NCBI GenBank assembly: GCA_037439845.1
Contig: JBBIVF010000001.1
Coordinates: 1,842 to 65,841 of the forward strand
Origin: Candidatus Woesearchaeota archaeon
Lineage (GTDB): Archaea > Nanobdellota > Nanobdellia > Woesearchaeales > JBBIVF01
Direction of reading: 5' to 3'
Length of the DNA stretch: 64,000 bases
Numbering within the stretch: the first letter of the stretch is position 1; the number at the start of each line of letters is the position of its first letter. Both the position numbers and the translations under genes were made by a program. Positions 1-64,000 of the stretch are shown here, one piece after another. Below the pieces are notes generated by a model. The model worked only from the letters and a program-made list of their open reading frames with translations. It had not been told where the DNA came from and did no database searches.

Positions 1-127
1 AACCATCATAAGCTATTGGAGTATATTTTTCATCACTGAGCATGGCTATTAGTTCTTCTTCTCCTATTATCTCTTCTCCTACTTGTTTAATCAGGTCTAT
101 TCTTTCTTTTAAGGATAATTTAGCCAT
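1..127 (-). CDS. tyrS: Tyrosyl-tRNA synthetase, N-terminal fragment; the gene continues off the window (TrpRS not fully excluded)
   Basis: Minus-strand translation from the ATG at 125-127 gives MAKLSLKERIDLIKQVGEEIIGEEELIAMLSDEKYTPIAYDG. This matches the archaeal TyrRS N-terminus (ERLELIKRNTEEIITEEEL...AYIGFEPSG). It is not in the ORF track because it is truncated by the window edge. Confidence 0.45.
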   Translation of the reverse strand, partial: MAKLSLKERIDLIKQVGEEIIGEEELIAMLSDEKYTPIAYDG

Positions 128-539
128 TCTATTTGCCTTTCTGTCTTAAATTTTGATAAATATTAATTATTTCAGGTATTTGTTGTAGTTATTTTTATTT
201 TGATGCTAAAAAAATATTCTTTTTTATTTTTTTAGTTGAATGTGTTAAATTAAAGCTTTAAAGGTTTTAGAAGGTCTTTCTTAAATATGTTTGCTTAAAA
301 ATCATATAAGAATCATAGTGCCTAAAAAAATATGGAATTGGATATAGTATTTATTTAAATCAAAATTGAGTTTTATTATAAAAATGTTTCATATTGTATT
401 TTTTTGTTAGCTTTTAATTTATATTTCTGATTTTTATATTATAGAATTATTATTTTTTTTATCATCTATTAAAAATTTTTTATCTGTTAATTCCATATTT
501 TACATCATAATCCTATGCACCACCATATCTGAAAATATT

Positions 540-780
540 TTATAACGGCTTCTGGTTAATAATAATAAGGTTTTTAGGGTTTTTATATTTATTTTAATAT
601 AACGTTAAATTAACGTTATAACGATATTTTTTATAATGTCTTATTAAGGCTCATAAATACGTTATAATCGTTATGAAATCGTTATAACGTTATATAACGA
701 TAACGATAACGGTTATAACGTTATAATAAGTCTTATAAACATGTTTTACAGAAAAATCGTTATAACGGTTGAATTTTTTT
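540..780. repeat. Array of the 10-bp palindrome CGTTATAACG plus variants in an AT-rich intergenic region; possible regulator-binding iterons
   Basis: Perfect copies at 614-623, 680-689 and 768-777. GTTATAACG occurs at 712-720. Variants CGTTATAATCG (660-670), CGTTATATAACG and CGATAACGATAACGG lie between them. Related copies occur inside the adjacent ORF at 1029-1038 and 1050-1077. Confidence 0.7.
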
Positions 781-786
781 CAAAAA

Positions 787-1521
787 TTACTCATAGTTGT
801 AGAACTTCTTTATTTTCTCCTTATTTGAAATGGCGTATAATTTAAGTTTTCCTGGGCCAGAAAAGGCTTCTAAGGGATAATTTTTATTTTTTAAAGCATT
901 AATATAGACCTTTACTGAATTGGGGCTCATATTGAGCTTATTTGCTATATCAAAATATGATAATGGCACTGTAGACTCAAATAACAAGCTTAATATCCTT
1001 TTTTCCGAGCTGGTAAGAACATTAGAAACGTTATAACGCGTTATATCCTTAACGATATTATCGTTAGTAACGTTAGAAGGCCTTTCCTGAAGAGCAACCT
1101 TTTCTATTGTTGTTCTTGTTATTGCGAGCTCTTCAAGAATTTCTTTCTTTAATTGGTCGCGGTCTATTTTAGGAATCTCAACATAAGAGTCGATTATACT
1201 TTTGATATACTCGTCATCTACCTGAGACATAACTTCTAAGATATCCTTAAGTTTCTGAAGCATTTCTAGGATAACTGTGACTTTTTTGTCATGCTCTTTA
1301 TGGAGCTTGTTAAAGTGATTAATCCACTGATAAATTAGGTTTAAGTTCTCTTCGTGGTGTTTTTTTAAGTACTCATGTTTAGTGTGTAGATGATCAACTT
1401 TTTGGTTGAGAACTTCATTAACATATTTAACATGTCTAAAAGAATTGGCTATATTATTTGATAATAAAGAAAGTTCGTTTTTCGAATCTATATTAGTTCT
1501 TCTTTTTCTAAACAAACCCAT
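787..1521 (-). CDS. Hypothetical protein with a C-terminal winged-HTH DNA-binding domain (MarR/ArsR-like)
   Basis: 244-aa ORF. The C-terminus SEKRILSLLFESTVPLSYFDIANKLNMSPNSVKVYINALKNK is a typical wHTH. Its coding sequence itself contains the CGTTATAACG palindrome (1024-1077). Confidence 0.5.
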   Translation of the reverse strand: MGLFRKRRTNIDSKNELSLLSNNIANSFRHVKYVNEVLNQKVDHLHTKHEYLKKHHEENLNLIYQWINHFNKLHKEHDKKVTVILEMLQKLKDILEVMSQVDDEYIKSIIDSYVEIPKIDRDQLKKEILEELAITRTTIEKVALQERPSNVTNDNIVKDITRYNVSNVLTSSEKRILSLLFESTVPLSYFDIANKLNMSPNSVKVYINALKNKNYPLEAFSGPGKLKLYAISNKEKIKKFYNYE

Positions 1522-1984
1522 GCTTAACCCCCCTTTTTTAGGATTCTTTTGGCTCCTTTAAAGTTTAACAATATAAAGTTTGTGAATTATTAAAAACCAA
1601 AAAAAATGAAATTTTTGATATATTTATATATATTATTGATAAAAGTGAGTAATAATTGGGCACTATTATGATTTGAAAAGAAGTTAATAATGAAAAAGTT
1701 TAGTAAAAATTATTAAGTTTTATTGAAATTTTATGCAAAAAAATGGCTTAAAATACTCTTAAAAAATAAAATCACTTTTTTTTAGGCACTATTAATATTA
1801 TTGAAAATTTTTCAAATTTTTTTGTTGGAAATTTTAATATAATATTTTAAGAACTAAAAAACATAAAATTCCTATTCCTAAAGGCCTTTTGTCACAAATT
1901 ATGAACACAAATGTCTAGCGAAACATTTATATATTTAGGTAGTAAGATTTTTTTAGTCTTTTCATAATAAATAAAAGGGGAGAT

Positions 1985-2248
1985 ATGATGGAAGAAGGCA
2001 AATTATTATCTAAGGCACTGATTGGCAAGACTATTGTTTCTAAAACAGGCAAAAAATTTGGTGAAATAGGAGATATAATCTTTGAAACAAGAACAGGAGA
2101 GCTCATTCACCTGGTTGTTGTTAATCCTACTGAATACATCTCTAGGCTAGAGCTTGAGAAGGATAAAGGCGGAGCTTATCTTGTGCCTTATTCTAGTGTT
2201 ATGGCAATAGGAGATTTCGTAGTGATTGCTGAAGAAGATATCATTTAA
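1985..2248 (+). CDS. PRC-barrel domain protein
   Basis: 87 aa. The GKTIVSKTGKKFGEIGDIIFETRTGELIHLVV pattern is typical of small archaeal PRC-barrel proteins. Confidence 0.45.
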   Translation: MMEEGKLLSKALIGKTIVSKTGKKFGEIGDIIFETRTGELIHLVVVNPTEYISRLELEKDKGGAYLVPYSSVMAIGDFVVIAEEDII

Positions 2249-2323
2249 TTATTTTTTTAATATTTAATCTTTTAATTTCTTAAAAGATAATCTATTTATA
2301 GTACAAATTTATTGTGAAATAAA

Positions 2324-3277
2324 ATGGAACATTCGATCTGGACAGAAAAATATAGGCCATCAGAATTCTCTGAAATCATTGGCCAAAAAGATGTTGTCTC
2401 TCGCGTAAAAGCATTTGTTGAGCACAAGAATATGCCTCATTTGCTTTTTACTGGTCCTGCTGGCGTAGGCAAGACTACTTTAGCAATTGTTGTCGCGAAA
2501 AAACTTTTTGGAGAAAATTGGAGAGGAAATTTCCTTGAACTAAATGCTTCTGATGAAAGAGGTATTGAGGTTATCAGGGTAAAAGTGAAAGATTTTGCCA
2601 GAACAAGAAGCATTGGAGATGTGCCTTTCAAAATAATTTATCTTGATGAGTGTGATGCTCTTACAAAAGAAGCCCAACAAGCTCTCAGAAGAACAATGGA
2701 AAATTTTACCCAGACCTGTAGATTCATATTATCTGCGAATTATTCCTCCAAAATCATTGAACCCATACAATCAAGATGCGCTATTTTCAGGTTCAAGCCT
2801 TTGTTGAAAGATGATGTTTTTGAAATTATCGAAAGAATCGCAAAAAATGAAAAACTTTCTATTGACAAAGACGCTAAAGATGCTTTGTATGAAGCCTGTG
2901 AAGGCGACCTCAGAAAATTAGAGAACATAATGCAAGCATGCGCTTCACTCGGAAAAAGCATATATGCTGAAAATGTTTTCTCAATGGCTGCAATGGCAAG
3001 GCCAAAAGAGGTCAAAGAGGTTCTTGAGCTTGCTGTGAAAGGAGATTTTGTAAAAGCAAGAGCAAAATTAATAGATACAATGCTCACTTATGGAATTTCA
3101 GGTCTTGACATGATTAAACAAATACAAAAACATATTCTAGACATTAATATAGACAAGCACAAGAAAATGGAGCTTATAGATTATTGTGGTGAAATAGAGT
3201 TTAGAATGACCGAGGGCTCTGACGAATACTTACAGCTAGACTGCCTGCTGGCAAGAATGGGTGTTGCGGGTAAATAA
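2324..3277 (+). CDS. rfcS: Replication factor C small subunit
   Basis: Walker A GPAGVGKTT, DEAD-like LDECDAL, SRC motif SRCAIFRF, and an N-terminal EKYRP box. 317 aa, no intein. Confidence 0.9.
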   Translation: MEHSIWTEKYRPSEFSEIIGQKDVVSRVKAFVEHKNMPHLLFTGPAGVGKTTLAIVVAKKLFGENWRGNFLELNASDERGIEVIRVKVKDFARTRSIGDVPFKIIYLDECDALTKEAQQALRRTMENFTQTCRFILSANYSSKIIEPIQSRCAIFRFKPLLKDDVFEIIERIAKNEKLSIDKDAKDALYEACEGDLRKLENIMQACASLGKSIYAENVFSMAAMARPKEVKEVLELAVKGDFVKARAKLIDTMLTYGISGLDMIKQIQKHILDINIDKHKKMELIDYCGEIEFRMTEGSDEYLQLDCLLARMGVAGK

Positions 3278-3319
3278 TAAATAAAAAGAGAAAATTAAAA
3301 AGAAAAAATAAATCAAAAT

Positions 3320-4309
3320 TTATTGAGCTGAAACATCTCTTATTTCTAAAGAGGTCTGTGCTCTGTCAAGATATTTGTAGATGAGCTCAATATCAAGTTG
3401 ATGCTCAAACTTGCCCTTGATACCTGAGACATCCAGAGTGCATGAAACTTTTCTTGGAGCTACTGCTCTTGACTCTGTTTCAAATAACTGCACATATCCT
3501 TCAGAAGAACTTGCTGATACTCCTTGCAATCCTGAACAAACTGGTTTTCTCCCATTTAGCTCAGAAGTTATTTTTAGATATACCTTGTTTCTTTCTGGAT
3601 TTGTTACAACATCATCGCAGACTGATTCTGTATATTTGAAGATGCGTCCATTACCCACATGCTCAATGTCAAATGTGAACTGCAGCTTGTCCTGTCCTAG
3701 CGGCTCTTGTCTGAAATTGGTAATGTGTATGGGAGATTTAGATGATTTTGCATCTTTGTAGCCTGAGATCTTGCAGATAGTTTCATCAGACACTATTGCA
3801 TCCAGCAAATTTTCCTTCACACACACCAATGTTGAGGTATATGTAATGTAATTATAGCAAATATCTACTGCTATTGTAGTTTGAGTGTTGCCTCTTATAT
3901 TTCTCTGGTAATTAAGGTTTGGGAATTCAATAACATCTTGGTCTCCTGGAAGTATTGTACCATCAAAATTCTTTGTTGCGCCTTTTAGAGCCGGCAGAGG
4001 TTTCTTAAGGTCTGCTGATGAAACGCCCCAGTCAGAAGGATTTATTCCTGAAAGCTCAACATATCCATCTGCTGCTCCTTTAATATCTGCTTCGCCATTA
4101 TTTGTTATCTTTAATCCTATTCCAAATGGATAGCCTTTATTATCAAAAACATATGGCGGCGGCATACCTGGCATGAATTCCAATGAAAGTCCACCAACTC
4201 CGCCAATAAATGGTTCTGTTGAACCTGTTTGTGTTTCTTGTTTTCCACAACCGAAAATTGTTATAACAACTATTAAGAGAGCCAATATCACAAAAAATTT
4301 CTTATTCAT
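3320..4309 (-). CDS. Secreted lipoprotein, paralog 1 of 3 of an unknown Cys-containing family
   Basis: Signal peptide plus lipobox (IFGCGKQ). Shares GLSLEFMPGMPPPYVF and DICYNYITYTSTLVCV motifs with the two upstream paralogs. Confidence 0.6.
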   Translation of the reverse strand: MNKKFFVILALLIVVITIFGCGKQETQTGSTEPFIGGVGGLSLEFMPGMPPPYVFDNKGYPFGIGLKITNNGEADIKGAADGYVELSGINPSDWGVSSADLKKPLPALKGATKNFDGTILPGDQDVIEFPNLNYQRNIRGNTQTTIAVDICYNYITYTSTLVCVKENLLDAIVSDETICKISGYKDAKSSKSPIHITNFRQEPLGQDKLQFTFDIEHVGNGRIFKYTESVCDDVVTNPERNKVYLKITSELNGRKPVCSGLQGVSASSSEGYVQLFETESRAVAPRKVSCTLDVSGIKGKFEHQLDIELIYKYLDRAQTSLEIRDVSAQ

Positions 4310-4334
4310 CTAAACACCTCCTTTCCTAAGTCAA

Positions 4335-5462
4335 TTAATTTTGTAATATCCTTAATGATCCTTGTATGGAATCATAATAACCATATCCTAGCACTATTCT
4401 TATTGGAGTTTCATAAGCAGATAATCCTTTTGCAGCGTCAGGAACGCAAACAATAGGACTTCCTCCATAAACGTAATTTGTAGTAAATGGGTTTGTTGGT
4501 GGTGCTAAACCCGTGCCTTTGTTTCCATGACAAAATTCACAAGTAATTACTGCTTCATTATTTATCAGCCGTATTTCACCTTCTGGAGTAAGCGGTCTGC
4601 AGGTTTGAGTTATTTCTATGTTTGAAACATAAACAGACGATAACCTGACTTTATTGATATCTTCATAATCAAAATCAGGACATATTTTCTCTCCTTTTAT
4701 AGATTCGACGAGAGAATATGGGAATCCTCTGCCAAGATTCCTTATGTATATCCTAAACTTGGTTTTTGAGGATGTTGTCTCTTGTTCTATTCTTGTTATA
4801 GCAATAGGTGCTGCCTGAGAAGTTAATGTAACATCATGAGGTGAGCATATTTCATTCTCAATACGCTGTGTAAATGGATCTGGATCTATGCATACAGAGG
4901 GATTTGCATAAGTCACATATTTATAGCAAACCTCTACTTTATACTTCTGCTCCATTGAGGTAGGTATTCCTCTTAAATCTGCTTTGGCTTTTATTGTCAT
5001 CAGCTCAGAGTTGCCTAAAGAATTGTATGGGTCTTTTCCATACAGATCAGGCGCGATTGTGCAGCCTGTACTTTCTGGTCTTGGATCGCAGAGATTGTTT
5101 GAATAATCATAACCTTGGAATATTGGGAAATATGTTGTATCTAATCCTGAAACATATAATTTTGCTTCTAATGGAAGTTCAATCATCATTCCACCAAAGA
5201 GATCTTTTGTATATTCATTTGGAAATCCTCCTCTATTATAAACTTCTATCAAAAACTCAAACTCATCTCCATTATAGACCACTGCAGGCGGAGCATTAGG
5301 CAAAAGCCTTAATGTCAGACCCTCAGTGCCTGTTAGATAGGCTGTGCTTGATCTTTTTGCACTGCTTCTATCTTTGCCACAAGAAAACCCAAACATTAGA
5401 AGAGTTAATAAGATACAAAATAACATGAGCTTTGTGGATTTTTCCATTATATATCTTTTCAT
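4335..5462 (-). CDS. Secreted lipoprotein, paralog 2 of 3
   Basis: Signal peptide with GFSCGKD lipobox. Motifs GLTLRLLPNAPPAVVY and VEVCYKYVTYANPSVCIDPD. Confidence 0.6.
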   Translation of the reverse strand: MKRYIMEKSTKLMLFCILLTLLMFGFSCGKDRSSAKRSSTAYLTGTEGLTLRLLPNAPPAVVYNGDEFEFLIEVYNRGGFPNEYTKDLFGGMMIELPLEAKLYVSGLDTTYFPIFQGYDYSNNLCDPRPESTGCTIAPDLYGKDPYNSLGNSELMTIKAKADLRGIPTSMEQKYKVEVCYKYVTYANPSVCIDPDPFTQRIENEICSPHDVTLTSQAAPIAITRIEQETTSSKTKFRIYIRNLGRGFPYSLVESIKGEKICPDFDYEDINKVRLSSVYVSNIEITQTCRPLTPEGEIRLINNEAVITCEFCHGNKGTGLAPPTNPFTTNYVYGGSPIVCVPDAAKGLSAYETPIRIVLGYGYYDSIQGSLRILQN

Positions 5463-5595
5463 TATAAGCTATCTTTAAAAAATAGTATATTTAAACTTTT
5501 CTAAAATGATATTTAAAGTTTACTGTTAAAATTTACTGCTTAGAATAAAAGAGTTTTTGACGATAAAAAATATTTAGTATTGTTGAGTGATAAAG

Positions 5596-6585
5596 TTAAC
5601 TAGGAATCTTTGTTATTCTTGTTCCTGTTGTCCAGGTTTGGGTATAACCATAATCGAATTTTACTATTAAAGGAGAAAGGAAAGACCTTCTTGAGGCAAG
5701 CTCATTTTCCTGAAAACGTTCTGTCCAGCATCTTGTCTTGCCTATATTGTCCTTTATCAAAATATCCTGAGGAGAACAAATTAGTGGCTTGCCCATAAAT
5801 GTGCCATTGAAATGCACAATGTTTATTGTAGACCTGTTGATTGGTTGATTTGAACATGCTTTTTGGATGTCATATATATTCAAAACAGTACCTTCTGCAT
5901 AATTTGTTAATTCAATATAAAATTCTGGCCTGTATGTTGTGTCCCAAGGCAATATTCTTACATCTATCAATGAAACTCCAATAGGTGCGCCTTGACCTGA
6001 AAATTTAAGGGGTTGAAATTCACACACTCCTTTTGTTACTTTAGTAGAATCTGCTGAATCCAAATTCACGCAAATATCAGCAACAAGATATGTAGAGTAA
6101 TCATAGCATGCAGTCACTCTGAACTTCACATCATGATAAAAAGAAAGATTTTCTAATTTTTTTGTCTGAAATCTGAGTATTGCTGTTTCTTCCTGGCCTT
6201 TTTTCTCATATAATGTCTTTCCTGCCAAAGAAAAAGGAACCAATTTGTCTTTTGTTATTGGGGTTTTGGCATAGGTGCCATTATTGAAGATCACATAATC
6301 TTTTTCTGTACCAATACCGAAATATCCGTTTGTTATGTTGAATGCTCCTATGTTTTCTAAATCGAATATTAACTGTATTTCCTGTTGTTCCATAACTTCT
6401 TCTGGAGGTGCATTTGGCATAAAATTCAATTCCAAACCTCCTTTTCCTGAATACAATTGTTTTATCATTCTATCAATTTCTGTAGGAGAAAGAATTGTAT
6501 CTTTTTTTTGGCATGAGCTAAGAATAAGTAAGCTAATTATCAATGCTAGGATTATTGCTTTTTTTATTATTTTCTGATTAATCAT
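5596..6585 (-). CDS. Secreted lipoprotein, paralog 3 of 3
   Basis: Signal peptide with LSSCQKK lipobox. Motifs GGLELNFMPNAPPEEV and VTACYDYSTYLVADICVNLD. Confidence 0.6.
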   Translation of the reverse strand: MINQKIIKKAIILALIISLLILSSCQKKDTILSPTEIDRMIKQLYSGKGGLELNFMPNAPPEEVMEQQEIQLIFDLENIGAFNITNGYFGIGTEKDYVIFNNGTYAKTPITKDKLVPFSLAGKTLYEKKGQEETAILRFQTKKLENLSFYHDVKFRVTACYDYSTYLVADICVNLDSADSTKVTKGVCEFQPLKFSGQGAPIGVSLIDVRILPWDTTYRPEFYIELTNYAEGTVLNIYDIQKACSNQPINRSTINIVHFNGTFMGKPLICSPQDILIKDNIGKTRCWTERFQENELASRRSFLSPLIVKFDYGYTQTWTTGTRITKIPS

Positions 6586-6601
6586 TTTAAGTCTTTTTTA
6601 G

Positions 6602-9580
6602 TTATCTTGTTAATATATCTTGTGGAGTGCCTGTGCCATCATAAATATCTTTACCTAACTCAATCGGGTCTGACTTTTCTGATGCATAGGATATTTCTCC
6701 TGGAGGTTGATTGAGATTAAAGTATGTTCTAATATAATAACAATATTGCTGCTTTTGTAATGAGATTGGAGGACTTAGTGGATACTCGTATTTATCTTTT
6801 CCTAAAGGTGTTATTGATACTGACCTTAATTTATTATTGTCATTGCACAAGAACTCAATAATTTCATATTTTTTTACAATCTCAGGATATTCTTTCTCTA
6901 TTTCATTTGGCTGGAAAGAAATTATTAACTTATTGGCTGAAGTGTTCATAAACACAGTGGGTTTAGATGTGCTTAAGCCTGTATGGGTCGTTCCTAAGGT
7001 TATATTCATTTCTTCTGAATCATTGAAATTGTTTTGTGAATCTATAGCTCTTACCTTATAAGTATATGTACCTGAAAATTTCTCTACACCTATGTATGCG
7101 TATGTCTTATCATAAGGAATATCTGCCACAAATTGGAAATCCTCCATAATATTTGATCTTTTCCTGTATATCTTATATCTAATGTCTTTCTGGTCAATAG
7201 TATGAGGATTCCATGCTAATGCGAGCACAAGTCCTGCGTCTTTTATGTCTTTGAGCATTGTGATTTCTGGCTGAGGTGGAGGTGTAATATCCCATTTTCC
7301 TGCCTCTAGTTCATTTTTACACTTTTGATAATTAGGATATATTTTATTAATATGATTTTTTGTTTCTGGTGGAAGAGAACATTTAGATATACTGCAGGTT
7401 GTTGCATCACAACAGTACTTCATCACATTCCCTATACCCCAATTATATGCTGCCAGCATTAGTTTTATTCTCTCTTCAGGATCTGTAATTCTGTTTTTGA
7501 TTTTTTCTTCTAATTGCATAATCAGCCAATTATAATAAAACATTCCTCCGCCTATGTTAGAGTATGGCAAAAATCTTGAATCTATTTCTGGTAACTGCTG
7601 AGGTGCTATTGAATTTTTAAGTTCCTTTAATTCTTTGACATAATTTGAATCAGGAGAATTGCCTTTGTAATCTTTAAAGAATTTGGTTAATCCTGGTGAA
7701 GGCTTAGCAGACTTTTCCATGTCATATGCTGTACCTGGCATAAGTTGCAAAAGACCTACTGCTCCTTTATTAGAAATAGCGCAAGGATCTCCTGCAGATT
7801 CTTGTAGAATAGAGGCTATTGCTAAACATCTTGGAATTCCTGACTGCTGTTCCCAAAAGTCAATTTCTTTTTTATAGTCGGCATAGATACATTTAAGAAG
7901 ATTCTTGCTTGGACATTCTTCTTTCTTGCCGCATTTAACGAATGCATCTCCAATAGTTGAAACAAACAAAGGCTGCTTTTCTTCACCTGCTATACCTAAT
8001 GTCTCGTCCTTAATAGTTACAACAAATGCCTTGTCTAACTCATAAACATACGATATTGAGGCCTTGATATATCTAACTGTGAGAGGATTGTCTGGCTCCA
8101 TTATATTAGGGTCTATTTTAACTTGACACCTGAATGACTTGAAGTTCTTTATTTCTCTCAAATTTGATACAGAAACATTATATTCATTCACATCAGATTC
8201 CTGGCTTGAGACGAGCAGAGGTTCGAAGAAACAATTTTCTTTTACGAATTCTATCTCTTTTGGCAAAATCAATTTTAAAGATGTGATGTTGATTATTTTG
8301 CCATCTGGCCCCCATTCATTATCTATTGTAATTCCAAATTGAGCAAATGTGACAGGCGCATCTTGAGATTGCTTGACTTCAATCAAGGAAGGTCTCATTT
8401 CCATTCCTATGCTGATTGGTCCTTGGGTATAGATTGCTATTGGCTCTCTTGGTTCTATTTGATATTCTACATATGGATCTATATTCTGAGATTTTAATGT
8501 TCTTACTCTTTCAAAATCAATGAGATTTATCTGAAAGTAAGAGAATGTATCGAAATTGAATGTTGATGTGAAGTGCACTCTGTAAGAGCCAGGGTCTGAA
8601 TTGTACTGGCTTGGGCTGAACCTGCAGTTTATTGTTTCTTCGCCATAATTATAAATTGAGACACTTTTTGGAAATACTCTGTCTGCTTCTACTTTACTTC
8701 CTGAATATTCTATATAGCAATTATTAGTGATATTTATTTCTTGGTTTGAAAGCGTCCTTGCGCTCAATGTTGCCCAGACATCTACATCTTCATCAGAGTA
8801 GAACTCATCTGTTGCTCTTGAGAGGTCTTCAAGTTTTACTCCTAAAGGTGCATCTTTGTTTTCTTCTACTTGACCTATGTAATAATCAGATGTCGCGATC
8901 TGATATTGCTTATCCCAGAAATTTTTTATCGATGTTTTTGTTTCGGAAGTAAGTAAAGCTATGTTTGCCATCCACTTTCCAATTTCTTTTGTTGCAATAG
9001 AAGGGTTCATAATGAATTTGACTACTGACCTCGAGAGTGACAATGTGGACTGCGTCAAGAAAGCAATACCAGCTATCAATACAAGCACAACTAATATTAT
9101 CAAGAAAACCTTTATTATCGAGCCCAATGATGTGCCAACTCCTGAATGAGTTTCTATCTCTATTTTTGTTTCACCTGGTTTGGGGTGAAGTTTTTTTTCT
9201 CTTCTATGTGCAATGAATACAAACAAAAGCCAGAAAGGAAAAATGTCTATCTCAAAAAAACCACCTATACCTTCTATAGCCATGGCCAACCAGCTACTAT
9301 TTCCTATCACAGGTCTTAGCAAAAACCCACCAACAATATCGAATATTGCGCTTGCTGCTGAACCAAAACCCCAAAAAAGACTTAATAATGATAAAAGATC
9401 AAGGATTAATGCATAGACATAAGCCATTGTCCAGTTCCTTTTTGGTGCTTCTCCTGCTGTTGCGGATTTTGAAAGCAAACCTGCCTTATTTGACATCTTG
9501 TTTAGAGCATCTGCTATCTTGTCCATTGCACTTGCTGATTTAGAAGCAGAATCTTTTTTGAAAAAATTCTTTAAGCCCAT
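6602..9580 (-). CDS. Large multi-pass membrane protein with a lytic transglycosylase (SLT) domain and a beta-rich extracellular region
   Basis: 992 aa. N-terminal hydrophobic helices (YVYALILDLLSLLSLFWGF, FPFWLLFVFIAH, IIKVFLIILVVLVLIAGIAFL). SLT signature CLAIASILQESAGDPCAISNKGAVGLLQLMPGTAYD followed by LAAYNWGIGNVMKY. Confidence 0.7.
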   Translation of the reverse strand: MGLKNFFKKDSASKSASAMDKIADALNKMSNKAGLLSKSATAGEAPKRNWTMAYVYALILDLLSLLSLFWGFGSAASAIFDIVGGFLLRPVIGNSSWLAMAIEGIGGFFEIDIFPFWLLFVFIAHRREKKLHPKPGETKIEIETHSGVGTSLGSIIKVFLIILVVLVLIAGIAFLTQSTLSLSRSVVKFIMNPSIATKEIGKWMANIALLTSETKTSIKNFWDKQYQIATSDYYIGQVEENKDAPLGVKLEDLSRATDEFYSDEDVDVWATLSARTLSNQEINITNNCYIEYSGSKVEADRVFPKSVSIYNYGEETINCRFSPSQYNSDPGSYRVHFTSTFNFDTFSYFQINLIDFERVRTLKSQNIDPYVEYQIEPREPIAIYTQGPISIGMEMRPSLIEVKQSQDAPVTFAQFGITIDNEWGPDGKIINITSLKLILPKEIEFVKENCFFEPLLVSSQESDVNEYNVSVSNLREIKNFKSFRCQVKIDPNIMEPDNPLTVRYIKASISYVYELDKAFVVTIKDETLGIAGEEKQPLFVSTIGDAFVKCGKKEECPSKNLLKCIYADYKKEIDFWEQQSGIPRCLAIASILQESAGDPCAISNKGAVGLLQLMPGTAYDMEKSAKPSPGLTKFFKDYKGNSPDSNYVKELKELKNSIAPQQLPEIDSRFLPYSNIGGGMFYYNWLIMQLEEKIKNRITDPEERIKLMLAAYNWGIGNVMKYCCDATTCSISKCSLPPETKNHINKIYPNYQKCKNELEAGKWDITPPPQPEITMLKDIKDAGLVLALAWNPHTIDQKDIRYKIYRKRSNIMEDFQFVADIPYDKTYAYIGVEKFSGTYTYKVRAIDSQNNFNDSEEMNITLGTTHTGLSTSKPTVFMNTSANKLIISFQPNEIEKEYPEIVKKYEIIEFLCNDNNKLRSVSITPLGKDKYEYPLSPPISLQKQQYCYYIRTYFNLNQPPGEISYASEKSDPIELGKDIYDGTGTPQDILTR

Positions 9581-9623
9581 CTAGCACCTCTGGAATCGAA
9601 TCTCTGGACATAGATACTTGATC

Positions 9624-10805
9624 TCATTCTATCAGTCGTATCTGTAATGTTAAAATATCAAGCCGTGTTCTTGGAACTATTTCAAGAGCATTGTTGCCTA
9701 ATCTTATGTATTGATTTATTATCTTAGAATATATTCTCTCGTCCTGATTAAGATTGGTTTCGATGCCGTTGATAATCAATTTAGCACTTTTTTGGGATTC
9801 TTCATCCACAAATTCTATGTATAATTCAATATCATATGTATTGTCAATAATACTGTTAAGTGTATCTAAGTCTATGTTGAAGAAATAAACTGGATTGACT
9901 ACTTGCTTCAGTTCATTCTTGATGACTACTTGGTCAAGCAAGAAAGTGCCTTTTGTTGCCTTGAATTCAATATAATTCTCGTTTTCCTTTAGTATCAATG
10001 GAGAGAACTCTATCAATACAGGAGATTTGCAGTCAGGCACTCCTGAAAATATCTCTTTGTCATTTATAGCAATACTCAGTGCACTCACTTCTGCTTCATT
10101 GCACTCTGGTATAAACCTTAATGCAGAGCTTTTTATGTTCTTGAGTTGTGATGATTGAATCAAAAACAGATTCTTTGAGGTTTGCTTAGAGATGTCAGTT
10201 ATGTCAGCCACTATCTTTAAGTCATTGACATCAAATTCATTTTTTAGCCAGAATCTCCACCCGACCTTATCTGTTTTGAATTTCAATGTATTCTGCTCTT
10301 TAAGCATTGCTTTCGGAAGCTCTATTGGATCAACATAGCCTTTTGTTATTCTTGCATTGAATATCTCTTTGCCATTAAGTTCAATTATCATTCTGCCTTT
10401 TGATGCTCCTACATTGAATGTCATCAATACATTATTTGTGTTAGGCAAGTCTTTTATCTCAAGACCTATGATTTTTTCATTTGTGTCAAAGAATGAATCT
10501 GAAATATAGAAAGGAGCAAAAGTCTTCAGCACTTGTGGCTCTGTGCTTGTGTATAACCTTATAGGATTCAATGCAATATTTTTTGAGGTCTCTCTTGTAA
10601 CATCAATTGTGCCTGGATGCTCTAGTAAAAGAACCTTGGCAGTAACATTTGTGTGGGGTGTTGGGGTTGTGCCTGTTGTCGGACCTAGAAGCTCTTCTCT
10701 TGCTTCAGGCGGAATGAACAAAAGATATAAAATAATTATCAAAGCTATAACAACAACCAAACTTGCTGCGCTGGTGCCAGAAGGCTGGGCTTTCTTGTTT
10801 TTCAT
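9624..10805 (-). CDS. N-terminally anchored extracellular protein, first gene of the surface cluster
   Basis: 393 aa. N-terminal KKAQPSGTSAASLVVVIALIIILYLLFIPP hydrophobic anchor followed by a Thr/Pro linker. Co-directional with 6602..9580, 43-bp gap. Confidence 0.5.
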   Translation of the reverse strand: MKNKKAQPSGTSAASLVVVIALIIILYLLFIPPEAREELLGPTTGTTPTPHTNVTAKVLLLEHPGTIDVTRETSKNIALNPIRLYTSTEPQVLKTFAPFYISDSFFDTNEKIIGLEIKDLPNTNNVLMTFNVGASKGRMIIELNGKEIFNARITKGYVDPIELPKAMLKEQNTLKFKTDKVGWRFWLKNEFDVNDLKIVADITDISKQTSKNLFLIQSSQLKNIKSSALRFIPECNEAEVSALSIAINDKEIFSGVPDCKSPVLIEFSPLILKENENYIEFKATKGTFLLDQVVIKNELKQVVNPVYFFNIDLDTLNSIIDNTYDIELYIEFVDEESQKSAKLIINGIETNLNQDERIYSKIINQYIRLGNNALEIVPRTRLDILTLQIRLIE

Positions 10806-10929
10806 AATATCATCCCTTTTTTGTTGACTTTTTTGTTGAAGAGTTATTAATATTTATAATTAATATTTATAACATATATTTATAACATGAAACATTACCT
10901 TTATATATTTAAGTTTTTCTAAAATAAGT

Positions 10930-11994
10930 ATGAAAATACTTGATTTGAATGAAAAAAAAGCATTTTTTAAGGTAAAAATCGAAAATGCGGATGATTTATG
11001 GTACTTGAGTCAATTAATCGAAAAAAATGACCTTGTTAGCGGAAAAACTGAAAGAAAAGTCAAGCTTGGAGAATCAGATGAAAGGAATGTTAAAATTATA
11101 AAAAAACCTTGTTTTTTGGAAATTGAGGTTGAGAAAATTGAGTTCTCCAAGTTCCAGAATTGGTTAAGGGTTTCTGGAAGGATAAGACAGGGGCCTGAAG
11201 ATGTGCAGAAAGGTTCATACCATACATTTAATCTTGAACCTGATGTTATTGTGAATGTGCAGAAAAAGGAATTGCTTAAATATCAAGTCCAGAGACTTCG
11301 TGAAAGTGCTGAAGAGAAAGAAATAAGAGTATTGATTGTTGTGCATGATAGGGAAGATGTGATTTTCGCGAAATTAAATTCGCAAGGATATGACTTGCTA
11401 AGCGAAAAAAAAGGAGAAGTTGAGAAGAAATTTGAGGGCTCGAAAGTTGTAGGGAATTTCTATGAGGATATAATCAAGATAATAAAAGAATATGATTCGC
11501 GTTATAATTTTCATAATATTGTAGTTGCATCGCCTGCATTCTTCAAAGATGATTTGATGAAATTATTGAAAGATGATGCGTTGAAAAAGAAAATTGTGTT
11601 AGCTACTTGCTCCACTGCAGATGAAAACGGCATTAAAGAAGTTGTGAAGAGAGCTGAGATAAAAAATGTGCTGAAGCAGAACAGGTATGCGATTGAGATT
11701 CAGTTTGTGGAGGAGGTGTTGAAAGAGATAATGAAACAGGGAGCAGTTGCATATGGCTTGAAAGAAGTCGAGAATGCAACAAATATGGGTGCAATTAAAA
11801 ATCTTCTTGTCAGCGACGAGCTGATAATGAAGATGAGAGAAGAAGAGAATTATGAAAAGCTTGAGGCTATAATGAAAAATGTAGAGTCTGCAGGCGGCGA
11901 AGTTCATATAATAAATTCTGAGCATGAAGGCGGCAAAAAATTGAATGGTTTGGGAGGAATTGCTGCCTTGCTAAGATATAAGGTTTATGAATAG
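10930..11994 (+). CDS. pelA: Pelota / aDom34 mRNA surveillance protein
   Basis: 354 aa. N-terminus MKILDLNEKKAFFKVKIENADDLWYLSQLIE. eRF1-like central and C-terminal domains. Confidence 0.85.
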   Translation: MKILDLNEKKAFFKVKIENADDLWYLSQLIEKNDLVSGKTERKVKLGESDERNVKIIKKPCFLEIEVEKIEFSKFQNWLRVSGRIRQGPEDVQKGSYHTFNLEPDVIVNVQKKELLKYQVQRLRESAEEKEIRVLIVVHDREDVIFAKLNSQGYDLLSEKKGEVEKKFEGSKVVGNFYEDIIKIIKEYDSRYNFHNIVVASPAFFKDDLMKLLKDDALKKKIVLATCSTADENGIKEVVKRAEIKNVLKQNRYAIEIQFVEEVLKEIMKQGAVAYGLKEVENATNMGAIKNLLVSDELIMKMREEENYEKLEAIMKNVESAGGEVHIINSEHEGGKKLNGLGGIAALLRYKVYE

Positions 11995-12008
11995 ATTATT
12001 TAGGTTCT

Positions 12009-13514
12009 TTACTTTAGGTTCTCCAGGCCTTTCTTTGCAGTCTGGTTTCTGCTGTCTATCTTTAAGGCCTCTTGGTAAAAATATGTAGCGCAGTTTTTGT
12101 CTTTCATGAGTTCGCAGTTCTTGCCTAGGAATATGATTACATCTATATTTGTTTTGTTATTATTATAGTATTTTAGCATATGAGAGTGTGCATTCTGATA
12201 GTCTCCAATATTCATCTCAAGCTTTCCCAGTTCAAACCATTCCTTCAATTTATTGGGCTCTTTCTCGAGATATTTTTTGTACATAAATATTGCCTTTTTT
12301 GTATTGTTTGTGGATTTTTTGGCAATCTCAAGTATTTTCTTGGCTTTCATATTCTTTATTTCTTCATACCATTCTTTTTCAAGCATCTGTTCTGAATAAC
12401 TAATTTTTTTTGTTGATGTCTCTACTTCTTTTTTTGTCTTTTCTTTTTCTTGCTGCTCTTTTATGAGTTTCTGCTGGTATGTTGTTGATTCTTTTTTATA
12501 CTGCTCTAGTTCCCACATTGCTTTTTGATTACTCTTTTCTAATGCCTTTGCTTTTTCTTCCTGGGATTTGAATGCCAGAAGAGCTTGCTGCTTTTCATAT
12601 TCCGCAGTGGATAATCTTGAAAGTAAGTTGCTGTTTTCTCTTTCCAAAGAATTTACTTTTCCTTCAAGTTGATATATTTTTTGTTGTTTGTTTTTTAGAT
12701 CTTGATCTCTATTTTTCACAATAGTCTCTAATGAATTTATTTTGATTAGTGCTTGTTTATATTTCGATTTTATATATGCTTTTCCAGTAAAAATATAGCC
12801 TAAGAAAATTCCTATTATTAATGCTATTACTCCAACTACTAATAGATTTTTGGAAGTAATGTCAGAAGATGAAGAGTATGAACTAGAAGAAGGTGATGCC
12901 ACATATATTGGTCTGGCCGCAGAAGCAAGTTGTGATTTCAATGAACTTATTTTTTCCTCAAGAGATGATATTTTTGAATTAGCTTGCACCAATTCAGATT
13001 TTAAATTTTGAACTTTTGAGACTTCTTGTTCCTTTTGTTTCTTAAGTAGATCTAGCTGTTTTTCTAGCACCTCAATATTTTGCTCTTTCTCATTTAAAAG
13101 GTTCGATTTCTGTTTAAGCTCATTTGTTTTATCGCGAAGCTCGGATTGTTTTTTCCCTAGTTCCTTTGTCTTTTCCTGAAGCTCTCGTTTTAACCTTGTT
13201 ATCTCTTTGTTTTTCTCGTTTAATTGCTCTTTTAGATTCAACTCAAAACCGACTTGAGTGTCTTCAAGTCTCTTTTTTTCTATCAATAGATTTTCATACT
13301 CTTGTTTCTTTAGAGAGAGCTCATTTTCAAGAGATTCAATTTTTAATTTGATATCATCAATATTGAAAAGAGCTTTTGTGACAAGATTTGGGTTATATTT
13401 CTCAAAAAGAGACAATATGCTAATTTCAATTTCCTCTTCTTCTTTGATATATTCGTCAAAATATTTTAGAATTTTTTGATATGCATCAAAATCCTTTTTT
13501 ATCCCTTTTAACAT
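12009..13514 (-). CDS. Bitopic membrane protein with long coiled coils either side of one TM helix, and a TPR-like C-terminus
   Basis: 501 aa. Heptad-rich segments. Ser-rich linker ASPSSSSYSSSSD. TM helix LLVVGVIALIIGIFLGYIF. C-terminal helical repeats (EWFELGKLEMNIGDYQNA...YFYQEALKID). Confidence 0.5.
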   Translation of the reverse strand: MLKGIKKDFDAYQKILKYFDEYIKEEEEIEISILSLFEKYNPNLVTKALFNIDDIKLKIESLENELSLKKQEYENLLIEKKRLEDTQVGFELNLKEQLNEKNKEITRLKRELQEKTKELGKKQSELRDKTNELKQKSNLLNEKEQNIEVLEKQLDLLKKQKEQEVSKVQNLKSELVQANSKISSLEEKISSLKSQLASAARPIYVASPSSSSYSSSSDITSKNLLVVGVIALIIGIFLGYIFTGKAYIKSKYKQALIKINSLETIVKNRDQDLKNKQQKIYQLEGKVNSLERENSNLLSRLSTAEYEKQQALLAFKSQEEKAKALEKSNQKAMWELEQYKKESTTYQQKLIKEQQEKEKTKKEVETSTKKISYSEQMLEKEWYEEIKNMKAKKILEIAKKSTNNTKKAIFMYKKYLEKEPNKLKEWFELGKLEMNIGDYQNAHSHMLKYYNNNKTNIDVIIFLGKNCELMKDKNCATYFYQEALKIDSRNQTAKKGLENLK

Positions 13515-13660
13515 GATTTGGGTTAATATTCTATATTTTAAAAATATGTATTATTTTCAATAATGAAGAAAAGTTATTTTTCATTGAAAAAATATAGAAA
13601 CTCAAATAAATAATACTTAGATAATATTGAAAAGAGTATAAAAAAGAGAATAAGAGGTGA

Positions 13661-13852
13661 TTGTATATGGATGAAGATATGAATGAAGAGCATGAGAATG
13701 ATATGGAAGAAGAAGATGACATTGTTGATTATGATGCACAAGTAAAGATAGAAGCGCTTGTAAATTTACTTGTAAGAAAAGGCATTATCACAGAAGAAGA
13801 GTTTGATAAGGAGTATGATAAGGTTTTTGATGAAGAGGATGAGGAAGAATAG
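13661..13852 (+). CDS. Small highly acidic protein with a SHOCT-like motif
   Basis: 63 aa, about 50% D/E. The central KIEALVNLLVRKGIITEEEFDKEY resembles the SHOCT consensus. Confidence 0.35.
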   Translation: MYMDEDMNEEHENDMEEEDDIVDYDAQVKIEALVNLLVRKGIITEEEFDKEYDKVFDEEDEEE

Positions 13853-13875
13853 AAAATATTTTTATATTTAATTTC

Positions 13876-14244
13876 TTGATTAAGAGTTTGATTAAGCATA
13901 TGAATATCAAACAAAACAAAAAGAACAAGAATCTCTTTAAAGTCGAAAGTTCAGAAAAAGGCAACTTTTATGATGTTGATCTTGAGAAGAAGACATGTAC
14001 TTGTATGCATTTCTTGCTAAGATTGAGAAATACCGGACAACTTTGTAAGCACCTTTTAGCAGTTCAGGAAAAGTTTGGAGTAATGAAAAAAGAGAAAAAA
14101 GAGAGTATTTTGAAATATCTGGAAAAGAGGAAAGAGATTGATTCTATCGAATTGATTGAGAAATTTGGTGAGAGAGTAGTAAATGAAGCATTGAAAAATG
14201 GCATTATTATTGAAGAAAAAGGCAGAATTAAGCTCCTAAAATGA
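13876..14244 (+). CDS. SWIM-type zinc-finger protein
   Basis: CTCMHFLLRLRNTGQLCKH fits the SWIM pattern CxCx(n)CxH. Confidence 0.5.
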   Translation: MIKSLIKHMNIKQNKKNKNLFKVESSEKGNFYDVDLEKKTCTCMHFLLRLRNTGQLCKHLLAVQEKFGVMKKEKKESILKYLEKRKEIDSIELIEKFGERVVNEALKNGIIIEEKGRIKLLK

Positions 14245-14311
14245 ATATATTATTGAAAATATATTTTGTAGTATAACATAATTTAAAAAGTAGTTTTTTT
14301 TAGATGAAAAT

Positions 14312-14674
14312 ATGCAGAAGAATATTGATATTGAACTCACATGCAGTCATTGCAAGAAAAGTTTTCCTGTAAAAGAATTGAAGTATGATATTTATAAAAA
14401 TCTATTATGCAAAAATTGTATTGAATTTAGATACAACAAAAAAGGGGTAGAACAAAAAATGTTAACCAATAAGCCTAAACAAACAGAAGACCCATATGAG
14501 AAGAAGGTAAAGTACAAATGCCAAAGCTGCAAAATGAGTTTCTTGCTGAAAAGAAGGCCAGACATAAGAAAAAGATGTCCTTATTGCGGAAGAGAGAATG
14601 TAATTGAACAGGATTTTGAGCTTAGCACTGATGAATTAATAGCTGAAGCCTCGAAAAAAGAGTATGACTTTTAA
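14312..14674 (+). CDS. Double zinc-ribbon protein
   Basis: Two CxxC...CxxC units (CSHCKK...CKNC and CQSCKM...CPYCGREN). Confidence 0.45.
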   Translation: MQKNIDIELTCSHCKKSFPVKELKYDIYKNLLCKNCIEFRYNKKGVEQKMLTNKPKQTEDPYEKKVKYKCQSCKMSFLLKRRPDIRKRCPYCGRENVIEQDFELSTDELIAEASKKEYDF

Positions 14675-15463
14675 TTGTATATCATAACTTTTTTATATAA
14701 TATATTTTTAGGAAAATCAATGAAACATATCTTACAAGGCTTTTCTTTTTTCAAAAATCCAAAGATACTATTGACTTTTCTCATTTTTGATACCTTAATA
14801 TTTTTCATTATAAAATTAGGAGAAAACGTTCCTAAATCTTTCTGGTATGCTCTTTTGTTTTTGTTTATGCTTCTATTGATAACTACAATCGCAAGATCTT
14901 TTGAGTATGGCCTTCTTTTTTTAGAGCATAAAAAGAAAAAAATAGAGATGATTGTTTCAAAAATATTTTTCAAAATTATGCTATCCAGCTTCATTGGCTA
15001 TATGGCTATGATAATAACATTAATTCTGATGGTTTTGGGATATTATTTTTTCAAAAATACATTGGATATGCGTTTCCTTAGTATTATTATTGTGCTTTTT
15101 GCTATGTTGATATTGTTGGCAATTTATTTCGTGACAAACATTGTTCAAATATTGCTGATAAAATACAAGAAAAAGAAAATCGGTTCATTATATTCAATTT
15201 ATTCATTTGCATTAATGCATTTAAAGAAAAAAGACATTTATTTCATAATATCAGTAGATATCTGCATAATATTGGCGTATTGCATAATAGCATTGATAAT
15301 GCTTTTTCTTACAGGAGGTCTGAAACCTAGGGTTGCTGGAAATGTTATTTTCAAATATTATTCTGTGCTGACATTCATCACTTGGCTTTTTACTTATGTA
15401 TCAAACAAATTTATGCTATTTAAGATGTTGGAACATGATAAAAGTCAAATTGATAAAGGTTAG
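14675..15463 (+). CDS. Polytopic membrane protein, unknown function
   Basis: 262 aa with about 6 hydrophobic helices. Confidence 0.45.
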   Translation: MYIITFLYNIFLGKSMKHILQGFSFFKNPKILLTFLIFDTLIFFIIKLGENVPKSFWYALLFLFMLLLITTIARSFEYGLLFLEHKKKKIEMIVSKIFFKIMLSSFIGYMAMIITLILMVLGYYFFKNTLDMRFLSIIIVLFAMLILLAIYFVTNIVQILLIKYKKKKIGSLYSIYSFALMHLKKKDIYFIISVDICIILAYCIIALIMLFLTGGLKPRVAGNVIFKYYSVLTFITWLFTYVSNKFMLFKMLEHDKSQIDKG

Positions 15464-15587
15464 ATGTCCGCATTGCAAGAACACGATGAATACAGCACCG
15501 AAATGCATTGCTGATTCTAAAAAGAGATGTGTGTATTGCGGCAGGACTTTTAAGGTCAAAGATCACATAATCCAAATATGTTCTTGA
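15435..15587 (+). CDS. Small C4 zinc-ribbon protein, possibly ribosomal protein S27e-like
   Basis: Internal Met of track ORF 15396..15587. MIKVKLIKVRCPHCKNTMNTAPKCIADSKKRCVYCGRTFKV resembles the S27e pattern VKVKCPDC...C.VCGR.L. It overlaps the 3' ends of the neighbouring genes on both strands. Confidence 0.3.
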   Translation: MIKVKLIKVRCPHCKNTMNTAPKCIADSKKRCVYCGRTFKVKDHIIQICS

Positions 15588-16302
15588 GTATTTCCAAAAG
15601 TCTTAAGAAATCAGAATTGGATATTGTCATCAGACCCTTATTCAAAAAAGAATTAAAAGAATTCTGATATTGTGAGAGGATTTCTTTTGACTGGCGTTTA
15701 GTGTGATCTTTTGCGATTAGAATCTCGATGATTGCATTTTTTATTTTCTTATCGTGCTGCTTGATGAGTTCAAACAATAATTGCTGCTTTTTTGTTCTTT
15801 TTTCTCTTAATTTCAATACTAATATGACTGACTTTGTTCTGGGTTTGGGCTCAAAGGCAAAGGGCTCTACATTTTCTTTATGTTCTATCTCATAAACTGC
15901 ATCAACAAGATGATGTATTTTAGAATCCGGGTTATTCAACAAATTATAGAAATTCTGGCCTACTGTCAGCACACAGAGTTCTGGCCTCTTTATGATAATA
16001 ATTTTGAACAATTGCTCGGAGATAGAATAAGGAATGTTAGCAACTATCTTATTGAAGTCAATGTCATAAATATTTTTGATTATATCCCCGATTATGACTT
16101 CTTTTGTTATTTTTTTTAGCTCTTTTTCGAATTTTTCATCAATTTCGACCACTATAACTTTGCACTTTAATGCGAGTTCTTTAGTTAAAGCACCTTTGCC
16201 TCCGCCTATCTCAAGAACTCTGTCTGATTCTTTTAGCTCTGCGTATATGGCCATTCTTTTTATTAATGAGGAGTCTATCATGTAATGCTGGTCATAGTTC
16301 AT
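15556..16302 (-). CDS. rsmA: 16S rRNA (adenine-N6,N6)-dimethyltransferase KsgA/Dim1
   Basis: SAM-binding motif LEIGGGKGALT and catalytic motif VANIPYSIS. 248 aa. Confidence 0.85.
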   Translation of the reverse strand: MNYDQHYMIDSSLIKRMAIYAELKESDRVLEIGGGKGALTKELALKCKVIVVEIDEKFEKELKKITKEVIIGDIIKNIYDIDFNKIVANIPYSISEQLFKIIIIKRPELCVLTVGQNFYNLLNNPDSKIHHLVDAVYEIEHKENVEPFAFEPKPRTKSVILVLKLREKRTKKQQLLFELIKQHDKKIKNAIIEILIAKDHTKRQSKEILSQYQNSFNSFLNKGLMTISNSDFLRLLEILKNIFGLCDL

Positions 16303-16344
16303 ATTATAGAATAAATAGAAAGAGTATTAAAATTTATCTCGGAT

Positions 16345-16578
16345 TTATTCAACTACCTCTTCCTCTTCGTCTTGTGATGCCCAATTTTTGAGGCATTCTA
16401 TTGAACAGAATTTCAAAGTATCAACTTTTGGCTTGATTTTCCATTTAGCTATCAGAGTAAAATTGTCATTTTCTGAATAGATGGGTTTTTGACAGTAACT
16501 GCACTTCTCTCCGCCGTTTTTTACTTTCCAGGTTTTCTGGTTGCTTGCCTTTGTTATGGTCTTGAAATATTTTGTCAT
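16345..16578 (-). CDS. Small Cys-containing protein with an acidic tail, unknown function
   Basis: 77 aa. CSYCQK...CSIEC spacing. C-terminal DEEEEVVE. Confidence 0.3.
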   Translation of the reverse strand: MTKYFKTITKASNQKTWKVKNGGEKCSYCQKPIYSENDNFTLIAKWKIKPKVDTLKFCSIECLKNWASQDEEEEVVE

Positions 16579-16624
16579 TTCATCTATATAATATGAACTA
16601 ATTCAAAAAGTTTTATGAAAAAAA

Positions 16625-17125
16625 CTAAAAAATTATGTCTTGAAGCTCTTTTATCTCTGATTCAAGTTCATTGATTATGGGCTTATTATCATAATGCTCC
16701 ATCAATGCTCCGCATTCAGGGCATTTGTAATCATAAGAAAGTGCTTGCTCGAAGTCTAGCCTAATACATCTGTTTCTGCAAAAGAAATATGAATTGTTCT
16801 GTTCTTTTTCCAAAAGGTCTTTTTTCTTCGCGAGCTTTATCTTGTTAAGGTTGTTTAAGGCATATTTCAGCTGCTTTGGTTTAAAGGTCCAATAGTAAAT
16901 ATACCAGCCTTTTTTGATATCCTTTTTTTTGCTGAAAGTCACTAAATTGATTTGATAGAGTTTATAAAGCAAATTCCTCACTTCATTGACTTCTTTACCT
17001 AAAATTTCGGCTATTTTGAATTCTGAGAGATTTTTCTTGTCTTTTATTAATCTAGCAACATCTAATACATCCTCGCTGACTAAATTCAGTATTATTTCAT
17101 CAAATAATTTATTTGAAACCTTCAT
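16625..17125 (-). CDS. tfe: Transcription factor E (TFIIE-alpha homolog)
   Basis: N-terminal winged helix followed by a Zn ribbon (FFCRNRCIRLDF...YKCPECGALM). 166 aa. Confidence 0.75.
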   Translation of the reverse strand: MKVSNKLFDEIILNLVSEDVLDVARLIKDKKNLSEFKIAEILGKEVNEVRNLLYKLYQINLVTFSKKKDIKKGWYIYYWTFKPKQLKYALNNLNKIKLAKKKDLLEKEQNNSYFFCRNRCIRLDFEQALSYDYKCPECGALMEHYDNKPIINELESEIKELQDIIF

Positions 17126-17319
17126 TTTAATCCCGTATCTAAAATGAGAGAATTTTTTTTTGAGATAATGTCATATTTAAATATTTTGGAAATAGTATAT
17201 TTTATATATGTTCTATATGCATATTATTTGTCTTTTATAGAAGTTTTATATAAAAGTTTTAAAAAGACATTATAATAAGATAAAAACCTTTATAAAGCAC
17301 TTCGAAAAACTTTTTCTTT

Positions 17320-17586
17320 ATGGTAAGAGGAATGTTTAAATCAAGGAGTTTAAGAAGGGTTTATGTAAAAACTCCAGGAGGAAAAACTGTTCTGAGATAC
17401 AGATTCAGAAAGCCGAATTTAGCCAAATGTGGAAAATGTGGCAAAACTTTAAAAGGCATTCCTAGAGAAAGACCTTATAAAATGAAAAATCTTGCAAAGA
17501 CAAAGAAAAGGCCTGAGAGGATGTTTGGCGGAGTGCTTTGTTCTGCATGTTCAAGAAATGAAATAAAAAGAAGGGCAAGACAATGA
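17320..17586 (+). CDS. rpl34e: Ribosomal protein L34e
   Basis: MVRGMFKSRSLRRVYVKTPGGKTVLRYRFRKP...KCGKCGK matches the L34e N-terminus and Zn motif. Confidence 0.8.
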   Translation: MVRGMFKSRSLRRVYVKTPGGKTVLRYRFRKPNLAKCGKCGKTLKGIPRERPYKMKNLAKTKKRPERMFGGVLCSACSRNEIKRRARQ

Positions 17587-17945
17587 TTGAAGTTGGAAGA
17601 TTATGCGTGAAATTGGCAGGAAGAGATTCTGGAAAGAAATGCGTAATAGTCGACGTGCTCGACAAGGATTATGTCCTCATAGACGGCGAGACAAGAAGAA
17701 GAAAGTGCAATATTGACCATATTGAGCCCCTAAAAGATAAAATAGATATAGCAAAAGGAGCATCGCACGAAACTGTTAAAACTGCATTTAAGAAACTAGG
17801 TATTGAAGTTATTGATACAAAAAAGAAAGAAAAAAAAGAAAAGCCTATTCGCAGTAGAGTTGCAAAAGTGAAACAACAAACTTCTTCAGAGAAAGAGCCT
17901 GCCAAAAAAGAAAATAAAAAAGAAAAAAAAGAACTCAAAAAATAG
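17583..17945 (+). CDS. rpl14e: Ribosomal protein L14e with a Lys-rich tail
   Basis: MIEVGRLCVKLAGRDSGKKCVIVDVLDKDYVLIDG is the L14e signature. Its start overlaps the L34e stop (ATGA). Confidence 0.8.
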   Translation: MIEVGRLCVKLAGRDSGKKCVIVDVLDKDYVLIDGETRRRKCNIDHIEPLKDKIDIAKGASHETVKTAFKKLGIEVIDTKKKEKKEKPIRSRVAKVKQQTSSEKEPAKKENKKEKKELKK

Positions 17946-17947
17946 AA

Positions 17948-19600
17948 CTATTTCTTTAATAATTCAAAAAATCTGTTCATATCCAATTCAAATGCTGCCA
18001 CTGGATAGAACAATGAGAAGTTCTCTAAAACTTTTGGATGTATCTCTCCTATCATGGCTATTTCTTCATTTTTGAAGAGAACTGAAGCAACTCTTCCTGG
18101 AATAAACGAATCATGCTCTTTTTCCTTAACATCAAATTTCAGTCTGAAACAATCAAAAATATAATCTAAGATTTGTCTTATTTTTGTATAATTAGCATCT
18201 GAAGAGCATAATGTCACTACTAATTTGCTTTTTTCTTCTATTCCTGTTTCGGTTTTTCCATTTTTTGCGAAAACAGTATTTATCTCGAAGATATTTTGTG
18301 GATATTCATTGCTCTTGTTTTTCTCAAGTATCTCTAAATGCGATGGTATAAGCCATGCTCTTAAGACATCATAATCCTTGTTCAATGAGTTAGACAATGG
18401 AATGACATCTATTTTTGAGCACATCCTCTCGCACTGCAGGGCTTTGCTTGTGAGATGATATGAGTTAACTTCAATTAGACCGAGGCCTAGCAATAGCTCA
18501 ACTATTTTTCTTTTGAATATTTCGAATTCAGATTCTTTTCCAACAGTAGAAATATTTGGGATTTCAGGGATGAAATTCTCGAAACCATAAGCAATTGCGA
18601 TGTCCTCTGCAAAATCTATCTGGTGCATTATGTCTGCGCGATAGCAAGGCACTAGAACTTTGTTGTCTTTCATTCCATATCCCATTTTCTCCAACAATTC
18701 TTTTGCCTGTTTCTGATTGAGTTCAAGGCCCAATAACTTATTGATGAACTTAAGGTCAAGCTCTTTTTCTTCAGGAGAAAGCTTGGGTGACAAGACCTTT
18801 TTTTCAGGATAATTCAATATCATCTCATAAACTTGGCCACCCATGTCTGCCAGGGAAGTCACGATTATATTCAATAATTTGCTTAATACTTTGATATCAA
18901 AGCCAGAGCATTCTATAAAAACATCTTTTGTACTCTCGGTAACTTTGCCTGTTTCATGGGAATTTATCAAAGGAGGCATAGATAGTATTTTGCCTGCTGC
19001 ATCTTCGAAAACTGGAAAGAGTTCTTTTCCTTCAAGAAGATGTGCAAATTCCCTGCCAGTTGGATGCTTTTGCAAAATTTCAAGAGCAGTCATCTCTTTT
19101 TCTGCCTCAAGAGGCCTAAACTTTATTTTTTCAGGGGCAAGAGCTTTATAGGTTATTGGAAATTTTATCTTTTCAAGAGGATATATTCCTATTGCTGCTT
19201 TTTTTCTGTTTCTGCAGAAAGTTACATGTAATTTTTCTTGCACTTGGATTATCTCTTTTATTAATGCATCGTCAAATTTTAAATTCTTCACAACAGCGCA
19301 CATAGTATATGGCCTTACTTTAGACACTGACCTGTCTATATTGAGAACATAATTTGATTTTTCCACTTTATATTGCCTTAAGCCAGTTTTCACTCCAATA
19401 AACGAGGAGAATGCACGGGCAAATCCTTGCATTGATAGCATATCCGGCCTGTTCGGAAAGACCTCCACTACAATATCATCTCCTTCTATTTTCTCTAAAT
19501 CTGTACCTAGCATAGATATTCTGTCTTTTAGTTGTTCAATAGGAAGTTTTTTTCCGACGAGTTTTTCAAATTCTGATTTGCTTAATGTTATTGTCGGCAT
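17948..19600 (-). CDS. pheT: Phenylalanyl-tRNA synthetase beta subunit (archaeal type)
   Basis: 550 aa. B3/B4 and B5 domain architecture. Follows pheS with a 1-nt gap. Confidence 0.9.
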   Translation of the reverse strand: MPTITLSKSEFEKLVGKKLPIEQLKDRISMLGTDLEKIEGDDIVVEVFPNRPDMLSMQGFARAFSSFIGVKTGLRQYKVEKSNYVLNIDRSVSKVRPYTMCAVVKNLKFDDALIKEIIQVQEKLHVTFCRNRKKAAIGIYPLEKIKFPITYKALAPEKIKFRPLEAEKEMTALEILQKHPTGREFAHLLEGKELFPVFEDAAGKILSMPPLINSHETGKVTESTKDVFIECSGFDIKVLSKLLNIIVTSLADMGGQVYEMILNYPEKKVLSPKLSPEEKELDLKFINKLLGLELNQKQAKELLEKMGYGMKDNKVLVPCYRADIMHQIDFAEDIAIAYGFENFIPEIPNISTVGKESEFEIFKRKIVELLLGLGLIEVNSYHLTSKALQCERMCSKIDVIPLSNSLNKDYDVLRAWLIPSHLEILEKNKSNEYPQNIFEINTVFAKNGKTETGIEEKSKLVVTLCSSDANYTKIRQILDYIFDCFRLKFDVKEKEHDSFIPGRVASVLFKNEEIAMIGEIHPKVLENFSLFYPVAAFELDMNRFFELLKK

Positions 19601-19601
19601 T

Positions 19602-21135
19602 TTATTTATCCCACTTCTTTATTTCTCTTAATTGCTTGAGGTCGTTTGAGTAGAGGTCCCTTATGTCTGTTATCTGGAAGTATTCCATTAGTTGTCTGTC
19701 AAGACCAGGGCCCCATGCCAATACAGGAACCCATTCTCCTAAAAGAGGCACAACTACTTCTGGTCTGAATATGCCTGCTCCTCCGAGTTCTATCCATTTC
19801 TTATGCACAGGATGAAATACATCTATTTCAACACTGGGTTCTGTATAGGGAAAATGTGCTGGCCTGAATCTTGCCTGAGGATATCCTATTTTTTTAAAAA
19901 ATTCTTTCAAGTAGCCCAAGAGATGCCTGAAATTGGCATTCTTATCCACTACTATGCCCTCAAATTGATTAAACTCAAAAAGATGGCTCCAATCAAGTGT
20001 TTCATTCCTAAAATTCCTGCCTACTGCAAAGAATTTCTTTGGCAGGTCTTTTAATTGCAATGATGCTAATGTTCTTGCACTTAGTACTGTTGTGTGTGTC
20101 CTCAGCACATTTTTTTTTTGCTTCTTCTGGATTCCATTTATATTGCCAGCCTGTGCTTCCTGTTGTTCCGCCATTCTCATGCGCATTCTTGACTCTTTCT
20201 ACAATTTTCTTGTCTGGCAAAATGCCTTTTTCAGGATCTTTGATAAAGAATGTATCTTGCATCTCTCTCACAGGATGGTCTTGGGCTGTAAAAAGAGCAT
20301 CAAAGTTCCAAAAACTTGTTTGAGTATATGCACCATTCATTTCCTCAAAACCAAACTCTAACCAAACTCTTTTGGCATAATCTGCCACATCAAGAACAAA
20401 ATGCCTTTTTGCTCCTGTTATTTTTGGCACATTAATTTTCACATCATATCTTCTGAACTCTTTTCCTTTCCAAGAGCCTGACTTGAGCATTTCTGGAGTA
20501 ACTGCATCAATGATTTCTTTATTTTCAATCTTTTGGCTCAATAATTGTCTGCATATTTCACTGGGAATCGCGATTATTGTCCTTAGTGATGTTTTCTTAA
20601 CTATTGACCTTCTTTTTGATAATTCTGTGAAAGCAAATGTCTGTTCTGGTGTTAAGTATTTTGGATCCACAGGAGATTTAGCAAGCAGGTCAAGAAGCTC
20701 TTCTTCAAATGACCTTTTTGTCAATATCTCTCTACCATAATCAGTTATCTTTATCTTTTTGCTTTCCAAAATTTCTATTGCCATCTTCTTTTTCAGCGTG
20801 CCAATAGAAACTGCTATCTCTTGTTCATTGAGTCCTTTTTTCAAGAGCTCCTCTTGAGTCAATGCTGCTTTTTCAATAGCCTTCAGAAAAACTTTTTCTG
20901 GCAGCCCATTTTTTTGGTATCTTTTTCCATTTTCATCAAGTTCAATAAGCTCTTTCTCCTGTTTTTCTATTTTTATTATTTCCTTGTTCGAGAGCCATTG
21001 CAATGCCCTCATTACTTCTACTTCACTCAGACCTGACTTTTGCTCTAGCTCTTTGACAGAAATCTGTTTAGTGAGATAAGGTAATATTCTTCTTTCAAGA
21101 GGATGCAATGAATTAACAAGTGTTTTGATGTCCAT
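19602..21135 (-). CDS. pheS: Phenylalanyl-tRNA synthetase alpha subunit, interrupted by an apparent 1-nt frameshift at an A10 run (20110-20119)
   Basis: Track ORFs 20008..21135 (N-terminal wHTH domains up to ...WNPEEAKK) and 19602..20186 (...KKNVLRTHTTVLSARTL...FRNE...GAGIFRPEV core) overlap in different frames. Deleting one A from the A10 run gives a continuous WNPEEAKKNVLRTHTT. Confidence 0.8.
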
Positions 21136-21243
21136 CGAGGCCGAATAAGAGAAGTTTATTTATAAAATTTATGTGTTTATAAGAAATAAAAGATGAAAAT
21201 TTTAAATTAAACTTTTAAATTATAAAATTTGAAATTAAAAAAA

Positions 21244-22053
21244 TTATTTGTTAATTGGCTTCATATCCTTCCAGGTCTGGTTGAATATTTCTTCCATTGC
21301 TGAAGCGAAATATGGAGTATTTACCCAGATCCCAACATCATAAGATGGATGCACGTCTTTGTCGTCAGCTATCATAAATATGAGCTCTTTTCCATCCACA
21401 ATAGTAAATCTGGCATCTTTTGGGCCTGCATGTCTTATTTCTGCCACTGAACTCAGTTCTTTAACTACATTTTGTGTTTCTTTTGTTATCGGAGCAGCAA
21501 TCCTTATCTTGACTCCTTTTTTTTTGAGCTTCTCGAAAACTGGCTTCAATGCTTCGGCTTTTCTTATGAGACCTTGTGCAGTTGTTTGCATTGTCACGGA
21601 TTTTTCTGCATTTCTCAAAGTAAGTTCGAGATGATTATAGAGATTGTGTCTTCCTTTCAGGGCTCCAGAGATGTCTGAAGGCTCAATTAATTCTATTCCT
21701 TGATTATGCAATGAATTCAATTCAGCTAGAACTTCTGTTTCTTTCAGATCATCCAGTCTTTTTATCATCTTTTCTGAATCTAGTTTTATATTCTTCTTAA
21801 CCCTCTCTACAACTTCTTCAGGAGGAACTGCGAGATATTTTATCGGCTTGCCTAGTTTTGTCACGCAAAAGCCTTTCTTCTCAAGCGACTCTAGAACATC
21901 ATATGACCTTGACCTTGGAACATTAGCAATGTCAGAAAGCTCTCCTGCTGTTGAAACTCCTCTTGAAAGAAGCGCTGCCCATATCTTTACTTCATATAAA
22001 TTCAAAGAAAAATATCGTCTTAATTTGCTTAAAAATTCTTCTTTAACTATCAT
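21244..22053 (-). CDS. TrmB-family transcriptional regulator
   Basis: N-terminal wHTH LSRGVSTAGELSDIANVPRSRSYDVLESLEKKGF plus a C-terminal TrmB-type effector domain. Paralog of 42437..43240. Confidence 0.75.
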   Translation of the reverse strand: MIVKEEFLSKLRRYFSLNLYEVKIWAALLSRGVSTAGELSDIANVPRSRSYDVLESLEKKGFCVTKLGKPIKYLAVPPEEVVERVKKNIKLDSEKMIKRLDDLKETEVLAELNSLHNQGIELIEPSDISGALKGRHNLYNHLELTLRNAEKSVTMQTTAQGLIRKAEALKPVFEKLKKKGVKIRIAAPITKETQNVVKELSSVAEIRHAGPKDARFTIVDGKELIFMIADDKDVHPSYDVGIWVNTPYFASAMEEIFNQTWKDMKPINK

Positions 22054-22436
22054 TTGAAAACCCTCCCCTTTTTTCTTATTGAAATTTTAAATTTTTGTTT
22101 ATTGCTTTTGCTTTTATGCTACAACTATTAAAATGTTACTGTTATTCACTATAACAAAATACTAATTTTGTATAGTCTATTAAAAAGGTTTAATCTCTCA
22201 AAATTCGCTATTTTTAACCTTAAATTCGATTGACACTACTGAGTAAAAACACTAGTTATTGAGTTTGACTTAATAAACCCCCTTTTTTTGATTTTTTTTA
22301 GAATAACATATATATAAATTTGTTGTTTTCAGATGGTAGTATTAAAAAAATAAAATCAAAAAATCTAGAAAAAAATAATAATTATTAAAAAGATTTTAAA
22401 AAATAAATAAAAAATAAATAAAAAAATAAACCCAAA

Positions 22437-23066
22437 ATGAATCCTGAGAAGATAAAGAAAATAATACAGATTCTTAAAAAAGAGTATCCTAATGCAAGAA
22501 CTTGCTTATATCATGGAAATGCACTTGACCTTCTTGTTGCAACGATATTGTCTGCACAATGCACTGATGAACGAGTAAACAGGGTCACTAAAGTGTTATT
22601 TAAGAAATTTAAAAAAGCCGAAGATTACGCTAAAGTCAAGCAAAATGTGCTTGAGAAATACATATTTAGCACTGGCTTCTACAAGAACAAGGCAAAAAAT
22701 ATCATAGCAATGGCCACGTATCTTGTTAAACAACATGGTGGAAAAGTTCCTGACAGTATGGAAGAGCTTGTCAAAATACCTGGAGTAGGAAGAAAGACTG
22801 CAAATGTGGTGCTGAGTGAATATTTTGGCAAGAATGCTGGTATTGTTGTTGATACCCATGTTGTCAGGTTAAGTCAATTACTTGGACTAACAAAAAATAA
22901 AGACGCCACAAGAATAGAGAAAGACTTAATGAAGATTGTTCCAGAAAAATATTGGGGTGAATTCTCGATGATGCTCATATTGCATGGAAGAAATGTCTGC
23001 ATTGCCAATAGGCCTAAATGCAAGGAATGTAAACTCAACAAATTATGTCCTAGCGCTAAAATTTAA
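22437..23066 (+). CDS. nth: Endonuclease III (HhH-GPD DNA glycosylase with an FeS cluster)
   Basis: LVATILSAQCTDERVN and the HhH motif VPGVGRKTANVVL. C-terminal CIANRPKCKECKLNKLC 4Fe-4S loop. Confidence 0.85.
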   Translation: MNPEKIKKIIQILKKEYPNARTCLYHGNALDLLVATILSAQCTDERVNRVTKVLFKKFKKAEDYAKVKQNVLEKYIFSTGFYKNKAKNIIAMATYLVKQHGGKVPDSMEELVKIPGVGRKTANVVLSEYFGKNAGIVVDTHVVRLSQLLGLTKNKDATRIEKDLMKIVPEKYWGEFSMMLILHGRNVCIANRPKCKECKLNKLCPSAKI

Positions 23067-23753
23067 CTACCATAACTCGTTCTTTATGCGTTCCTTATGT
23101 ATGCCCAGCTCGTTCAAGAGGTTCTTCATAGCTATAACAAAATCTTTCTGGCCGACTATGAAATAAAGAGGTTTGATGAGATGCTTTGTGCATGCTTTTA
23201 TTTTCTCTTTGTCTAATCTTCCTCTTTCTCCTTTCCAATCAGAATCTTGAGGCTCTCTTGTCAGAGTTATATAAACCTTGATATTCTTATTTTTGCTGAA
23301 TTGTTCCAGCTCTTCTCTGAAAATTATATCCTGTTGGTTCTTGCAGGAGTAAAGTACAACAATTTTGTTATTGTAATTATTTGCTAAGATATGGCGGATA
23401 ATGCATAAAAATGGGCTTATACCTGTGCCTGCTGCAATAAAAACTAAGTCATCTTTTGTGTTGTCATATATCATGTTGCCTTTTGGTTTTGTACTTAGAA
23501 CTTTATCTCCAACCTTCATTGCATTCAATCTTCTTGAAAATTCTCCTATTCCTCTTACTGTAATTTCAAGATAGGGATCAGAGGGAGCTGAACTTATGGA
23601 GTAAGCTCTTTGAGTTTCTTTGTCTGAAAATTTTAATATAAGAAATTGACCGGGTTTGAAATTGCACAAATATGGATTTTTCCTGAATCTCAATGAGTAT
23701 GTGTCTTCTGTTCTTTTTATTTTTTCTTGCAGCACTAATTCATACATTTTCAT
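23067..23753 (-). CDS. FAD/NAD(P)-binding oxidoreductase of the ferredoxin-NADP reductase fold
   Basis: RAYSIS FAD motif and GTGISP NAD(P) motif. No C-terminal FeS cysteines. Confidence 0.55.
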   Translation of the reverse strand: MKMYELVLQEKIKRTEDTYSLRFRKNPYLCNFKPGQFLILKFSDKETQRAYSISSAPSDPYLEITVRGIGEFSRRLNAMKVGDKVLSTKPKGNMIYDNTKDDLVFIAAGTGISPFLCIIRHILANNYNNKIVVLYSCKNQQDIIFREELEQFSKNKNIKVYITLTREPQDSDWKGERGRLDKEKIKACTKHLIKPLYFIVGQKDFVIAMKNLLNELGIHKERIKNELW

Positions 23754-24585
23754 ATAAATCCCTCATATAAACAGCATCTTCTTCTATATTCGGGGATTCT
23801 GATATCACTACTCCTTTAATTCTGAAATCTTTCCATACCTTTAATATTACTTGTGTTTTTAGGTCAGATTCTTTTAAAACAAGATGATGCTTTTCGCCTT
23901 TATCTGAATAAGCAATGCCAGACATATGGATATGCATTTGATTTAGAAATTCACGGCCAAGCTCACTTTCAAGGCACTGCATTATTTGCCTGTATCCTTC
24001 TTCATTATTGTTTTTGCCATTGTTTCTTGCGTGTAAATGCGCGAAATCAATGCATGGATAGAGATTTTCTATATCCTGAGAAAGTTTTATGAGTTCTTTA
24101 AGAGAGCCGAATTGGGTTGGTTTGCCTGTTGTTTCTGGCCGAAGCTGTATGCTAATATTATTATTTTTTAGTGTATTTTGAATATCTTTTATTTCTTTCT
24201 TGATATTTTCATAAACTATTTGTGATTGCATATTCAAAAAATAACCTGCATGAAATGTTAATGAAAAAGCGCCAGCCACATCTGCTATTTCTGCTGCATT
24301 AATTATGCGTTGTTTGGATTCTTTTAGGATTTTCTTGTCTGTTGCGTTTAAGTTAATATAATATGGTGCGTGACAAGTGAGAATAATATTATTCTTCTTG
24401 GCTCTCTCCTTTACTATCTCTGCTTTTTCTTTGGTTAAATTAACTGAACGTACAAACTCTAGTTCCATTGCATCCAGCTTGAGTTGCTTGAGGTAATCAA
24501 GACCATCATTTGTTCTGAAGTCGGTTTTTTTCGGTGTATTTATGGGAATTCCTGCTGTTCCGAAAAGTAGTTTGTTGAATTGCAT
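23740..24585 (-). CDS. nfo: Endonuclease IV (AP endonuclease family 2, TIM barrel)
   Basis: HAPYYINL, FHAGYF, IQLRPETTG and IDFAHLHARN match Nfo metal-binding motifs. Overlaps the downstream gene by 14 nt. Confidence 0.8.
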   Translation of the reverse strand: MQFNKLLFGTAGIPINTPKKTDFRTNDGLDYLKQLKLDAMELEFVRSVNLTKEKAEIVKERAKKNNIILTCHAPYYINLNATDKKILKESKQRIINAAEIADVAGAFSLTFHAGYFLNMQSQIVYENIKKEIKDIQNTLKNNNISIQLRPETTGKPTQFGSLKELIKLSQDIENLYPCIDFAHLHARNNGKNNNEEGYRQIMQCLESELGREFLNQMHIHMSGIAYSDKGEKHHLVLKESDLKTQVILKVWKDFRIKGVVISESPNIEEDAVYMRDLYENV

Positions 24586-24586
24586 A

Positions 24587-25765
24587 TTATCTTTTTACCT
24601 TTAAGCTTATTAGCACAAAGAAAAGCATTAATAATCCCATGCCCAAAAATAATATCTCATATGATATAAAAAGCAAAAATGCACCTATTGCTTTGACAAG
24701 GATATTTCCCAGGTCTGAAGAAGTGAGATAGGGGCCATAAAGTCTATGTTCCTCGTGAGTTTTAATGGACTTGAAAAAATATGATTCAAGATTAGGTTCA
24801 ATCATTGCTGCGCCAATGCTCGCAAGTGCAAGAATGATCAATATCAAAGCAGGATTGCCTGACACCAAAGAAATGACAAAGCAACTCAAGACAGAAAGGG
24901 CCAGAATAAAGAACCCAAGAGCGAACATTATTTTATACTTGCTTGAAGTTGTTTTCTTTCCGAAAGTGTATTCAAAGAGAATTAAAGGAAGACAAACTGC
25001 AAATAAAAAATAACCTATATTACTCATTGAATATCCTTGCTTAATCATATATAGCGGGATAAAAAGATATATCATACCCCAGCAACCTGTAATGCCCATT
25101 CTTAACAGATAAACAAGCACCAGCTCTTTTTGCTTGATGAAATTACTAAAATTCATAAATAATGTGTGTCCTTCTTTGTTATTTTTCTCTTTTTCTTTAG
25201 GAGTTACCAGAAACATCTTGAATGCGAAAATAGAAATGACTATAAACATGAACGACATAATGAACACTGAATTGAGAGAATGCTTTTCGGCGATAAATCC
25301 TGCCAAAATAGGCCCTATAAGAAATGCCAAATTAAGCACTGTGAACACAAAGCCTTCGCTTTTGGCTATCTCAGCTATATTTGTCTTATGCCGTACGAGT
25401 ATTCCAAAGGTCTCTAGCTGAAAAACATTCATCACTGTCAAGGCAAATGCCAGTATCATGAAAATATAGATATCTTTATTTATGGCAAACATTAAAGTGA
25501 GAAAAGCATAAAATATTATTGTCGTAAAATAAACATTTCTGGCAGAATATTGCTGGAATATTGGTATAAAATAGAAAAAACAAAAAATAGCGAATATGTT
25601 TGTGGCTGCAGAGAAAAAACCTACATAAGAATCTGAGTTAAGAAATGATTTTGCATAAATTCCCCAGACAGTAGCTATTGAGGCTACTGCTAAAGAAAAA
25701 AAAAACCTGGAAAAAATAAGGTCTGAGATAGGTGCGTTGTGATGAGTTCTGAATGGAGTGAACAT
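24587..25765 (-). CDS. Major facilitator superfamily transporter
   Basis: 392 aa with about 12 hydrophobic helices in a 6+6 arrangement. Confidence 0.55.
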   Translation of the reverse strand: MFTPFRTHHNAPISDLIFSRFFFSLAVASIATVWGIYAKSFLNSDSYVGFFSAATNIFAIFCFFYFIPIFQQYSARNVYFTTIIFYAFLTLMFAINKDIYIFMILAFALTVMNVFQLETFGILVRHKTNIAEIAKSEGFVFTVLNLAFLIGPILAGFIAEKHSLNSVFIMSFMFIVISIFAFKMFLVTPKEKEKNNKEGHTLFMNFSNFIKQKELVLVYLLRMGITGCWGMIYLFIPLYMIKQGYSMSNIGYFLFAVCLPLILFEYTFGKKTTSSKYKIMFALGFFILALSVLSCFVISLVSGNPALILIILALASIGAAMIEPNLESYFFKSIKTHEEHRLYGPYLTSSDLGNILVKAIGAFLLFISYEILFLGMGLLMLFFVLISLKVKR

Positions 25766-25839
25766 AGCTGCTCTTTAAACAACACCATTTATATATATTT
25801 TGGAAAAACATAAATATTGTTATTGCTTTAAACTCAGAT

Positions 25840-26427
25840 ATGAAGTTAAATTTTAAATGCGTTTTATTATTTTTTCTTCTTCTGATTGTTATTTTCAATT
25901 TTGGCTGCAAGAGAATTAAACAAGGTGAAGAAAGCTGTGACATTGACAAGTTAATCAATGATTATGATGGAATTAATATTTATACTCTTGACCTTAGGAA
26001 GATAATTGAATGTGATATTTATGTTGTTCCTAAACTGAGCACGTATGCTGATGATCCTTCAAGAAACAAGAGATATGCTGCAATAATGGGTTTAAGCGCG
26101 ATTGCCAAAGAATATGATATGAAAGAAACTGCAGTAAGTGTATTAAAACAGAAATTGAAAGATCAGGATATTTCAATAAAAATAATTGCTTCTTCTTTGC
26201 TACTCTCTTTTGGAGAGAAAGATGGATTCGATATTCTTATAGATAATATAGACTCTGAAGAAATGCTGAGGCCAAGTGAGCCGCCAATGCCTATATCTCA
26301 GAAATGCCTTGATACATTAAGAATATACACAGGAAAAGATTTTTCAGAAAAATCAGAATGGAGCCTTTGGTATAAAGATAATAAAGAAAAATTGAAATGG
26401 AATGCGCAAGATGAAAAATTCGAATAA
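25840..26427 (+). CDS. Secreted HEAT-repeat lipoprotein
   Basis: Signal peptide with FGCKR lipobox. PBS-lyase/HEAT-like helices (DPSRNKRYAAIMGLSAI, DISIKIIASSLLLSFGE). Overlaps the next gene by 26 nt. Confidence 0.5.
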   Translation: MKLNFKCVLLFFLLLIVIFNFGCKRIKQGEESCDIDKLINDYDGINIYTLDLRKIIECDIYVVPKLSTYADDPSRNKRYAAIMGLSAIAKEYDMKETAVSVLKQKLKDQDISIKIIASSLLLSFGEKDGFDILIDNIDSEEMLRPSEPPMPISQKCLDTLRIYTGKDFSEKSEWSLWYKDNKEKLKWNAQDEKFE

Positions 26428-27937
26428 ATTTTTCATTATCGGTATTTTTGCTATTTTATTCTTGTTTTTACTTCCTAATACTTTGGCAAAAAACAGTTGC
26501 TCAAGAGATGGATGCGAGATAACCATAACAATAAATATGGTCGCGTCTGGAGGAAATCAGGAGACAATTGACAATTGGATAAATGACATAGAAGATGTGT
26601 GGAATGGTCCTGTCCAAGGAGATGGAGCTTCTCCGACATATGGAGAATGCAAATGCCCTGTCAATTTTGAGGTTAATTTCTCTGGTTTTGTTACTACGTG
26701 TAATGGCACCTCAGGAAAATATCATTGCATTGAGATAACGCCAGAAGCTGCCAAGGATGAAGCAGGAGAAACATACAGAGGATATATGGACGGTGTTTCA
26801 AATAATGGCTCTTCCCTGAGAGGATGGTGGAGTTCATCAATGATGAACACTCCTGTAAGAGTTGGTGATGAAACATTTGATACTGTTCATGATGCTGCGC
26901 ATGAAGCAGGACATATGTTGGGGTTGGATGATGACTATGACAAAGAAACAGGAAGATATGGAAATAATATAATGGGAAGAACTTGGGGAGATGATGCCAG
27001 GCCAACACAAGAGCAAATAAATAAAGCTGTTGAAAACAACTGCAAAGAAGAAGAGAGAAAATGCCCTGATGAGTGCTGCTGTCCGAATGGAAATATAGAT
27101 AAGAACAAAGATGAAGAGTGTGACCCGCTTGCATCGCCTCAAGGATGCGGAAAAAATGAAGATTGCGGTTTTGATTGTAAATGCATAAAGAGGCCTTTTT
27201 GCGGAGACGGAAACATAAGTGAAGAAATAGGAGAAGAGTGTGAGCCAGATGCAAAGCCAACTGGATGCAAAGAGGATGAAGAATGCACTGAAGAGTGTTT
27301 GTGCGAGAAAAAACAGGAGAATATTACAATAAATATTACTTCTCCACCAAACAATGCCAAGATATCAGGAGAAGAAACAGTAAGGACTGCTGTGAGCTCT
27401 GTTGAAAAGATAGAAAAAGTGAAATTCTTCCTAGATGATGAGCCGCAATACACTGATTATTCTTTGCCATACAGTTGGACTTTTGATTCTAGGTCATTTG
27501 ATCCAGGAGAATATGTATTAAAAGTTATTGCGTATAGTATTTCTGGAAATACTGCTGAAGATGAGATTGAAATAACAATAGAAGAGCAAAATGAGAGTGA
27601 TGATGGCGGAGGTGGAGGTGGTGGAAGTAACAGAGACAATATTACTGTTTGCGGTAATGGAGAGTGTGCTTTTGAGAGTGGCGAGAATTGCCTGAATTGT
27701 CCTCAAGATTGTGTGTGTGAAGGAATCTGCAATCCTGAAGACGAGATGGCTGATGAAATTGGTTGCGTATATGCTGAAATTGCTTGTGGAAATGGTTTGT
27801 GCGAACCTCAAAATTTTGAAAATTGCCTAACTTGTGTATCTGATTGTATTTGTATTCCGCCGTATTTATGCGACCCTGAGAATGCGTATGCTGATTTAAT
27901 GGGATGTTATGAGCCTTTGCCTCCTACTGCAGGCTAG
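26402..27937 (+). CDS. Secreted Cys-rich multidomain protein with a zincin-like HExxH motif
   Basis: Signal peptide. HEAGHMLGLDDDYD. Repeated Cys-rich modules (KCPDECCCPNGNIDKNKDEECDP; CGDGNISEEIGEECEPDAKPTGC; VCGNGECAFESGENCLNCPQDC; ACGNGLCEPQNFENCLTCVSDC). A beta-rich middle domain and a GGGGGGGS linker. Confidence 0.55.
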   Translation: MRKMKNSNKFFIIGIFAILFLFLLPNTLAKNSCSRDGCEITITINMVASGGNQETIDNWINDIEDVWNGPVQGDGASPTYGECKCPVNFEVNFSGFVTTCNGTSGKYHCIEITPEAAKDEAGETYRGYMDGVSNNGSSLRGWWSSSMMNTPVRVGDETFDTVHDAAHEAGHMLGLDDDYDKETGRYGNNIMGRTWGDDARPTQEQINKAVENNCKEEERKCPDECCCPNGNIDKNKDEECDPLASPQGCGKNEDCGFDCKCIKRPFCGDGNISEEIGEECEPDAKPTGCKEDEECTEECLCEKKQENITINITSPPNNAKISGEETVRTAVSSVEKIEKVKFFLDDEPQYTDYSLPYSWTFDSRSFDPGEYVLKVIAYSISGNTAEDEIEITIEEQNESDDGGGGGGGSNRDNITVCGNGECAFESGENCLNCPQDCVCEGICNPEDEMADEIGCVYAEIACGNGLCEPQNFENCLTCVSDCICIPPYLCDPENAYADLMGCYEPLPPTAG

Positions 27938-29487
27938 AAAAATAAAATTTTTATCAAAAAAATTATTATTCCTGCCAATATTGCATAAAGTATGCAGGGC
28001 AGAAGATTAAACCTGATTATTTTTCCTTCTTGGCCTTTCAAATTGACAACAGATGTTGCTGCAACAACATTATGTATAGCAATCATATTTCCTGCTGCAC
28101 CGCCTACTGTCTGCAATGCAAGAATAAGGAAGATAGGCATACCTAATAAAATTGCAGTGTGTTCTTGAAAAGAGGCAAAAAGCATGTTTGAGACAGTGTT
28201 ACTGCCTGCTATAAATGCTCCGAAAACTCCGATAAGAGGACTAATTAAAATGAACAATTGTCCTGACATTGCTGCTGCTGCCTTGGCAAGCACAACAGGC
28301 ATGCTCTCTAAACCTGAAAAATTTTTGCCTGAATATATAAGTAATTGCACTAAAGCAACAGCAAAAAAAAGCACAATAAAAGTGTAGAGTCCTTTTTTCA
28401 ATGTGATTTTGACTGCTCTTTTTGTCTCCTTTTTTGTTGCGTGGAATATTAATAATGATATTATTGCTACGAGAAGGAATATTATTCCAGGAGATAATAA
28501 AGGATAGAATGAATTTGAAACGCCAGAACCGAAGATATTATTCAGATTAATTGCAAGTTTTTTTAAAACAGGATTTATTTCTCTTATTCTTGTCAGGAAT
28601 AATAAGAGTGCTGCCAGTAGATATGGAAATATAGCAAAGAATGCTTTTTTTCTCTCTATTTTTATTTTTCTTATCTTAATCTTAGGCAAGAACCATTGTT
28701 GTTTTGCTGCATAGATGGTAATGATGAGGCCTATTATCCCGCCTAAAAAAGAGGGAAATTCAGGACCGATGAAAATTGCTATCAGCAGATATGGAACTAC
28801 AAAACTTGCACCTGAAAACAGGGCGAATTTCCATAATTCAAGGCCTTTTTTGAATGAATTATGCATGAATCTTGAGATTACACAAGAAACAAGCAATGGC
28901 ATGAATAATCCGATTATTGAATGAACCAATGCAATGTATATTGATATGTGCCTGAGATTTTGAAGAGATTGATCTGTTATTGTGGTGCCAAGGCCAATCA
29001 AGATAGGTGTGCCGATTGCTCCGAAACTTACTGCGACTGCATTACTTATTAATGCCACGATTACAGATGCTATTGCCGGTATTCCTAAGCCAACCATTAA
29101 TGGAGCTGCTAATGCTGCTGGTGTGCCAAAGCCTGCTGCTCCTTCAATGAATACGCCGAATGACCATGCTATTATTATCGCATAAACTCTTTTATCTTCA
29201 GATAATTGTTTGAATAATGAATCTATTACAGGCAGCATGTGCGTGTCTTTCAAGACTTCAAGCAAAAGTATTGCTCCAAGAACAATAAGAAGTATTTCAA
29301 AAGCAACAAACAAAGCTTTTAGTGCTGTTGCTGCTATTACTAATGAAATGACTTTCCAGAAAAAATAGCTTATGACTAAGGTAATAAGAAAAGTAATTGG
29401 CATTGCTTTTATAGCAGGCATTTTTAGGATAATAATAAGAAAAAGAAGTAACACAAAAGGTAGAAGGGCTAGCAATATTTCATACAT
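27934..29487 (-). CDS. Polytopic permease, L-lactate permease (LctP)-like
   Basis: 517 aa with about 13 helices. The N-terminus and Gly-rich helices resemble the LctP family. Confidence 0.5.
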   Translation of the reverse strand: MYEILLALLPFVLLLFLIIILKMPAIKAMPITFLITLVISYFFWKVISLVIAATALKALFVAFEILLIVLGAILLLEVLKDTHMLPVIDSLFKQLSEDKRVYAIIIAWSFGVFIEGAAGFGTPAALAAPLMVGLGIPAIASVIVALISNAVAVSFGAIGTPILIGLGTTITDQSLQNLRHISIYIALVHSIIGLFMPLLVSCVISRFMHNSFKKGLELWKFALFSGASFVVPYLLIAIFIGPEFPSFLGGIIGLIITIYAAKQQWFLPKIKIRKIKIERKKAFFAIFPYLLAALLLFLTRIREINPVLKKLAINLNNIFGSGVSNSFYPLLSPGIIFLLVAIISLLIFHATKKETKRAVKITLKKGLYTFIVLFFAVALVQLLIYSGKNFSGLESMPVVLAKAAAAMSGQLFILISPLIGVFGAFIAGSNTVSNMLFASFQEHTAILLGMPIFLILALQTVGGAAGNMIAIHNVVAATSVVNLKGQEGKIIRFNLLPCILYAILAGIIIFLIKILFF

Positions 29488-29571
29488 ATTTTTGTATTAT
29501 AATATATCATATTTAAAGATGTTGTTTGGGCTTGATTTAAGAATTGTATAAATAAGGCGGTTGTTATTAAT

Positions 29572-30096
29572 CTAAAACTTATAATTTTTCTTATTTATTT
29601 TCTTGAGAATAGGACAATCATTATCGTGCGCACCTGGAAGATAGCCGAGACTCATCAAAAATTCATTTACGATTTCAGGGCCTGTGAATCTGAATGTTTT
29701 TTTGAAAATTTTTATCCACTGGGCTTTGGTTTTTGGATGATGCATGTGGAGCCATGCCTTAAATGAGCCGTATTGTTTTTGGAGTTGCTTTATTTTTTTC
29801 GCATTATGTATTATTGCCTCTGTTTTAAGACGATTTCTTATTATTCCTGGATTTTTCATTAATTGCTCTATTTTTTTATCATTGAACCTTGCTACTTTTT
29901 GTATAGAGCTGAATTGTTTGTATATTTCTTTTTTCTTCTTTAAGACAGTATCAAAAGAAAGTCCTGCCTGGCTTATCTCCAATACCAAACGCCTGAAAAT
30001 ATCATCATCATCTTTTGGAGGAAAACCATGTTCTGTGTCGTGATGCTCTTTGTGATGATTATCACAGGCTCTAGCAAAACTACAATAAGATTTCAT
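29572..30096 (-). CDS. tag: DNA-3-methyladenine glycosylase I (Tag)
   Basis: EHGFPPKDDDDIFRRLVLEISQAGLSFDTVL...IIRNRLK...NAKK matches the Tag core. N-terminal C/H zinc ligands. Confidence 0.75.
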   Translation of the reverse strand: MKSYCSFARACDNHHKEHHDTEHGFPPKDDDDIFRRLVLEISQAGLSFDTVLKKKKEIYKQFSSIQKVARFNDKKIEQLMKNPGIIRNRLKTEAIIHNAKKIKQLQKQYGSFKAWLHMHHPKTKAQWIKIFKKTFRFTGPEIVNEFLMSLGYLPGAHDNDCPILKKINKKNYKF

Positions 30097-30218
30097 AATA
30101 TGAGGAAAAAAAGCGAAGATTTAAATATTTTTTCAAGATGTTTTGAGTTTGTTAGAATTATTTTTATGAACTATTTAGAATTATAGAATTATTTTAAATC
30201 AAAAATTTTAAATCAAAA

Positions 30219-31700
30219 TCATTTTTTGTATTTGTGGTACTTATCTACTTCTTTCTTTAGCCACTCTGGCCAGAATTTTTCCTCAATAGGATAAGAAGCG
30301 TCTAATGCTTGGTAAGAACATTTGCCGATAACATCTTTTATTGCTTCTAAAGAATTGTAGCGCACTTTTAACTCGTCATAGTTTACTTTTCTTGGAAGAG
30401 GTATGTCTTTTGTATTATTAAGCGTATCAATAATCATCTTTGCCACTGCCTCGTTTATTTCCTCTCTTGATTTAGAATAAGGGTTTTTGTTTTTTGAACG
30501 CTCTTTGTACTGCAAGTTCTAAAAGACACTCTTGACCTCTGTGCCATTCTTTAAATGAAGGAAAAAGCATAGGGCCATATGATATCCAAAATTCCAAGCT
30601 TTCTATGCCTGAGTTATACAAAGACCATATAGAGCCTCCTTCACTAACACTGCCCTTGACAATGCTATCATCACCCATAAGAACTCTTTTGCCTTGAACA
30701 ATAGAATCAATTGCTCCGAATTTCAGACCCACCTCGATACTGCGCTGGCGGGAATCCTGTTCTTGAAAAGTCCGGACTGCTTGCGCTTGCTTGATAAGGC
30801 CATATTCAACTTTTTGGTTCAGGGCTTTTGCTATTCCTCTAGTAACGCCTTTTCCTGAATCAGGATTATCTACTATGATATCTATTTCTGGCGCTCCATA
30901 GTAATCCACCAATTTCTTTCCGAGACCTGCCCTTATTTCTGCTATTGACATCTCTCCGAAATTTGAATTTGGATGACCGAAATAAACTGCCTGAAAGGCG
31001 TCTTTCAAGTTTAATGAATTTTCTAAAATGAAATTCTCTATTCCATTATGGTCTGCGATGATCATTTCTGCTCCTAGAAACTCTCTTTCAGCATAACCGC
31101 CTATTCTTCTATGAGAACAAGATTCTGAACTTATTACAAAAACATTGTTTATTTTTCCGAAACAAAAACGGCTCGAATCCTGTTTTATCTTTTATACCTA
31201 TGAGTTTTGTCTCTTTTCCGTCGTATATCAAGGCGAGCAATGCAAAAGTTGCTCTTCCTTTAAGTTTTTTTATAAAGTCGCAACCGACTTCTGGGTTAAT
31301 TTCTCCGTATTTTTTCTATGTATTTATGAAGCAATGCTCCGAGAATTTCTGTCTTAATTCTTTGTTTCAAAATTATAATCTTTTTTAAGCTCTTTTACTA
31401 GGTCATCGTGTTTTACAAGATAACCATCCATTGTAACTGCGATTTCAAATTTAGAATGTTTTTTCGGGTTTATTCTTATTGGTTCTGCATTGATTGGCGC
31501 AGGGTATTTGTTCTTTGTATAGCCCACATTTCCTATTGCTGCTATGGACTCTAGCTTTTGGAATATTCTTATTTTTCTTTCATCGATAACATTACCGATG
31601 AGACCCAGCCCTTTTTCCTACTCAATACCTTTGTTGTTGCCGACTGCAATCCCTGCGCAAGTTTTGCCTCTGTGCTGACACGCGCCTATTGCCAGAAAAA
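30219..31700 (-). pseudogene. purF: Multiply disrupted amidophosphoribosyltransferase (purF) remnant
   Basis: Minus-strand pieces in different frames: MDGVAGVYGKDENLVKKIFLAIGACQHRGKTCAGIAVGNNKGIE, then an in-frame TAG, then KGLGLIGNVIDE...IAAIGNVGYT...IAVTMDGYLVKHDDLVKELKK; a PRTase domain (IDIIVDNPDSG...RVLMGDDSIVKGS) in ORF 30472..31065; the C-terminus in ORF 30219..30515. Catalytic Cys1 is replaced by Asp and the HNGN motif is lost. Confidence 0.5.
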
Positions 31701-31754
31701 TTTTTTTTACAAGATTTTCATCTTTCCCGTAAACTCCTGCTACGCCATCCATTT

Positions 31755-32501
31755 TTAATCGTTTTCTACTCTAGGCGCAAGAATAAAAGACAATTGTAGT
31801 TTGTCAAGAACCGCATATTCAAGCTTCAATGGATAATTTGAATTGAATTGCAAAGTAATATTATTTGAGAGTTTTGAGGCATTAATCATCTTTTTGAGGT
31901 ATTCTATAGAAAATTTGGCCTTTATTGTCTCTTCTGTTTCTGAGTGGATTTTTATTTCCTCATTTGGCTCAAGCTCTATTTTCACATCAGAAAGATCGCC
32001 TTCTGCTTTGATAATAAATTTATCTGTTTCACCTACCAGAGAGACTGATTCAGCAACAACATCAACATCTTCAATTGCTTCATTGAAAACCATTGACGGA
32101 GCCTTGATTGTTATTGGAAAATTGAGTTCTGGTATCTTCTGCTCTTTCTCATCCATCTCTATTATAGGTATCTTAAATGTTCTTGTTGTATTTGATTTTA
32201 GCCTTATAACAAGCTTTGATGTTCCTTCCATCTCCAAGGTCAGCATATCATTAGGTTTTGCCCTTTTCAGGATTTGCTTGAGGTTTGTCAGGTTGAGCGC
32301 AATCTCTTCCTCATGCTCCAGTTTGAAATCAACAAAACAACTTGAGAAAAGCTTGAAAATCACCATTGCAACATTTGCAGGGTCCATTGCCACTAATTCT
32401 ATGCCGTTCTTGGAAATCTTAAATCTTGCCTCATTGACAAGCTCGGAAATAATTGAAATTGGATCCCTGAGATATTTTGGTTCTGCTAGTGTGAGTTTCA
32501 T
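31755..32501 (-). CDS. pcn: DNA polymerase sliding clamp PCNA
   Basis: 248 aa. MKLTLAEPKYLRDPISIISELVNEARFKISKNGIELVAMDPANVAMVIF is a typical PCNA N-terminus. Confidence 0.85.
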   Translation of the reverse strand: MKLTLAEPKYLRDPISIISELVNEARFKISKNGIELVAMDPANVAMVIFKLFSSCFVDFKLEHEEEIALNLTNLKQILKRAKPNDMLTLEMEGTSKLVIRLKSNTTRTFKIPIIEMDEKEQKIPELNFPITIKAPSMVFNEAIEDVDVVAESVSLVGETDKFIIKAEGDLSDVKIELEPNEEIKIHSETEETIKAKFSIEYLKKMINASKLSNNITLQFNSNYPLKLEYAVLDKLQLSFILAPRVEND

Positions 32502-32572
32502 TCTAAATCGCCCTTTTTTTATAACTTTTTTATAAAATTCTAATTAGGACAGTTCTATTTAAATTTTTGGAT

Positions 32573-33925
32573 TTAATGTTTAATAGGAAGATTGAAAATT
32601 AACCCATTATTAATGATAAAAATATTCTTATTTCTTTTATAACCCATCTGCTCTGCCAATTCAATAAAGTGTTCTGCCTTGTCTATTGTTGAATGAGAGG
32701 GTATCATTATCTTGGGTTTGAGCATTGAGATTATCTCTCTTAAATCCTCTCTTGATGCATGGCCTGAGACATGCATGTCTGTAAAAATCCTTACTCCTTG
32801 AGATTTTAAAAGATTATCTAATTTTTTCCTGTTAAGTATGTTATATTCAACTGGAATTATTTTTGATGAAAAAATCACTGCATCATTAGGTTTGAACTCG
32901 AAGTTAATGTTCTTGTTGGCGAGACCTGACAAGACAGACCCTGGTTCTGCTTGGTGGCCTGTTGTTATCAAGATATATTTCTCCCTGTCCAGATGCACTT
33001 TCTTTAATATTTTTAACATTTCTTTCTTATATCTTATTATCCTTACATGCTCGGGAATATGAATTAAGTTTAATGCGTGTGCCGCGGAAAGATATTTGTG
33101 CATAGACCTTCCAAGAATGAGAATTTTTCTGTTTTTTTTGTTCGCGAGATTAAGAATTGTTTTTATTCTTGCTATGTGAGATGCGAATGTTGTAAATATA
33201 ATTATACCTGCATCTTTCAAGGAAAGATATGCGTCTTCAAGAAGCTCTTCAACAACAGATTCAGAAGGAGTTGTGGATGTGATGTCGGCATAAAGAGAAT
33301 CTGCGATAAAAAGAATGACTTTTCCAGATTTTCCCAGTGCCTTTATTCTCTTTAAGTCAATACTCTGGCCTAAAAGAGGTTTTTGGTCTATTTTGAAATC
33401 ATTTGAATAAACAATTGAACCGTATTTTGTATGAATAGTGCAGAAGATAGTGTGGGGTGTTGAATGAGTTACAGGAATAAATTCTATTGTAATTTTGTCA
33501 GAAAGTTTCATTGATTTTCCTGGCCTTAATTCAATTATTGGTTTTTTTAGCCTTTTGTCCTCATCTTTCAATATTCTTTTAAGAACCTCTTTTGTGAATG
33601 GAGTGCAAATTACAGGTCCTTTTAATTTATTTGCCAGAAATGGTATTGCGCCGATATGGTCAAGATGCGCGTGGGTAGGTATTATCGCAATTATTTTGTC
33701 TTTCCAATTTTTAAGAAGTTCAAGGTCTGGTATGACTCCTGTCTTGGCAAGTTCATAGCTCGAGATCAGTTTTACCTCTTCATCTTCTGTGAGCTCAACA
33801 TATTTCTGCATGTTCAGGCCTAAATCAATTATAATCACCTCATCATCAACTCTTATTGCAGTACAATTGCGGCCTATTTCTCCATAACCGCCAAGAGGAA
33901 GTAGTTGTATTGCCATTTGTATCAA
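32573..33925 (-). CDS. Beta-CASP family metallo-beta-lactamase ribonuclease (aCPSF2 / RNase J-like)
   Basis: MBL motif IPTHAHLDHIGAIPF and N-terminal LGGYGEIGRNCTAIRV. beta-CASP architecture in 450 aa. Confidence 0.7.
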   Translation of the reverse strand: MIQMAIQLLPLGGYGEIGRNCTAIRVDDEVIIIDLGLNMQKYVELTEDEEVKLISSYELAKTGVIPDLELLKNWKDKIIAIIPTHAHLDHIGAIPFLANKLKGPVICTPFTKEVLKRILKDEDKRLKKPIIELRPGKSMKLSDKITIEFIPVTHSTPHTIFCTIHTKYGSIVYSNDFKIDQKPLLGQSIDLKRIKALGKSGKVILFIADSLYADITSTTPSESVVEELLEDAYLSLKDAGIIIFTTFASHIARIKTILNLANKKNRKILILGRSMHKYLSAAHALNLIHIPEHVRIIRYKKEMLKILKKVHLDREKYILITTGHQAEPGSVLSGLANKNINFEFKPNDAVIFSSKIIPVEYNILNRKKLDNLLKSQGVRIFTDMHVSGHASREDLREIISMLKPKIMIPSHSTIDKAEHFIELAEQMGYKRNKNIFIINNGLIFNLPIKH

Positions 33926-33946
33926 GTCCTTTATATTAAATATTAA

Positions 33947-34030
33947 ATGCAGGGGAAGGGATTCGAACCCTCGTAAGCACTAAGCTACTGGATCTTGAGT
34001 CCAGCCCGTTTGGCCACTCCGGCACCCCTG
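33947..34030 (-). tRNA. tRNA-Leu (anticodon CAA) with a long variable arm
   Basis: The reverse complement is GCAGGGGTGCCGGAGTGGCCAAACGGGCTGGACTCAAGATCCAGTAGCTTAGTGCTTACGAGGGTTCGAATCCCTTCCCCTGCA. It has a 7-bp acceptor stem, an anticodon stem CTGGA/TCCAG, the loop CTCAAGA, a GGTTCGAATCC T-loop and a variable arm. CCA is not encoded. Confidence 0.85.
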
Positions 34031-34106
34031 CAAAAAACTCAGACAAAAACTCAAATTAGCAAAGAGGTGGTCAGAGTATTTAAAAAAGTTACTGAGAATA
34101 AATGCT

Positions 34107-34559
34107 TTAAATCTTGAAAGTACTAAGTTTTGTTTCTATTTCTTTCAGGTCATCTTCTAATTTCTTTAGTTCATCTGTATCTCTTATTGGGCCTGCTTTT
34201 ATTATCTTTTTTGGCTCGGATATTTGCTGTGCTTTAGGTTTTTGTTCTTCTGTTTTAGGCACTTGCACTAATCTCGGGGCTTTTTTTGATGGCCTGATAA
34301 CTGTTTGAGGAAATGATTTGTTAAGATTGTCCATCAATATTCTTAGCTCATCAACAATCTTCTTAATCTGCACAACATTTGAATATTTCTCCACTCTCAA
34401 TTTTTTAATTTCTTCATAAAGTTGCAATGTTGTCAGTATTTTCTTTGAGGATTCAAGGATATTTCTCCTAAAATCAATAGGTGATTCTATACCCACATAA
34501 AACAATTCTTTGTCTTGCATTTTTTGAATCTTATTCTGTTTCTGGCTCGAACATTGCAC
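34107..34559 (-). CDS. Coiled-coil protein, member 3 of a tandem paralog triad
   Basis: 150 aa. The region FYVGIESPIDFRRNILESSKKILTTLQLYEEIKKLRVEK aligns with the domain shared by the two upstream genes. Overlaps the preceding gene by 29 nt. Confidence 0.4.
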   Translation of the reverse strand: MQCSSQKQNKIQKMQDKELFYVGIESPIDFRRNILESSKKILTTLQLYEEIKKLRVEKYSNVVQIKKIVDELRILMDNLNKSFPQTVIRPSKKAPRLVQVPKTEEQKPKAQQISEPKKIIKAGPIRDTDELKKLEDDLKEIETKLSTFKI

Positions 34560-34758
34560 GGTCTATCTCTTCAATTCTCTGCTCGACTTCCACGAGGTCT
34601 TGGCGCCATTTGTCAACTAAGGAGTCTTCTTTTCTCTTAAGCTCGTTAACATTGTCAATCAAATTCTTGGCCTTTATTATCTTTGCCTTGATAATATCCA
34701 TTACTTCGACAATCTGTTTATATTCTGAAATTTTAATGAAAACAGGCATTTTGTTCAT
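34531..34758 (-). CDS. Small coiled-coil protein, member 2 of the triad
   Basis: 75 aa. VFIKISEYKQIVEVMDIIKAKIIKAKNLIDNVNELK...IEEIDRAMFEP. Start overlaps the upstream stop (ATGA). Confidence 0.4.
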   Translation of the reverse strand: MNKMPVFIKISEYKQIVEVMDIIKAKIIKAKNLIDNVNELKRKEDSLVDKWRQDLVEVEQRIEEIDRAMFEPETE

Positions 34759-35342
34759 ATTAATTCACCTTTGAATATTGTCCTATCTATCAGCAATAGC
34801 TTTCTTTCTATCTCTTCTAATAATTCATGATAACTGCTGAAAACATTGTCCTGCAACACTTTAAGTTCTGCTAGATTCTTATTGAGTGCATTGCATTCCA
34901 TCAACCTTGACTTGGCATAATCAATATTTTGCAGGACTTGCCCGAAGTGTGATGTTCGTATGAACATGGGTTTTTCTATTCTGAATTTGTTATGAAGGCT
35001 AATTTTTATTTTCTCTTCATCTGTTATCTCCTGCTCTAACATTGATTTTAGTTTAGGTAGTTTATCAGGAACTTCATTATAGGAAAATTGCTTGATAGTA
35101 TTCTGCTTAATCTCTTGTTCTGGAGTTGTCATTTGTTCAGGTAACTTTTGTGATGAAAGTTGTTGTGACTGGCGTACTGATTCAAAAGAAGGGGGCATAT
35201 CCTTATCTTCAACATAATTAGGAACCGGATTAACAGCTATGTCCGATTGTAACTGACCTAAACTCGTATCTGGACCTATATTCGGAGGTTCTAAGTTAGG
35301 TTGTGGTATTTCTGGTTGCTCTTTTTTTTGAAAAATCGGCAT
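34755..35342 (-). CDS. Pro/Gln-rich N-terminus plus coiled-coil domain, member 1 of the triad
   Basis: 195 aa. The C-terminal MFIRTSHFGQVLQNIDYAKSRLMECNALNKNLAELK...IDRTIF is homologous to the 75-aa protein. Confidence 0.4.
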   Translation of the reverse strand: MPIFQKKEQPEIPQPNLEPPNIGPDTSLGQLQSDIAVNPVPNYVEDKDMPPSFESVRQSQQLSSQKLPEQMTTPEQEIKQNTIKQFSYNEVPDKLPKLKSMLEQEITDEEKIKISLHNKFRIEKPMFIRTSHFGQVLQNIDYAKSRLMECNALNKNLAELKVLQDNVFSSYHELLEEIERKLLLIDRTIFKGELI

Positions 35343-35413
35343 TATTCACCCCTAAGGCAAAACTCTTTATTTTTATATTAAAATATTTATAATCATTAAT
35401 AAGAAGTAAAAAC

Positions 35414-37615
35414 TTATTCTTTGTATTCTTTATTGAATATCTCGTAGAGTTCTTTGGCCTTTAATGGGCCTATCTTTGAAACTTTCTCAAGGTGCTCTGG
35501 TTTCGCATTTACTATCCTTGTTATTGTTTTGAACTCTTTCAAAAGAGGTTTTGACAACGCTGTTCCAATTCCTGGAAAACTTGAGACAATGAATTCCTGC
35601 TGTTCTTTGTATGACAAAGGCTTTGCAGAGTGGAGCTGTGGCTCTTTTTTTGTGTTCTCCTGCTCTCTCCGGATTATTGTCAAAAAAAAATTTGCTGTGT
35701 CTTGCCATGTTTTTAGTTGTATGATTGGTATCTGAAAATTTATTGTTATTGCTGATATCATTCCATATATTGAATTGGGATGTACTTTTCTTTGTGTGAA
35801 AATATTCTCTTCTCCTTGAATCACAAGAATTGGTTTCTCGAAATTCTTTTTTAGGTTATATATTTGGGTAAGAAGACGACCATCAATAATAGACTCTACA
35901 AAATCAGGCACTGTCTTGAACTCTACTCCCACTTTATCAGAAAGAATATAATCTCCGATATCTAATGTAGTCAGCTCAATTTTAATGTTGTTTTCTGCCA
36001 GAAATTTTATTATAGGAGATGCTTTTTCTCTTGTATCTATTTTAATAGAATACTCTTCTGAGGGAAGAAATGAATCTAGTTTTGTCTCTTTTTTTGCATC
36101 TTTTTTGTATAGCTTGAATTTGTTTTTAAGCTCTTCGAGAGTGCGGTGCATTCTTTTTTCTTTGTGATGGGCGCTCCATCTATAACTCACATCAAGAGTG
36201 CCTTCTGTGACAAGCACTTTAAGGATGCCTTTTTTGAATCTGGCTGTCCTGCCTCTTCTCTGGATTGTCCTGATAGCAGACGGCACTGGCTCGTAAAAGA
36301 TGACCTCATCAACTTCTGGAATATCCAGGCCTTCTTCTCCAACTGATGTAGAAACAAGCACGCGAAATGCATTTTTCCTGAAATCTTCAAGAATCTGTTT
36401 CTGCTCTTTCTGGGACATTCCTGTGTCTTTCTTTTTCTGTTGGCCCAAAAATATCTTTGAGGATATGCCTGCTGAGCTGAGCTCATCCACAACCTCGACA
36501 GCAGTGTCCCTGAATTGAGTAAATATTATTGCTTTTTGGACTTTTTTAAGGTCATTTTCTATAATCTCTTTAAGTTTTAGAAGTTTGGGGTGCTTGACAT
36601 TTGAATCTATCATATTTTTGGTGAGCCTTATTGCAGAGATGAAATTAGTGTCTTTCATTAGGTTTTGCACTGCCTTGACTTTTGTTTTTGGAGCTTCATC
36701 GAGCAATTTTTCAAAATAATTGTTTAATTGAGAAAGGCCTTGAGAGGAAAGAAGCTCATATGCATGAAGAATTTTGAGAATCTCAGCCAACAAGGATATT
36801 GTTTTCATAAGATTAGGATTGTATTTTTCTTTGCTTATTTCTGTATGGAGATTATTTTGTAATTGAATGATATCTGATTTTTTCAATGAACTGAATGTGA
36901 GATTGCAATATCCTAGCTGATTTGCCTCTGACAATTTCTCTTTTATGGCTGCATCAAGATATTCAGATATTTTTTTGAATGCAGGAGAAAGCTGAACCTT
37001 GACCCATTCTATTTCCAAAGGTTTTATGTATGGTTTTACGTCAGGATCTTTTTCTGTGCGTATTTCAAGCTCTTCAATTAGCAGGTTGTTGCAGACCTCT
37101 TTTATTTTTTCTATATCTGAGCCAGGAGATGCAGTAAGAGCAAGCACTCTCGGTCTAGTGGCTTGAGCATCATATTGCTTTGCAATGAATACATATGAAT
37201 AATCACCTACTGCCTTGTGGGCTTCATCGAATGCAATTAATGAAACATCTTTTAGTGATATTTTCTTTGATATTAAGTCATTTTCTACTCCTTGGGGTGT
37301 TGAAAATATTAGTTGAGATGAATTAAACAGCTCTTTTCTTTTTTCTGAAGGAACTTGGCCGGTCAGTAAAGAAAATTTGGTTTCGTCTATTTCTAGATGC
37401 TTTTTGAATGTCTTCATATGCTGTTCTATTAACGGCCTTGTGGGTGCAAGCACTAAAATTTTTGAATCAGGATATTGCTTAAGTCTGTGGGCTGCCATCA
37501 TCATCAGTATATTTGTTTTTCCTAATCCTGTTGGAAGCACGACAAGTGTATTATTAGAGACACAGGTAGAAAAGATTGTCTGCTGGTAGAGTCTTGGCGT
37601 AAAATCTTTTATCAT
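35414..37615 (-). CDS. hef: Hef helicase-nuclease (superfamily 2 helicase plus ERCC4/XPF nuclease plus HhH2)
   Basis: Walker A PTGLGKT and DEAH-like FDEAH. Helicase C motifs (QRRGRTAR). A C-terminal ERCC4 domain (TIDTREKASP...GDYILSD...GVEFK) and HhH (FPGIGTALSKPLL). Confidence 0.8.
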   Translation of the reverse strand: MIKDFTPRLYQQTIFSTCVSNNTLVVLPTGLGKTNILMMMAAHRLKQYPDSKILVLAPTRPLIEQHMKTFKKHLEIDETKFSLLTGQVPSEKRKELFNSSQLIFSTPQGVENDLISKKISLKDVSLIAFDEAHKAVGDYSYVFIAKQYDAQATRPRVLALTASPGSDIEKIKEVCNNLLIEELEIRTEKDPDVKPYIKPLEIEWVKVQLSPAFKKISEYLDAAIKEKLSEANQLGYCNLTFSSLKKSDIIQLQNNLHTEISKEKYNPNLMKTISLLAEILKILHAYELLSSQGLSQLNNYFEKLLDEAPKTKVKAVQNLMKDTNFISAIRLTKNMIDSNVKHPKLLKLKEIIENDLKKVQKAIIFTQFRDTAVEVVDELSSAGISSKIFLGQQKKKDTGMSQKEQKQILEDFRKNAFRVLVSTSVGEEGLDIPEVDEVIFYEPVPSAIRTIQRRGRTARFKKGILKVLVTEGTLDVSYRWSAHHKEKRMHRTLEELKNKFKLYKKDAKKETKLDSFLPSEEYSIKIDTREKASPIIKFLAENNIKIELTTLDIGDYILSDKVGVEFKTVPDFVESIIDGRLLTQIYNLKKNFEKPILVIQGEENIFTQRKVHPNSIYGMISAITINFQIPIIQLKTWQDTANFFLTIIRREQENTKKEPQLHSAKPLSYKEQQEFIVSSFPGIGTALSKPLLKEFKTITRIVNAKPEHLEKVSKIGPLKAKELYEIFNKEYKE

Positions 37616-37756
37616 TGTCTAAGAAGAGGGAATTTTGTTTAAATATGTTTAGCATAGTTGTCTAGTGGCAAGTGGTTTAAAGAAAGATAATTAGAATTTC
37701 GTTACTTTGAATTATAGAAAAAGTTTATTTAATTTATTAAAAAAAGTATTAAAAAT

Positions 37757-38044
37757 CTAGTCCTCATCTTCATGAGGGGCACTTGGCTCATCAGAGAAGC
37801 TTGGCATTGCGCTTCTGCTTATTATCATAATATCTCCAACTGACTTCACAAGCTGGTGCGGCACAAGCACTCCTTTTGCAGAGCCTAATACTTTGGCTAG
37901 ATAAGAGTTTTTTGTGGCTTTTATTCTCCAGCCAAACACCTTGTTTTTGCCGAGCTGAGCCTCTTCAACATCACCAAAATATTCGCCGCTATCAGTGAAT
38001 ACTCTCATATCATATATTTCAGAAATTCTTTTCATCTTGAGCAT
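37757..38044 (-). CDS. PRC-barrel domain protein
   Basis: 95 aa. MRVFTDSGEYFGDVEEAQL...GVLVPHQLVKSVGDIMIIS. Confidence 0.45.
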   Translation of the reverse strand: MLKMKRISEIYDMRVFTDSGEYFGDVEEAQLGKNKVFGWRIKATKNSYLAKVLGSAKGVLVPHQLVKSVGDIMIISRSAMPSFSDEPSAPHEDED

Positions 38045-38162
38045 AATCTATCCCTCCGATTTATTATGATGATAAAAAACAAGAAAAACTTATATATAAA
38101 CTTATCCTTTTTAAATACAACATCATTAAACCTTTTAAAGCAAAAAAATTAATCTGTGAACA

Positions 38163-38852
38163 ATGATAAAAATCAACAATATAGCAATTATAGGCACTTC
38201 ACATGTTTCAAGGAATTCTGTGAAAGAAATAGAAGCATTTATTGAAAAGAACAAACCTGACATTATCGCGATTGAACTTGATGCTCAGAGGTTGCAGGCA
38301 CTGATAAAGAAAAAAAAGTCAAAACCTTCATTTTCTATGATAAGAGAATTCGGCTTCAAAGGTTTTGTCTTTTTAATATTAGGTTCATTAGCCCAGAAAA
38401 TAATCGGCAAGCGATTGCAGATAATGCCTGGCTCTGATATGTATGCCGCATTTAAACAGGCAAAAAAAAATTCTCTTAAAATCGCTCTTATTGATCAGGA
38501 TATTCGCATAACCTTAAGAAGATTCTCAAAGAATTTCAAGTTCAGGGATTTTTTCTCGATGATAAAGGATTTTTTAAAAGGCATATTTATTCCGAAAAAA
38601 CAGCTGAAAAATCTAGGTTTAGACAAGCTTGCTATTGGCCAAGTTCCTGAGGATGAAGTTGTTGAAGCAATAATCAAACACATGCAAAAACATTATCCTG
38701 GCATTTACAAGAGTTTGATAGATGAACGCAATAAACTAATGGCAATAAATCTTCTTACATTACACCATAATTTTCCTGAAAAATCTATCTTGGCAGTAGT
38801 GGGAAAAGGCCATGAAAAAGGTATTATGGAAATACTCAGCAAAAACCTTTAA
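38163..38852 (+). CDS. TraB/GumN/PrgY family protein
   Basis: N-terminal IIGTSHVSRNSVKEIEAFIEKNKPDIIAIELDAQR matches the TraB-family signature (GTAHVS...VELD). Confidence 0.55.
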   Translation: MIKINNIAIIGTSHVSRNSVKEIEAFIEKNKPDIIAIELDAQRLQALIKKKKSKPSFSMIREFGFKGFVFLILGSLAQKIIGKRLQIMPGSDMYAAFKQAKKNSLKIALIDQDIRITLRRFSKNFKFRDFFSMIKDFLKGIFIPKKQLKNLGLDKLAIGQVPEDEVVEAIIKHMQKHYPGIYKSLIDERNKLMAINLLTLHHNFPEKSILAVVGKGHEKGIMEILSKNL

Positions 38853-38878
38853 ATAGTTCATTCCTTAATATAATATAG

Positions 38879-39607
38879 ATGAGTGTGTTCAGCTATTCAA
38901 TCAGGAAATATTTCACATTTTCAAAAAATGAGATTTGGGGAATTCTTCTCTCTATAATTATTTTGTCCATAATTACAGGTATAGATGATGGTAAAGAGCA
39001 GTTCATCTGGATTCAATGGCTCAATAATTTCATTTCTATTCTGCTTTTAATGAGTTTGATTATGATAGTATTTGTGACGTCAAAGAAACTGCTTGCATTG
39101 AAGCGTGGTTTTTCATGTGAATACAAACCATGGCTTTTGGGTCTTTTTTTCGGTCTTATTGTGGCATTAGTGTCAAAAGGTAAAATATGGTATTTTCTTG
39201 TTCCAGGAGGATTTGCCTTACATCACATAGTCAAGCTTAGAATTGGAAAATACAAGCCACAAGGCTCGTTTCTGGAAATGGCGATGATAGGCCTTATAGG
39301 TCCTTTGTCTGTTCTGACCTTGGCAATTTTATTCAAAATGGCAGGAGCATTCTCAACAACCAACCTTTTCTTTGAGAAGGCTATGATTATCTGTTGTGTG
39401 TTTGCAGTTGCCAATGCATTGCCTATTCCTCCATTGGACGGCTCCCATATGTTCTATGTGAGCAGAAAATCTTACATATTCTTTTTCTTCTTTTTCTTAG
39501 CTACTGCTTTGCTGATGTTCTTTTTCAATATAATAATCAGCATCATTGCGGCAATGATATTAGGAGCGATAATGATGGTGCTTTTCACCATAACAATTGA
39601 AAGATGA
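38879..39607 (+). CDS. Polytopic membrane protein, site-2-protease-like (LDG motif present, HExxH not evident)
   Basis: NALPIPPLDGSHMFY resembles the S2P N..P..LDGG motif. Several TM helices. Confidence 0.3.
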   Translation: MSVFSYSIRKYFTFSKNEIWGILLSIIILSIITGIDDGKEQFIWIQWLNNFISILLLMSLIMIVFVTSKKLLALKRGFSCEYKPWLLGLFFGLIVALVSKGKIWYFLVPGGFALHHIVKLRIGKYKPQGSFLEMAMIGLIGPLSVLTLAILFKMAGAFSTTNLFFEKAMIICCVFAVANALPIPPLDGSHMFYVSRKSYIFFFFFFLATALLMFFFNIIISIIAAMILGAIMMVLFTITIER

Positions 39608-39927
39608 GCTTTGATTTTAACAGGGATTGGGTAGAGTATATTTTCTTGGTTTTGTTTGTGATAGGGTTTTTGCTTCCTTTGATGATAAACAACAAGATAG
39701 TTTCAATTATAGTTATATTCTTGTCAGGCATATTTTCAGGAGCAATCTTACATAGAGGAAAAAAGCATTCGAGGTTTGTTGTTTATTCAATAATTGCAGT
39801 AGGATTTCTCGCGGGTTATGTCATAGGCTCATTCAATCACAGCAGGATTGCAACATTATTGCTGTTTGTCATCGGAAATCTTGTTGGGTTTTATCTTTTA
39901 AAGAAAGAGTATATTAAGTTCTTCTGA
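39604..39927 (+). CDS. Small membrane protein (3 TM)
   Basis: 107 aa, hydrophobic. Start overlaps the upstream stop. Confidence 0.35.
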   Translation: MSFDFNRDWVEYIFLVLFVIGFLLPLMINNKIVSIIVIFLSGIFSGAILHRGKKHSRFVVYSIIAVGFLAGYVIGSFNHSRIATLLLFVIGNLVGFYLLKKEYIKFF

Positions 39928-39958
39928 ATTTTAAGATATATTAAGAAAAAATTTAAAA

Positions 39959-40360
39959 TCATTTACTCTCTTCTACTGTCTCAAACATTGCCAATAATCC
40001 TGGCTTTAAAGCTTCTGGGTCTGTTATTTTATCATGGATGTGAGGTTTTAGGGCCCATTTCTTGTCAAGGGAAGATTCTGGGTTAATGAAAAAAATAGAG
40101 AGATTAGGATATTCTTTTAGACTATTCCAGTTTTTTATCAAGAATTCAACATGCTCTTTTTTGTTGGGAAATAGTATAGTCAAATATTCTTTCTTGTCAT
40201 ATTTCTTTATTTCATCTAAAGTAGGTTTTATTAGAATTTTTAGAATTTTATCAGTGAAATGCACCTCTGTAACAGAATCTTTCTTTATGATATCCTTTAT
40301 CTTCTTCTCAAAGACATCTCTTGCTTTCAGGAATTGTATGTACCATTCTTCTAGTTCCAT
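39959..40360 (-). CDS. Hypothetical protein, downstream partner of 40351..40965
   Basis: 133 aa. Start is 9 nt inside the upstream gene end, so the two are co-translated as a pair. Confidence 0.4.
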   Translation of the reverse strand: MELEEWYIQFLKARDVFEKKIKDIIKKDSVTEVHFTDKILKILIKPTLDEIKKYDKKEYLTILFPNKKEHVEFLIKNWNSLKEYPNLSIFFINPESSLDKKWALKPHIHDKITDPEALKPGLLAMFETVEESK

Positions 40361-40965
40361 ATTAACTCAGCCTTGTTAGGATCAAATACATATGCTTCAT
40401 TTTCATCGAAATATCCGCACCTGAAATTCTCGAGTGGAATATTTGTCCTTTTGGAAAGCATCCTGGCATAAAAATATACCTGAAAGGGTGCATATTTTTC
40501 TTTATATGCTTTTGGTTTATAGTCCCATATCCATATTTTATTGTCTTCTATCCTGAGAACATCAATATGACCTGTGACAGGAAAACTTGAGTTGAAGATG
40601 TGCTTGTATTCCTGCATTTCATTTTCTTCAAGCCATAATGGAACTTCTGTTGCAATTGTTGCATTGTCGTGATTTAGCATGAAGAGTTGTATTGTTGTAT
40701 GTGGTGAATGTGTCTTGTTTTGCATTGCTATTTCTGCCAGTTTTGATATTTCATGGCCTTTGAGATTATAAAGCTCTGCTTTCAGATTAATTTTTTGCTT
40801 GGATATTCTCGGGCCTTTTCTAAAATAATCATCAGGACAATTTTCTAGCACATTCTCGAGAAATATTTTCAGGGTGTTAAAATCTTTTGATATTGAATCC
40901 AATTTAGATTTATGCAATCTATAATGATAGAACCAGCCGTGCTCAAAAGATTTATACAATATCAT
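40351..40965 (-). CDS. Hypothetical protein with a putative PD-(D/E)xK nuclease-like core
   Basis: 204 aa. PVTGHIDVLRIEDNKIWIWDYKPKAYK fits the hhD...(D/E)xK restriction-endonuclease fold pattern. Confidence 0.4.
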   Translation of the reverse strand: MILYKSFEHGWFYHYRLHKSKLDSISKDFNTLKIFLENVLENCPDDYFRKGPRISKQKINLKAELYNLKGHEISKLAEIAMQNKTHSPHTTIQLFMLNHDNATIATEVPLWLEENEMQEYKHIFNSSFPVTGHIDVLRIEDNKIWIWDYKPKAYKEKYAPFQVYFYARMLSKRTNIPLENFRCGYFDENEAYVFDPNKAELIWN

Positions 40966-40983
40966 AGAAAAAAATTAAAAAAT

Positions 40984-41184
40984 TTATTTTTTTCTCTCGA
41001 ATTTTTGCATTTCTTTCTCAATTCTAAACTCTTCTCTTGCTATTTTTCTTGCCATTCTCTCTATGTTCAAGTCCATTCTGGCAATTCTTCTCTCCAAAAG
41101 GACCATTATTCTCATTGAGTAAACTATTGCAGCTAATGTGGCTATAATTATGGCCAATGTTACGCCTTCAACGCTAAGTGCCAT
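40984..41184 (-). CDS. Small single-TM protein with a basic coiled tail
   Basis: 66 aa. A TM helix (LAIIIATLAAIVYSMRIMVLL) then an R/K-rich helix. Confidence 0.3.
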   Translation of the reverse strand: MALSVEGVTLAIIIATLAAIVYSMRIMVLLERRIARMDLNIERMARKIAREEFRIEKEMQKFERKK

Positions 41185-41649
41185 GCTATCAACCTCCTTT
41201 GAATATAATTATAATATAATTATTTGATTTTTATTTTGATTTTTTTATGATTATTTTCTATATTGGCTAATGTATTTATAAATGTTTTTGAAGGACTTAA
41301 CTGTGTTTATTTTTTATTTTTTTTTTATTTTTAACTACTTTTTAGGGGTTAAAATAGGAAAGATTTATATAGATGAGATATATGACAGTAAGTAATATGA
41401 TAAAGCTTTTTAAAAAAAAATAAAAGAAAATTAGGTGTTGTATGTGCTTTTTTGACAATTTCTCTTGGTGGAATATTTTATTATAAAAATATATTCATCA
41501 GCAAGAAAAATCGCACCTCAGTAAATGATTTTTTTATTTTAAAATTTCTTCCAGCAAAACTTTCTTTTCATTAGATATTTTGGTTTTATTTTCTTCCTAA
41601 TCAAAAGCATAAACACAGTTCATATCTTGATTATAACCAATATATTTTT

Positions 41650-41990
41650 CTATTTTATTTTGTTCGATATTTTTTTTATTAATGTTGGATAAATTAAACT
41701 TAAAGCATCAGGACTTTTAAAACCATAAATTCTTCCTAATTTTGCTGTTGCATATATATCACATCTAGTATCAACATCAATAAATTCTACTTTTTCTTTT
41801 AAAGAATTTCCTAGTATCTTTTCAAGATCTTTTTTTAATGCCCTGTAAGGAATAGACCCTTTTGCTCCAAATATAATAAGTTTATTTTTATCAAGAGCAT
41901 CTAAAAATATTTTTTATATCTTTCATAAGTCTCGTTAAAAGAATCTCCACAAGTTTTTTCTATATCTCTTTGTAAAAATGAAACAGTCAT
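41650..41990 (-). pseudogene. Small gene with an apparent +1 frameshift, unknown function
   Basis: Minus-strand translation gives MTVSFLQRDIEKTCGDSFNETYERYKKYF then a stop. A second frame continues DALDKNKLIIFGAKGSIPYRALKKDLEKILGNSLKEKVEFIDVDTRCDIYATAKLGRIYGFKSPDALSLIYPTLIKKISNKIK. It is absent from the ORF track because the long frame lacks an ATG. Confidence 0.3.
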
Positions 41991-41997
41991 TGCAATA

Positions 41998-42276
41998 TTA
42001 TGCAGGTACGCAACCTCCGCACCATTCATCTACAGTTCCATCACTATAAGTACACTTATAACACTGTCTTTCATAATTAGGAGGACATTCGTAAATTCTC
42101 GTTCCTGTCCTCTCACACAATTTTAGATGTGCGGGTTCTACAATGTTTGCTTCTCCTGCAATATTTTGATTTGGCAATACAATTTGACTATGATTTCCGG
42201 TTATTAATACTACCAATGCAACAATTGCAACAATCGCAACAATCGCAAGATATGCGAATGATGTTTTTTTTTCCAT
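41998..42276 (-). CDS. Small secreted Cys-rich protein
   Basis: 92 aa. N-terminal hydrophobic segment. Six Cys in the mature part (CERTGTRIYECPPNYERQCYKCTYSDGTVDEWCGGC). Confidence 0.45.
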   Translation of the reverse strand: MEKKTSFAYLAIVAIVAIVALVVLITGNHSQIVLPNQNIAGEANIVEPAHLKLCERTGTRIYECPPNYERQCYKCTYSDGTVDEWCGGCVPA

Positions 42277-42436
42277 TTTCTAACACCTCGTTTTTTTTTA
42301 TTGTTTTTTAATTTATGAATATATGCCTTTTTTTAGACTAACTTGTATATAAAGATTATCTAAAAAAATCAAAAAACAAAGAAAAAATAAAAGAAAAAAG
42401 GAAGGTAATAGTATTATGATAGTATTGTGAAAATGT

Positions 42437-43240
42437 TTATTTCATTGGTTTCATGTTTTTCCAATGAGCATCAAAAAGCTTTTCCATTGTGTTTGCGAAG
42501 AAATCTGTATTGACCCAAACACCAACATCATAAGAAGGATGCACATCCTTGTCATCAAGAAGCATGAAGGCCATCTCTTTTCCGTCAACAATGACGAATC
42601 TTGAAACAAAGTCGCTTGAATGCCTGACATCAGCAAACTTCGAAACTGCTTTGAGAGCTTCTTTTGAATCTGGTGTTATTGGTGCTGCTATTCTTATATT
42701 TACACCTCTTTCTTTGGCTTTTTCGAGAAGTCTCTTGAAATTCTCTGCTTTTCTCAAGAAACCTTGCTTAGTTGTACATATTGTAATAGATTTTTTGGCA
42801 TTTTTTAACATCAATTCAATGTGGTTATAGATGTTATTTCTGCCTTTGAAAGCGCCAGAAAGATCAGTTGAATCGACGAGCTCTATGCCTTGATTGTGCA
42901 ACATTTTTAATTCTTCGAGAACTTCAGAGCCTTTTAATGATTCCAGTGCTTTTGCTTGTCTTTCTGATTCTTCTTTAATTCTTTTTTTTACTCTTTCAAA
43001 AACTTCTTCAGGAGGCACTGCTAAATATTTTATGGGCTTGCCAAGTTTCATCATTATAAAGCCTTTCTTTTCAAGTGACTCGAGAACATCATATGACCTT
43101 GACCTTGGAACATTAGCAATGTCAGAAAGCTCTCCTGCTGTTGAAACTCCTCTTGATAAAAGAGCAGTCCAAAGTTTTGATTCATAAGAATTTAGACCAA
43201 ACTCTTTGAGTTTATTTAAAAATTCTTTTTGCACAATCAT
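42437..43240 (-). CDS. TrmB-family transcriptional regulator (paralog of 21244..22053)
   Basis: Identical wHTH segment WTALLSRGVSTAGELSDIANVPRSRSYDVLESLEKKGF. The nucleotides 43073-43145 are identical to 21889-21961. Confidence 0.75.
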   Translation of the reverse strand: MIVQKEFLNKLKEFGLNSYESKLWTALLSRGVSTAGELSDIANVPRSRSYDVLESLEKKGFIMMKLGKPIKYLAVPPEEVFERVKKRIKEESERQAKALESLKGSEVLEELKMLHNQGIELVDSTDLSGAFKGRNNIYNHIELMLKNAKKSITICTTKQGFLRKAENFKRLLEKAKERGVNIRIAAPITPDSKEALKAVSKFADVRHSSDFVSRFVIVDGKEMAFMLLDDKDVHPSYDVGVWVNTDFFANTMEKLFDAHWKNMKPMK

Positions 43241-43425
43241 TTTCTATACCTTCCATTTTTAATAATGATTATCAACACCCTCTAAACACCTCTAGATATC
43301 AAACTCTGATAATAAGAGAGGGAATAGCCAACTCGTATTTAAATGTTTCCATTCCTTTACTATTCTGCAGTAATGAAATTATTTTCCTATATTTTTATAA
43401 AATTGGGGGCTTTAAGAGTGTTAAA

Positions 43426-44616
43426 ATGAATATTACAAAAACAGAAAAGCTAAAAGTTTTGGATATAAAAGAAGAAAACTCTAAAACTTATGTGCTTCTT
43501 GAAAGCAAGCTGTTTTATGCTGGCGGAGGCGGCCAACCCCCGGACACAGGTGTCATTGAGACAGAAAACAGGGAAGAAAACAGAGAACATGCTAATATTG
43601 TTAATATAGAAAAAAATGAGAATAGGAGCTGGTTTGAGTTAGACAAAAAAATAGAGTTGAAAAAAGGGGAAGAGGTAATTTTGAAATTAAATGTTGAAAG
43701 AAGAGAGAAATTAATGAGAATGCATAGCGGAGAGCATATTTTCTTTAAAGCATTACAAAAAGTAAAAGAAAATCTTCTTCTTGACAAAATAGACCTTGAC
43801 GAGAATGAAAGCAGTATTTTTGTTTTAGCAGACAAATTAGAATGGGATGATGTGTTGAAAGCAGAGAAATTGGCTAATGAAGTAATCAAGAAAAGAATAA
43901 ATGTGCAAGAGATATTTGTGAAGAAAGATGAGGTGGAAAAGTATCCTGAACTGAGAATAAAGAAGGAGAGAATAAAAGAGAATGAAGTGAGGATAATAAA
44001 GATAAATGATTTTGACCTGAGTGCATGCAAAGGAACGCATGTGAAAAATACTTCAGAAATAGGTAATTTTCTTGTCACAAAATTTAATTGCTTGGGAAAT
44101 AAATATGAGATAAAGTTTAAAGTGAATGTTGATGAAGATCTTTTTCTTTTAGCAGCGCAATCAAGGAAGATTGCTTCATTGGTAAATGCAGATGTGAATG
44201 AAATATTTGACAGGATAAAAGTAATAATGACAGAAAAGGAAGCGCTTAAGGAGAAAGTAAGAAAATTTTCTGAATATGTTGTTGAAAAATATGAAAAAGA
44301 AAAATTGGGTGATATTGAGTTTTATAGTGCTATCTACGACGATGTTGAAAAAAGAAAAATGATAGACAAGGCGAATGAGATAATCAATAATGGAAAAGAA
44401 AAGAAAGTATTGGTATTTATCAACAAGACGAAAGAGAAAAATGAGATTCTCATTTGCTGTACGCAAGATTCAGGATATAAGGCCAATGAGTTGTTAAAAA
44501 TCATCTTTGAATTTGGAGGAAAAGGAGGAGGTAATGAAAAAATTGTTCAAGGAAGCTTTTCTGGAGAGCCTGCTTTTGTGATAAATAAAATAAAAGAGAG
44601 ATTATATGTTGAATAA
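43426..44616 (+). CDS. alaX: Alanyl-tRNA editing protein AlaX (AlaRS editing-domain homolog with a DHHA1-like C-terminus)
   Basis: Zn-binding motifs HSGEHIFF and CKGTH. C-terminal GGKGGG. Confidence 0.7.
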   Translation: MNITKTEKLKVLDIKEENSKTYVLLESKLFYAGGGGQPPDTGVIETENREENREHANIVNIEKNENRSWFELDKKIELKKGEEVILKLNVERREKLMRMHSGEHIFFKALQKVKENLLLDKIDLDENESSIFVLADKLEWDDVLKAEKLANEVIKKRINVQEIFVKKDEVEKYPELRIKKERIKENEVRIIKINDFDLSACKGTHVKNTSEIGNFLVTKFNCLGNKYEIKFKVNVDEDLFLLAAQSRKIASLVNADVNEIFDRIKVIMTEKEALKEKVRKFSEYVVEKYEKEKLGDIEFYSAIYDDVEKRKMIDKANEIINNGKEKKVLVFINKTKEKNEILICCTQDSGYKANELLKIIFEFGGKGGGNEKIVQGSFSGEPAFVINKIKERLYVE

Positions 44617-45804
44617 TTTCTTTGTTTTTTGTAAAAAGTCCTTTTCATATTCTTCTTGATTTGTTATTTTTTCTGCTGAGAGTGATGTGATCAGTTGTTT
44701 GATCAATTCTGGGCCTATTTTGACATCTGCATTCTTGAAAGTGAAATTAGAGCTGAATTCCTTTATCAATGTCTCTTCTACAAGGTCTTGTGATGTTTCT
44801 TTTGTCCTGACCTCCCTGAGTTGCTTGCTTATGAGCTTTGAGGTGTTTCTCATTACATAGAAAGCATTTCTTTTCAAAGCTTCAGAATTTATGAGATTGA
44901 AATTTATGTCAGAAACTTTCACATCAATAGCACCAAAAAGCCTTAGTGTTAATATCTTTTGCGATAGATCTTCAGGAAACTGATTGATGATTTTTTGTTC
45001 TATTTGGGCAGGAGTAAGATTAGTGCAATCAAGAGCAATGGATATTGTTGAGATATTATCTAAGTTTATTCTTTTTATTTTTCCATTATCATATATCACG
45101 AAACTGCCGTGCTTGAGTTTTTCCAATTCTGAGAAATTAACAGGAAAAATAGGGCCTGGATACACGATATTCTTGTAACCTGGAATAGTGATGTCTGTGG
45201 TTATGTGAATGTGGCCTCCTGCGTAATAGTCGAAATTTTTAGGAAGCAAAGAACATGGAATGGAGTTCATCTCTGACATTTCTTCTGGTTTCAGCTCTGA
45301 AAGAGAGGTATGAAAGATGAAAATCTTGAAACCCTCTGCAGATTCAAGAGGTTCTCGGTTGAGTTGCTCATAGTATTCCTTCTCAAGCATATTTCTTTTT
45401 CCTAGTATGCCTGTGATTTTGGCTCCTGTTTTTTTGTCAATTGTGAATTTGAGATTTAATCTTCCATTTTTGTCTTGCTCTCCTTTCAACACATTGACTA
45501 GCATTCCTGTATGCTCTAAAATATCTATGATTGTTTTGCCAGAAGAGCTATAATCATGAGAGCCTGCCACCAGATATACTGGAATATTATTCTCTTTTAA
45601 TCTTTTTAATTGAAGAACTGTCTCTTTTAGGTTGTCTATTCCAGGCATTGCGACATTGAAAAGATCACCTGCGATGATGACAAAATCTACATTTTCTTTC
45701 AAAGAAATGTCTATTGCCTGCTTAAAATTATCTAGAATGATTTTTGATAATTTCGGGTCATTATATGCTCCTATATGGATATCTGCGAGGTGGGTAAATT
45801 TCAT
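44602..45804 (-). CDS. mre11: DNA double-strand-break repair nuclease Mre11
   Basis: Phosphoesterase motifs HLADIHIG, GDLFN, GSHDYS and GGHIH. Start taken at internal Met (MKFTHLADIH); track ORF extends to 45891. Confidence 0.75.
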   Translation of the reverse strand: MKFTHLADIHIGAYNDPKLSKIILDNFKQAIDISLKENVDFVIIAGDLFNVAMPGIDNLKETVLQLKRLKENNIPVYLVAGSHDYSSSGKTIIDILEHTGMLVNVLKGEQDKNGRLNLKFTIDKKTGAKITGILGKRNMLEKEYYEQLNREPLESAEGFKIFIFHTSLSELKPEEMSEMNSIPCSLLPKNFDYYAGGHIHITTDITIPGYKNIVYPGPIFPVNFSELEKLKHGSFVIYDNGKIKRINLDNISTISIALDCTNLTPAQIEQKIINQFPEDLSQKILTLRLFGAIDVKVSDINFNLINSEALKRNAFYVMRNTSKLISKQLREVRTKETSQDLVEETLIKEFSSNFTFKNADVKIGPELIKQLITSLSAEKITNQEEYEKDFLQKTKKLFNI

Positions 45805-45933
45805 ATGCTTTGTTAAAAAAAAGGTGTTATTATTATGTTTTGTTATGGAAATTGTATAAACAAGGTATTTATAACTACTTATTAATGACAATAAAAGGAA
45901 ATATTTAAAAAGAGAAAAAAATTCACTTTTTTT

Positions 45934-46497
45934 ATGGACACTATTTCAAAGACTTTATTGAAGACTTTGAATGATTCTGAAAATGGTCTTCAGAAATTAA
46001 TGCAACATTTCTATCCCAGACAGTCTTCTATTTTTCCAAAAGAAGCAAATTTGGATGAGTTGGTAAAAGCAATGAAAGAGAACAAGATTGTTATTGTGGG
46101 TGAGATGCATTCATCAGAGTATCATGAAAATGAAAAGAAGATTTTAAGTTATCTCAACAATGGACACAAGATATATATTGGCGATGAAATCATAGAAGAT
46201 GCTCAAGACCTGTCTTCTGTTATTGAGAATAAAGAATATTTTTGTTTATGGAAAGAAAATAATGAGAATTGCAATGCAGAAGCCGCAAACAGTATTGCTG
46301 CCTTGGCCACAGAAAGTGATGCCTCTGTTTTTGCTGTTGTTGGAAATGCACATATTCTTTCTGAAAAAAGTATTCAATATTATCTCTTAAAGAAATCCAT
46401 TGTTCCTTTAGTAATAGAACAAAAAATTGAGGAGAAACCCTTAAAAATCATAAAATATTCTGATTATTTCTATGTTGTTAAAGGCAAATTATACTAA
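45934..46497 (+). CDS. Hypothetical protein, possibly ChaN/Tiki/TraB-superfamily-like
   Basis: 187 aa. IVIVGEMHSSEYHE resembles the GE.H...H motif of ChaN-like proteins. Weak. Confidence 0.3.
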   Translation: MDTISKTLLKTLNDSENGLQKLMQHFYPRQSSIFPKEANLDELVKAMKENKIVIVGEMHSSEYHENEKKILSYLNNGHKIYIGDEIIEDAQDLSSVIENKEYFCLWKENNENCNAEAANSIAALATESDASVFAVVGNAHILSEKSIQYYLLKKSIVPLVIEQKIEEKPLKIIKYSDYFYVVKGKLY

Positions 46498-46757
46498 GCA
46501 TAATTCTCATATCTTCTGTAGTGTCCATGGAAAATTTGATAATATTTCATGAGCTCATTTAGCTCATCTGAGCTCAATTCTAATCCTTTTCTTAATTGAT
46601 AGTCGCTGATAATAACCAGTGCATTCTTGAGTGTTTTCAATATCTCTTTCAGTTTTTCCTTATCATGCTCTGCATAAAATTTAAGGCTTATTTTGTTCAG
46701 CTGTGCGTTGATTTCCTTGACTTTTTCCATTATTTTCTTATATTCGCTCATTTGCAC
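46494..46757 (-). CDS. Small helical protein
   Basis: 87 aa. Overlaps the upstream gene end by 4 nt. Confidence 0.3.
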   Translation of the reverse strand: MQMSEYKKIMEKVKEINAQLNKISLKFYAEHDKEKLKEILKTLKNALVIISDYQLRKGLELSSDELNELMKYYQIFHGHYRRYENYA

Positions 46758-46803
46758 ACCTCTTTCTTAAAGCTATTATTATTACAGGTAATATTTATTC
46801 TTT

Positions 46804-47382
46804 TTGAAAATATTTAAAAAGAAATTTAGATTAACCTTGATTATGGAAAATAATATAATAAACATAGTAAAAAAACCTTATTTTATTGGAGTTGAGTGTG
46901 AGCTGGATTTTAGGATGAGGAAGTTTATTAAAAACTTGAAAAATCTTGAATGCGATAAAAGCGAGATAAGATTATGTAATTTCAGGGAATTTAGAACTAT
47001 AGATAATGTGAAAGCATTGGTTGATAATTATTATTTTTCTTATTATGGATATGGAGACAAAAATCGTTTGATTGTGGAGCCCCTAAAAAAACAACCCTAT
47101 ATTTGTGTTTTTTTAGCTGAAGAGTTTAAAGAGTTTGATAATCTTCTGGATTTGTTGTATGAAGAACCTGGTTTTGGTCAATATGAGTATCTTTGGAAGC
47201 AGTTTGCTGCGAGAGTTGCTGCAGTCAGGGAAAAAAAGATTCAGTGTAGAGGCACTTATAGTAGAGAATGGTTGTATGACAAAGATAATAAAAAAGATAT
47301 AAATATAATATGGGATTATAATGAAGAACTTAATCTAGAACATAAAGTGAAAATAGAATATCAGGCCAAATTCTTTTTATGA
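46804..47382 (+). CDS. Hypothetical protein
   Basis: 192 aa, no recognisable motif. Likely real start at MENNIINIVKKP (46843). Confidence 0.35.
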   Translation: MKIFKKKFRLTLIMENNIINIVKKPYFIGVECELDFRMRKFIKNLKNLECDKSEIRLCNFREFRTIDNVKALVDNYYFSYYGYGDKNRLIVEPLKKQPYICVFLAEEFKEFDNLLDLLYEEPGFGQYEYLWKQFAARVAAVREKKIQCRGTYSREWLYDKDNKKDINIIWDYNEELNLEHKVKIEYQAKFFL

Positions 47383-47401
47383 ACTAAAGAGTTTATTCTA
47401 T

Positions 47402-48060
47402 TTTGTATTGTTTTTTTATTTTTTTTATTAACTCCAGGGACTTGTTTATTATTTTTGTTGGTTCCATTCCTCTTATATTTTTGAAAAGAATATCTAAATT
47501 GTTTAAGAGAATTGCTATGTTTAAATTGTTTTCTTCTCCTTTATACTTGGAAGCGAACATCAATTCTAGCATTTCATTAATTTTTTGGCCTATTTCGACC
47601 TGCCTTTCTACTATTTGTTTTTTATCAACAAGATTTTGGTCTTTATACCTATATTTGATTAGAATATCTTTTTTATTTTCTTCTTTTTTTTCTATTTTTA
47701 CAAACGTGTTTATAATTGAATTTATTTCTTCACAGAGTTTGAGTGTGTTGTTCAGTTCTTCTGAAATGAGTGCTAAGGATTGATTTTCTTTTATTGTTTC
47801 TTGCAGCTCTTTTGCTTTTGCTTCTAAATTATTTATTATTTTGATAAACGCACCTAAAATATCTAAAAACTCTCTTTCAGCCTTTATTCTTTTATTCAGA
47901 GGTATGTTTTGGTCCAGAAGATTAGTTTTTATAGTTGGAAATTATCTTTAACGCGATTTAAAATTGAAAGATAAATTTTTTGTATTGCGACGAAATTGTC
48001 ACGAAGTTTTTTTAATTCTTTTTCTCTAACCCACATCATTTTCCCTTTCTCCAAATTAAG
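47402..48060 (-). pseudogene. Coiled-coil protein immediately downstream of herA, apparently frameshifted
   Basis: Minus-strand translation gives MMWVREKELKKLRDNFVAIQKIYLSILNRVKDNF... then a stop. An adjacent frame continues about 185 aa of heptad-rich sequence (KRIKAEREFLDILGAFIKIINNLEAKAKELQETIKEN...KINEMLELMFASKYK...) ending near 47402. There is no ATG at the head of the long frame. Confidence 0.3.
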
Positions 48061-48124
48061 AGTGTATTTTTTATTTATTATTTATTTTTTATTTTTTTAA
48101 AGTTTTTTCTTATTTTCTTGTTTT

Positions 48125-49663
48125 TTATCTTCTTAATTCCTCAAAAATTATATTTCTTTTTTGAATATTATAAATTTTTTCTTTTATAAATTCTGTAAAT
48201 AGAGGAATTCTTATAGGCAAGGCAAAATGGGCAAAAGTTGAAGTAATTATGGCTTCGCCTTTGTCGAGAGATGCGATGTTTCTTGAATCCTGGCTTAAAT
48301 CTTGAGCTGCTGAATCAATTATTGCCTGCCTTTCATTTGCCATCTCCACTCCTAAGATTATTTTTGTGTTAATATTTGCAAGAATATCTTTTGGGATTGC
48401 GCTTGGAAGTTGGGTTATTGCAGTAAGACCTATCTTGAATTTTCTTCCTTCTCTTGCAATTGTAGAAAATATATTTGGACCTTTCTCCAATACTTCTTTT
48501 CCAAGAACTCTTGGAGCCTCTTCAATAACAATAGAGATAACTGGTTTTGAGTCAAGCTCACCTGTTGTCTTGTAATGCTGGTATTTCCTGAGGATTTCTG
48601 AGGCTATTAATGAGCCAACAAGTATTTCCTGGCTGCTTGAGAGATTAGATGTGTCTATGATTACTATTTTTGAATTTTCCAGTTCTGCTGCTATGTCAAG
48701 ATGGGTTGTCATTCCTGATTTGATGTCAAATATTCCGTGACAGAGAAGATGATTGTTTGTGAACTCAAGATCTAGGATATTTAGTATCTTTCTTTTCACG
48801 ACGTGCAGTGTTCCTTCCTGAAAATGAATGCCCTCTATTTCTTTTTCGAGAATTATGGACTCTATCCATTTCTTTCCGAAGAATTTATAGTATATTCTGA
48901 GAAGGTCATATTGTGGAGGAGTAAGGTTTAATGCGCCGTCAAAATGCTCTGGCTTTATATTAGTGATATTGAATGTCAGTGTTCTTTGTCCTGCAGGCGC
49001 ATTTCTTGAGGTATAATACACAATTTTGTCCTTGTTTGGATGATCCTTAAGGCCTTGTCTTGTTCTGCCAAAATACTCGTCATGAGGATCCAGCACAAGA
49101 ACACCGCAATAATCTTTATCTACTGAGTCCCATAACATAACTGAGGTTAGGTTTGATTTGCCTCTTCCTGTTGTAGCTGCAATAAGTATGTGATGTGAAA
49201 ATACATCTTTACCTTTCAGAAAAATATCAACATCTATAATTTTTGAACCAGATCTTAATTTTCCAAAATATATTGAATCTTCTGGCTTTGTAATGAACGA
49301 GAGGTCTTGTTTGTTTATTTCTCTCAAGAATGAAAAAAAAGAAGGCAGTGTCTTGCACAAGGAAGTTGTGTTGTTTTTTATTGCGAGCAATGGTTTTAGA
49401 CATGCAATATTGTAATTTCTTAAATTTTTGTCGAGAAATTCATAGGAATGATTCTCTTCAAGTGTCATTCCTGATATTAATTCAAGGTTTTTGTCTGAAA
49501 TTTGTGAAGAGTAAAGAAGTTCATAAACCTGAAAAATAATCTTCTGATGTTCTGTTTCTGATACCATTAATTCTCCAAGCTCTATTTCTTTGCCTGATTT
49601 TTGTCTTGCAATGATTTTTCCATATTCGCCTGATATTATTTGGGCTTTAATTTCTTCGGACAT
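48125..49663 (-). CDS. herA: HerA-like / DUF87 FtsK-HerA superfamily ATPase
   Basis: Walker [13 protein letters not shown]. Walker B region VIIDTSNL...VIEEAPR. N-terminal HAS-barrel-like region. C-terminal [17 protein letters not shown]. 512 aa. Confidence 0.7.
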
Positions 49664-49904
49664 TATTTTTTTAATTTTTTTTAATGAATATTTATAATTA
49701 ATTTTTTTCTATATTGATGTTTATTTGTGGTTTATTTTCCATATGAAATTCAGGAGTTTTATGTTGAATATTATCTGAAAAATGTTTAATTTTCTATTAA
49801 TAGGCCTTAAAAATGTATTTTTCCACAGGAAATGAAGGAGGTATATATCTTGGAAAATATTTGTCTTTAAATAAAAGCATTTATAAACTAGTGGATTTTT
49901 AGTA

Positions 49905-49939
49905 TTTAAATAATTTAAAAATAAGAATGTCAAGGGGGT
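49905..49939 (+). promoter_or_regulatory. Putative TATA box (tttaaata) and Shine-Dalgarno-like GGGGG upstream of tbp
   Basis: AT-rich TATA-like octamer about 35 nt upstream of the ATG at 49947. GGGGGT at 49934-49939 is 8 nt upstream of the start. Confidence 0.3.
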
Positions 49940-49946
49940 AGTTAAA

Positions 49947-50495
49947 ATGGATGAGAGCATTAAAAAAAATGTTAAGGTTGTGAATATAGTTGTTTCAAGT
50001 TCACTTGAACACGATATTCCTTTGGAAAAAGTTGCTGCAACATTATCTAATACAGAATACAATCCTGAACAATTTCCTGGATTAGTAATAAGAATAAAAG
50101 AACCAAAAACTTCTGCTCTCATTTTCAGTTCTGGAAAGATTGTGTGCACTGGTGCGAAATCCCTTGACAAAGTAGAAGAATCAATCCAGACAATAATCAA
50201 AAGTTTAGAAAAGATTGGCATACATATTAAGATTAAACCGAAAATTGTTGTGCAGAACATTGTGGCTGCAGGTAACATAAATATGGACCTAAATCTGAAC
50301 ACACTTGCAGTCAAGCTTGAAAACACAGAATATGAACCAGAACAATTCCCTGGTCTTGTCTATAAGCTGGCAGAAGCTAAAGCTACATTCTTGTTATTCT
50401 CAAACGGCAAGATAGTCTGCACAGGAACAAAGAGCGAAGATGAAGTATATACTGCATTGGATATGCTCATTGAGAATCTCAAGAAAGTAAAATAA
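49947..50495 (+). CDS. tbp: TATA-box binding protein
   Basis: Two direct repeats with the NxEYNPEQFPGLV(I/Y)(R/K) signature. 182 aa. Confidence 0.9.
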   Translation: MDESIKKNVKVVNIVVSSSLEHDIPLEKVAATLSNTEYNPEQFPGLVIRIKEPKTSALIFSSGKIVCTGAKSLDKVEESIQTIIKSLEKIGIHIKIKPKIVVQNIVAAGNINMDLNLNTLAVKLENTEYEPEQFPGLVYKLAEAKATFLLFSNGKIVCTGTKSEDEVYTALDMLIENLKKVK

Positions 50496-50570
50496 ATTTT
50501 TCATCTTTATTGAAATAAATTCAAATTTTCAATAGATAAAAATATCAATAAGTTTTGGAAAAGGGGCAAG

Positions 50571-52592
50571 ATGTTAAATGTCAATGAACAAATAAGAAGG
50601 TTTAATGAATTTGTTGAAAAATATTATCTTGACACTTTATTAGAAAATGTCAGAAAGGGCAACAAGTTCCTAAAAGTGGATTTCTTGTTGTTGTCAAAAT
50701 ATGACCCTGAGCTTGCAGAAATTATATTTGAACAACCTGAAGAAGTCTTTAAGGCATTTGAGATTGCTCTTCTTCAATTTGATTATGCTCAAAAACCAGA
50801 TTATGTCAGGGTAAGATTCTATAATCTTCCTCCTTCTTCTTACATAGATATCAGAGACATAAGAGCAAAGGAAATAAACAAATATTTTTATGTAGAGGGA
50901 GTTGTAAGGCAAAAATCTGAAATAAGGCCGCAGGTCACGAGCGCGAGGTTTGAATGTCCTAGTTGCGGCAATATAATGAATGTTCTTCAACTAGATAAGA
51001 AGTTCAAAGAACCATCAAGATGTCCTTGCGGAAGAAGCGGAAAATTCAGGATGATTTCTAAAGAGCTGGTGGATGTGCAAGGACTAGACATAGAAGAAGC
51101 GCCTGAAAATCTCATTGGTGGAGAGCAGCCTAAAAGAATCAAGGTTTTCTTGAAAGAGGACCTTGTTAGTCCAATGTCAGACAAGAAAACAAACCCAGGA
51201 ACAAAGATAAGAGTATTTGGAATATTGAAAGAGGTGCCGATTGTGCTGCAGACAGGAGGCCAAAGCACAAGATTTGACTTGATTATTGAAGCAAATGAGA
51301 TAGAGCCAATCGAGGAGGATTTCGGAGAGCTGGCAATAGATGAGAAAACAAAACAAGAGATTCTTGAATTGAGCAAAGACCCTAAAATCATTCAAAAACT
51401 CATAGACAGCATTGCTCCAAGTATATATGGCCATGAAAGAGTGAAAGAGGCGCTTGTACTTCAATTGTTCGGAGGAGTTAGAAAACAGAGGTCTGATGGA
51501 GTTGTTTCCAGAGGAGATATGCACATCCTTCTCGTCGGAGACCCTGGAAGCGGTAAGAGTCAGTTGCTCAAGAGAACTGCTATTGTTGCACCTAAAGCGA
51601 GATTTGTTTCTGGAAAGGGAGCTTCTGGAGCTGGAATTACTGCAAGCGTTGTCAAGGACGAGTTTCTTAAAGGATGGACACTAGAGGCAGGAGCGCTTGT
51701 TCTTGCACACAAAGGTATGTGCATGATAGACGAGCTTGACAAGATGTCAAAAGAAGACAGGGCTGCGATGCACGAGGCACTTGAGCAGCAGACAGTAACA
51801 ATTTCAAAAGCGAATATTCAAGCCACTTTACGATGCGAGACAACTGTGCTTGCAGCAGCAAATCCAAAGTTCGGAAGATTCGATCCTTTTGAGCTTATTG
51901 CAAAACAGATCGACCTGCCTCCTTCTTTGATAAACAGGTTTGACCTTATTTTTCCGATAAAAGACCTTCCTGACAAGGACCGGGATGATACAATGGCTTC
52001 ATTCATACTCAATATTCACCAGACAAAAAAGACAGGAGATGCAGAAATCAAAACAGATCTTCTTAGAAAATATATTGCATTTGCCAGGCAAAATATTGTT
52101 CCTAGTTTGACTGACAGCGCAGTGCAGGAGATAAAATCATATTATGTCACATTGAGGAGTTCTGGCTCTGATGAAGGAGGAATAAAAAGCGTGCCTATTA
52201 ACGCAAGACAGCTTGAAGGATTGATAAGATTGGCAGAAGCTTCAGCAAGAGCAAGATTATCTGATAAGGTGACGAAAAAAGATGCGAAAAGAGCTATTGA
52301 GTTGCTTGATTTTTGTTTGAGACAGATAGGAGTTGACCCTAAAACAGGAAAACTTGATATTGACAGAATAAGTTCAGGAGTAACTGCATCTGAAAGGTCC
52401 AAAATTTCTGTTGTCAAACAGATAATAGCAGAGCTTGAAGAAAAGCTTGGAAAACAAATACCTATTAAAGAGCTTGTGATAAATGCTGATGAAAAAGGCA
52501 TAGACTCTGCAGAAGTAGAGGATATAATAGAGAAATTGAAAAGGTCAGGAGACATATTCGAACCCGAAAGAGGATTAATACAGAGGTTATAA
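50571..52592 (+). CDS. mcm: MCM replicative helicase
   Basis: C4 Zn finger CPSCGN...CPCG. Walker A GDPGSGKSQLL, Walker B IDELDKM, arginine finger SRFD and a C-terminal wH. 673 aa, no intein. Confidence 0.9.
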   Translation: MLNVNEQIRRFNEFVEKYYLDTLLENVRKGNKFLKVDFLLLSKYDPELAEIIFEQPEEVFKAFEIALLQFDYAQKPDYVRVRFYNLPPSSYIDIRDIRAKEINKYFYVEGVVRQKSEIRPQVTSARFECPSCGNIMNVLQLDKKFKEPSRCPCGRSGKFRMISKELVDVQGLDIEEAPENLIGGEQPKRIKVFLKEDLVSPMSDKKTNPGTKIRVFGILKEVPIVLQTGGQSTRFDLIIEANEIEPIEEDFGELAIDEKTKQEILELSKDPKIIQKLIDSIAPSIYGHERVKEALVLQLFGGVRKQRSDGVVSRGDMHILLVGDPGSGKSQLLKRTAIVAPKARFVSGKGASGAGITASVVKDEFLKGWTLEAGALVLAHKGMCMIDELDKMSKEDRAAMHEALEQQTVTISKANIQATLRCETTVLAAANPKFGRFDPFELIAKQIDLPPSLINRFDLIFPIKDLPDKDRDDTMASFILNIHQTKKTGDAEIKTDLLRKYIAFARQNIVPSLTDSAVQEIKSYYVTLRSSGSDEGGIKSVPINARQLEGLIRLAEASARARLSDKVTKKDAKRAIELLDFCLRQIGVDPKTGKLDIDRISSGVTASERSKISVVKQIIAELEEKLGKQIPIKELVINADEKGIDSAEVEDIIEKLKRSGDIFEPERGLIQRL

Positions 52593-53278
52593 TGATGGAA
52601 GAGGTTCAAAAAAGACAAATCGCGTACAAAACAAATATAACTAATATTGTGTCAGGAAGATTTGTCAGACAAGAGGGTTGGCTACCTAATTATATTATTG
52701 ATAATGATAATAATATGCTCTCCCGGGTGAATGTGCTAGGAGTTATAGTGTCTAAAGACAATATGCCTGAGGATAATTTTAGCGCAGTAACTATTGACGA
52801 TGGTTCTGCTAAAATACAGGTTCGTGATTTTGATAAAGAGAAAATGAATGATTTTGAAGTAGGAAATGTGGTTAATATTATCGGAAAAATAAGAGAATAT
52901 GCTGGCAATGTGTATATTTTTCCTGAAATAATGAAAAAATTGGATGATAATAGGTGGATATTAGTTAGAAAAAAAGAAATTGAGAAATTGAAAAAATTAG
53001 GGGTGTATGAAAAATATCAAGAACAAGAAACCAAAGTCATGAAAGAAGAGACATTTATCCAGGCAAAAGAAGAAGAGAATATTGAAGAGAGTGTTGATTC
53101 AGGAGAAAGCAGGAAAATATATGAACTAATTAAGACACTTGATAATGGAGATGGTGTTGATATAGATGTCGTGATAAAGGAATCTGGAATGAATAATTCA
53201 GAAAGCATCATACTTGAGCTTTTAAAAAATGGTGAAGTTTTTGAACTGAAACCAGGACGTATCAAGGCATTAGAATAA
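52592..53278 (+). CDS. OB-fold plus C-terminal winged-helix protein, translationally coupled to mcm (RPA32/Stn1-like architecture)
   Basis: Start overlaps the mcm stop (ATGATGG). OB-fold-like segment VNVLGVIVSKD...AVTIDDGSAKIQVRDFD...VGNVVNIIGKIREYAGNVYIF. C-terminal wH-like IYELIKTLDNGDGVDIDVVIKESGMNNSESIILELLKNGEVFE. Confidence 0.5.
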   Translation: MMEEVQKRQIAYKTNITNIVSGRFVRQEGWLPNYIIDNDNNMLSRVNVLGVIVSKDNMPEDNFSAVTIDDGSAKIQVRDFDKEKMNDFEVGNVVNIIGKIREYAGNVYIFPEIMKKLDDNRWILVRKKEIEKLKKLGVYEKYQEQETKVMKEETFIQAKEEENIEESVDSGESRKIYELIKTLDNGDGVDIDVVIKESGMNNSESIILELLKNGEVFELKPGRIKALE

Positions 53279-54112
53279 AATCGGTGTTATGTATACTTCT
53301 AATATTGCTGCTATAAATAAAAGTATCAAGGAAATTGCCAGCAATGTTCCTGCATCTCCCATAATATTCTTGAAATTCTTTTTTCTATAGTCGTGATTGA
53401 CAACTGCAAAAGATATTATGCCGCCTGATAATCCTGCTATGAAATAAGAGGCCATTTCAGGTATGCCATGTAGCGCATATTTCAGCAAGGCAAAAGAAAT
53501 TATGGAGAAATAACTAGATATTTTGCTGAAACCAACAAGCTCAACTATCTTGGCAAGTTCTATCCTTATGAAATTTCCTATGACTGTACCCAGCACTGTT
53601 GCGTTCCAGATCAATATGAATATGGCTCCAATTCCATAAAGCAAAGAAAATAAAACACAGAGCAGCAGGACTCTGAGATTGTTGAAGAATATCTTGAACA
53701 ACAATCCTGATTTAATTGCTGCTGCGTTTATACTTGTTAGGGTGTTTGATTGTGCTGAAAAAACACTGAATACTATATTTTCAGGCAATATCACATACCA
53801 GAAAGCTGTTGCGAGCACAAAACCTATAAACATCCAGATAAAGAAACTTATTGCTTTCATGTGCTCTTTCAGCATCTTAGGCTCTTTTGTTGTTTTCGTG
53901 TCTTTTTTTTCTTCTAATCTTATTACTCTGTACATAATCGGGAATGCAGCGAAGACTGCGAGAAAAACAGTTACCATTGATGCCTGTGACCTAAATATCC
54001 AGTAACTTAAGAAAATAGCAATAGTCATATAAAGAAAACTCAAGAACATCATACTATATGGCTTCTTCTCAGCAAGTATTGGATTTATTATTGATTCAAA
54101 AACCATAACCAT
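53270..54112 (-). CDS. Polytopic membrane protein (DUF95/SpoIIM-like?)
   Basis: 280 aa, 6-7 TM helices. Confidence 0.4.
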   Translation of the reverse strand: MVMVFESIINPILAEKKPYSMMFLSFLYMTIAIFLSYWIFRSQASMVTVFLAVFAAFPIMYRVIRLEEKKDTKTTKEPKMLKEHMKAISFFIWMFIGFVLATAFWYVILPENIVFSVFSAQSNTLTSINAAAIKSGLLFKIFFNNLRVLLLCVLFSLLYGIGAIFILIWNATVLGTVIGNFIRIELAKIVELVGFSKISSYFSIISFALLKYALHGIPEMASYFIAGLSGGIISFAVVNHDYRKKNFKNIMGDAGTLLAISLILLFIAAILEVYITPILF

Positions 54113-54192
54113 AAAATTGAGGTTGTGCTATATAAAGATTACTGAGAACTGATATTATATGTTTTATTTGATATATTAGTTGTTATATATTT

Positions 54193-55899
54193 TTACTTAT
54201 TGTATATTATTTCTATAATCTTGGCATATGCTGGTCTTGTCAAGAAAACGCCTATTGAAACTCCAACAATAGTTACAATGGCAAATCCTTTCACTAAACC
54301 TGCTCCTGCAAAAAGCAACGGCACCATTGCAATTGAGGTGGCAAAATAAGCACCCATTATTATGAAAAATGCTTTCTTTAATTTAGTTTTCCAGTCATAG
54401 ATTTCTCTTTTCTTTCCGAATAATGTCTCATCTGCGATTATAATCTGGTCATCTACTCCTGTTCCTGTTGCAACCACAATACCTGCTATTGCTGCAAGAT
54501 CAAGATTCCAGCCTGCCAGAGCCGCGAATCCCAGAAGCAGAAGAACTTCTATCAGCATTGTAAAAAACATTGGAATGCTTACCCATAATTTTCTGTATCT
54601 AATGAAAACAACTAATGCCACACAAATAATAGAAACAAATCCTACTAAAATCGCGTTCTTAAGGAATTGCTCTCCTAAAATAGGTGAGATAGAATCTGAT
54701 TTGACTATTTTTAATTTGACAGGAAGACTGCCTGTGACTAAAATTGTCTGCAATCTTTTCATCTGTGCTGCTGAATCCTGTGCTGCTAATGCCCTTGTTT
54801 GCCCTGTTCCTGAGCCTGATATTGAAATGTCAGTGACAGGTCTTCCTTTCAGGTCTGCTCCAATATTGAGTGAATCAACCAGCTGGTCATCGAGATAAAG
54901 ATCTAATTTCTCAGAAAGATACTGCTCTCCGTTTTGATCTACAATAGCCAAGTTCTTTGTCATGTCTGCCTGTTTTTGAGCTGCTTCTGGACTTAATGTG
55001 ATAGAGAAACTAAATATGCAAAAATGTTCATTTCCGCTTTGACCGCAACCTCTTCTCGGGTCTATTGCATATGCGCATTGAGGTGTCCGACAGACATATT
55101 TTATATCCTGTCCTCCTTTGAAGACAGTTGTATTTCCTATCTTTGCCTCGAACTTTCCCTGTTGTGATATTAATGTCTTTACTTCTTCTTCGTTTGCTCC
55201 TGCTATCTCGACTAAAATATAATGATTTCTTGAAAGGTCACTGACTTTCGCAACGACAATATCGCTAAGGCCATAAACATTCAATCTCTGCTTGAGATTG
55301 TCAATAATCATATCCATATCTTCGCTAGTGGTATTTTCTTCTGGCTGAAGCAAGACTCTTGTGCCTCCTTCAATATCCAATCCTTTTTTCAGATTGTTTG
55401 TAGGTGCCTCATATACAGTAATGCCTAATGGCTCTGTGCCTATTATTTTCTTTTCTTGTTTTGGGACTTCCTTTTTAATTTCTCTTATCATAGTTTGATT
55501 TTTTTGTTCATCGAAATACGACTCGTTAACAAGAATTATTTCTGTTTCATTCAAGTCAATTATTTCGTATAATGGTTTTGTTGTTATTGTATATACTTGC
55601 TTGTTTGTCTTGATTAGTATAGGCACATCTGGCTGCAGGTCTTTTGTCGCCATGAAATATTCTTCAACTGTGTTTGTTGCAATGCCATTTACAAACAATA
55701 TCCTTTCTTTTGAAACTGGTCTTGTTCCTGGTTCTGGGCTTTTTAGGCCAGCTGCTTCTGCTGCGCTGTTTTTCGCAACTGCCCTTATGGCAACTCCCTC
55801 AACACCAAATTTAGGGTGAATTGCTACTAAGGACATGATTATGAATAATATCAGAATTATTATTCTTAGACTTGTTAATAGCTGCTTAATCTTGGACAT
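54193..55899 (-). CDS. secD: Protein-export membrane protein SecD
   Basis: N-terminal TM, a large periplasmic-type domain and a C-terminal 6-TM bundle (GWNLDLAAIAGIVVATGTGVDDQIII). Overlaps secF by 14 nt. Confidence 0.8.
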   Translation of the reverse strand: MSKIKQLLTSLRIIILILFIIMSLVAIHPKFGVEGVAIRAVAKNSAAEAAGLKSPEPGTRPVSKERILFVNGIATNTVEEYFMATKDLQPDVPILIKTNKQVYTITTKPLYEIIDLNETEIILVNESYFDEQKNQTMIREIKKEVPKQEKKIIGTEPLGITVYEAPTNNLKKGLDIEGGTRVLLQPEENTTSEDMDMIIDNLKQRLNVYGLSDIVVAKVSDLSRNHYILVEIAGANEEEVKTLISQQGKFEAKIGNTTVFKGGQDIKYVCRTPQCAYAIDPRRGCGQSGNEHFCIFSFSITLSPEAAQKQADMTKNLAIVDQNGEQYLSEKLDLYLDDQLVDSLNIGADLKGRPVTDISISGSGTGQTRALAAQDSAAQMKRLQTILVTGSLPVKLKIVKSDSISPILGEQFLKNAILVGFVSIICVALVVFIRYRKLWVSIPMFFTMLIEVLLLLGFAALAGWNLDLAAIAGIVVATGTGVDDQIIIADETLFGKKREIYDWKTKLKKAFFIIMGAYFATSIAMVPLLFAGAGLVKGFAIVTIVGVSIGVFLTRPAYAKIIEIIYNK

Positions 55900-56905
55900 T
55901 TTGCTCTTTTACTTTAGGTTTTTCCAGATACCATCTCAACACAGGATAGTTCCATAACCATGTGAAAATCAGGTCTGCGATGAGACCAATAAATATTATT
56001 GTCATAATCTGCCTGAACACGTCTGATTGCGCAATTAAAAGTCCTATAAACGCAGCAGTAATTGTGGTTAGCGTCATTGTCCAGCCGGGTTTAATCGCGT
56101 TCAATACTCTTTCAATCATTGAATATTCTGTATCTTTTATCATCTTCGTGGAAAGAAGAATGTCTGTGTCAATTGAGTATCCTATTAACATTAACATTGC
56201 TGCTATGCCTGAAGTGGAAACTTTTATTCCTAAAATGTTTATTATTGCCATAGTGAAAACTATATCTGCGAAAGCACAAGAGATCACAGTTATAGAAGGT
56301 ATGAATTTCTTGAAATATAACATGACAACAATACCCATACCCAAGAATGCTAATAACACACTGAAGAGAGTTTCTTTAAAGAAGCTTTCTCCTAATGTGC
56401 TTCCACTCATGTCAATACTGAATCTATCCTTATCTAATTTTCCTAATTTTTGCTCAACCAGAGAGAGAAGTTGTTTGTCTTCAATGTCAGAGGCCTCAAT
56501 TATTATTCCAGATATTGCTCCTCCTGACTTGATGTATCTTATTAAAACATCTCCCTGAATATTGTCCTTGAGATATTTTTCTAGAGCAGGGATGTCGATG
56601 CTATTGTCTATAGATATTGTGAGAGTTATGCCTCCTGTTAAGGACACTGCTTTGGGAAATAGATCTCCTGTTTGAATATAGTGAAAAATCACTATGCTTA
56701 ATGCGATAATGAATAAAAAGATAGGTAATATCATTATTTTTTTGTAATGAACATCATAGAACTGTATTATTTTGCTATGTTTCTTTGAATGTGAATGCTC
56801 AAGATGAGTTTCATTGGTTTTCTGTTGTTGTTTTTTTGCTTCTATTTCTTTCAGTCTTTCTTCTCTTTTTCTGAGTCTTCTTTCTCTTCTTTTGCTTATT
56901 TCCAT
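55886..56905 (-). CDS. secF: Protein-export membrane protein SecF with a basic N-terminal extension
   Basis: C-terminal LIGYSIDTDILLSTKM and the TM bundle match SecF. About 50-aa Lys/Arg/Glu-rich N-terminal extension. Confidence 0.8.
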   Translation of the reverse strand: MEISKRRERRLRKREERLKEIEAKKQQQKTNETHLEHSHSKKHSKIIQFYDVHYKKIMILPIFLFIIALSIVIFHYIQTGDLFPKAVSLTGGITLTISIDNSIDIPALEKYLKDNIQGDVLIRYIKSGGAISGIIIEASDIEDKQLLSLVEQKLGKLDKDRFSIDMSGSTLGESFFKETLFSVLLAFLGMGIVVMLYFKKFIPSITVISCAFADIVFTMAIINILGIKVSTSGIAAMLMLIGYSIDTDILLSTKMIKDTEYSMIERVLNAIKPGWTMTLTTITAAFIGLLIAQSDVFRQIMTIIFIGLIADLIFTWLWNYPVLRWYLEKPKVKEQNVQD

Positions 56906-57050
56906 CTTTAATCGGGTTTTTTTTGGTTCTTTTAAAAAGTTTTCTAATACTGAAACACCATATGTCCTTTGTTTCGTGTGGAGGTGAAATTTTAGAAAAG
57001 AGTAGTTAGAACAGAGTAGTCTGGTTTTATTCAGTGAATATTTAGTGAAT

Positions 57051-57190
57051 TATAAGTAAAAGTTTATATTATTATAAGTAAAAGTTTATTATAAGTAAAA
57101 GTTTATATTATTATAAGTAAAAGTTTATATTATTATAAGTAAAAGTTTATTATAAGTAAAAGTTTATATTATTATAAGTAAAAGTTTATA
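57051..57190. repeat. Seven tandem copies of the 17-bp core TATAAGTAAAAGTTTAT, spaced 22/17/22/22/17/22; candidate origin-recognition (ORB-like) repeats
   Basis: Core ATAAGTAAAAGTTTAT starts at 57052, 57074, 57091, 57113, 57135, 57152 and 57174. It lies about 630 bp upstream of orc1/cdc6, next to a stretch that is more than 85% AT. Confidence 0.8.
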
Positions 57191-57199
57191 GAGGGTGTT

Positions 57200-57560
57200 T
57201 TGTGATTTCTATAAGGAAGGTGGTTTTTTGAAAAATAATGATTTTTTGTTTGGATTTGGTTTTTTATTGATTTTTATTTTTTTATTATTTATTTAATTTT
57301 TATTTTTAGTTTTTATTATATTTTTTTAGTTGATTTAACAATATGTTAGTTTTTATTCTTTTAATATTAATTTTATTTTTCAATGTTAGTTTTATTTTTA
57401 ATATTAAACATATTTTTATTTCATTTCATAATTTTCCATATAGAAACCAAATTTTTCGAACATGACAAAAATAAAAAAATTTCTTAGAATTTTGTTTAAT
57501 TTTACTTGAAAAAATGATTATTTTCTATATTTTTTCGTTAAAAAATTAATTTATTGAATA
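57200..57560. other. Extremely AT-rich stretch; candidate DNA unwinding element of oriC
   Basis: Almost pure A/T runs (tttttattgatttttatttttttattatttatttaattttt...) between the tandem repeats and orc1/cdc6. Confidence 0.4.
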
Positions 57561-57786
57561 ATTATTTAAAATACACTTTATTAAAAACAAAAGAGATGAT
57601 AAAAATCAAAAGACTCTGATATCACTTCAACACCAAAAAATTCAAATATTTCCAAATGAAATAGAGGTGTGTTGGTGTCTAAATCTGAAATCTAATGGCT
57701 AAATTAAAAAGGCGCTATAAACTATATATTCTATTATAATAAGGATTATTTCACAATGACAACAATTTAATCCCTCAAAACAAACA

Positions 57787-57794
57787 TTTATATA
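57787..57794 (+). promoter_or_regulatory. Putative TATA box (tttatata) for orc1/cdc6, consistent with a leaderless transcript
   Basis: The octamer ends 25 nt upstream of the ATG at 57820. Typical archaeal TATA-to-TSS spacing would put the TSS at or near the start codon. Confidence 0.3.
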
Positions 57795-57819
57795 CCTCTG
57801 TTTCGAATGGAAAAATCTC

Positions 57820-59058
57820 ATGAATAACGAAAAACCCAAAATCTCTGATTATTTTGAATCATTCATCAAAAAAACACCTATTTTCTTGGATAAAAAGGTA
57901 CTTCAAGCACCCTATATGCCAGAAAATATTCCTCACAGAGATAATGAAGTGCAAAAAATCGCAAACATACTTGCGCCTGTCTTAAGAATGGAAAAACCTT
58001 CAAATCTTTTCATATATGGAAAAACAGGGACCGGAAAGACACTATCTGTAAAGCACGTCTCCAATGAAATCCTCAAAATTGCTCAAAGAGAAAATATCAA
58101 TGTGAAAATATTCTATATTAATTGCAAATTGAAAAAAGTAACAGACACAGAATATAGATTACTGGCTCATCTTGTCAGTGGTTTCGGAAAAGAAATACCT
58201 CCAACAGGATTGCCTACTGATGAAGTATATAACATTTTTTTCAAGCTGCTTGATTCTGAAAAACAACTTGTAATATTGGTGCTGGATGAGATAGATCAAT
58301 TATATAAGACCGGAAATGAAATACTATATAATCTAACCAGGATAAATTCAGAGTTAAAAAATTCACAATTATCCATTGTAGGAATATCAAATGACCTGAC
58401 ATTCACCGACTCATTAGATCCAAGAGTAAAATCATCATTATCGGAAGAGGAGATAATATTTCCGCCATACAATGCAATCCAGCTTCAAGACATACTTTTC
58501 CAGAGAGCGAAATATGCATTCAGAGAAAACTCAATAACAGAAGGAGTAATTCACAAATGCGCGGCATACGCTGCAAGAGAACACGGAGATGCGAGAAGAG
58601 CACTTGAGCTTCTGAGAGTAGCAGGAGAATTGGCAGAAAGAGAAGGCTCTGATATTGTTCAATTAAAACACATAGATGAGGCAGAAGAAAAAATAGAGAA
58701 AGACAGGGTAATCGATATAACAAAGACACAACCAAAACAATTCCAGGCAACACTTTTCGCAATTCTCAGCATTGAAAACAAACAAAAAAACGACAAGCTA
58801 TCAAAACACAACAAACCAGCAATATATACAGGAGATGTCTATGACCTCTATAAAAGCATATGCGACAAGATAGGATTGAGACCCCTGACACAAAGAAGAG
58901 TGTCTGACATCCTCGCCGAGTTAGATATGATGGGAATAATCAATGCAAAAGTAATATCATATGGAAGATACGGCAGGACAAGAGAAATAACCGTATCATT
59001 GTCTCAGCAAGTGAGAGAAAATATAGAAAAAAACCTAAAGCAAGAACTCCATCTTTAG
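57820..59058 (+). CDS. cdc6: Orc1/Cdc6 replication initiator
   Basis: Walker A GKTGTGKT, Walker B LDEID and sensor motifs. C-terminal winged helix. 412 aa. Confidence 0.9.
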   Translation: MNNEKPKISDYFESFIKKTPIFLDKKVLQAPYMPENIPHRDNEVQKIANILAPVLRMEKPSNLFIYGKTGTGKTLSVKHVSNEILKIAQRENINVKIFYINCKLKKVTDTEYRLLAHLVSGFGKEIPPTGLPTDEVYNIFFKLLDSEKQLVILVLDEIDQLYKTGNEILYNLTRINSELKNSQLSIVGISNDLTFTDSLDPRVKSSLSEEEIIFPPYNAIQLQDILFQRAKYAFRENSITEGVIHKCAAYAAREHGDARRALELLRVAGELAEREGSDIVQLKHIDEAEEKIEKDRVIDITKTQPKQFQATLFAILSIENKQKNDKLSKHNKPAIYTGDVYDLYKSICDKIGLRPLTQRRVSDILAELDMMGIINAKVISYGRYGRTREITVSLSQQVRENIEKNLKQELHL

Positions 59059-59081
59059 TCTGGAGAAAATATTTTGCCAAC

Positions 59082-60521
59082 ATGAAAAAGAAAGAGATAA
59101 TTCAAGAGCTATTGAAAAAAGGCATTCTGATTTCAAAAGACCTTGAGGAAGAGGATTTCAATTTCATAGACCAAGAAAAATTAAACATCATTATCGCAAA
59201 CAATCCATTCATTCTGGACAAAAAATTACTTTTTTCCTTGTTTCCGGAAAAACAAGCACAGGGCAATTTCGAGATAGTAATGAATTATACCAAAACACCT
59301 GTCAAAAGAGAGATATCTCACTTTATTCAACATTTCGAGAAAAGATTTGAGGCAATAAAGAAAATATTAATGCAAAGAGACGAGCTCCAGAACATATTAT
59401 CAATAAATAGAATCTTCACAAAAGGTCAAAAAGAGCAGGTGGCGCTGATAGGGATGGTATATAACAAGCAGACAACAAAAAACGAGAACATAATACTCGA
59501 AATCGAGGACAAAACAGGCGTGGCAAAAGTGCTGGTCAATAAAAGCAAACCCGAATTACATAAAGAGGCAAAGGATATTGTGCTTGATGAAACCATAGGT
59601 GTTGTCGGCAGTATCGGAAACGGAATACTATTCGCGAATGAAATATATTTTCCAGATATTCCCACAACAAAAGAGCTTAAAAAAGCGCCTGAAGAAGTAT
59701 ATGCTCTTTTCCTGTCTGATACTCATGTAGGCAACAAAAAATTCCTGAAAGAGGAGTTCTCAAGGTTTTTGGACTGGCTTAATCAAAGAATAGGAGATGA
59801 AAATCAGAAGAACGTGGCATCAAAAGTCAGATACATATTCATCACAGGAGACCTTGTTGAGGGCGTCGGATATTATCCCAACCAAGAGAGTGAATTAGAC
59901 CCTGAAACGCCGGATATCAAGGCCCAGTATTCAAAACTTGCCTTTTATCTCAGCCAAATTCCGGAAAATATCACGATTTTCATATGCGCAGGAGACCACG
60001 ATGCCATGAGAATAGCACAACCCCAAGCACCTCTGTATGATGATTTCGCAGAAGACCTGTATAAAATAAATAATGTAAAAATACTCTCAAACCCATCTAT
60101 TGTCACAATACATAAAACACAAAAATTTCCAGGAATAGATGTGCTTCTTTATCACGGATACTCATTTATTTATTATTCAGACACAGTAGAAAGCATAAGG
60201 TCGCAAGGAGGTATGGAGAGAGCAGACCAAATAATGAAATTCCTGTTGAGAAGGAGGCATCTTTCACCCACTCATTCTGCCTCACTTTACATACCTGACC
60301 CGGAAAAAGATTATCTTATGATTGAAAAGGTTCCTGACATTATAACTTCTGGCCACATACACAAAGTTACCATCTCCAACTACAGAAACGTGTCTTTACT
60401 AAACAGCTCCTGCTGGTTGCCTTTGACAGATTATCAGGAAAAAAGAGGAATAAACCCTCATCCTGCGAGAGTGCTGTGCATGAATCTCCAGACAAGAGAA
60501 ACAAAGGTGCTCAGGTTTTAA
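59082..60521 (+). CDS. polD1: DNA polymerase II (PolD) small subunit DP1
   Basis: 479 aa. OB domain then a calcineurin-like phosphoesterase domain (LFLSDTHVG, ITGDLVEG, GDHD, GHIH). Confidence 0.85.
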   Translation: MKKKEIIQELLKKGILISKDLEEEDFNFIDQEKLNIIIANNPFILDKKLLFSLFPEKQAQGNFEIVMNYTKTPVKREISHFIQHFEKRFEAIKKILMQRDELQNILSINRIFTKGQKEQVALIGMVYNKQTTKNENIILEIEDKTGVAKVLVNKSKPELHKEAKDIVLDETIGVVGSIGNGILFANEIYFPDIPTTKELKKAPEEVYALFLSDTHVGNKKFLKEEFSRFLDWLNQRIGDENQKNVASKVRYIFITGDLVEGVGYYPNQESELDPETPDIKAQYSKLAFYLSQIPENITIFICAGDHDAMRIAQPQAPLYDDFAEDLYKINNVKILSNPSIVTIHKTQKFPGIDVLLYHGYSFIYYSDTVESIRSQGGMERADQIMKFLLRRRHLSPTHSASLYIPDPEKDYLMIEKVPDIITSGHIHKVTISNYRNVSLLNSSCWLPLTDYQEKRGINPHPARVLCMNLQTRETKVLRF

Positions 60522-60522
60522 A

Positions 60523-63500
60523 ATGAAAGAATACTTTGATGCAATAAATTCAGGAGTAATAGAGCAATTTAAGATAGCACAGAAAGCCAGAGAAAAAAAA
60601 CTCGACCCAGAAGACTATGTGGAAATACAATTAACAAAGAACATGGCTGAAAGGGTTGTAGGATTGATATCTGTGATTGCTCCTCAAATAAAGGATTCCG
60701 GTGTTGTGGAAAGGATAATAGAACTGGAAAAAGAATTCGGAATATTGGACTGGAGAGTGTGCCTGCAAATAGCTTTGGAGATAGCGCAGCAGAAATACTG
60801 CAAGTTCAATGACCAGAAAGAAGCAATTGAAGTAGGAATCAGAACAGGATTCGCATACTCAACAGTCGGAGTGGTATCTTCTCCTATAGAAGGATTCACC
60901 CATATTGATATCAAAGACAGATACGATAGAAAAGGAAAATATTTTTGCATAAATTTCGCAGGGCCGATAAGAAATGCAGGAGGAACAAATGCAGCCCTGT
61001 GTGTGCTTATCGCAGATTATGTCAGGAAAAAACTCGGATTTAGCAAATACGACCCTAATGAGCAAGAGATAAAGAGATGTTATACTGAATTATGCGATTA
61101 TCATGAGCGCGTTACTAATTTACAATATTTTCCGTCTGAAGAGGAGACAATTTTCTTGATGAAAAACATACCGATTGAAATAGGAGGCGAGCCTTCAGAA
61201 AAGGTTGAAGTATCCAACTATAAAGACATACCCAGAATACCAACAAATTACCTGCGTTCAGGATATTGCCTGCTACATTCTTCCTGTATTCCGCTAAAAG
61301 CACCCAAACTTTGGAAACAAATTTCTAAATGGGGAAAAGAATTTGATATGGATGACTGGAATTTTTTAGGCGAATTCTGCGAATTACAGAAAAAGATGAA
61401 GACAATGAAAAAACTCAATTCAGAAGAATCAAAATCAGAATCAATTTTGACACCTTCTTACACATATATTGCGGACATTGTAGCAGGAAGGCCTGTGCTT
61501 TCACATCCTCTTGCCTCAGGAGGACTAAGGCTGAGATATGGCAGGGCAAGAACAACAGGATACTCTGCTTGCGGACTACATCCTGCAACAATGCTTGTAT
61601 TGAATTCATTTATAGGAAACGCAACTCACATAAAACTTGAAAGACCGTCGAAAGGAGCTGCTATTACCTCTTGCTCAACGATTGAAGGACCGATAGTTAA
61701 ACTAGAAAACGGCAATGTAATATTTCTAGAAACAGAAGCACTGGCAAAACAACATAAAAAAGAGATAAAAGAAATACTTTATCTAGGAGACATATTAATT
61801 TCATACGGAGATTTCTTTAACAGGGCACATCCTCTTGTTCCTGCTGGATATTGCGAAGAATGGTGGATAAAAGAATTTGAAAAGGCCTGTGTGACACTTT
61901 TTGGCACATTAGATTTCAGCAAATTAGCTGAATTTTTGTCTATTGATGAAAGTACAATAAATAAAATATACAAAAAATACATGATAATAAAACCATCAGC
62001 AGAAGAAGCATTGACAATCTCAAAAAAAATGAACATTCCATTACATCCTTATTATACATATCATTTTTCACAAATATCTATTGAGAAAGCTGTTGAATTA
62101 CTTGAAGCGCTAAGAAACTCCACTATACAAGATGAAAAACTAATAATGAAAAATGAACCTCAAGTAAAAAGGGCACTAGAAATAATCGGAGTTCCTCATA
62201 TAAATGCCTCAAATGAATTCATTGTCATAGAAAAGCCTCATTCAAAAATAATCTTCTCTAATCTTATTTTATCAACCCAAAAAATTGATAATATCAAAAA
62301 AACTATCCCTCAATTCAACAACACAATAGATTTTCTTAATAGTTTTCTCGAGTATAAGATAAGAGACAAATCAGGAACATTTATAGGAGCGAGAATGGGG
62401 CGGCCAGAAAAAGCAAAAATCAGGAAGCTAAAAGGCAACCCTCATGGATTGTTTCCAGTAGGTGCTGAAGGAGGAAGAATGAGGTCGTTTCAGGCAGCAA
62501 TGCAAGCAGGAAAAGTAAGGTCTGATTTTCCTATCTTTTTTTGCAATAAATGTGAAAAGGAGACTATTTTTAAAATATGTGAAGAGTGCAGAACAGAGAC
62601 AACGCAAAAATATTATTGTGACCTGTGCGGAATTATTGACACAAAAACATGTGCTCATGGAAATGCAAAACCATTCCGAAAAAAAGATATCGATATAAAC
62701 AATTACATAAATAATTGCCTAGATAAATTGCAGATGAAAACTGCACCTGACTTGATAAAAGGAGTGAAAGGCACTTTCTCAGATGAGCATGTTCCAGAAC
62801 ATCCAATAAAAGCAATATTAAGAGCAAAACACGAGTTATATGTGAATAAAGACGGAACAGTAAGGTATGATTCCAGTGAAGTGCCAATAACACATTTCAA
62901 ACCAAAAGAGATAGGAGTAAGTATAGAGAGATTAAAATCATTGGGTTATGAAAAAGACATCAAAGGAGCGCCTTTGGAAGAAGAGGACCAAATACTTCAA
63001 CTTCTGCCTCAAGACATAATATTACCTTGCTCTCCTGAATCTCCTGATGAACCTGCTGACGAAATTTTATTCAGAACAGGATTGTTCATAGACGAGCTTT
63101 TAGAGAAATTCTACGGACTGCCAGCATTCTATAATTTCAAAAGCAAGGAAGATCTTGTTGGAGTGCTTGTTCTTGGCTTGGCGCCGCATACCTCTGCGGC
63201 TGCTGTCGGAAGAATAATTGGTTTTTCTAAGACACAAGGATTTTTAGCACATCCTGTTTTTCATGCTGCAATGAGAAGAGACTGCGATGGAGATGAAAGC
63301 TGTATTCTGTTGGTTATGGACGCTTTCCTGAATTTCTCAAGAAAATATCTGCCTGGAAAAAGAGGCTCTACAATGGATGCACCTCTTGTGGTGACACCCG
63401 TGATAAACATACAGGAAGTAGATGATATGGTTTTTGACCTTGATATTGCTTATTCTTATCCTCTTGAGTTATATACTGCTGCTTTAGAATTCAAAAAACC

Positions 63501-64000
63501 CTGGGATGTGAAAGTCAAGCAGATATCCTCTGTGTTATTGAACGAGAACCCATATTTAGACCTGGGTTTCACGCACGATACTGAAAATCTCAATATGGGC
63601 GTGCTTTGTTCCGCGTATAAAAAAATACCTTCCATGGAAGACAAGATGAAATCGCAGATGGAATTGGCAGAAAAAATAAGAGCAGTTGATGAAAATGATG
63701 TTGCCAGGCTGGTCATAGAAAAACATTTTTTAAAAGATATCAGAGGAAATCTTAGAAAATTCTCACAGCAAAAATTCAGATGCTCAAAATGCAATGAGTC
63801 ATACAGAAGGCCTCCTTTACTTGGAGCGTGCCTGAAATGTAACGGCAATATTATCTTCACGATTTCTGAAGGATTCATAACAAAGTACCTTGAACCCTCG
63901 TTATCTCTTGCCAAGAAGTATGCAATTCCAGAGTACCTGAAACAGACATTAGAACTCACAAAAAGGCTGGTTGAAGGAAATTTCGGAAGAGAAAAAGAAA
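60523..64000 (+). CDS. polD2: DNA polymerase II (PolD) large subunit DP2, 5' portion; continues beyond the window
   Basis: ATG at 60523, 1 nt after the DP1 stop. The open frame runs to the window end. FCINFAGPIRNAGGTNAA and the Zn finger CSKCNESYRRPPLLGACLKCNG are DP2 hallmarks. It is missing from the ORF track only because no stop codon falls within the window. Confidence 0.85.
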   Translation, partial: MKEYFDAINSGVIEQFKIAQKAREKKLDPEDYVEIQLTKNMAERVVGLISVIAPQIKDSGVVERIIELEKEFGILDWRVCLQIALEIAQQKYCKFNDQKEAIEVGIRTGFAYSTVGVVSSPIEGFTHIDIKDRYDRKGKYFCINFAGPIRNAGGTNAALCVLIADYVRKKLGFSKYDPNEQEIKRCYTELCDYHERVTNLQYFPSEEETIFLMKNIPIEIGGEPSEKVEVSNYKDIPRIPTNYLRSGYCLLHSSCIPLKAPKLWKQISKWGKEFDMDDWNFLGEFCELQKKMKTMKKLNSEESKSESILTPSYTYIADIVAGRPVLSHPLASGGLRLRYGRARTTGYSACGLHPATMLVLNSFIGNATHIKLERPSKGAAITSCSTIEGPIVKLENGNVIFLETEALAKQHKKEIKEILYLGDILISYGDFFNRAHPLVPAGYCEEWWIKEFEKACVTLFGTLDFSKLAEFLSIDESTINKIYKKYMIIKPSAEEALTISKKMNIPLHPYYTYHFSQISIEKAVELLEALRNSTIQDEKLIMKNEPQVKRALEIIGVPHINASNEFIVIEKPHSKIIFSNLILSTQKIDNIKKTIPQFNNTIDFLNSFLEYKIRDKSGTFIGARMGRPEKAKIRKLKGNPHGLFPVGAEGGRMRSFQAAMQAGKVRSDFPIFFCNKCEKETIFKICEECRTETTQKYYCDLCGIIDTKTCAHGNAKPFRKKDIDINNYINNCLDKLQMKTAPDLIKGVKGTFSDEHVPEHPIKAILRAKHELYVNKDGTVRYDSSEVPITHFKPKEIGVSIERLKSLGYEKDIKGAPLEEEDQILQLLPQDIILPCSPESPDEPADEILFRTGLFIDELLEKFYGLPAFYNFKSKEDLVGVLVLGLAPHTSAAAVGRIIGFSKTQGFLAHPVFHAAMRRDCDGDESCILLVMDAFLNFSRKYLPGKRGSTMDAPLVVTPVINIQEVDDMVFDLDIAYSYPLELYTAALEFKKPWDVKVKQISSVLLNENPYLDLGFTHDTENLNMGVLCSAYKKIPSMEDKMKSQMELAEKIRAVDENDVARLVIEKHFLKDIRGNLRKFSQQKFRCSKCNESYRRPPLLGACLKCNGNIIFTISEGFITKYLEPSLSLAKKYAIPEYLKQTLELTKRLVEGNFGREKE

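What the first reader, a model, noticed from the sequence alone, without database searches (positions are those of the whole stretch)
30219..31700. Degraded purF (amidophosphoribosyltransferase) remnant
Recognisable GATase-II and PRTase segments of PurF are present in order. They are broken by an in-frame TAG, at least two frame changes and loss of catalytic residues (N-terminal Cys replaced by Asp; HNGN replaced by TMDGY). This looks like genuine decay of de novo purine biosynthesis. That is expected for a nutritionally dependent, host-associated, small-genome archaeon, and it offers a dated snapshot of genome reduction.
Basis: partly seen in the sequence, partly recalled or inferred. Interest (0 to 1): 0.5.

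Follow-up and report, generated by a model that had tools for sequence, protein, structure and literature searches.

The report
Broken copy of PurF-like gene
This is a disabled copy (one premature stop, four one-base insertions) of a conserved but uncharacterised relative of the purine enzyme PurF; that family never had PurF's glutamine-splitting residues, so the locus records loss of an unknown function, not decay of purine synthesis.

Summary
On the minus strand, 31752..30219, a PurF-homologous gene is interrupted by an in-frame TAG (31618-31620) and four +1 frameshifts, not two. Removing four single bases restores a 509-codon frame.

The gene is not purF. The reconstruction matches hundreds of intact ~490-aa proteins end to end (51-56% identity, E~1e-170). 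All 120 examined carry Asp at PurF's Cys1 position, and 119 carry Asp where PurF has the Asn of HNGN. The "lost catalytic residues" are therefore fixed family traits, not decay.

Family members and the reconstruction score 122-135 bits on the NCBI purF model (cutoff 350); canonical PurFs score 520-527. In five bacterial gene neighbourhoods a canonical Cys-PurF and this paralogue lie within 10 kb of each other.

The lesions cluster in this one gene: 3 of 17 homopolymer runs are shifted here versus 1 of 565 in other genes (p=8e-5). It is most likely a recent pseudogene. Read support could not be checked, and pheS also carries a frameshift in an A10 run.

The locus says nothing about purine biosynthesis. 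The pseudogene itself is ordinary; the uncharacterised Cys-less PurF-like family is mildly interesting.

The parts
30219..31752 (-). Whole disrupted gene: pseudogene of an Asp-type (N-terminal Met-Asp-Gly), Cys-less PurF paralogue
   Evidence: Three-frame translation and tblastn against intact homologues. The reconstruction scores 779.8 bits on the family profile.
31750..31752 (-). Native ATG start, 2 nt after the TAA of the upstream PCNA gene (31755-32501)
   Evidence: This spacing suggests co-transcription with PCNA (inference).
31618..31620 (-). In-frame TAG at codon 45, where homologues have Ile/Val
   Evidence: TAG is an ordinary stop in this contig (12 of 52 genes).
31420..31434 (-). TMDGY motif in the place of PurF's HNGN oxyanion motif; a family trait
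31356..31357 (-). Frameshift 1: one extra T in AAT-T-AAG (ETKN|KTEIL)
31310..31315 (-). Frameshift 2: one extra A in an A6 run (HKYIEK|YGE)
31164..31168 (-). Frameshift 3: one extra T in a T5 run (FEPF|CFG)
30472..31065 (-). Longest surviving ORF (197 aa). It covers the phosphoribosyltransferase core, with NPDSGKGV (30867-30844), RTFQE (30774-30760) and the PRPP loop GDDSIVKG (30675-30652).
   Evidence: It matches family-profile positions 229-423 at 294.9 bits (P0241).
30490..30495 (-). Frameshift 4: one extra A in an A6 run (RAF|KNKNPY)
30219..30515 (-). C-terminal fragment ORF (98 aa) with the family's QALDASYP motif, an insert of about 16-19 residues relative to homologues (within 30431-30369), and the TAA stop at 30219-30221

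Best explanation
The locus is a recently inactivated gene (a pseudogene) for a member of a compact, strongly conserved family of Cys-less PurF paralogues.

Shown: intact members are ~490 aa, and a modelled intact member has PurF's two-domain fold. The phosphoribosyltransferase half keeps the PRPP/Mg loop (DDSIV[RK]G), the PDSG-type loop and the RTF flexible-loop motif. In the N-terminal Ntn half every glutamine-site residue of PurF is replaced by a different, (near-)invariant residue: Cys1->Asp, Arg73->Gly, Asn101->Asp, Asp127->Lys. Both testable Fe-S ligand positions of B. subtilis PurF are also replaced.

Inferred: the intact protein cannot hydrolyse glutamine by the Ntn mechanism. It most likely still binds PRPP and either transfers the phosphoribosyl group to free ammonia or another nucleophile, or uses the former glutamine pocket as a ligand-sensing site.

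In this window, translation from the native ATG (2 nt after the PCNA stop) ends at codon 45. Four single-base insertions, three of them in A/T homopolymer runs, scramble the frame downstream, so no full-length product is expected. The amino-acid sequence has not drifted beyond what intact deep-branching members show, so inactivation is recent relative to the family's divergence. The likely cause is replication slippage in an AT-rich (33.5% GC) genome once selection on the gene was relaxed (inference).
For: Family identity:
- 598 hits, of which the best 120 are 489-536 aa, 51-56% identical over 99-100% of the query, with E down to 2e-171.
- The reconstruction scores 779.8 bits on a family profile that does not include it; canonical PurF scores 155-164.
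- All family signature residues are present in the window copy.

Not purF:
- purF model: 134.9 bits against a cutoff of 350, whereas canonical PurFs score 520-527.
- Canonical Cys-PurF lies within 10 kb of the paralogue in L030, L032, L057, L090/L091 and L092.

Fold:
- AF2 model of P0001 has pLDDT 84; the top Foldseek hits are PurF 1gph/1ao0, TM 0.73-0.80.
- Residue mapping uses the profile-to-1ao0 alignment, E=5e-45.

Lesions:
- define them. TAG is a normal stop in this contig.
- They are confined to this gene. 3 of 17 homopolymer runs of 5 or more are shifted here, against 1 of 565 in the other 53.7 kb of ORFs (Fisher p=8e-5). Poisson clustering gives p~5e-5 after correction.
- Flanking genes (PCNA 2 nt upstream, Tag glycosylase 122 nt downstream) and a 1172-codon PolD DP2 frame are intact.

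Recency and residence:
- 18 of 179 near-invariant columns deviate, against 21 of 187 and 17 of 181 for intact members P0119 and P0045.
- GC is 37.2%, against 34.9 +/- 2.1% for neighbouring genes, so this is not a recent import.
Against: - No reads were available, so none of the five lesions is verified.
- The same contig has a +1 insertion in an A10 run that splits the essential pheS gene. That looks like either a homopolymer assembly error or a slippage-rescued site, so similar errors here cannot be excluded.
- All four indels go in the same direction (+1), as a systematic error would.
- The protein sequence shows no excess drift, which fits an intact gene with sequencing errors as well as it fits a very young pseudogene.
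- The family's function is unknown, so 'what was lost' is inference only.
Confidence: 0.75

Rival explanations
1. The gene is intact and functional in the organism. The TAG and the four extra bases are sequencing or assembly artefacts, for example homopolymer errors or a locally poor consensus.
For: - pheS, an essential gene, also carries a +1 insertion in a homopolymer (A10) in this contig.
- Three of the four shifts here are in homopolymers, and all four are +1.
- The amino-acid sequence is as well conserved as in intact members.
Against: - The runs involved are short (A6, T5, A6, TT). 564 other runs of 5 or more in ORFs, including several A8-A10 runs, are in frame.
- Five lesions fall within 1.5 kb, against one in 53.7 kb elsewhere (p~5e-5).
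- The TAG is a substitution, not a length error.
- The lesions stop exactly at the gene's borders.
Confidence: 0.17
2. One reading: a decaying canonical purF (glutamine PRPP amidotransferase) that lost its catalytic Cys and HNGN motif during decay, marking loss of de novo purine synthesis.
For: PurF is the closest characterised family by sequence and fold. The host looks like a reduced DPANN archaeon.
Against: - Asp2 is invariant in all 120 intact homologues, and 119 of 120 have Asp at the HNGN Asn position.
- The purF model score is 134.9 against a cutoff of 350, identical to intact family members.
- Canonical PurF coexists with the paralogue.
- No pur genes lie in the window.
- Intact copies sit in other DPANN contigs with no pur genes nearby.
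Confidence: 0.03
3. The locus is still partly functional. Either the 197-aa ORF (30472-31065) is expressed as a stand-alone phosphoribosyltransferase core, or the full product is recovered by transcriptional or ribosomal slippage at the runs.
For: The 197-aa ORF starts at a Met and retains the PRPP loop, the RTF motif and the PDSG-type loop. Slippage rescue at poly(A) tracts is known in reduced endosymbiont genomes (my own knowledge, not checked here).
Against: - The ORF lacks the N-terminal third of the PRTase-flanking structure and the conserved C-terminal region.
- Rescue would need four separate slips at short runs plus TAG read-through.
- No homologue has such an architecture: all 120 top hits are full-length.
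Confidence: 0.05

Closest known systems
PurF, glutamine PRPP amidotransferase (NCBIfam TIGR01134; structures 1AO0/1GPH B. subtilis, 1ECF E. coli)
   Same: - The two-domain fold is the same: Ntn-type amidotransferase domain plus type I phosphoribosyltransferase domain (TM 0.73-0.80).
- The PRPP loop DDSIV[RK]G, the RTF motif, Tyr74 and the QHRG motif are conserved.
   Different: - Identity to PurF structures is 19-24%; the family and the reconstruction score 122-135 bits on the purF model against a cutoff of 350.
- Cys1->Asp, Arg73->Gly, Asn101->Asp, Asp127->Lys, Ile335->Gln.
- Two B. subtilis Fe-S ligands are replaced (Cys236->Asp, Cys382->Ser).
- It is not linked to pur operons.
- It coexists with a canonical PurF.
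PurF' of Crenarchaeota (Brown et al. 2011, Biol Direct 6:63, PMC3261824)
   Same: - Both are PurF paralogues that lack the N-terminal Cys and are therefore judged unable to act as glutamine amidotransferases. Both coexist with a true PurF and have unknown function.
- The billion-scale search shows a graded series of Cys-less relatives (N-termini MAG/MSG/MGG/MPG/MKG, with an xMDGx motif) between this family and PurF.
   Different: - PurF' usually has Ala or Val at the Cys position and clusters with pur genes. This family has an invariant Asp and has lost both Fe-S ligand positions that could be mapped.
- Its only recurrent neighbour is carB (38 of 75 loci).
- It is found mainly in Thermodesulfobacteriota, with a few DPANN and Methanosarcinales-labelled MAGs.
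- Whether it shares a clade with crenarchaeal PurF' was not tested.
Homopolymer-slippage pseudogenes in AT-rich reduced genomes (general phenomenon; my own knowledge)
   Same: There are several independent disabling lesions in one gene with intact neighbours, and the indels sit in A/T runs.
   Different: All indels here are insertions. No close relative is available to show the intact ancestral state or to date the event.

Membership tests
purF (amidophosphoribosyltransferase, TIGR01134 equivalog) | Whole-protein score at or above the curated cutoff (350 bits) | tested here: not met
   Reconstruction 134.9 bits; intact family members 122-135; canonical deltaproteobacterial PurFs 520-527.
purF (amidophosphoribosyltransferase, TIGR01134 equivalog) | N-terminal Cys nucleophile of the Ntn glutaminase domain | tested here: not met
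   Asp aligns with Cys1 of 1ao0. It is Asp in all 120 homologues and in the window copy.
purF (amidophosphoribosyltransferase, TIGR01134 equivalog) | Glutamine-binding and oxyanion residues (E. coli Arg73, Asn101, Gly102, Asp127) | tested here: not met
   Gly, Asp, Gly and Lys respectively, each (near-)invariant in the family.
purF (amidophosphoribosyltransferase, TIGR01134 equivalog) | Type I PRTase PRPP-binding loop (DDSIVRG) and RTF flexible-loop motif | tested here: met
   GDDSIVKG at 30675-30652 and RTFQE at 30774-30760; both are invariant in the family.
purF (amidophosphoribosyltransferase, TIGR01134 equivalog) | Two-domain PurF fold | tested here: met
   Shown for the intact relative P0001: AF2 pLDDT 84, Foldseek top hits 1gph/1ao0, TM 0.73-0.80. 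The window copy itself was not modelled.
purF (amidophosphoribosyltransferase, TIGR01134 equivalog) | Accompanied by the other de novo purine genes in the genome | tested here: inconclusive
   No pur gene among ~50 ORFs of the 64-kb window. The rest of the genome could not be reached.
Asp-type Cys-less PurF-like family (unnamed; 'hypothetical protein' at NCBI) | Full-length match to the family profile | tested here: met
   779.8 bits on profile A1, which does not contain it; 99-100% query coverage against the best 120 hits.
Asp-type Cys-less PurF-like family (unnamed; 'hypothetical protein' at NCBI) | Signature residues Asp2, Gly78, Asp110, Lys134, Asp250, Gln337, Ser406 (P0001 numbering) | tested here: met
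   All are present in the reconstruction.
Asp-type Cys-less PurF-like family (unnamed; 'hypothetical protein' at NCBI) | Uninterrupted ~490-codon reading frame | tested here: not met
   One TAG and four +1 frameshifts.
PurF' (Brown et al. 2011) | PurF homologue lacking the N-terminal Cys | tested here: met
   definition taken from PMC3261824.
PurF' (Brown et al. 2011) | Located next to purF and other pur genes | tested here: not met
   Not in this window, nor in the DPANN loci L005, L006 and L008. In some bacteria it lies 4-10 kb from purF.
PurF' (Brown et al. 2011) | Same phylogenetic cluster as crenarchaeal PurF' | not tested
Pseudogene | Several independent disabling lesions relative to intact homologues, with neighbouring genes intact | tested here: met
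Pseudogene | Lesions supported by the underlying reads | not testable with these tools
   No read data. The contig is a singleton in the collections.

The most novel reading that the evidence does not exclude
The Asp-type PurF-like family would be an uncharacterised PRPP-dependent enzyme with a repurposed former glutaminase pocket. Examples would be an ammonia-dependent phosphoribosylamine synthase tied to nitrogen and carbamoyl-phosphate metabolism, or a transferase to a new nucleophile. Some genome-reduced DPANN archaea would keep it for a salvage or cofactor role unrelated to de novo purine synthesis. This window would then capture one DPANN lineage in the act of discarding it, giving a natural knockout.
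Probability: 0.35. Interest if true: 0.55.

Novelty: new variant of a known kind. Interest (0 to 1): 0.3.

Why it matters
- For genome interpretation, this is a caution. Homology to PurF, plus the automatic label 'amidophosphoribosyltransferase' that one source (JGI) gives many family members, would make a reader score a purine-pathway step as present or decaying. The protein belongs to a paralogous family that cannot use glutamine and coexists with true PurF.
- For biology, the family is large: relatives were confirmed at 138 places in a collection holding one genome per species, and there are hundreds of metagenomic proteins. It is very conserved (60-75% identity across bacteria and archaea).
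- It sits immediately downstream of carB in half of the bacterial loci and is uncharacterised, so it is a reasonable target for enzymology.
- The pseudogene itself is an ordinary example of gene loss in a small AT-rich genome.

Tried and rejected
- TAG recoding: rejected. TAG ends 12 of 52 genes in the window.
- Recent horizontal import: rejected. GC is 37.2%, within the native range.
- Excess amino-acid drift as a sign of long decay: not seen. 18 of 179 columns deviate, against 21 of 187 in an intact member.
- Finding the same population or close relatives to see an intact or identically broken copy: failed. Exact look-ups of PCNA, the 197-aa ORF and RNase J found no contig record. All are singleton clusters from one NCBI contig of 68,917 bp. 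The next RNase J relative is 64% identical on a 2-kb contig.
- The species-genome scan kept only the best 80 of 138 loci, and the window's genome was not among them.
- Conserved neighbours other than carB: none. Methyltransferase, TruA, sigma-54 activator and amt-glnK-glnD each occur in 9 loci or fewer.
- Defence-system models: no hit.
- Literature on this family: none found, only PurF'.
- The AlphaFold-database fold library was not available.
- A rough NJ tree places the window copy as the deepest branch of the family. I do not rely on this, because of the long outgroup branch and the method.

Full report
**Observation**

The minus strand between 31752 and 30219 carries a PurF-homologous gene in pieces. 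The ORF list and a three-frame translation give the reading path:
- The frame opens at ATG 31752, only 2 nt after the TAA of the upstream PCNA gene.
- It runs to an in-frame TAG at 31618-31620 (codon 45) and then continues in the same frame.
- It must then shift by +1 four times: in AAT-T-AAG (31356-31357), in an A6 run (31310-31315), in a T5 run (31164-31168) and in an A6 run (30490-30495).

Deleting one base at each site restores a 509-codon frame that ends at TAA 30219-30221 and has only the TAG inside. The longest surviving ORF is 197 aa (30472-31065). A first hand-joined reconstruction matches Pfam GATase_7 and aligns with the NCBIfam purF model over residues 3-384. The true start is at 31752, not 31700.

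**What the gene is**

A search of 5.8 billion proteins with the reconstruction returned 598 hits. The best 120 are intact proteins of 489-536 aa that align over 99-100% of the query at 51-56% identity, with E down to 2e-171. NCBI names them 'hypothetical protein'; one source (JGI) calls them amidophosphoribosyltransferase. All those inspected begin Met-Asp-Gly and have T(M/L)DGY where PurF has HNGN.

I aligned a profile of 22 members to B. subtilis PurF (1ao0, E=5e-45) and counted residues over all 120 homologues. The PurF residue at each position is replaced as follows:
- Cys1 -> Asp (120/120)
- Arg73 -> Gly (120/120)
- Asn101 -> Asp (119/120)
- Asp127 -> Lys (118/120)
- Ile335 -> Gln (120/120)
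- Fe-S ligands Cys236 -> Asp and Cys382 -> Ser (both 120/120)

The PRPP loop DDS..G, the RTF motif, Tyr74 and the QHRG motif are invariant. The window copy has every one of these states. Members are 56-75% identical to one another across bacteria and archaea.

**Not purF**

- On the curated purF equivalog model (cutoff 350 bits) the reconstruction scores 134.9. Intact family members score 122-135, and three canonical deltaproteobacterial PurFs taken from the fetched loci score 520-527.
- On a profile of the family, the reconstruction (not part of the profile) scores 779.8 bits and the canonical PurFs 155-164.
- A canonical PurF sits 4-10 kb from the paralogue on the same contig in L030, L032, L057, L090/L091 and L092. 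It has a propeptide, the Cys nucleophile, HVRY, HNGN and four Fe-S cysteines. The last two neighbourhoods have the order carA-carB-purF ... sigma-54 activator ... paralogue.
- The two proteins coexist, so they are paralogues with different roles.

An AF2 model of the closest intact relative (P0001; pLDDT 84) has the complete PurF fold, with TM 0.73-0.80 to 1gph/1ao0 and 23-24% identity.

**Distribution and context of the family**

- A scan of one genome per species confirmed relatives at 138 places. The best 80 loci are almost all Desulfobacterales, Desulfatiglandales, Syntrophus or other Thermodesulfobacteriota. There are also three Woesearchaeota/Nanoarchaeota MAGs, two MAGs labelled Methanosarcinales and one Anaerolineales.
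- The only recurrent neighbour is carB. It lies immediately upstream on the same strand in 38 of 75 loci that have enough flank (gaps 14-259 bp).
- Every other neighbour cluster occurs in 9 loci or fewer. An amt-glnK-glnD group occurs in 6.
- In DPANN contigs the gene sits among unrelated housekeeping genes, with no pur genes nearby.
- A search of 1.84 billion cluster representatives shows a compact core (748 and 611 bits). It is followed by a graded series of other Cys-less relatives (N-termini MDG, MKG, MSG, MAG, MGG, MPG; an xMDGx motif; many still with Fe-S cysteines) before the plateau of ordinary PurFs.
- The only description of such proteins that I found is PurF' of Crenarchaeota. This is a Cys-less paralogue next to purF, of unknown function and judged unable to act as an amidotransferase (PMC3261824). 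Nothing was found on this family itself.

**Are the lesions real?**

Evidence that they are:
- TAG is an ordinary stop in this contig (12 of 52 genes), so recoding is excluded.
- The window has 778 homopolymer runs of 5 or more. Of these, 17 lie in this gene and 3 are shifted. Of the 565 runs inside the other 53.7 kb of ORFs, only one is shifted (Fisher p=8e-5). Five lesions in 1.5 kb against one elsewhere gives p~5e-5 after correcting for the number of genes.
- The flanking genes are intact, and so is a 1172-codon PolD DP2 frame.

This clustering is what relaxed selection on one gene produces. Uniform sequencing error does not produce it.

Evidence against:
- No reads could be examined.
- The one other shift splits the essential pheS gene at an A10 run, which may be an assembly error.
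- All four indels are +1.
- The protein shows no excess drift: 18 of 179 near-invariant columns deviate, against 21 of 187 and 17 of 181 in intact deep-branching members.

I therefore rate a real, recent pseudogene at about 0.75 and an artefact at about 0.17. GC (37.2% against 34.9 +/- 2.1%) argues against a recent import.

**How it works**

Shown: with the lesions as assembled, translation from the native start stops after 44 residues, and no reading frame covers both domains.

Inferred: no functional product is made. The intact family protein binds PRPP through a preserved type I phosphoribosyltransferase site but cannot generate ammonia from glutamine. It either uses free ammonia or another nucleophile, or acts through a re-specified ligand pocket (Asp2/Asp110/Lys134). 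The link to carB, and in some lineages to nitrogen-regulation genes, is compatible with an ammonia-related role. It could equally be a historical remnant of a purF duplication downstream of carB.

**Verdict**

The window contains no pur gene, and the rest of the genome was unreachable because the contig is a singleton from NCBI. The pseudogene is ordinary. The underlying Cys-less PurF-like family is an uncharacterised variant of a known fold and gives the finding modest interest.

Noticed in passing
window 19602-21135 (-), run at 20110-20119: pheS (PheRS alpha subunit) is split into two overlapping ORFs (20008-21135 and 19602-20186) by one extra A in an A10 run. Pfam tRNA-synt_2d profile positions 2-76 fall in the first ORF and 77-245 in the second. 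For an essential gene this means either a homopolymer assembly error or a site rescued by transcriptional slippage.
   Followed up: partly
window 57011-57193: About eight tandem copies of TTATAAGTAAAAGTTTATA (spacing 17 or 22 nt) lie in the 915-bp intergenic region upstream of cdc6/orc1 (57820-59058). That gene is followed by PolD DP1 (59082-60521) and DP2 (60520 to the window end). This is a candidate replication origin with origin-recognition-box-like repeats.
   Followed up: partly
window 6602-9580 (-): A 992-aa protein has a lytic transglycosylase (SLT) domain (E=1.4e-14) in an otherwise archaeal contig. It may be a murein-degrading enzyme aimed at a bacterial partner or prey, or a horizontally acquired gene.
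   Followed up: no
window 14312-15463 (+): ORFs 14312-14674 and 14675-15463 are in the same frame and are separated only by a TAA. This could be two adjacent genes, or one gene with an in-frame stop.
   Followed up: no
window 21244-22053 (-) and 42437-43240 (-): There are two paralogous TrmB-family transcription regulators of almost the same length (269 and 267 aa) in one 64-kb stretch of a small genome.
   Followed up: no
window 27934-29487 (-): A full-length L-lactate permease (E=9e-108) lies two genes downstream of the pseudogene. This fits uptake of fermentation products from a partner organism.
   Followed up: no
loci L090, L091, L092, L057 (bacterial): In Desulfatiglandales-like contigs the order carA-carB-purF(canonical)-...-sigma-54/GAF activator-...-Asp-type PurF-like gene recurs. 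In 38 other loci the paralogue directly follows carB, the position that canonical purF occupies here. This suggests that the paralogue arose by duplication of purF downstream of carB.
   Followed up: partly

What the first reader, a model, noticed from the sequence alone, without database searches (positions are those of the whole stretch)
34107..38044. hef operon carries three paralogous coiled-coil genes and a PRC-barrel gene
Hef (a fork-processing helicase-nuclease) is followed on the same strand by three overlapping genes (4-nt and 29-nt overlaps). They encode paralogous domains of about 65 aa with the pattern [VML]F[IY]..[SI]...Q.....[DI]..K......L......L.......IDR..F. A PRC-barrel protein lies just upstream, and a tRNA-Leu and a beta-CASP RNase gene just downstream. 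The tight coupling to hef suggests an accessory module for fork repair, or an unrelated structural triad that hitch-hikes in the operon. The shared domain matches no family I can name.
Basis: seen in the sequence. Interest (0 to 1): 0.5.

Follow-up and report, generated by a model that had tools for sequence, protein, structure and literature searches.

The report
Conserved DPANN coiled-coil gene triad
The three small genes after hef are a real, unannotated three-gene unit of coiled-coil proteins that is conserved in Woesearchaeota-type archaea, but it has its own promoter-like region and sits next to hef only in this lineage, so there is no evidence that it helps Hef.

Summary
Hef, the PRC-barrel protein, tRNA-Leu(CAA), an RNase J-type beta-CASP nuclease and PCNA are all confirmed. 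Genes A (195 aa) and B (75 aa) are true paralogues (BLASTP E 3e-9; family profiles 99.6%, E 5e-24). Gene C (137 aa as annotated) has the same layout, but its similarity to A/B is only weak (P about 1e-4 to 1e-3).

The A/B domain defines a large unannotated family: 1,424 clusters at 50% identity, with no Pfam, NCBIfam or PDB match. Named members are all Woesearchaeota, Nanoarchaeota or Nanobdellota.

The order A-B-C, with gaps mostly of -8 to +23 nt, recurs in about 80 independent loci. RNase J and PCNA usually follow it. Hef does not adjoin it, except in one close relative. In one Nanoarchaeota contig hef lies 6 kb away, after RNase J, PCNA, PRC and TraB, so the window is a permutation of a conserved neighbourhood.

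The 71-nt hef-A spacer carries T-runs, a TATA-like box and a Shine-Dalgarno site, and it is about 90% conserved.

Best reading: a self-contained operon for a hetero-oligomeric coiled-coil scaffold. A would be membrane-tethered, B acidic, and C basic with a Lys-rich linker. The function is unknown, and a fork-repair role is unsupported.

The parts
34755..35342 (-). Gene A (195 aa). It has an N-terminal hydrophobic-basic motif (MPIFQKK; MG[LF]F..KKK in relatives), a Pro/Glu/Gln-rich linker predicted to be disordered, and a C-terminal domain of about 70 aa.
   Evidence: ORF. A-type homologues lie directly upstream of B in about 60 loci.
34758..34982 (-). C-terminal coiled-coil domain of A (residues 121-195), paralogous to B.
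   Evidence: BLASTP E 3e-9; hhalign probability 99.6%, E 5e-24.
34531..34758 (-). Gene B (75 aa). It is the stand-alone copy of the domain and overlaps the A stop codon by 4 nt (ATGA).
   Evidence: Its 50-sequence family alignment has invariant P5, Y13, K41, E44, D45, W51 and F70-E71-P72. AlphaFold2 with that alignment gives one long helix, residues 10-70, mean pLDDT 89.9.
34107..34520 (-). Gene C (137 aa from ATG 34520; a GTG at 34559 would give 150 aa and a 29-nt overlap with B). It has a helical N-domain ending in ..FPQT, a Lys-rich linker, and a conserved C-terminal helix (DELKKLEDDLKEIETKL).
   Evidence: The annotated form is P0002. C-type genes lie directly after B in 74 of 84 loci. The single-sequence AlphaFold2 model is low-confidence (pLDDT 52) and shows helices at 14-41, 49-69 and 115-134.
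35343..35413 (-). The 71-nt spacer between hef and A. A T-run follows the hef stop, a TATA-like TTTTAATAT starts 41 nt before the ATG, and GGGGTGA starts 10 nt before it. This is the triad's probable own promoter and 5' leader.
   Evidence: Sequence. It is about 90% identical to L110, although the A proteins are only 49% identical. The same layout occurs upstream of A-type genes elsewhere.
35414..37615 (-). hef (733 aa; helicase, ERCC4 nuclease and HhH2 domains). It is a neighbour, not part of the unit.
   Evidence: NCBIfam Hef equivalog E 2.5e-260; Pfam domains.
37757..38044 (-). PRC-barrel gene (95 aa, CdpB-like). It is a neighbour, and it forms a conserved divergent pair with the TraB-family gene at 38163-38852 (+).
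   Evidence: The PRC/TraB pair is conserved in L001-L006, L011, L030, L036, L051, L084 and L112.
33947..34032 (-). tRNA-Leu(CAA), located between the triad and the RNase J gene.
   Evidence: ARAGORN and Rfam at 56.5 bits. A tRNA-Leu occupies the same position in L049, L072 and L077.
32573..33925 (-). RNase J-type beta-CASP nuclease. It is the usual downstream neighbour of the triad.
   Evidence: Pfam. It lies downstream of the triad in 34 loci, which is 32 of the 38 loci with more than 2.5 kb of downstream sequence.
31755..32501 (-). PCNA, which follows RNase J here as it does in relatives.
   Evidence: Pfam; found in 21 loci.

Best explanation
A, B and C form a self-contained, translationally coupled three-gene operon. 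It is specific to Woesearchaeota-type DPANN archaea and is not an appendage of hef.

Shown:
- The unit and its gene order are conserved in about 80 independent loci.
- The unit persists when its flanking genes change.
- It has a conserved promoter-like box of its own.
- A and B share an ancient duplicated helical domain of about 65 residues.

Inferred:
- The three proteins co-assemble through these long amphipathic helices into a hetero-oligomeric coiled coil.
- A tethers the complex to the membrane through its short N-terminal hydrophobic-basic motif and a long acidic Pro/Glu spacer.
- B is the strongly acidic core subunit, and it pairs with the strongly basic N-domain of C.
- C adds a Lys-rich flexible linker, which could bind nucleic acid or acidic lipid, and a terminal heptad helix that can either fold back onto the bundle or link bundles together.
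- The complex is a structural scaffold. Given its conserved neighbourhood (GyrA, ScpB, RNase J, PCNA, CdpB-like PRC barrel, Hef), it probably acts in chromosome or cell-cycle organisation.

hef came to lie directly upstream only through a rearrangement of that neighbourhood in this lineage.
For: Family size and novelty:
- A profile of A-domain plus B finds 1,424 representative clusters at E <= 1e-3, in two architectures: about 75 aa, or 130-330 aa with the domain at the C-terminus.
- All named members are 'hypothetical protein' from Woesearchaeota, Nanoarchaeota or Nanobdellota.

The unit:
- A-B-C with gaps mostly of -8 to +23 nt is seen in L025-L112.
- The triad is retained with an ABC transporter downstream (L027) and with unrelated genes on both sides (L111).

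Independence from hef:
- L112 shows the order triad, RNase J, PCNA, x, PRC (opposite strand), TraB, three genes, Hef.

Own promoter:
-.

Coiled coil:
- AlphaFold2 models B as a single helix, residues 10-70, with pLDDT 89.9.
- C's C-terminal helix matches designed antiparallel coiled-coil peptides.

Heteromer hint:
- Family-wide net charge is -8.4 +/- 2.1 for B and +7.3 +/- 3.1 for the C N-domain.
- The C linker carries +6 (27% Lys) and the A linker carries -8.

Membrane tether hint:
- 46 of 58 A-type proteins start with a hydrophobic pair followed by a K/R cluster.
Against: - No experiment and no multimer model supports co-assembly. Charge complementarity and tight gene coupling are circumstantial.
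- The N-terminal motif of A is short, and it is degenerate in this window (MPIFQKKEQ).
- Membrane binding is inferred only by analogy with SepF-type anchors.
- The conserved neighbourhood may reflect slow genome rearrangement in a narrow clade rather than shared function.
- The homology of C to A/B is unproven.
Confidence: 0.55

Rival explanations
1. The triad is an accessory module of Hef. It would be co-transcribed with hef and act in processing of stalled forks, for example as a clamp, a scaffold or a PCNA bridge.
For: - The genes are on the same strand, 71 nt downstream of hef.
- The same adjacency occurs in one close relative, L110.
- PCNA lies nearby.
- hef lies in the same roughly 15-kb neighbourhood in L112.
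Against: - None of 24 hef loci carries A, B or C within 6 kb.
- None of 84 triad loci carries hef within 5 kb.
- The spacer has T-runs and its own TATA/Shine-Dalgarno layout, and it is conserved independently of the hef end; L110 has 59 extra nt between hef and the conserved block.
- No PIP-box-like motif is evident in the family consensus sequences (seen directly in the sequences).
Confidence: 0.06
2. The triad is a cell-division or chromosome-segregation adaptor. Membrane-anchored A, B and C would link the envelope to the FtsZ/SepF/CdpB ring or to the nucleoid through C's Lys-rich linker. This is a more specific version of the scaffold model.
For: - A has a SepF-like layout: a short N-terminal hydrophobic-basic motif, a flexible linker, then an oligomerising domain.
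- C's linker is 27% Lys with Ala and Pro, which resembles histone H1 tails.
- One C-type member weakly hits the histone H1-like HC2 family.
- The conserved neighbourhood includes ScpB, GyrA, PCNA and a CdpB-like PRC-barrel gene.
- PRC-barrel CdpB proteins act in FtsZ-based archaeal division (bioRxiv 10.1101/2023.03.28.534520 and 10.1101/2023.03.28.534543).
Against: - There is no sequence relation to SepF, DivIVA, ZapA, CdvA or any division family.
- The PRC gene is never inside the unit, and it lies on the opposite strand in relatives.
- All of the linkage evidence is synteny within one clade.
Confidence: 0.2
3. C is not a paralogue of A and B. It would be an unrelated coiled-coil partner, so the 'triad of paralogues' would really be a pair plus one.
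For: - Pairwise comparisons are not significant.
- hhalign probability is only 12-51%.
- A different alignment, of C's C-terminal helix to the second half of B, scores about the same.
- Coiled coils often give spurious profile matches.
Against: - The in-register 61-66-column alignment places FV.I against FYVGI and the central ELK..ED against K.iR.EK.
- None of 121 shuffled or reversed controls reached its score: native 26.0; column shuffles 11.3 +/- 2.9, maximum 25.6; heptad-block shuffles maximum 20.2; reversed 17.0.
- Both domains have the same length and sit beside each other in the same operon.
Confidence: 0.4
4. The triad works with the downstream RNase J, for example as an RNA-degradation scaffold.
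For: RNase J follows the triad in 32 of the 38 loci that have enough downstream sequence.
Against: - A gap of about 250-400 nt separates the two, often with a tRNA-Leu gene in it.
- L027 and L111 keep the triad without RNase J.
- The triad proteins have no RNA-binding domain.
Confidence: 0.05

Closest known systems
SepF (FtsZ membrane anchor of archaea and Gram-positive bacteria)
   Same: Gene A has the same overall layout: a very short N-terminal hydrophobic-basic motif, a flexible linker and a C-terminal self-associating domain. It also lies in a neighbourhood with a CdpB-like PRC-barrel gene.
   Different: No SepF domain is detectable. The C-terminal part is one long helix rather than an alpha/beta domain. 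The resemblance is one of architecture only, recalled from knowledge of the family and, and it was not tested.
DivIVA / GpsB / ZapB-type bacterial coiled-coil scaffolds
   Same: They are small proteins dominated by one long heptad helix, with conserved short terminal motifs, and they act as membrane-proximal organisers.
   Different: There is no sequence relation, and no Pfam DivIVA or ZapB hit among 60 B-type or 50 C-type members. Here three different subunits are encoded together.
CdvA (PRC barrel fused to a coiled coil, ESCRT-based division)
   Same: A PRC barrel and coiled-coil proteins occur in one genomic neighbourhood.
   Different: The PRC barrel is a separate, CdpB-like 95-aa gene. 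It is not adjacent to the triad in relatives and lies on the opposite strand. There is no CdvA similarity.
SNARE-type helical-bundle complexes
   Same: Several paralogous heptad motifs of about 60-65 residues, with conserved polar residues in mid-helix, are encoded as separate subunits. One subunit (C) carries two helices joined by a flexible linker.
   Different: There is no transmembrane anchor and no detectable homology. Bundle formation was not tested.
Known Hef partners (PCNA; replication and repair factors)
   Same: The genes are genomically close to hef and PCNA in this window.
   Different: No conserved linkage exists, and no coiled-coil Hef accessory turned up in the one literature search on Hef gene neighbourhoods that I ran.

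Membership tests
hef operon / Hef accessory module | Conserved adjacency and co-orientation with hef across genomes | tested here: not met
   None of 24 hef loci has A, B or C within 6 kb. None of 84 triad loci has hef within 5 kb. Adjacency is seen only in the close relative L110. In L112 hef lies 6.4 kb away, beyond six or more genes.
hef operon / Hef accessory module | Co-transcription: no terminator or promoter between hef and gene A | tested here: inconclusive
   The spacer has a T-run after the hef stop, a TATA-like box starting 41 nt before the ATG and a Shine-Dalgarno site starting 10 nt before it. This layout is conserved with L110 and resembles other A-type upstream regions. No expression data are available.
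A/B coiled-coil domain family (unnamed, DPANN) | About 65-residue helix flanked by P-x-F-[VI] at the N-terminal end and [IV]D[KR]..F at the C-terminal end | tested here: met
   A and B both carry the flanking motifs. The A-domain and B family profiles match at probability 99.6%. The profile finds 1,424 clusters.
A/B coiled-coil domain family (unnamed, DPANN) | Gene C carries the same domain | tested here: inconclusive
   hhalign P is 1.6e-4 to 1e-3 and beats 121 controls only narrowly. A competing alignment is about as strong. Pairwise comparisons are not significant.
Any curated protein family (Pfam, NCBIfam, PHROGs, PADLOC) or solved structure | Score above the family threshold | tested here: not met
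   No hit reaches any threshold for A, B or C, or for 60 B-type and 50 C-type homologues. Foldseek of the B model against the PDB gives no match.
PRC-barrel / CdpB-like proteins (gene at 37757-38044) | PRC-barrel domain above the Pfam threshold, in a small single-domain protein | tested here: met
   Pfam PF05239 scores 27.0 bits against a cut-off of 21.2. Solved PRC-barrel proteins 8ONW and 8QZO match at E about 1e-10. Assigning it to CdpB1 or CdpB2 specifically was not tested.
Hef (gene at 35414-37615) | Helicase, ERCC4 nuclease and HhH2 domains; NCBIfam equivalog cut-off | tested here: met
   865.9 bits against a cut-off of 610. The Pfam domains DEAD, Helicase_C, ERCC4 and HHH_2 are all found.
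Hetero-oligomeric coiled-coil complex (the proposed mechanism) | Physical co-assembly of A, B and C | not testable with these tools
The indirect support is tight gene coupling and B/C charge complementarity.

The most novel reading that the evidence does not exclude
The triad would be a DPANN-specific, membrane-anchored heteromeric helical-bundle machine with no counterpart in other archaea. One version is a tether that couples the nucleoid (through C's Lys-rich linker) to the membrane (through A's N-terminal motif) during segregation or division in these tiny cells. The other version is a SNARE-like bundle built from A, B, the C N-domain and the C terminal helix.
Probability: 0.15. Interest if true: 0.7.

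Novelty: categorically new. Interest (0 to 1): 0.4.

Why it matters
Woesearchaeota and related DPANN archaea are uncultivated, and much of their gene content is unannotated. This work defines a widespread gene unit: at least 1,424 clusters at 50% identity for the A/B domain, with a fixed A-B-C order in about 80 loci. The unit has a clear domain logic (anchor, acidic core, basic linker subunit) and sits in a conserved replication, segregation and division neighbourhood. That gives a concrete, testable candidate for lineage-specific cell organisation.

It also corrects a tempting mis-annotation. Adjacency to hef in this one genome should not be propagated as 'Hef-associated'. The practical value is modest until a function is shown.

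Tried and rejected
- Word-indexed protein searches with B and C returned only the query itself. The exhaustive profile search was needed to find relatives.
- An exact look-up of B's contig failed.
A single typical B-type protein worked.
- No B-type gene was found in viral contigs, and there were no PHROG or PADLOC hits of note. A viral, defence or mobile origin was therefore dropped.
The single-sequence C model has low confidence (pLDDT 52) and was not used for fold search.
- The B model is a single helix, and Foldseek against the PDB returned nothing.
- tblastn hits of B in the MCM C-terminus (52401-52568) and of C at 46879-47106 are chance-level (E 0.15-0.4).
- The sigma-70 promoter and intrinsic-terminator scan is not informative for an archaeon.
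- A literature search found no description of this family.
- I considered resemblances to DivIVA, ZapA, prefoldin, the V-ATPase stalk and ESCRT-III (from memory). I set them aside because no Pfam model of those families scored.

Full report
**What is there.**
- PRC-barrel gene at 37757-38044: Pfam PRC 27 bits against a cut-off of 21.2; E about 1e-10 to the solved PRC-barrel proteins 8ONW and 8QZO.
- hef at 35414-37615: NCBIfam Hef equivalog 865.9 bits against a cut-off of 610; helicase, ERCC4 and HhH2 domains.
- Gene A at 34755-35342 (195 aa), gene B at 34531-34758 (75 aa) and gene C ending at 34107.
- tRNA-Leu(CAA) at 33947-34032.
- An RNase J-type beta-CASP nuclease at 32573-33925, and PCNA at 31755-32501.

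A and B overlap by 4 nt (ATGA). The 29-nt B/C overlap depends on a GTG start at 34559. The database form of C is the 137-aa protein that starts at ATG 34520 (P0002). That start leaves a 10-nt gap, which is the typical B-C spacing in relatives. G+C content is uniform across the region.

**Is the paralogy real?** The A C-terminus (residues 125-193) and B align without gaps at 30% identity, E 3e-9. The ungapped score is 110, against 25 +/- 4 for shuffles. Profiles built from 58 A-type and 74 B-type homologues match at probability 99.6%, E 5e-24. These two are paralogues from an old duplication, because every locus carries both types.

C is different. Pairwise comparisons are not significant, and C ranks only fifth (E 0.19) in a two-sequence profile search of local ORFs. 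At family-profile level the C N-domain aligns in register with the A/B domain over 61-66 columns. FV.I aligns with FYVGI, and the central ELK..ED aligns with K.iR.EK, at score 23-26 and P 1.6e-4 to 1e-3. None of 60 column shuffles (11.3 +/- 2.9, maximum 25.6), 60 heptad-block shuffles (maximum 20.2) or the reversed profile (17.0) reached the native 26.0. However, a B-only profile against full-length C prefers C's C-terminal helix aligned to the second half of the B domain, at P 7e-4. I therefore treat C as having the same architecture, with homology plausible but unproven.

**A large unannotated family.** A, B and C have no hit in Pfam, NCBIfam, PHROGs or PADLOC that reaches a family threshold, and no PDB relative by sequence. 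Word-indexed searches found only the queries themselves. The exhaustive profile search found 1,424 representative clusters (50% identity) at E <= 1e-3 and 101 at E <= 1e-10. They have two architectures:
- About 75-aa stand-alone proteins (B-type).
- 130-330-aa proteins with the domain at the very C-terminus (A-type).

A second search gave 514 B-type proteins. Those with names are all 'hypothetical protein' from Candidatus Woesearchaeota, Nanoarchaeota or Nanobdellota, and none has a precomputed Pfam domain. Sixty B-type and fifty C-type members scanned one by one gave only scattered coiled-coil noise. No copy was found in viral contigs.

**Gene context.** Contigs carrying B-type genes (L025-L028; 80 metagenome loci L029-L108; L109-L112) show the same three-gene order.
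- An A-type gene lies immediately upstream and a C-type gene immediately downstream, with gaps mostly of -8 to +23 nt (confirmed with HMMs).
- C-type genes follow B in 74 of 84 loci, and most of the remaining contigs are too short to cover the position.
- RNase J follows in 34 loci, or 32 of the 38 with more than 2.5 kb downstream. PCNA follows in 21. A tRNA-Leu sits between C and RNase J in some loci.
- Upstream there is usually a divergent radical-SAM gene and a 430-aa protein with no Pfam match.
- The triad survives when its neighbours change: an ABC transporter lies downstream in L027, and unrelated genes lie on both sides in L111.

**Relation to hef.** Twenty-four hef loci from other genomes (38-53% identical Hef; Woesearchaeota, Nanoarchaeota, Pacearchaeota, Altiarchaeales and others) contain nothing related to A, B or C within 6 kb by tblastn or HMM. 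The gene after hef differs in nearly every one. No hef was found within 5 kb of the triad in 84 loci.

The Nanoarchaeota contig L112 shows the likely older layout. GyrA, ScpB, MJ0538 and an LTD-domain gene lie on the opposite strand. They are followed by A-B-C, RNase J, PCNA, one gene, PRC (opposite strand; E 5e-41 to the window's PRC), TraB, three genes and then Hef. L002 fits the same order (PCNA ... PRC, TraB ... Hef), as do L030, L036, L051, L077, L078 and L084. The window contains the same genes in a permuted order, including the small ORF at 39959-40360.

Only one other locus, the close relative L110, has a Hef C-terminus upstream of A. That Hef fragment is about 85% identical by eye, and its A protein is 49% identical. 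hef-triad adjacency is thus a lineage-specific rearrangement. The PRC-barrel gene is likewise not part of a hef operon. It is separated from hef by 141 nt with T-runs, it forms a conserved divergent pair with TraB, and in relatives it lies on the strand opposite to hef.

**Transcription signals.** The 71-nt hef-A spacer begins with GTTTTTACTTCTT. It has a TATA-like TTTTAATAT starting 41 nt before the ATG and GGGGTGA starting 10 nt before it. In L110 the same block is about 90% identical, while hef ends 59 nt further upstream. The block therefore belongs to the triad and is far more conserved than the A protein. In relatives where the upstream gene is divergent, TATA-like boxes (AAAG-TTTTAATA) cluster 30-60 nt before the A start. 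This holds in 26 of 45 loci, and Shine-Dalgarno-like sites precede the ATG in 30 of 45. This favours an independent promoter, but expression data are lacking.

**Anatomy and likely mechanism.**
- B, modelled with a 50-sequence alignment, is one continuous helix (residues 10-70) at mean pLDDT 89.9, with unstructured conserved ends: MPVFVKI..Y at the N-terminus and LFEPE at the C-terminus. This is a coiled-coil subunit, not a globular fold. Foldseek finds nothing.
- A-type proteins start with a short hydrophobic-basic motif (MG[LF]F..KKK; 46 of 58 proteins). An L[DE][IL]PPPPP box often follows (33 of 58), and then a Pro/Glu-rich linker of 21-248 residues with a net charge of about -8.
- C-type proteins have a basic N-domain (FYVGI.DP..RR.LLES ... 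LPKT.LR). This is followed by a 22-54-residue linker with 27% Lys, and a conserved terminal helix (sELEKLEsELs.IE.KL) that resembles designed antiparallel coiled-coil peptides.
- Family-wide, B is strongly acidic (-8.4 +/- 2.1) and the C N-domain strongly basic (+7.3 +/- 3.1).

From these features I infer, but have not shown, a hetero-oligomeric coiled coil. B would pair with C. A would tether the assembly to the membrane in the manner of SepF-type anchors. C's Lys-rich linker would bind an anionic partner, either DNA/RNA or lipid.

The neighbourhood (GyrA, ScpB, PCNA, Hef, a CdpB-like PRC barrel) hints at a role in chromosome or cell-cycle organisation. PRC-barrel CdpB proteins act with SepF in FtsZ-based division (bioRxiv 10.1101/2023.03.28.534520 and 10.1101/2023.03.28.534543). 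This is association within one clade, and it is weak.

**Verdict.** The 'hef operon / fork-repair accessory' reading is not supported. Its function remains unknown, and the scaffold model is the best-supported guess (overall confidence about 0.55; high for independence from hef, and about 0.4 for the membrane-tethered heteromer). Interest is moderate. This is genuine, widespread dark matter with a testable architecture, but nothing here yet overturns or opens a major question.

Noticed in passing
window 35343-35413 (- strand); L110 332-401: The non-coding block upstream of gene A is about 90% identical between the window and L110, although the A proteins are only 49% identical. This is unusually strong conservation for a promoter and leader, and it may hold a regulatory element beyond the TATA box and Shine-Dalgarno site.
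   Followed up: partly
L025-L108, 30-60 nt upstream of A-type genes: There is a recurrent promoter-like box, AATA[CG]TA...AAAG(T)TTTTAATA, followed by a strong GGAGGTG/GGGGTG Shine-Dalgarno site. This suggests a shared regulatory signal for the triad across Woesearchaeota.
   Followed up: partly
L112 1-16228; window 31755-40360: A neighbourhood of about 15 kb is conserved at roughly 45-60% protein identity: GyrA, ScpB, an LTD protein, the triad, RNase J, PCNA, PRC barrel, TraB, membrane proteins and Hef. The window is a permuted version of it, with the PRC/TraB block inverted and hef brought next to the triad.
   Followed up: partly
window 37757-38044 (-) and 38163-38852 (+): The CdpB-like PRC-barrel gene and a TraB/PrgY/GumN-family gene form a divergent pair. 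The pair is conserved in at least 12 related loci, and the reason for the pairing is unknown.
   Followed up: no
window 39959-40360 (-): This 133-aa ORF has no Pfam match. It is 36% identical (E 4e-27) to an ORF found just after PCNA in L078 and four other loci, so it is another conserved unknown in this neighbourhood.
   Followed up: partly
window 30472-31065 (-): This 197-aa ORF resembles only the phosphoribosyltransferase half of a 475-aa PurF-like protein that lies upstream of the triad in 10 loci (26% identity, E 3e-9). The glutamine-amidotransferase half is missing, so it is a possible truncated gene or remnant.
   Followed up: partly
alignment A4 columns for C residues 114-137; window 34110-34181: The C-terminal helix of C-type proteins (sELEKLEsELs.IE.KL) resembles the second half of the A/B domain (ED.ELE.W...L.EIE.K) about as well as the C N-domain resembles the whole domain. 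C may carry one and a half copies of the motif.
   Followed up: partly
window 43426-53278: The window is dense in replication and repair genes: an Mre11-like phosphoesterase (44602-45891), a HerA-type ATPase (48125-49663), and ORFs that look by eye like a TBP (49947-50495) and an MCM (50571-52592), plus a Tag glycosylase (29572-30096) and a PD-(D/E)XK nuclease (40351-40965). Adjacency to any one repair gene therefore carries little information.
   Followed up: partly

What the first reader, a model, noticed from the sequence alone, without database searches (positions are those of the whole stretch)
52592..53278. OB-fold/winged-helix protein translationally coupled to MCM
The ORF starts inside the mcm stop (ATGATGG) and has an OB-fold-like core followed by a wH-like tail. 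That is the RPA32/Stn1-like architecture, whereas the usual mcm neighbour in archaea is a GINS subunit. It may be a lineage-specific MCM or ssDNA-binding accessory factor.
Basis: inference. Interest (0 to 1): 0.5.

Follow-up and report, generated by a model that had tools for sequence, protein, structure and literature searches.

The report
RPA32 (Rpa2) gene coupled to mcm
The gene just after the replicative helicase gene mcm encodes an ordinary middle subunit (Rpa2/RPA32) of the archaeal single-stranded-DNA-binding protein RPA; the only unusual point is that in this group of tiny DPANN archaea it sits in a conserved operon with mcm instead of next to the other RPA subunits.

Summary
ORF 52592..53278 (+, 228 aa) is real, and its ATG shares one base with the mcm stop codon (TAATG). 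A GAGG Shine-Dalgarno-like motif lies 5 nt upstream.

The protein belongs to the Rpa2/RPA32 family. Its best solved relative by sequence is Pyrococcus abyssi RPA32 (E 6e-13), which is also the best fold match (Foldseek E 5e-12). A confident AlphaFold model (pLDDT 87.6) shows an OB barrel, a C-terminal helix, an acidic disordered linker and a winged-helix (WH) domain.

The family is large: 2,759 clusters at 50% identity. In Woesearchaeota/Nanoarchaeota genomes, mcm lies directly upstream in 37 of 49 non-redundant loci, and the gap is 11 nt or less in 24 of them. The block TBP-mcm-rpa2-(SpoIIM) is syntenic, and PolD and cdc6 are often nearby.

Most likely this is the Rpa2 subunit, co-transcribed and translationally coupled with MCM. 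It would bind ssDNA and recruit primase and PolD through its WH domain, as shown in P. abyssi. The partner subunits Rpa1 and Rpa3 were not found in the DNA I could search.

This is a new member of a known kind with a lineage-specific gene arrangement. Interest is modest.

The parts
49947..50495 (+). TBP gene, upstream member of the syntenic block TBP-mcm-rpa2
   Evidence: Pfam TBP E 1.2e-60. A TBP gene lies upstream of mcm in most related loci.
50571..52592 (+). mcm, the replicative helicase gene, 673 aa including a C-terminal winged helix
   Evidence: Pfam MCM_N, MCM_OB, MCM, MCM_lid and MCM_WH_arc.
52583..52586 (+). GAGG Shine-Dalgarno-like motif inside the 3' end of mcm, 5 nt before the rpa2 ATG
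   Evidence: Sequence. SD-like motifs are enriched upstream of window genes: 13/49 against 8% at random positions.
52590..52594 (+). TAATG stop/start overlap between mcm and rpa2 (1-nt overlap)
   Evidence: Related loci have gaps of -4 to +11 nt in 24 loci.
52592..53278 (+). rpa2 (RPA32-family) gene, 228 aa
   Evidence: phmmer against PDB: P. abyssi RPA32 E 6e-13, yeast Rfa2 E 3.8e-7. Foldseek top hits are 8aaj_B, 8c5y_B and 8aas_B.
52658..52942 (+). OB-fold domain (residues 23-117), equivalent to RPA32 DBD-D / P. abyssi OB-3
   Evidence: AF2 strands with pLDDT 89-98. Pfam PF01336 in 22/22 family members and RMI2 in 16/22.
52952..53005 (+). Helix 121-138 after the OB domain, at the position of the RPA trimerisation helix
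   Evidence: AF2. The alignment to P. abyssi RPA32 runs through residue ~155. Family-wide conserved PEIMKK..D.KW..LRK.EL.
53006..53098 (+). Acidic, low-confidence linker (residues ~139-169)
   Evidence: pLDDT 48-59. Residues 139-172 hold 12 D/E against 4 K, counted from the sequence. Linker length varies among homologues.
53099..53269 (+). C-terminal winged-helix domain (residues 170-226)
   Evidence: AF2 H-H-H-beta-beta with pLDDT 94-97. Pfam RPA_C in 2/22 homologues, best E 1.1e-6. hhalign to the MCM WH profile gives 96% probability.
53270..54112 (-). SpoIIM-family membrane protein gene, convergent, overlapping the rpa2 3' end by 9 nt; a conserved syntenic neighbour
   Evidence: Pfam SpoIIM E 7.4e-16. 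It lies downstream of rpa2 in most loci, including those without mcm.
57820..59058 (+). orc1/cdc6 gene (context: replication island)
   Evidence: Pfam Cdc6_lid and Cdc6_C.
59082..60521 (+). PolD small subunit DP1 (context)
   Evidence: Pfam DNA_pol_E_B, Metallophos and OB.
60442..64000 (+). PolD large subunit DP2, an open frame that runs off the window end (context). DP2 is the known partner of the Rpa2 WH domain in P. abyssi.
   Evidence: An open frame of more than 1,170 codons. tblastn with it finds the regions called PolC_DP2 in related loci.

Best explanation
The ORF encodes the Rpa2 (RPA32) subunit of archaeal Replication Protein A in a Woesearchaeota/Nanoarchaeota-type DPANN archaeon. 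Shown here: it has the full Rpa2 anatomy, namely an N-terminal KRQxAxK segment, an OB fold, a post-OB helix, an acidic flexible linker and a C-terminal winged helix. It also lies in a conserved mcm-rpa2 gene pair with a stop/start overlap and an SD-like motif. Inferred: mcm and rpa2 are transcribed on one mRNA, and ribosomes finishing mcm re-initiate on rpa2. The helicase and the ssDNA-binding/adaptor subunit would then be made together. By analogy with P. abyssi RPA: the OB domain binds ssDNA released by MCM, the helix joins a trimerisation core with Rpa1 and Rpa3, and the tethered WH domain recruits primase (PriS) and PolD (DP2) to RPA-coated template. The PolD and cdc6 genes lie a few kb away in the same replication island.
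For: Sequence: phmmer against PDB hits five P. abyssi RPA32 constructs at E 6e-13 to 9e-12 over residues 2-155, and yeast Rfa2 at 3.8e-7. Pfam OB PF01336 scores above its threshold. Across 22 homologues the OB matches in 22/22, RMI2 in 16/22, RPA_C in 2/22 (1.1e-6) and Stn1 in 2/22.

Structure: the AF2 model has pLDDT 87.6 and shows an OB barrel, helix 121-138, a disordered acidic linker and a WH domain. The Foldseek top hits are P. abyssi RPA32 (5e-12), human RPA32 and STN1; no GINS appears.

Gene order: mcm is directly upstream on the same strand in 37 of 49 non-redundant loci spread over the whole Rpa2 tree, with a gap of 11 nt or less in 24. Loci where rpa2 has lost mcm instead carry TTATAA about 30 nt before the ATG, which looks like their own TATA box.

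Function: the SD-like GAGG is reported. DP2 lies within 6 kb in 24/45 species-level loci, and cdc6-DP1-DP2 are in the window. P. abyssi Rpa2 binds ssDNA on its own (PMC10122647), and its WH domain binds PriS and DP2 (PMC11686378). The FE of the wing motif, which aligns with E259 of the PriS interface in the GEIYEPETG motif of P. abyssi, is nearly invariant in this family as F217 and E218.
Against: No Rpa1 (Zn-finger OB) or Rpa3 gene was found. Pfam and NCBIfam scans of about 55 window ORFs found none, and a family HMM search of the window and 56 related loci (about 0.5 Mb) found none either. The heterotrimer is therefore inferred, not shown.

In other archaea RPA32-like genes sit next to RPA41 homologues (PMC2643942); here they never do.

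The residue aligned with E261 of P. abyssi Rpa2, which is shared by the PriS and DP2 interfaces, is K/R in this family, so the interfaces may differ. No transcript data exist. ssDNA binding was not tested.
Confidence: 0.8

Rival explanations
1. An Rpa2-derived adaptor that works with MCM. In these reduced genomes the protein would be uncoupled from Rpa1/Rpa3 and bind the MCM hexamer directly. It would hold the emerging strand and bring primase and PolD to the helicase.
For: The operon is tight, ancestral and often translationally coupled, a pattern typical of physically interacting partners. Rpa1 and Rpa3 are never adjacent and were not found in about 0.5 Mb of related DNA. The Rpa2 WH profile is specifically similar to the WH domain of the neighbouring MCMs: hmmsearch E down to 2e-6 and hhalign 96% probability, E 3.9e-9, with a shared GDIFEPxxG wing. 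P. abyssi Rpa2 alone can bind ssDNA.
Against: The post-OB helix and flanking residues are strongly conserved, as expected for a trimerisation-core interface. About a quarter of loci have lost the mcm linkage yet keep the gene intact with its own promoter-like TATA box. TBP and SpoIIM are equally syntenic without being replisome partners. No interaction test could be run. WH similarity may only reflect common WH ancestry.
Confidence: 0.12
2. It is a normal Rpa2, but the adjacency to mcm has no mechanistic meaning beyond shared regulation: a frozen gene order within an origin-proximal replication island.
For: The linkage has been lost several times without loss of the gene. Gaps of 26-162 nt occur, and insertions of 0.8-1.6 kb occur in two loci. 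Non-replication genes (TBP, SpoIIM, aIF2-beta) are also syntenic.
Against: Gaps of -4 to +11 nt persist in 24 loci whose Rpa2 proteins are only 31-44% identical to the window protein, which argues that selection keeps the pair co-translated.
Confidence: 0.25
3. It is a divergent GINS subunit (Gins23/Gins51), the classical mcm neighbour.
For: Position next to mcm only (PMC2643942).
Against: No GINS family appears in Pfam or NCBIfam. The AF2 fold is OB plus WH, and none of the top 50 Foldseek hits is a GINS protein.
Confidence: 0.01
4. It is a Stn1-like (CST) or RMI2-like protein rather than an RPA subunit.
For: Foldseek hits to STN1 at 4.5e-9 to 1e-7. Pfam RMI2 matches 16/22 members and Stn1 matches 2/22.
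Against: The closest relative by both sequence and structure is archaeal RPA32. The protein has one WH domain, whereas Stn1 has two. I did not check for CST or RMI partners, which to my knowledge are not described in archaea, and the linear telomeres CST serves are not expected in archaea (established knowledge). These hits reflect the common RPA32-type OB superfamily.
Confidence: 0.02

Closest known systems
Pyrococcus abyssi / Thermococcales Rpa2 (RPA32); PDB 8AAJ, 8AAS, 8C5Y, 9F26
   Same: Same domain order: a conserved N-terminal segment (KRQxA.. here, KKRMPA.. in P. abyssi), an OB fold, a post-OB helix, an acidic flexible linker and a C-terminal WH domain with a G(E/D)(I/V)(F/Y)E wing. It is the best hit by sequence (E 6e-13) and by fold (E 5e-12).
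   Different: About 25% identity. The Thermococcales gene sits in an rpa1-rpa3-rpa2 three-gene cluster, whereas here it follows mcm and no Rpa1 or Rpa3 is nearby. The residue equivalent to E261, part of the PriS and DP2 interfaces, is K/R here. The protein is shorter (228 against 268 aa).
Eukaryotic RPA32 (human RPA2, yeast Rfa2)
   Same: OB (DBD-D), trimerisation helix, linker and WH architecture. Yeast Rfa2 scores E 3.8e-7, and human RPA32 is among the top Foldseek hits.
   Different: It lacks the N-terminal phosphorylation region of eukaryotic RPA32, and identity is only 13-23%.
COG3390 RPA-associated proteins (e.g. Haloferax RPAP1/RPAP3)
   Same: An RPA32-related OB-fold protein of Euryarchaeota that is encoded in an operon with a replication gene.
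   Different: COG3390 genes lie in tandem with an RPA41/Rpa1 homologue (PMC2643942). The protein here lies after mcm and carries a WH domain.
Stn1 of the CST complex
   Same: RPA32-type OB followed by WH, and a role in recruiting a primase-polymerase.
   Different: Stn1 has two tandem WH domains and telomere-specific partners. The similarity here is weaker than to RPA32.
mcm-gins23 (and mcm-aIF2beta) gene clusters of Crenarchaea and Thermococcales
   Same: A small replisome gene is kept directly next to mcm. aIF2-beta is also nearby in several related loci here.
   Different: The partner gene here is rpa2, not a GINS gene, and the fold is unrelated.

Membership tests
Rpa2 / RPA32 (middle subunit of RPA) | RPA32-type OB fold (DBD-D / OB-3) | tested here: met
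   Pfam PF01336 E 1.4e-7, above its cut-off. RMI2-type OB in 16/22 homologues. phmmer to P. abyssi RPA32 E 6e-13. Foldseek E 5e-12.
Rpa2 / RPA32 (middle subunit of RPA) | Alpha-helix directly after the OB domain, which forms the three-helix trimerisation bundle | tested here: met
   AF2 helix 121-138 with pLDDT ~95, within the stretch that aligns with P. abyssi RPA32. The region is highly conserved in the family. Bundle formation itself was not tested.
Rpa2 / RPA32 (middle subunit of RPA) | Flexible linker followed by a C-terminal winged-helix domain | tested here: met
   Linker pLDDT 48-59, with 12 acidic residues among the 34 residues 139-172. WH domain H170-183, H191-198, H203-213, E216-220, E223-226 with pLDDT 94-97. 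Pfam RPA_C in 2/22 homologues, best E 1.1e-6.
Rpa2 / RPA32 (middle subunit of RPA) | Partner subunits Rpa1 (Zn-finger OB) and Rpa3 encoded in the same genome, usually adjacent in archaea | tested here: inconclusive
   Neither was found in the 64-kb window or in the flanks of 56 related loci. Whole genomes could not be searched with these tools.
Rpa2 / RPA32 (middle subunit of RPA) | Binds ssDNA; WH domain binds primase or polymerase | not testable with these tools
   Known only by analogy with P. abyssi (PMC10122647, PMC11686378).
GINS (Gins23 / Gins51) | Helical A domain plus small beta-rich B domain; Sld5/GINS Pfam signature | tested here: not met
   No GINS family hit. The AF2 fold is OB plus WH, and none of the top 50 Foldseek hits is a GINS protein.
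Stn1 (CST complex) | OB fold followed by two tandem WH domains, with Ctc1/Ten1 partners | tested here: not met
   Only one WH domain in the model. STN1 hits are weaker than RPA32 hits. Partners were not searched for.
COG3390 RPA-associated protein | RPA32-related OB protein encoded in tandem with an RPA41/Rpa1 homologue | tested here: not met
   The upstream gene is mcm, or thyX or others in unlinked loci, and never an Rpa1-like gene. The family definition is from PMC2643942.
Crenarchaeal-type SSB | Single OB fold with a flexible acidic C-terminal tail and no WH domain | tested here: not met
   A folded WH domain ends the protein. The top sequence and structure hits are RPA32, not SSB.

The most novel reading that the evidence does not exclude
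In Woesearchaeota-type DPANN archaea, Rpa2 may have left the RPA heterotrimer and become an MCM-associated subunit. It would be made in fixed proportion with the helicase through translational coupling. It would capture the extruded strand with its OB domain and use a WH domain homologous to MCM's own WH to hand primase and PolD onto the fork. This would be a minimal helicase-SSB-polymerase coupling device in reduced genomes.
Probability: 0.12. Interest if true: 0.6.

Novelty: new member of a known kind. Interest (0 to 1): 0.3.

Why it matters
The result assigns a function to a gene that public annotation mostly labels as hypothetical: sources name the homologues 'hypothetical protein' or only 'RPA family protein'. 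The family has more than 2,700 sequence clusters in DPANN archaea.

It also documents a gene arrangement I did not find in the literature I searched. In other archaea, mcm pairs with gins23 or aIF2-beta, and rpa32-like genes pair with rpa41. Here mcm and rpa2 form an ancestral, often overlapping pair inside an origin-proximal island that also holds cdc6 and PolD.

If the pairing reflects physical contact, it would point to direct coupling of helicase and SSB in a minimal archaeal replisome. If it does not, it is simply a clean example of co-regulation of replisome parts.

Tried and rejected
1. GINS identity was rejected: no family hits and an OB+WH fold.

2. Search for Rpa1, Rpa3 or GINS in the window. 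Pfam on about 55 ORFs, NCBIfam on ten unannotated ORFs, PDB phmmer on three and a family HMM on all ORFs found nothing. The same HMM on 1,816 ORFs from 56 loci found only Rpa2, the MCM WH domains and one MBF1-like HTH protein.

3. The gene upstream of rpa2 in the unlinked clade was checked as a possible Rpa1. It is thyX in L033 and unannotated proteins in L001.

4. P0120, a 327-aa homologue, was checked for an informative fusion. Its N-terminal extension looks like a mis-called start; other long homologues only have longer linkers.

5. Pairwise BLASTP of the window's own Rpa2 WH domain against its MCM WH domain gave no alignment. The similarity appears only at profile level.

6. The search for related loci with the full 22-sequence alignment failed because no conserved stretch was long enough; an 8-sequence subset worked.

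7. The afdb50 fold library was not available.

8. Literature searches for RPA in Woesearchaeota/DPANN found nothing specific. Makarova & Koonin 2013 is not held.

Full report
OBSERVATION

The mechanical ORF list places a 673-aa ORF at 50571..52592 (+) and a 228-aa ORF at 52592..53278 (+), exactly the coordinates reported.

The sequence at the junction is ...acaGAGGttaTAATGATGGaa. The mcm stop TAA occupies 52590-52592 and the ATG 52592-52594, so the two genes overlap by one base. A second ATG follows directly. GAGG (52583-52586) lies 5 nt upstream of the ATG.

This organism uses such motifs only partly. An SD-like tetramer occurs at -16..-6 before 13 of 49 likely genes, against 8% of random positions. 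TBP, mcm and the target ORF all have one.

The upstream gene is a complete archaeal MCM with the Pfam domains MCM_N, MCM_OB, MCM P-loop (E 3.9e-90), MCM_lid and MCM_WH_arc.

WHAT THE PROTEIN IS

- Pfam finds an OB fold (PF01336) at residues 46-112, E 1.4e-7, above the curated cut-off. NCBIfam has no model for the protein.
- phmmer against all PDB sequences hits five constructs of Pyrococcus abyssi RPA32 (8aas_B, 8c5y_B, 9f26_C, 8oej_B, 8aaj_B) at E 6e-13 to 9e-12 over residues 2-155. Next come yeast Rfa2 (6i52_B, 3.8e-7), then P. abyssi RPA14 and human STN1 at non-significant levels.
- An AlphaFold2 model built on 22 homologues has mean pLDDT 87.6. It shows a beta-barrel between residues 23 and 117, helix 121-138, a low-confidence stretch (pLDDT 48-59) and a compact C-terminal domain. 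That domain (H170-183, H191-198, H203-213, E216-220, E223-226; pLDDT 94-97) has the winged-helix topology.
- Counted from the sequence, residues 139-172 hold 12 acidic and 4 basic residues.
- Foldseek against the PDB ranks P. abyssi RPA32 first (E 5e-12). Human RPA32 in NER and Pol-alpha complexes, STN1 and the RPA14/32 crystal structures follow. None of the first 50 hits is a GINS protein.
- Across the 22 homologues, Pfam matches the OB in 22, RMI2 (an RPA32-type OB) in 16, RPA_C in 2 (best E 1.1e-6) and Stn1 in 2.

FAMILY AND CONSERVATION

The word-indexed protein search found 22 relatives at 30-43% identity. All come from metagenomes or MAGs labelled Nanoarchaeota or Woesearchaeota. The sources call them 'RPA family protein' or 'hypothetical protein'.

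The exhaustive profile search found 2,759 representative clusters at E<=1e-3, of which 1,120 reach E<=1e-30. This is a large family, not a rarity.

The alignment shows several conserved blocks:
- an N-terminal KRQxAxK segment, matching KKRMPATR in P. abyssi;
- the DDG(S/T)G loop;
- PEIMKK..D.KW..LRK.EL around the post-OB helix;
- a WH domain ending in G(D/E)(I/V)FE(x)xPGRxKxLE.

Longer homologues differ only in linker length, as expected for a flexible tether.

GENOMIC CONTEXT

I fetched loci around ten homologues and around 45 species-level representatives of GTDB, then mapped the window's proteins onto them with tblastn.

- After removing duplicates, mcm lies directly upstream on the same strand in 37 of 49 scorable loci.
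- The distance from the mcm stop to the rpa2 ATG is -4 to +11 nt in 24 loci. It is 26-162 nt in about ten, and it is interrupted by 0.8-1.6 kb in two.
- In a neighbour-joining tree of the Rpa2 proteins, linked loci cover the whole tree, including the deepest branches. Nine of the twelve unlinked loci form one clade. The linkage is therefore ancestral and was lost secondarily.
- The unlinked genes typically carry TTATAA about 30 nt before the ATG. This looks like their own TATA box for a leaderless transcript. It fits the idea that the tightly linked genes depend on the mcm promoter.
- TBP upstream of mcm and a convergent SpoIIM-family gene downstream of rpa2 are also syntenic. In the window the SpoIIM gene overlaps the rpa2 3' end by 9 nt.
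- aIF2-beta and PolD genes often follow. DP2 is within 6 kb of rpa2 in 24 of 45 species-level loci, a lower bound because many contigs are short.
- The window also carries orc1/cdc6 (57820..59058), DP1 (59082..60521) and an open DP2 frame running off the end. RFC-small, PCNA, Hef and HerA are present too.

COMPARISON WITH WHAT IS KNOWN

Berthon et al. 2008 (PMC2643942) report the usual neighbours. In Crenarchaea and Thermococcales mcm neighbours gins23 and/or aIF2-beta. The three RPA genes are clustered in Thermococcales. In most other Euryarchaeota an RPA32-related gene (COG3390) lies in tandem with an RPA41 homologue. An mcm-rpa2 pair is not described there, nor in Raymann et al. 2014, nor in the other papers I could search.

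For P. abyssi, Madru et al. 2023 (PMC10122647) show that:
- Rpa2 OB-3 contributes to the ssDNA channel of the trimerisation core;
- Rpa2 alone binds ssDNA;
- trimerisation is through a three-helix bundle of C-terminal helices.

Martinez-Carranza et al. 2024 (PMC11686378) show that the Rpa2 WH domain, tethered by an acidic linker, binds PriS and the DP2 subunit of PolD and stimulates primer extension (the 'WH-bait' model). The linker, WH domain and wing motif are all present here.

I aligned the P. abyssi motif GEIYEPETG with GEVFELKPG of the window protein. On that alignment, the position corresponding to E259 of the PriS interface is the nearly invariant E218. The position corresponding to E261 is K or R in this family, so the interfaces need not be identical. 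This residue numbering is my inference from the alignment.

MOST LIKELY MECHANISM

The shown steps are the protein's identity, its domain anatomy, the conserved overlapping operon and the SD-like motif.

The inferred steps are as follows:
- mcm and rpa2 are co-transcribed and translationally coupled, so helicase and Rpa2 are produced together.
- Rpa2 binds the ssDNA produced by MCM.
- Rpa2 assembles with Rpa1 and Rpa3 through helix 121-138.
- Its WH domain recruits primase and PolD.

I put about 0.9 on membership of the Rpa2 family. I put about 0.75 on co-transcription and coupling with mcm. I put about 0.6 on function within a classical heterotrimer.

THE MAIN GAP

I could not find Rpa1 or Rpa3. 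Pfam scans of the window ORFs, NCBIfam scans of ten unannotated ones and PDB searches of three found none. The family HMM found no second OB protein in the window or in the 56 loci then fetched, about 0.5 Mb.

Whole genomes could not be searched, so absence is not established. This leaves room for the rival that Rpa2 works with MCM directly.

One further observation bears on that rival. The Rpa2 family HMM repeatedly hits the C-terminal WH domain of the neighbouring MCM proteins, with E down to 2e-6. A profile-profile comparison of 52 Rpa2 WH domains with 36 MCM WH domains gives 96% probability and E 3.9e-9 over 52 columns, with a shared GDIFEPxxG wing. The two WH domains of the window itself do not align by BLASTP. 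Other WH proteins in the window (TrmB, TFE-alpha, HTH_11) were not hit. This shows a common origin of the two WH domains. It does not show an interaction.

VERDICT

It is an Rpa2/RPA32 orthologue, not a new kind of protein. What is new is a conserved, lineage-specific mcm-rpa2 operon in Woesearchaeota/Nanoarchaeota-type archaea, with the other RPA subunits elsewhere or missing. Interest is modest at 0.3. It would rise if Rpa1/Rpa3 prove absent or if an MCM-Rpa2 complex is shown.

Noticed in passing
window 56906-57819, especially 57033-57193: The 0.9-kb AT-rich gap upstream of orc1/cdc6 holds about seven tandem copies of TATTATAAGTAAAAGTTTA, with alternating 22 and 17 nt spacing, plus several inverted repeats. 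With cdc6-DP1-DP2 immediately downstream this looks like the replication origin, about 4.5 kb from mcm-rpa2.
   Followed up: partly
window 53099-53269 and 52371-52589; related loci L003-L056: The Rpa2 WH domain and the C-terminal WH domain of the adjacent MCM are homologous at profile level (hhalign 96%, E 3.9e-9), with a shared GDIFEPxxG wing. Other WH proteins in the window are not hit.
   Followed up: partly
window 19602-21135 (-): The PheRS alpha subunit is split into two overlapping ORFs: 20008..21135 carries Pfam tRNA-synt_2d positions 2-76 and 19602..20186 carries positions 77-245. This indicates a frameshift, either an assembly error or a genuine disruption. The orthologue in L009 is a single 508-aa protein.
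   Followed up: no
L031, L036, L037, L040, L053: In several related genomes the MCM tblastn match spans 3.2-6 kb instead of 2 kb, which suggests intein insertions in mcm.
   Followed up: no
L001, L020, L021, L025, L028, L029, L038, L041, L055 (about 30 nt upstream of rpa2): Where rpa2 is not tightly linked to mcm, TTATAA(G/A)AA lies about 30 nt before the ATG. This looks like a TATA box driving a leaderless rpa2 transcript. L020 still has mcm upstream, but at a 145-nt gap.
   Followed up: partly
L033 4623-5996: In one unlinked lineage a 457-aa ThyX (thymidylate synthase) gene overlaps the start of rpa2 by 11 nt. So rpa2 is again joined to a DNA-synthesis gene.
   Followed up: partly
L003 171-2283: A Toprim protein and a fused PriS-PriL primase (505 aa) lie three genes upstream of TBP-mcm-rpa2 in one Woesearchaeota MAG. 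Primase is the known partner of the Rpa2 WH domain in P. abyssi.
   Followed up: no
window 59082-60521 and 60442-64000: The open DP2 frame contains an in-frame ATG 80 nt before the DP1 stop, so DP1 and DP2 may overlap. Alternatively DP2 may start at a later codon.
   Followed up: no
window 3320-6585 (-) and 9624-10805 (-): Three paralogous-looking secreted or lipoprotein-like proteins of 329-375 aa and a 393-aa protein have no Pfam or NCBIfam match. They lie next to a 992-aa protein with an SLT transglycosylase domain.
   Followed up: no
window 13876-14244 (+): A small protein has a SWIM zinc finger plus a C-terminal WH-like tail (…NGIIIEEKGRIKLLK) that resembles the Rpa2/MCM wing motif. It was the weak second hit of the Rpa2 HMM (E 0.11).
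   Followed up: no
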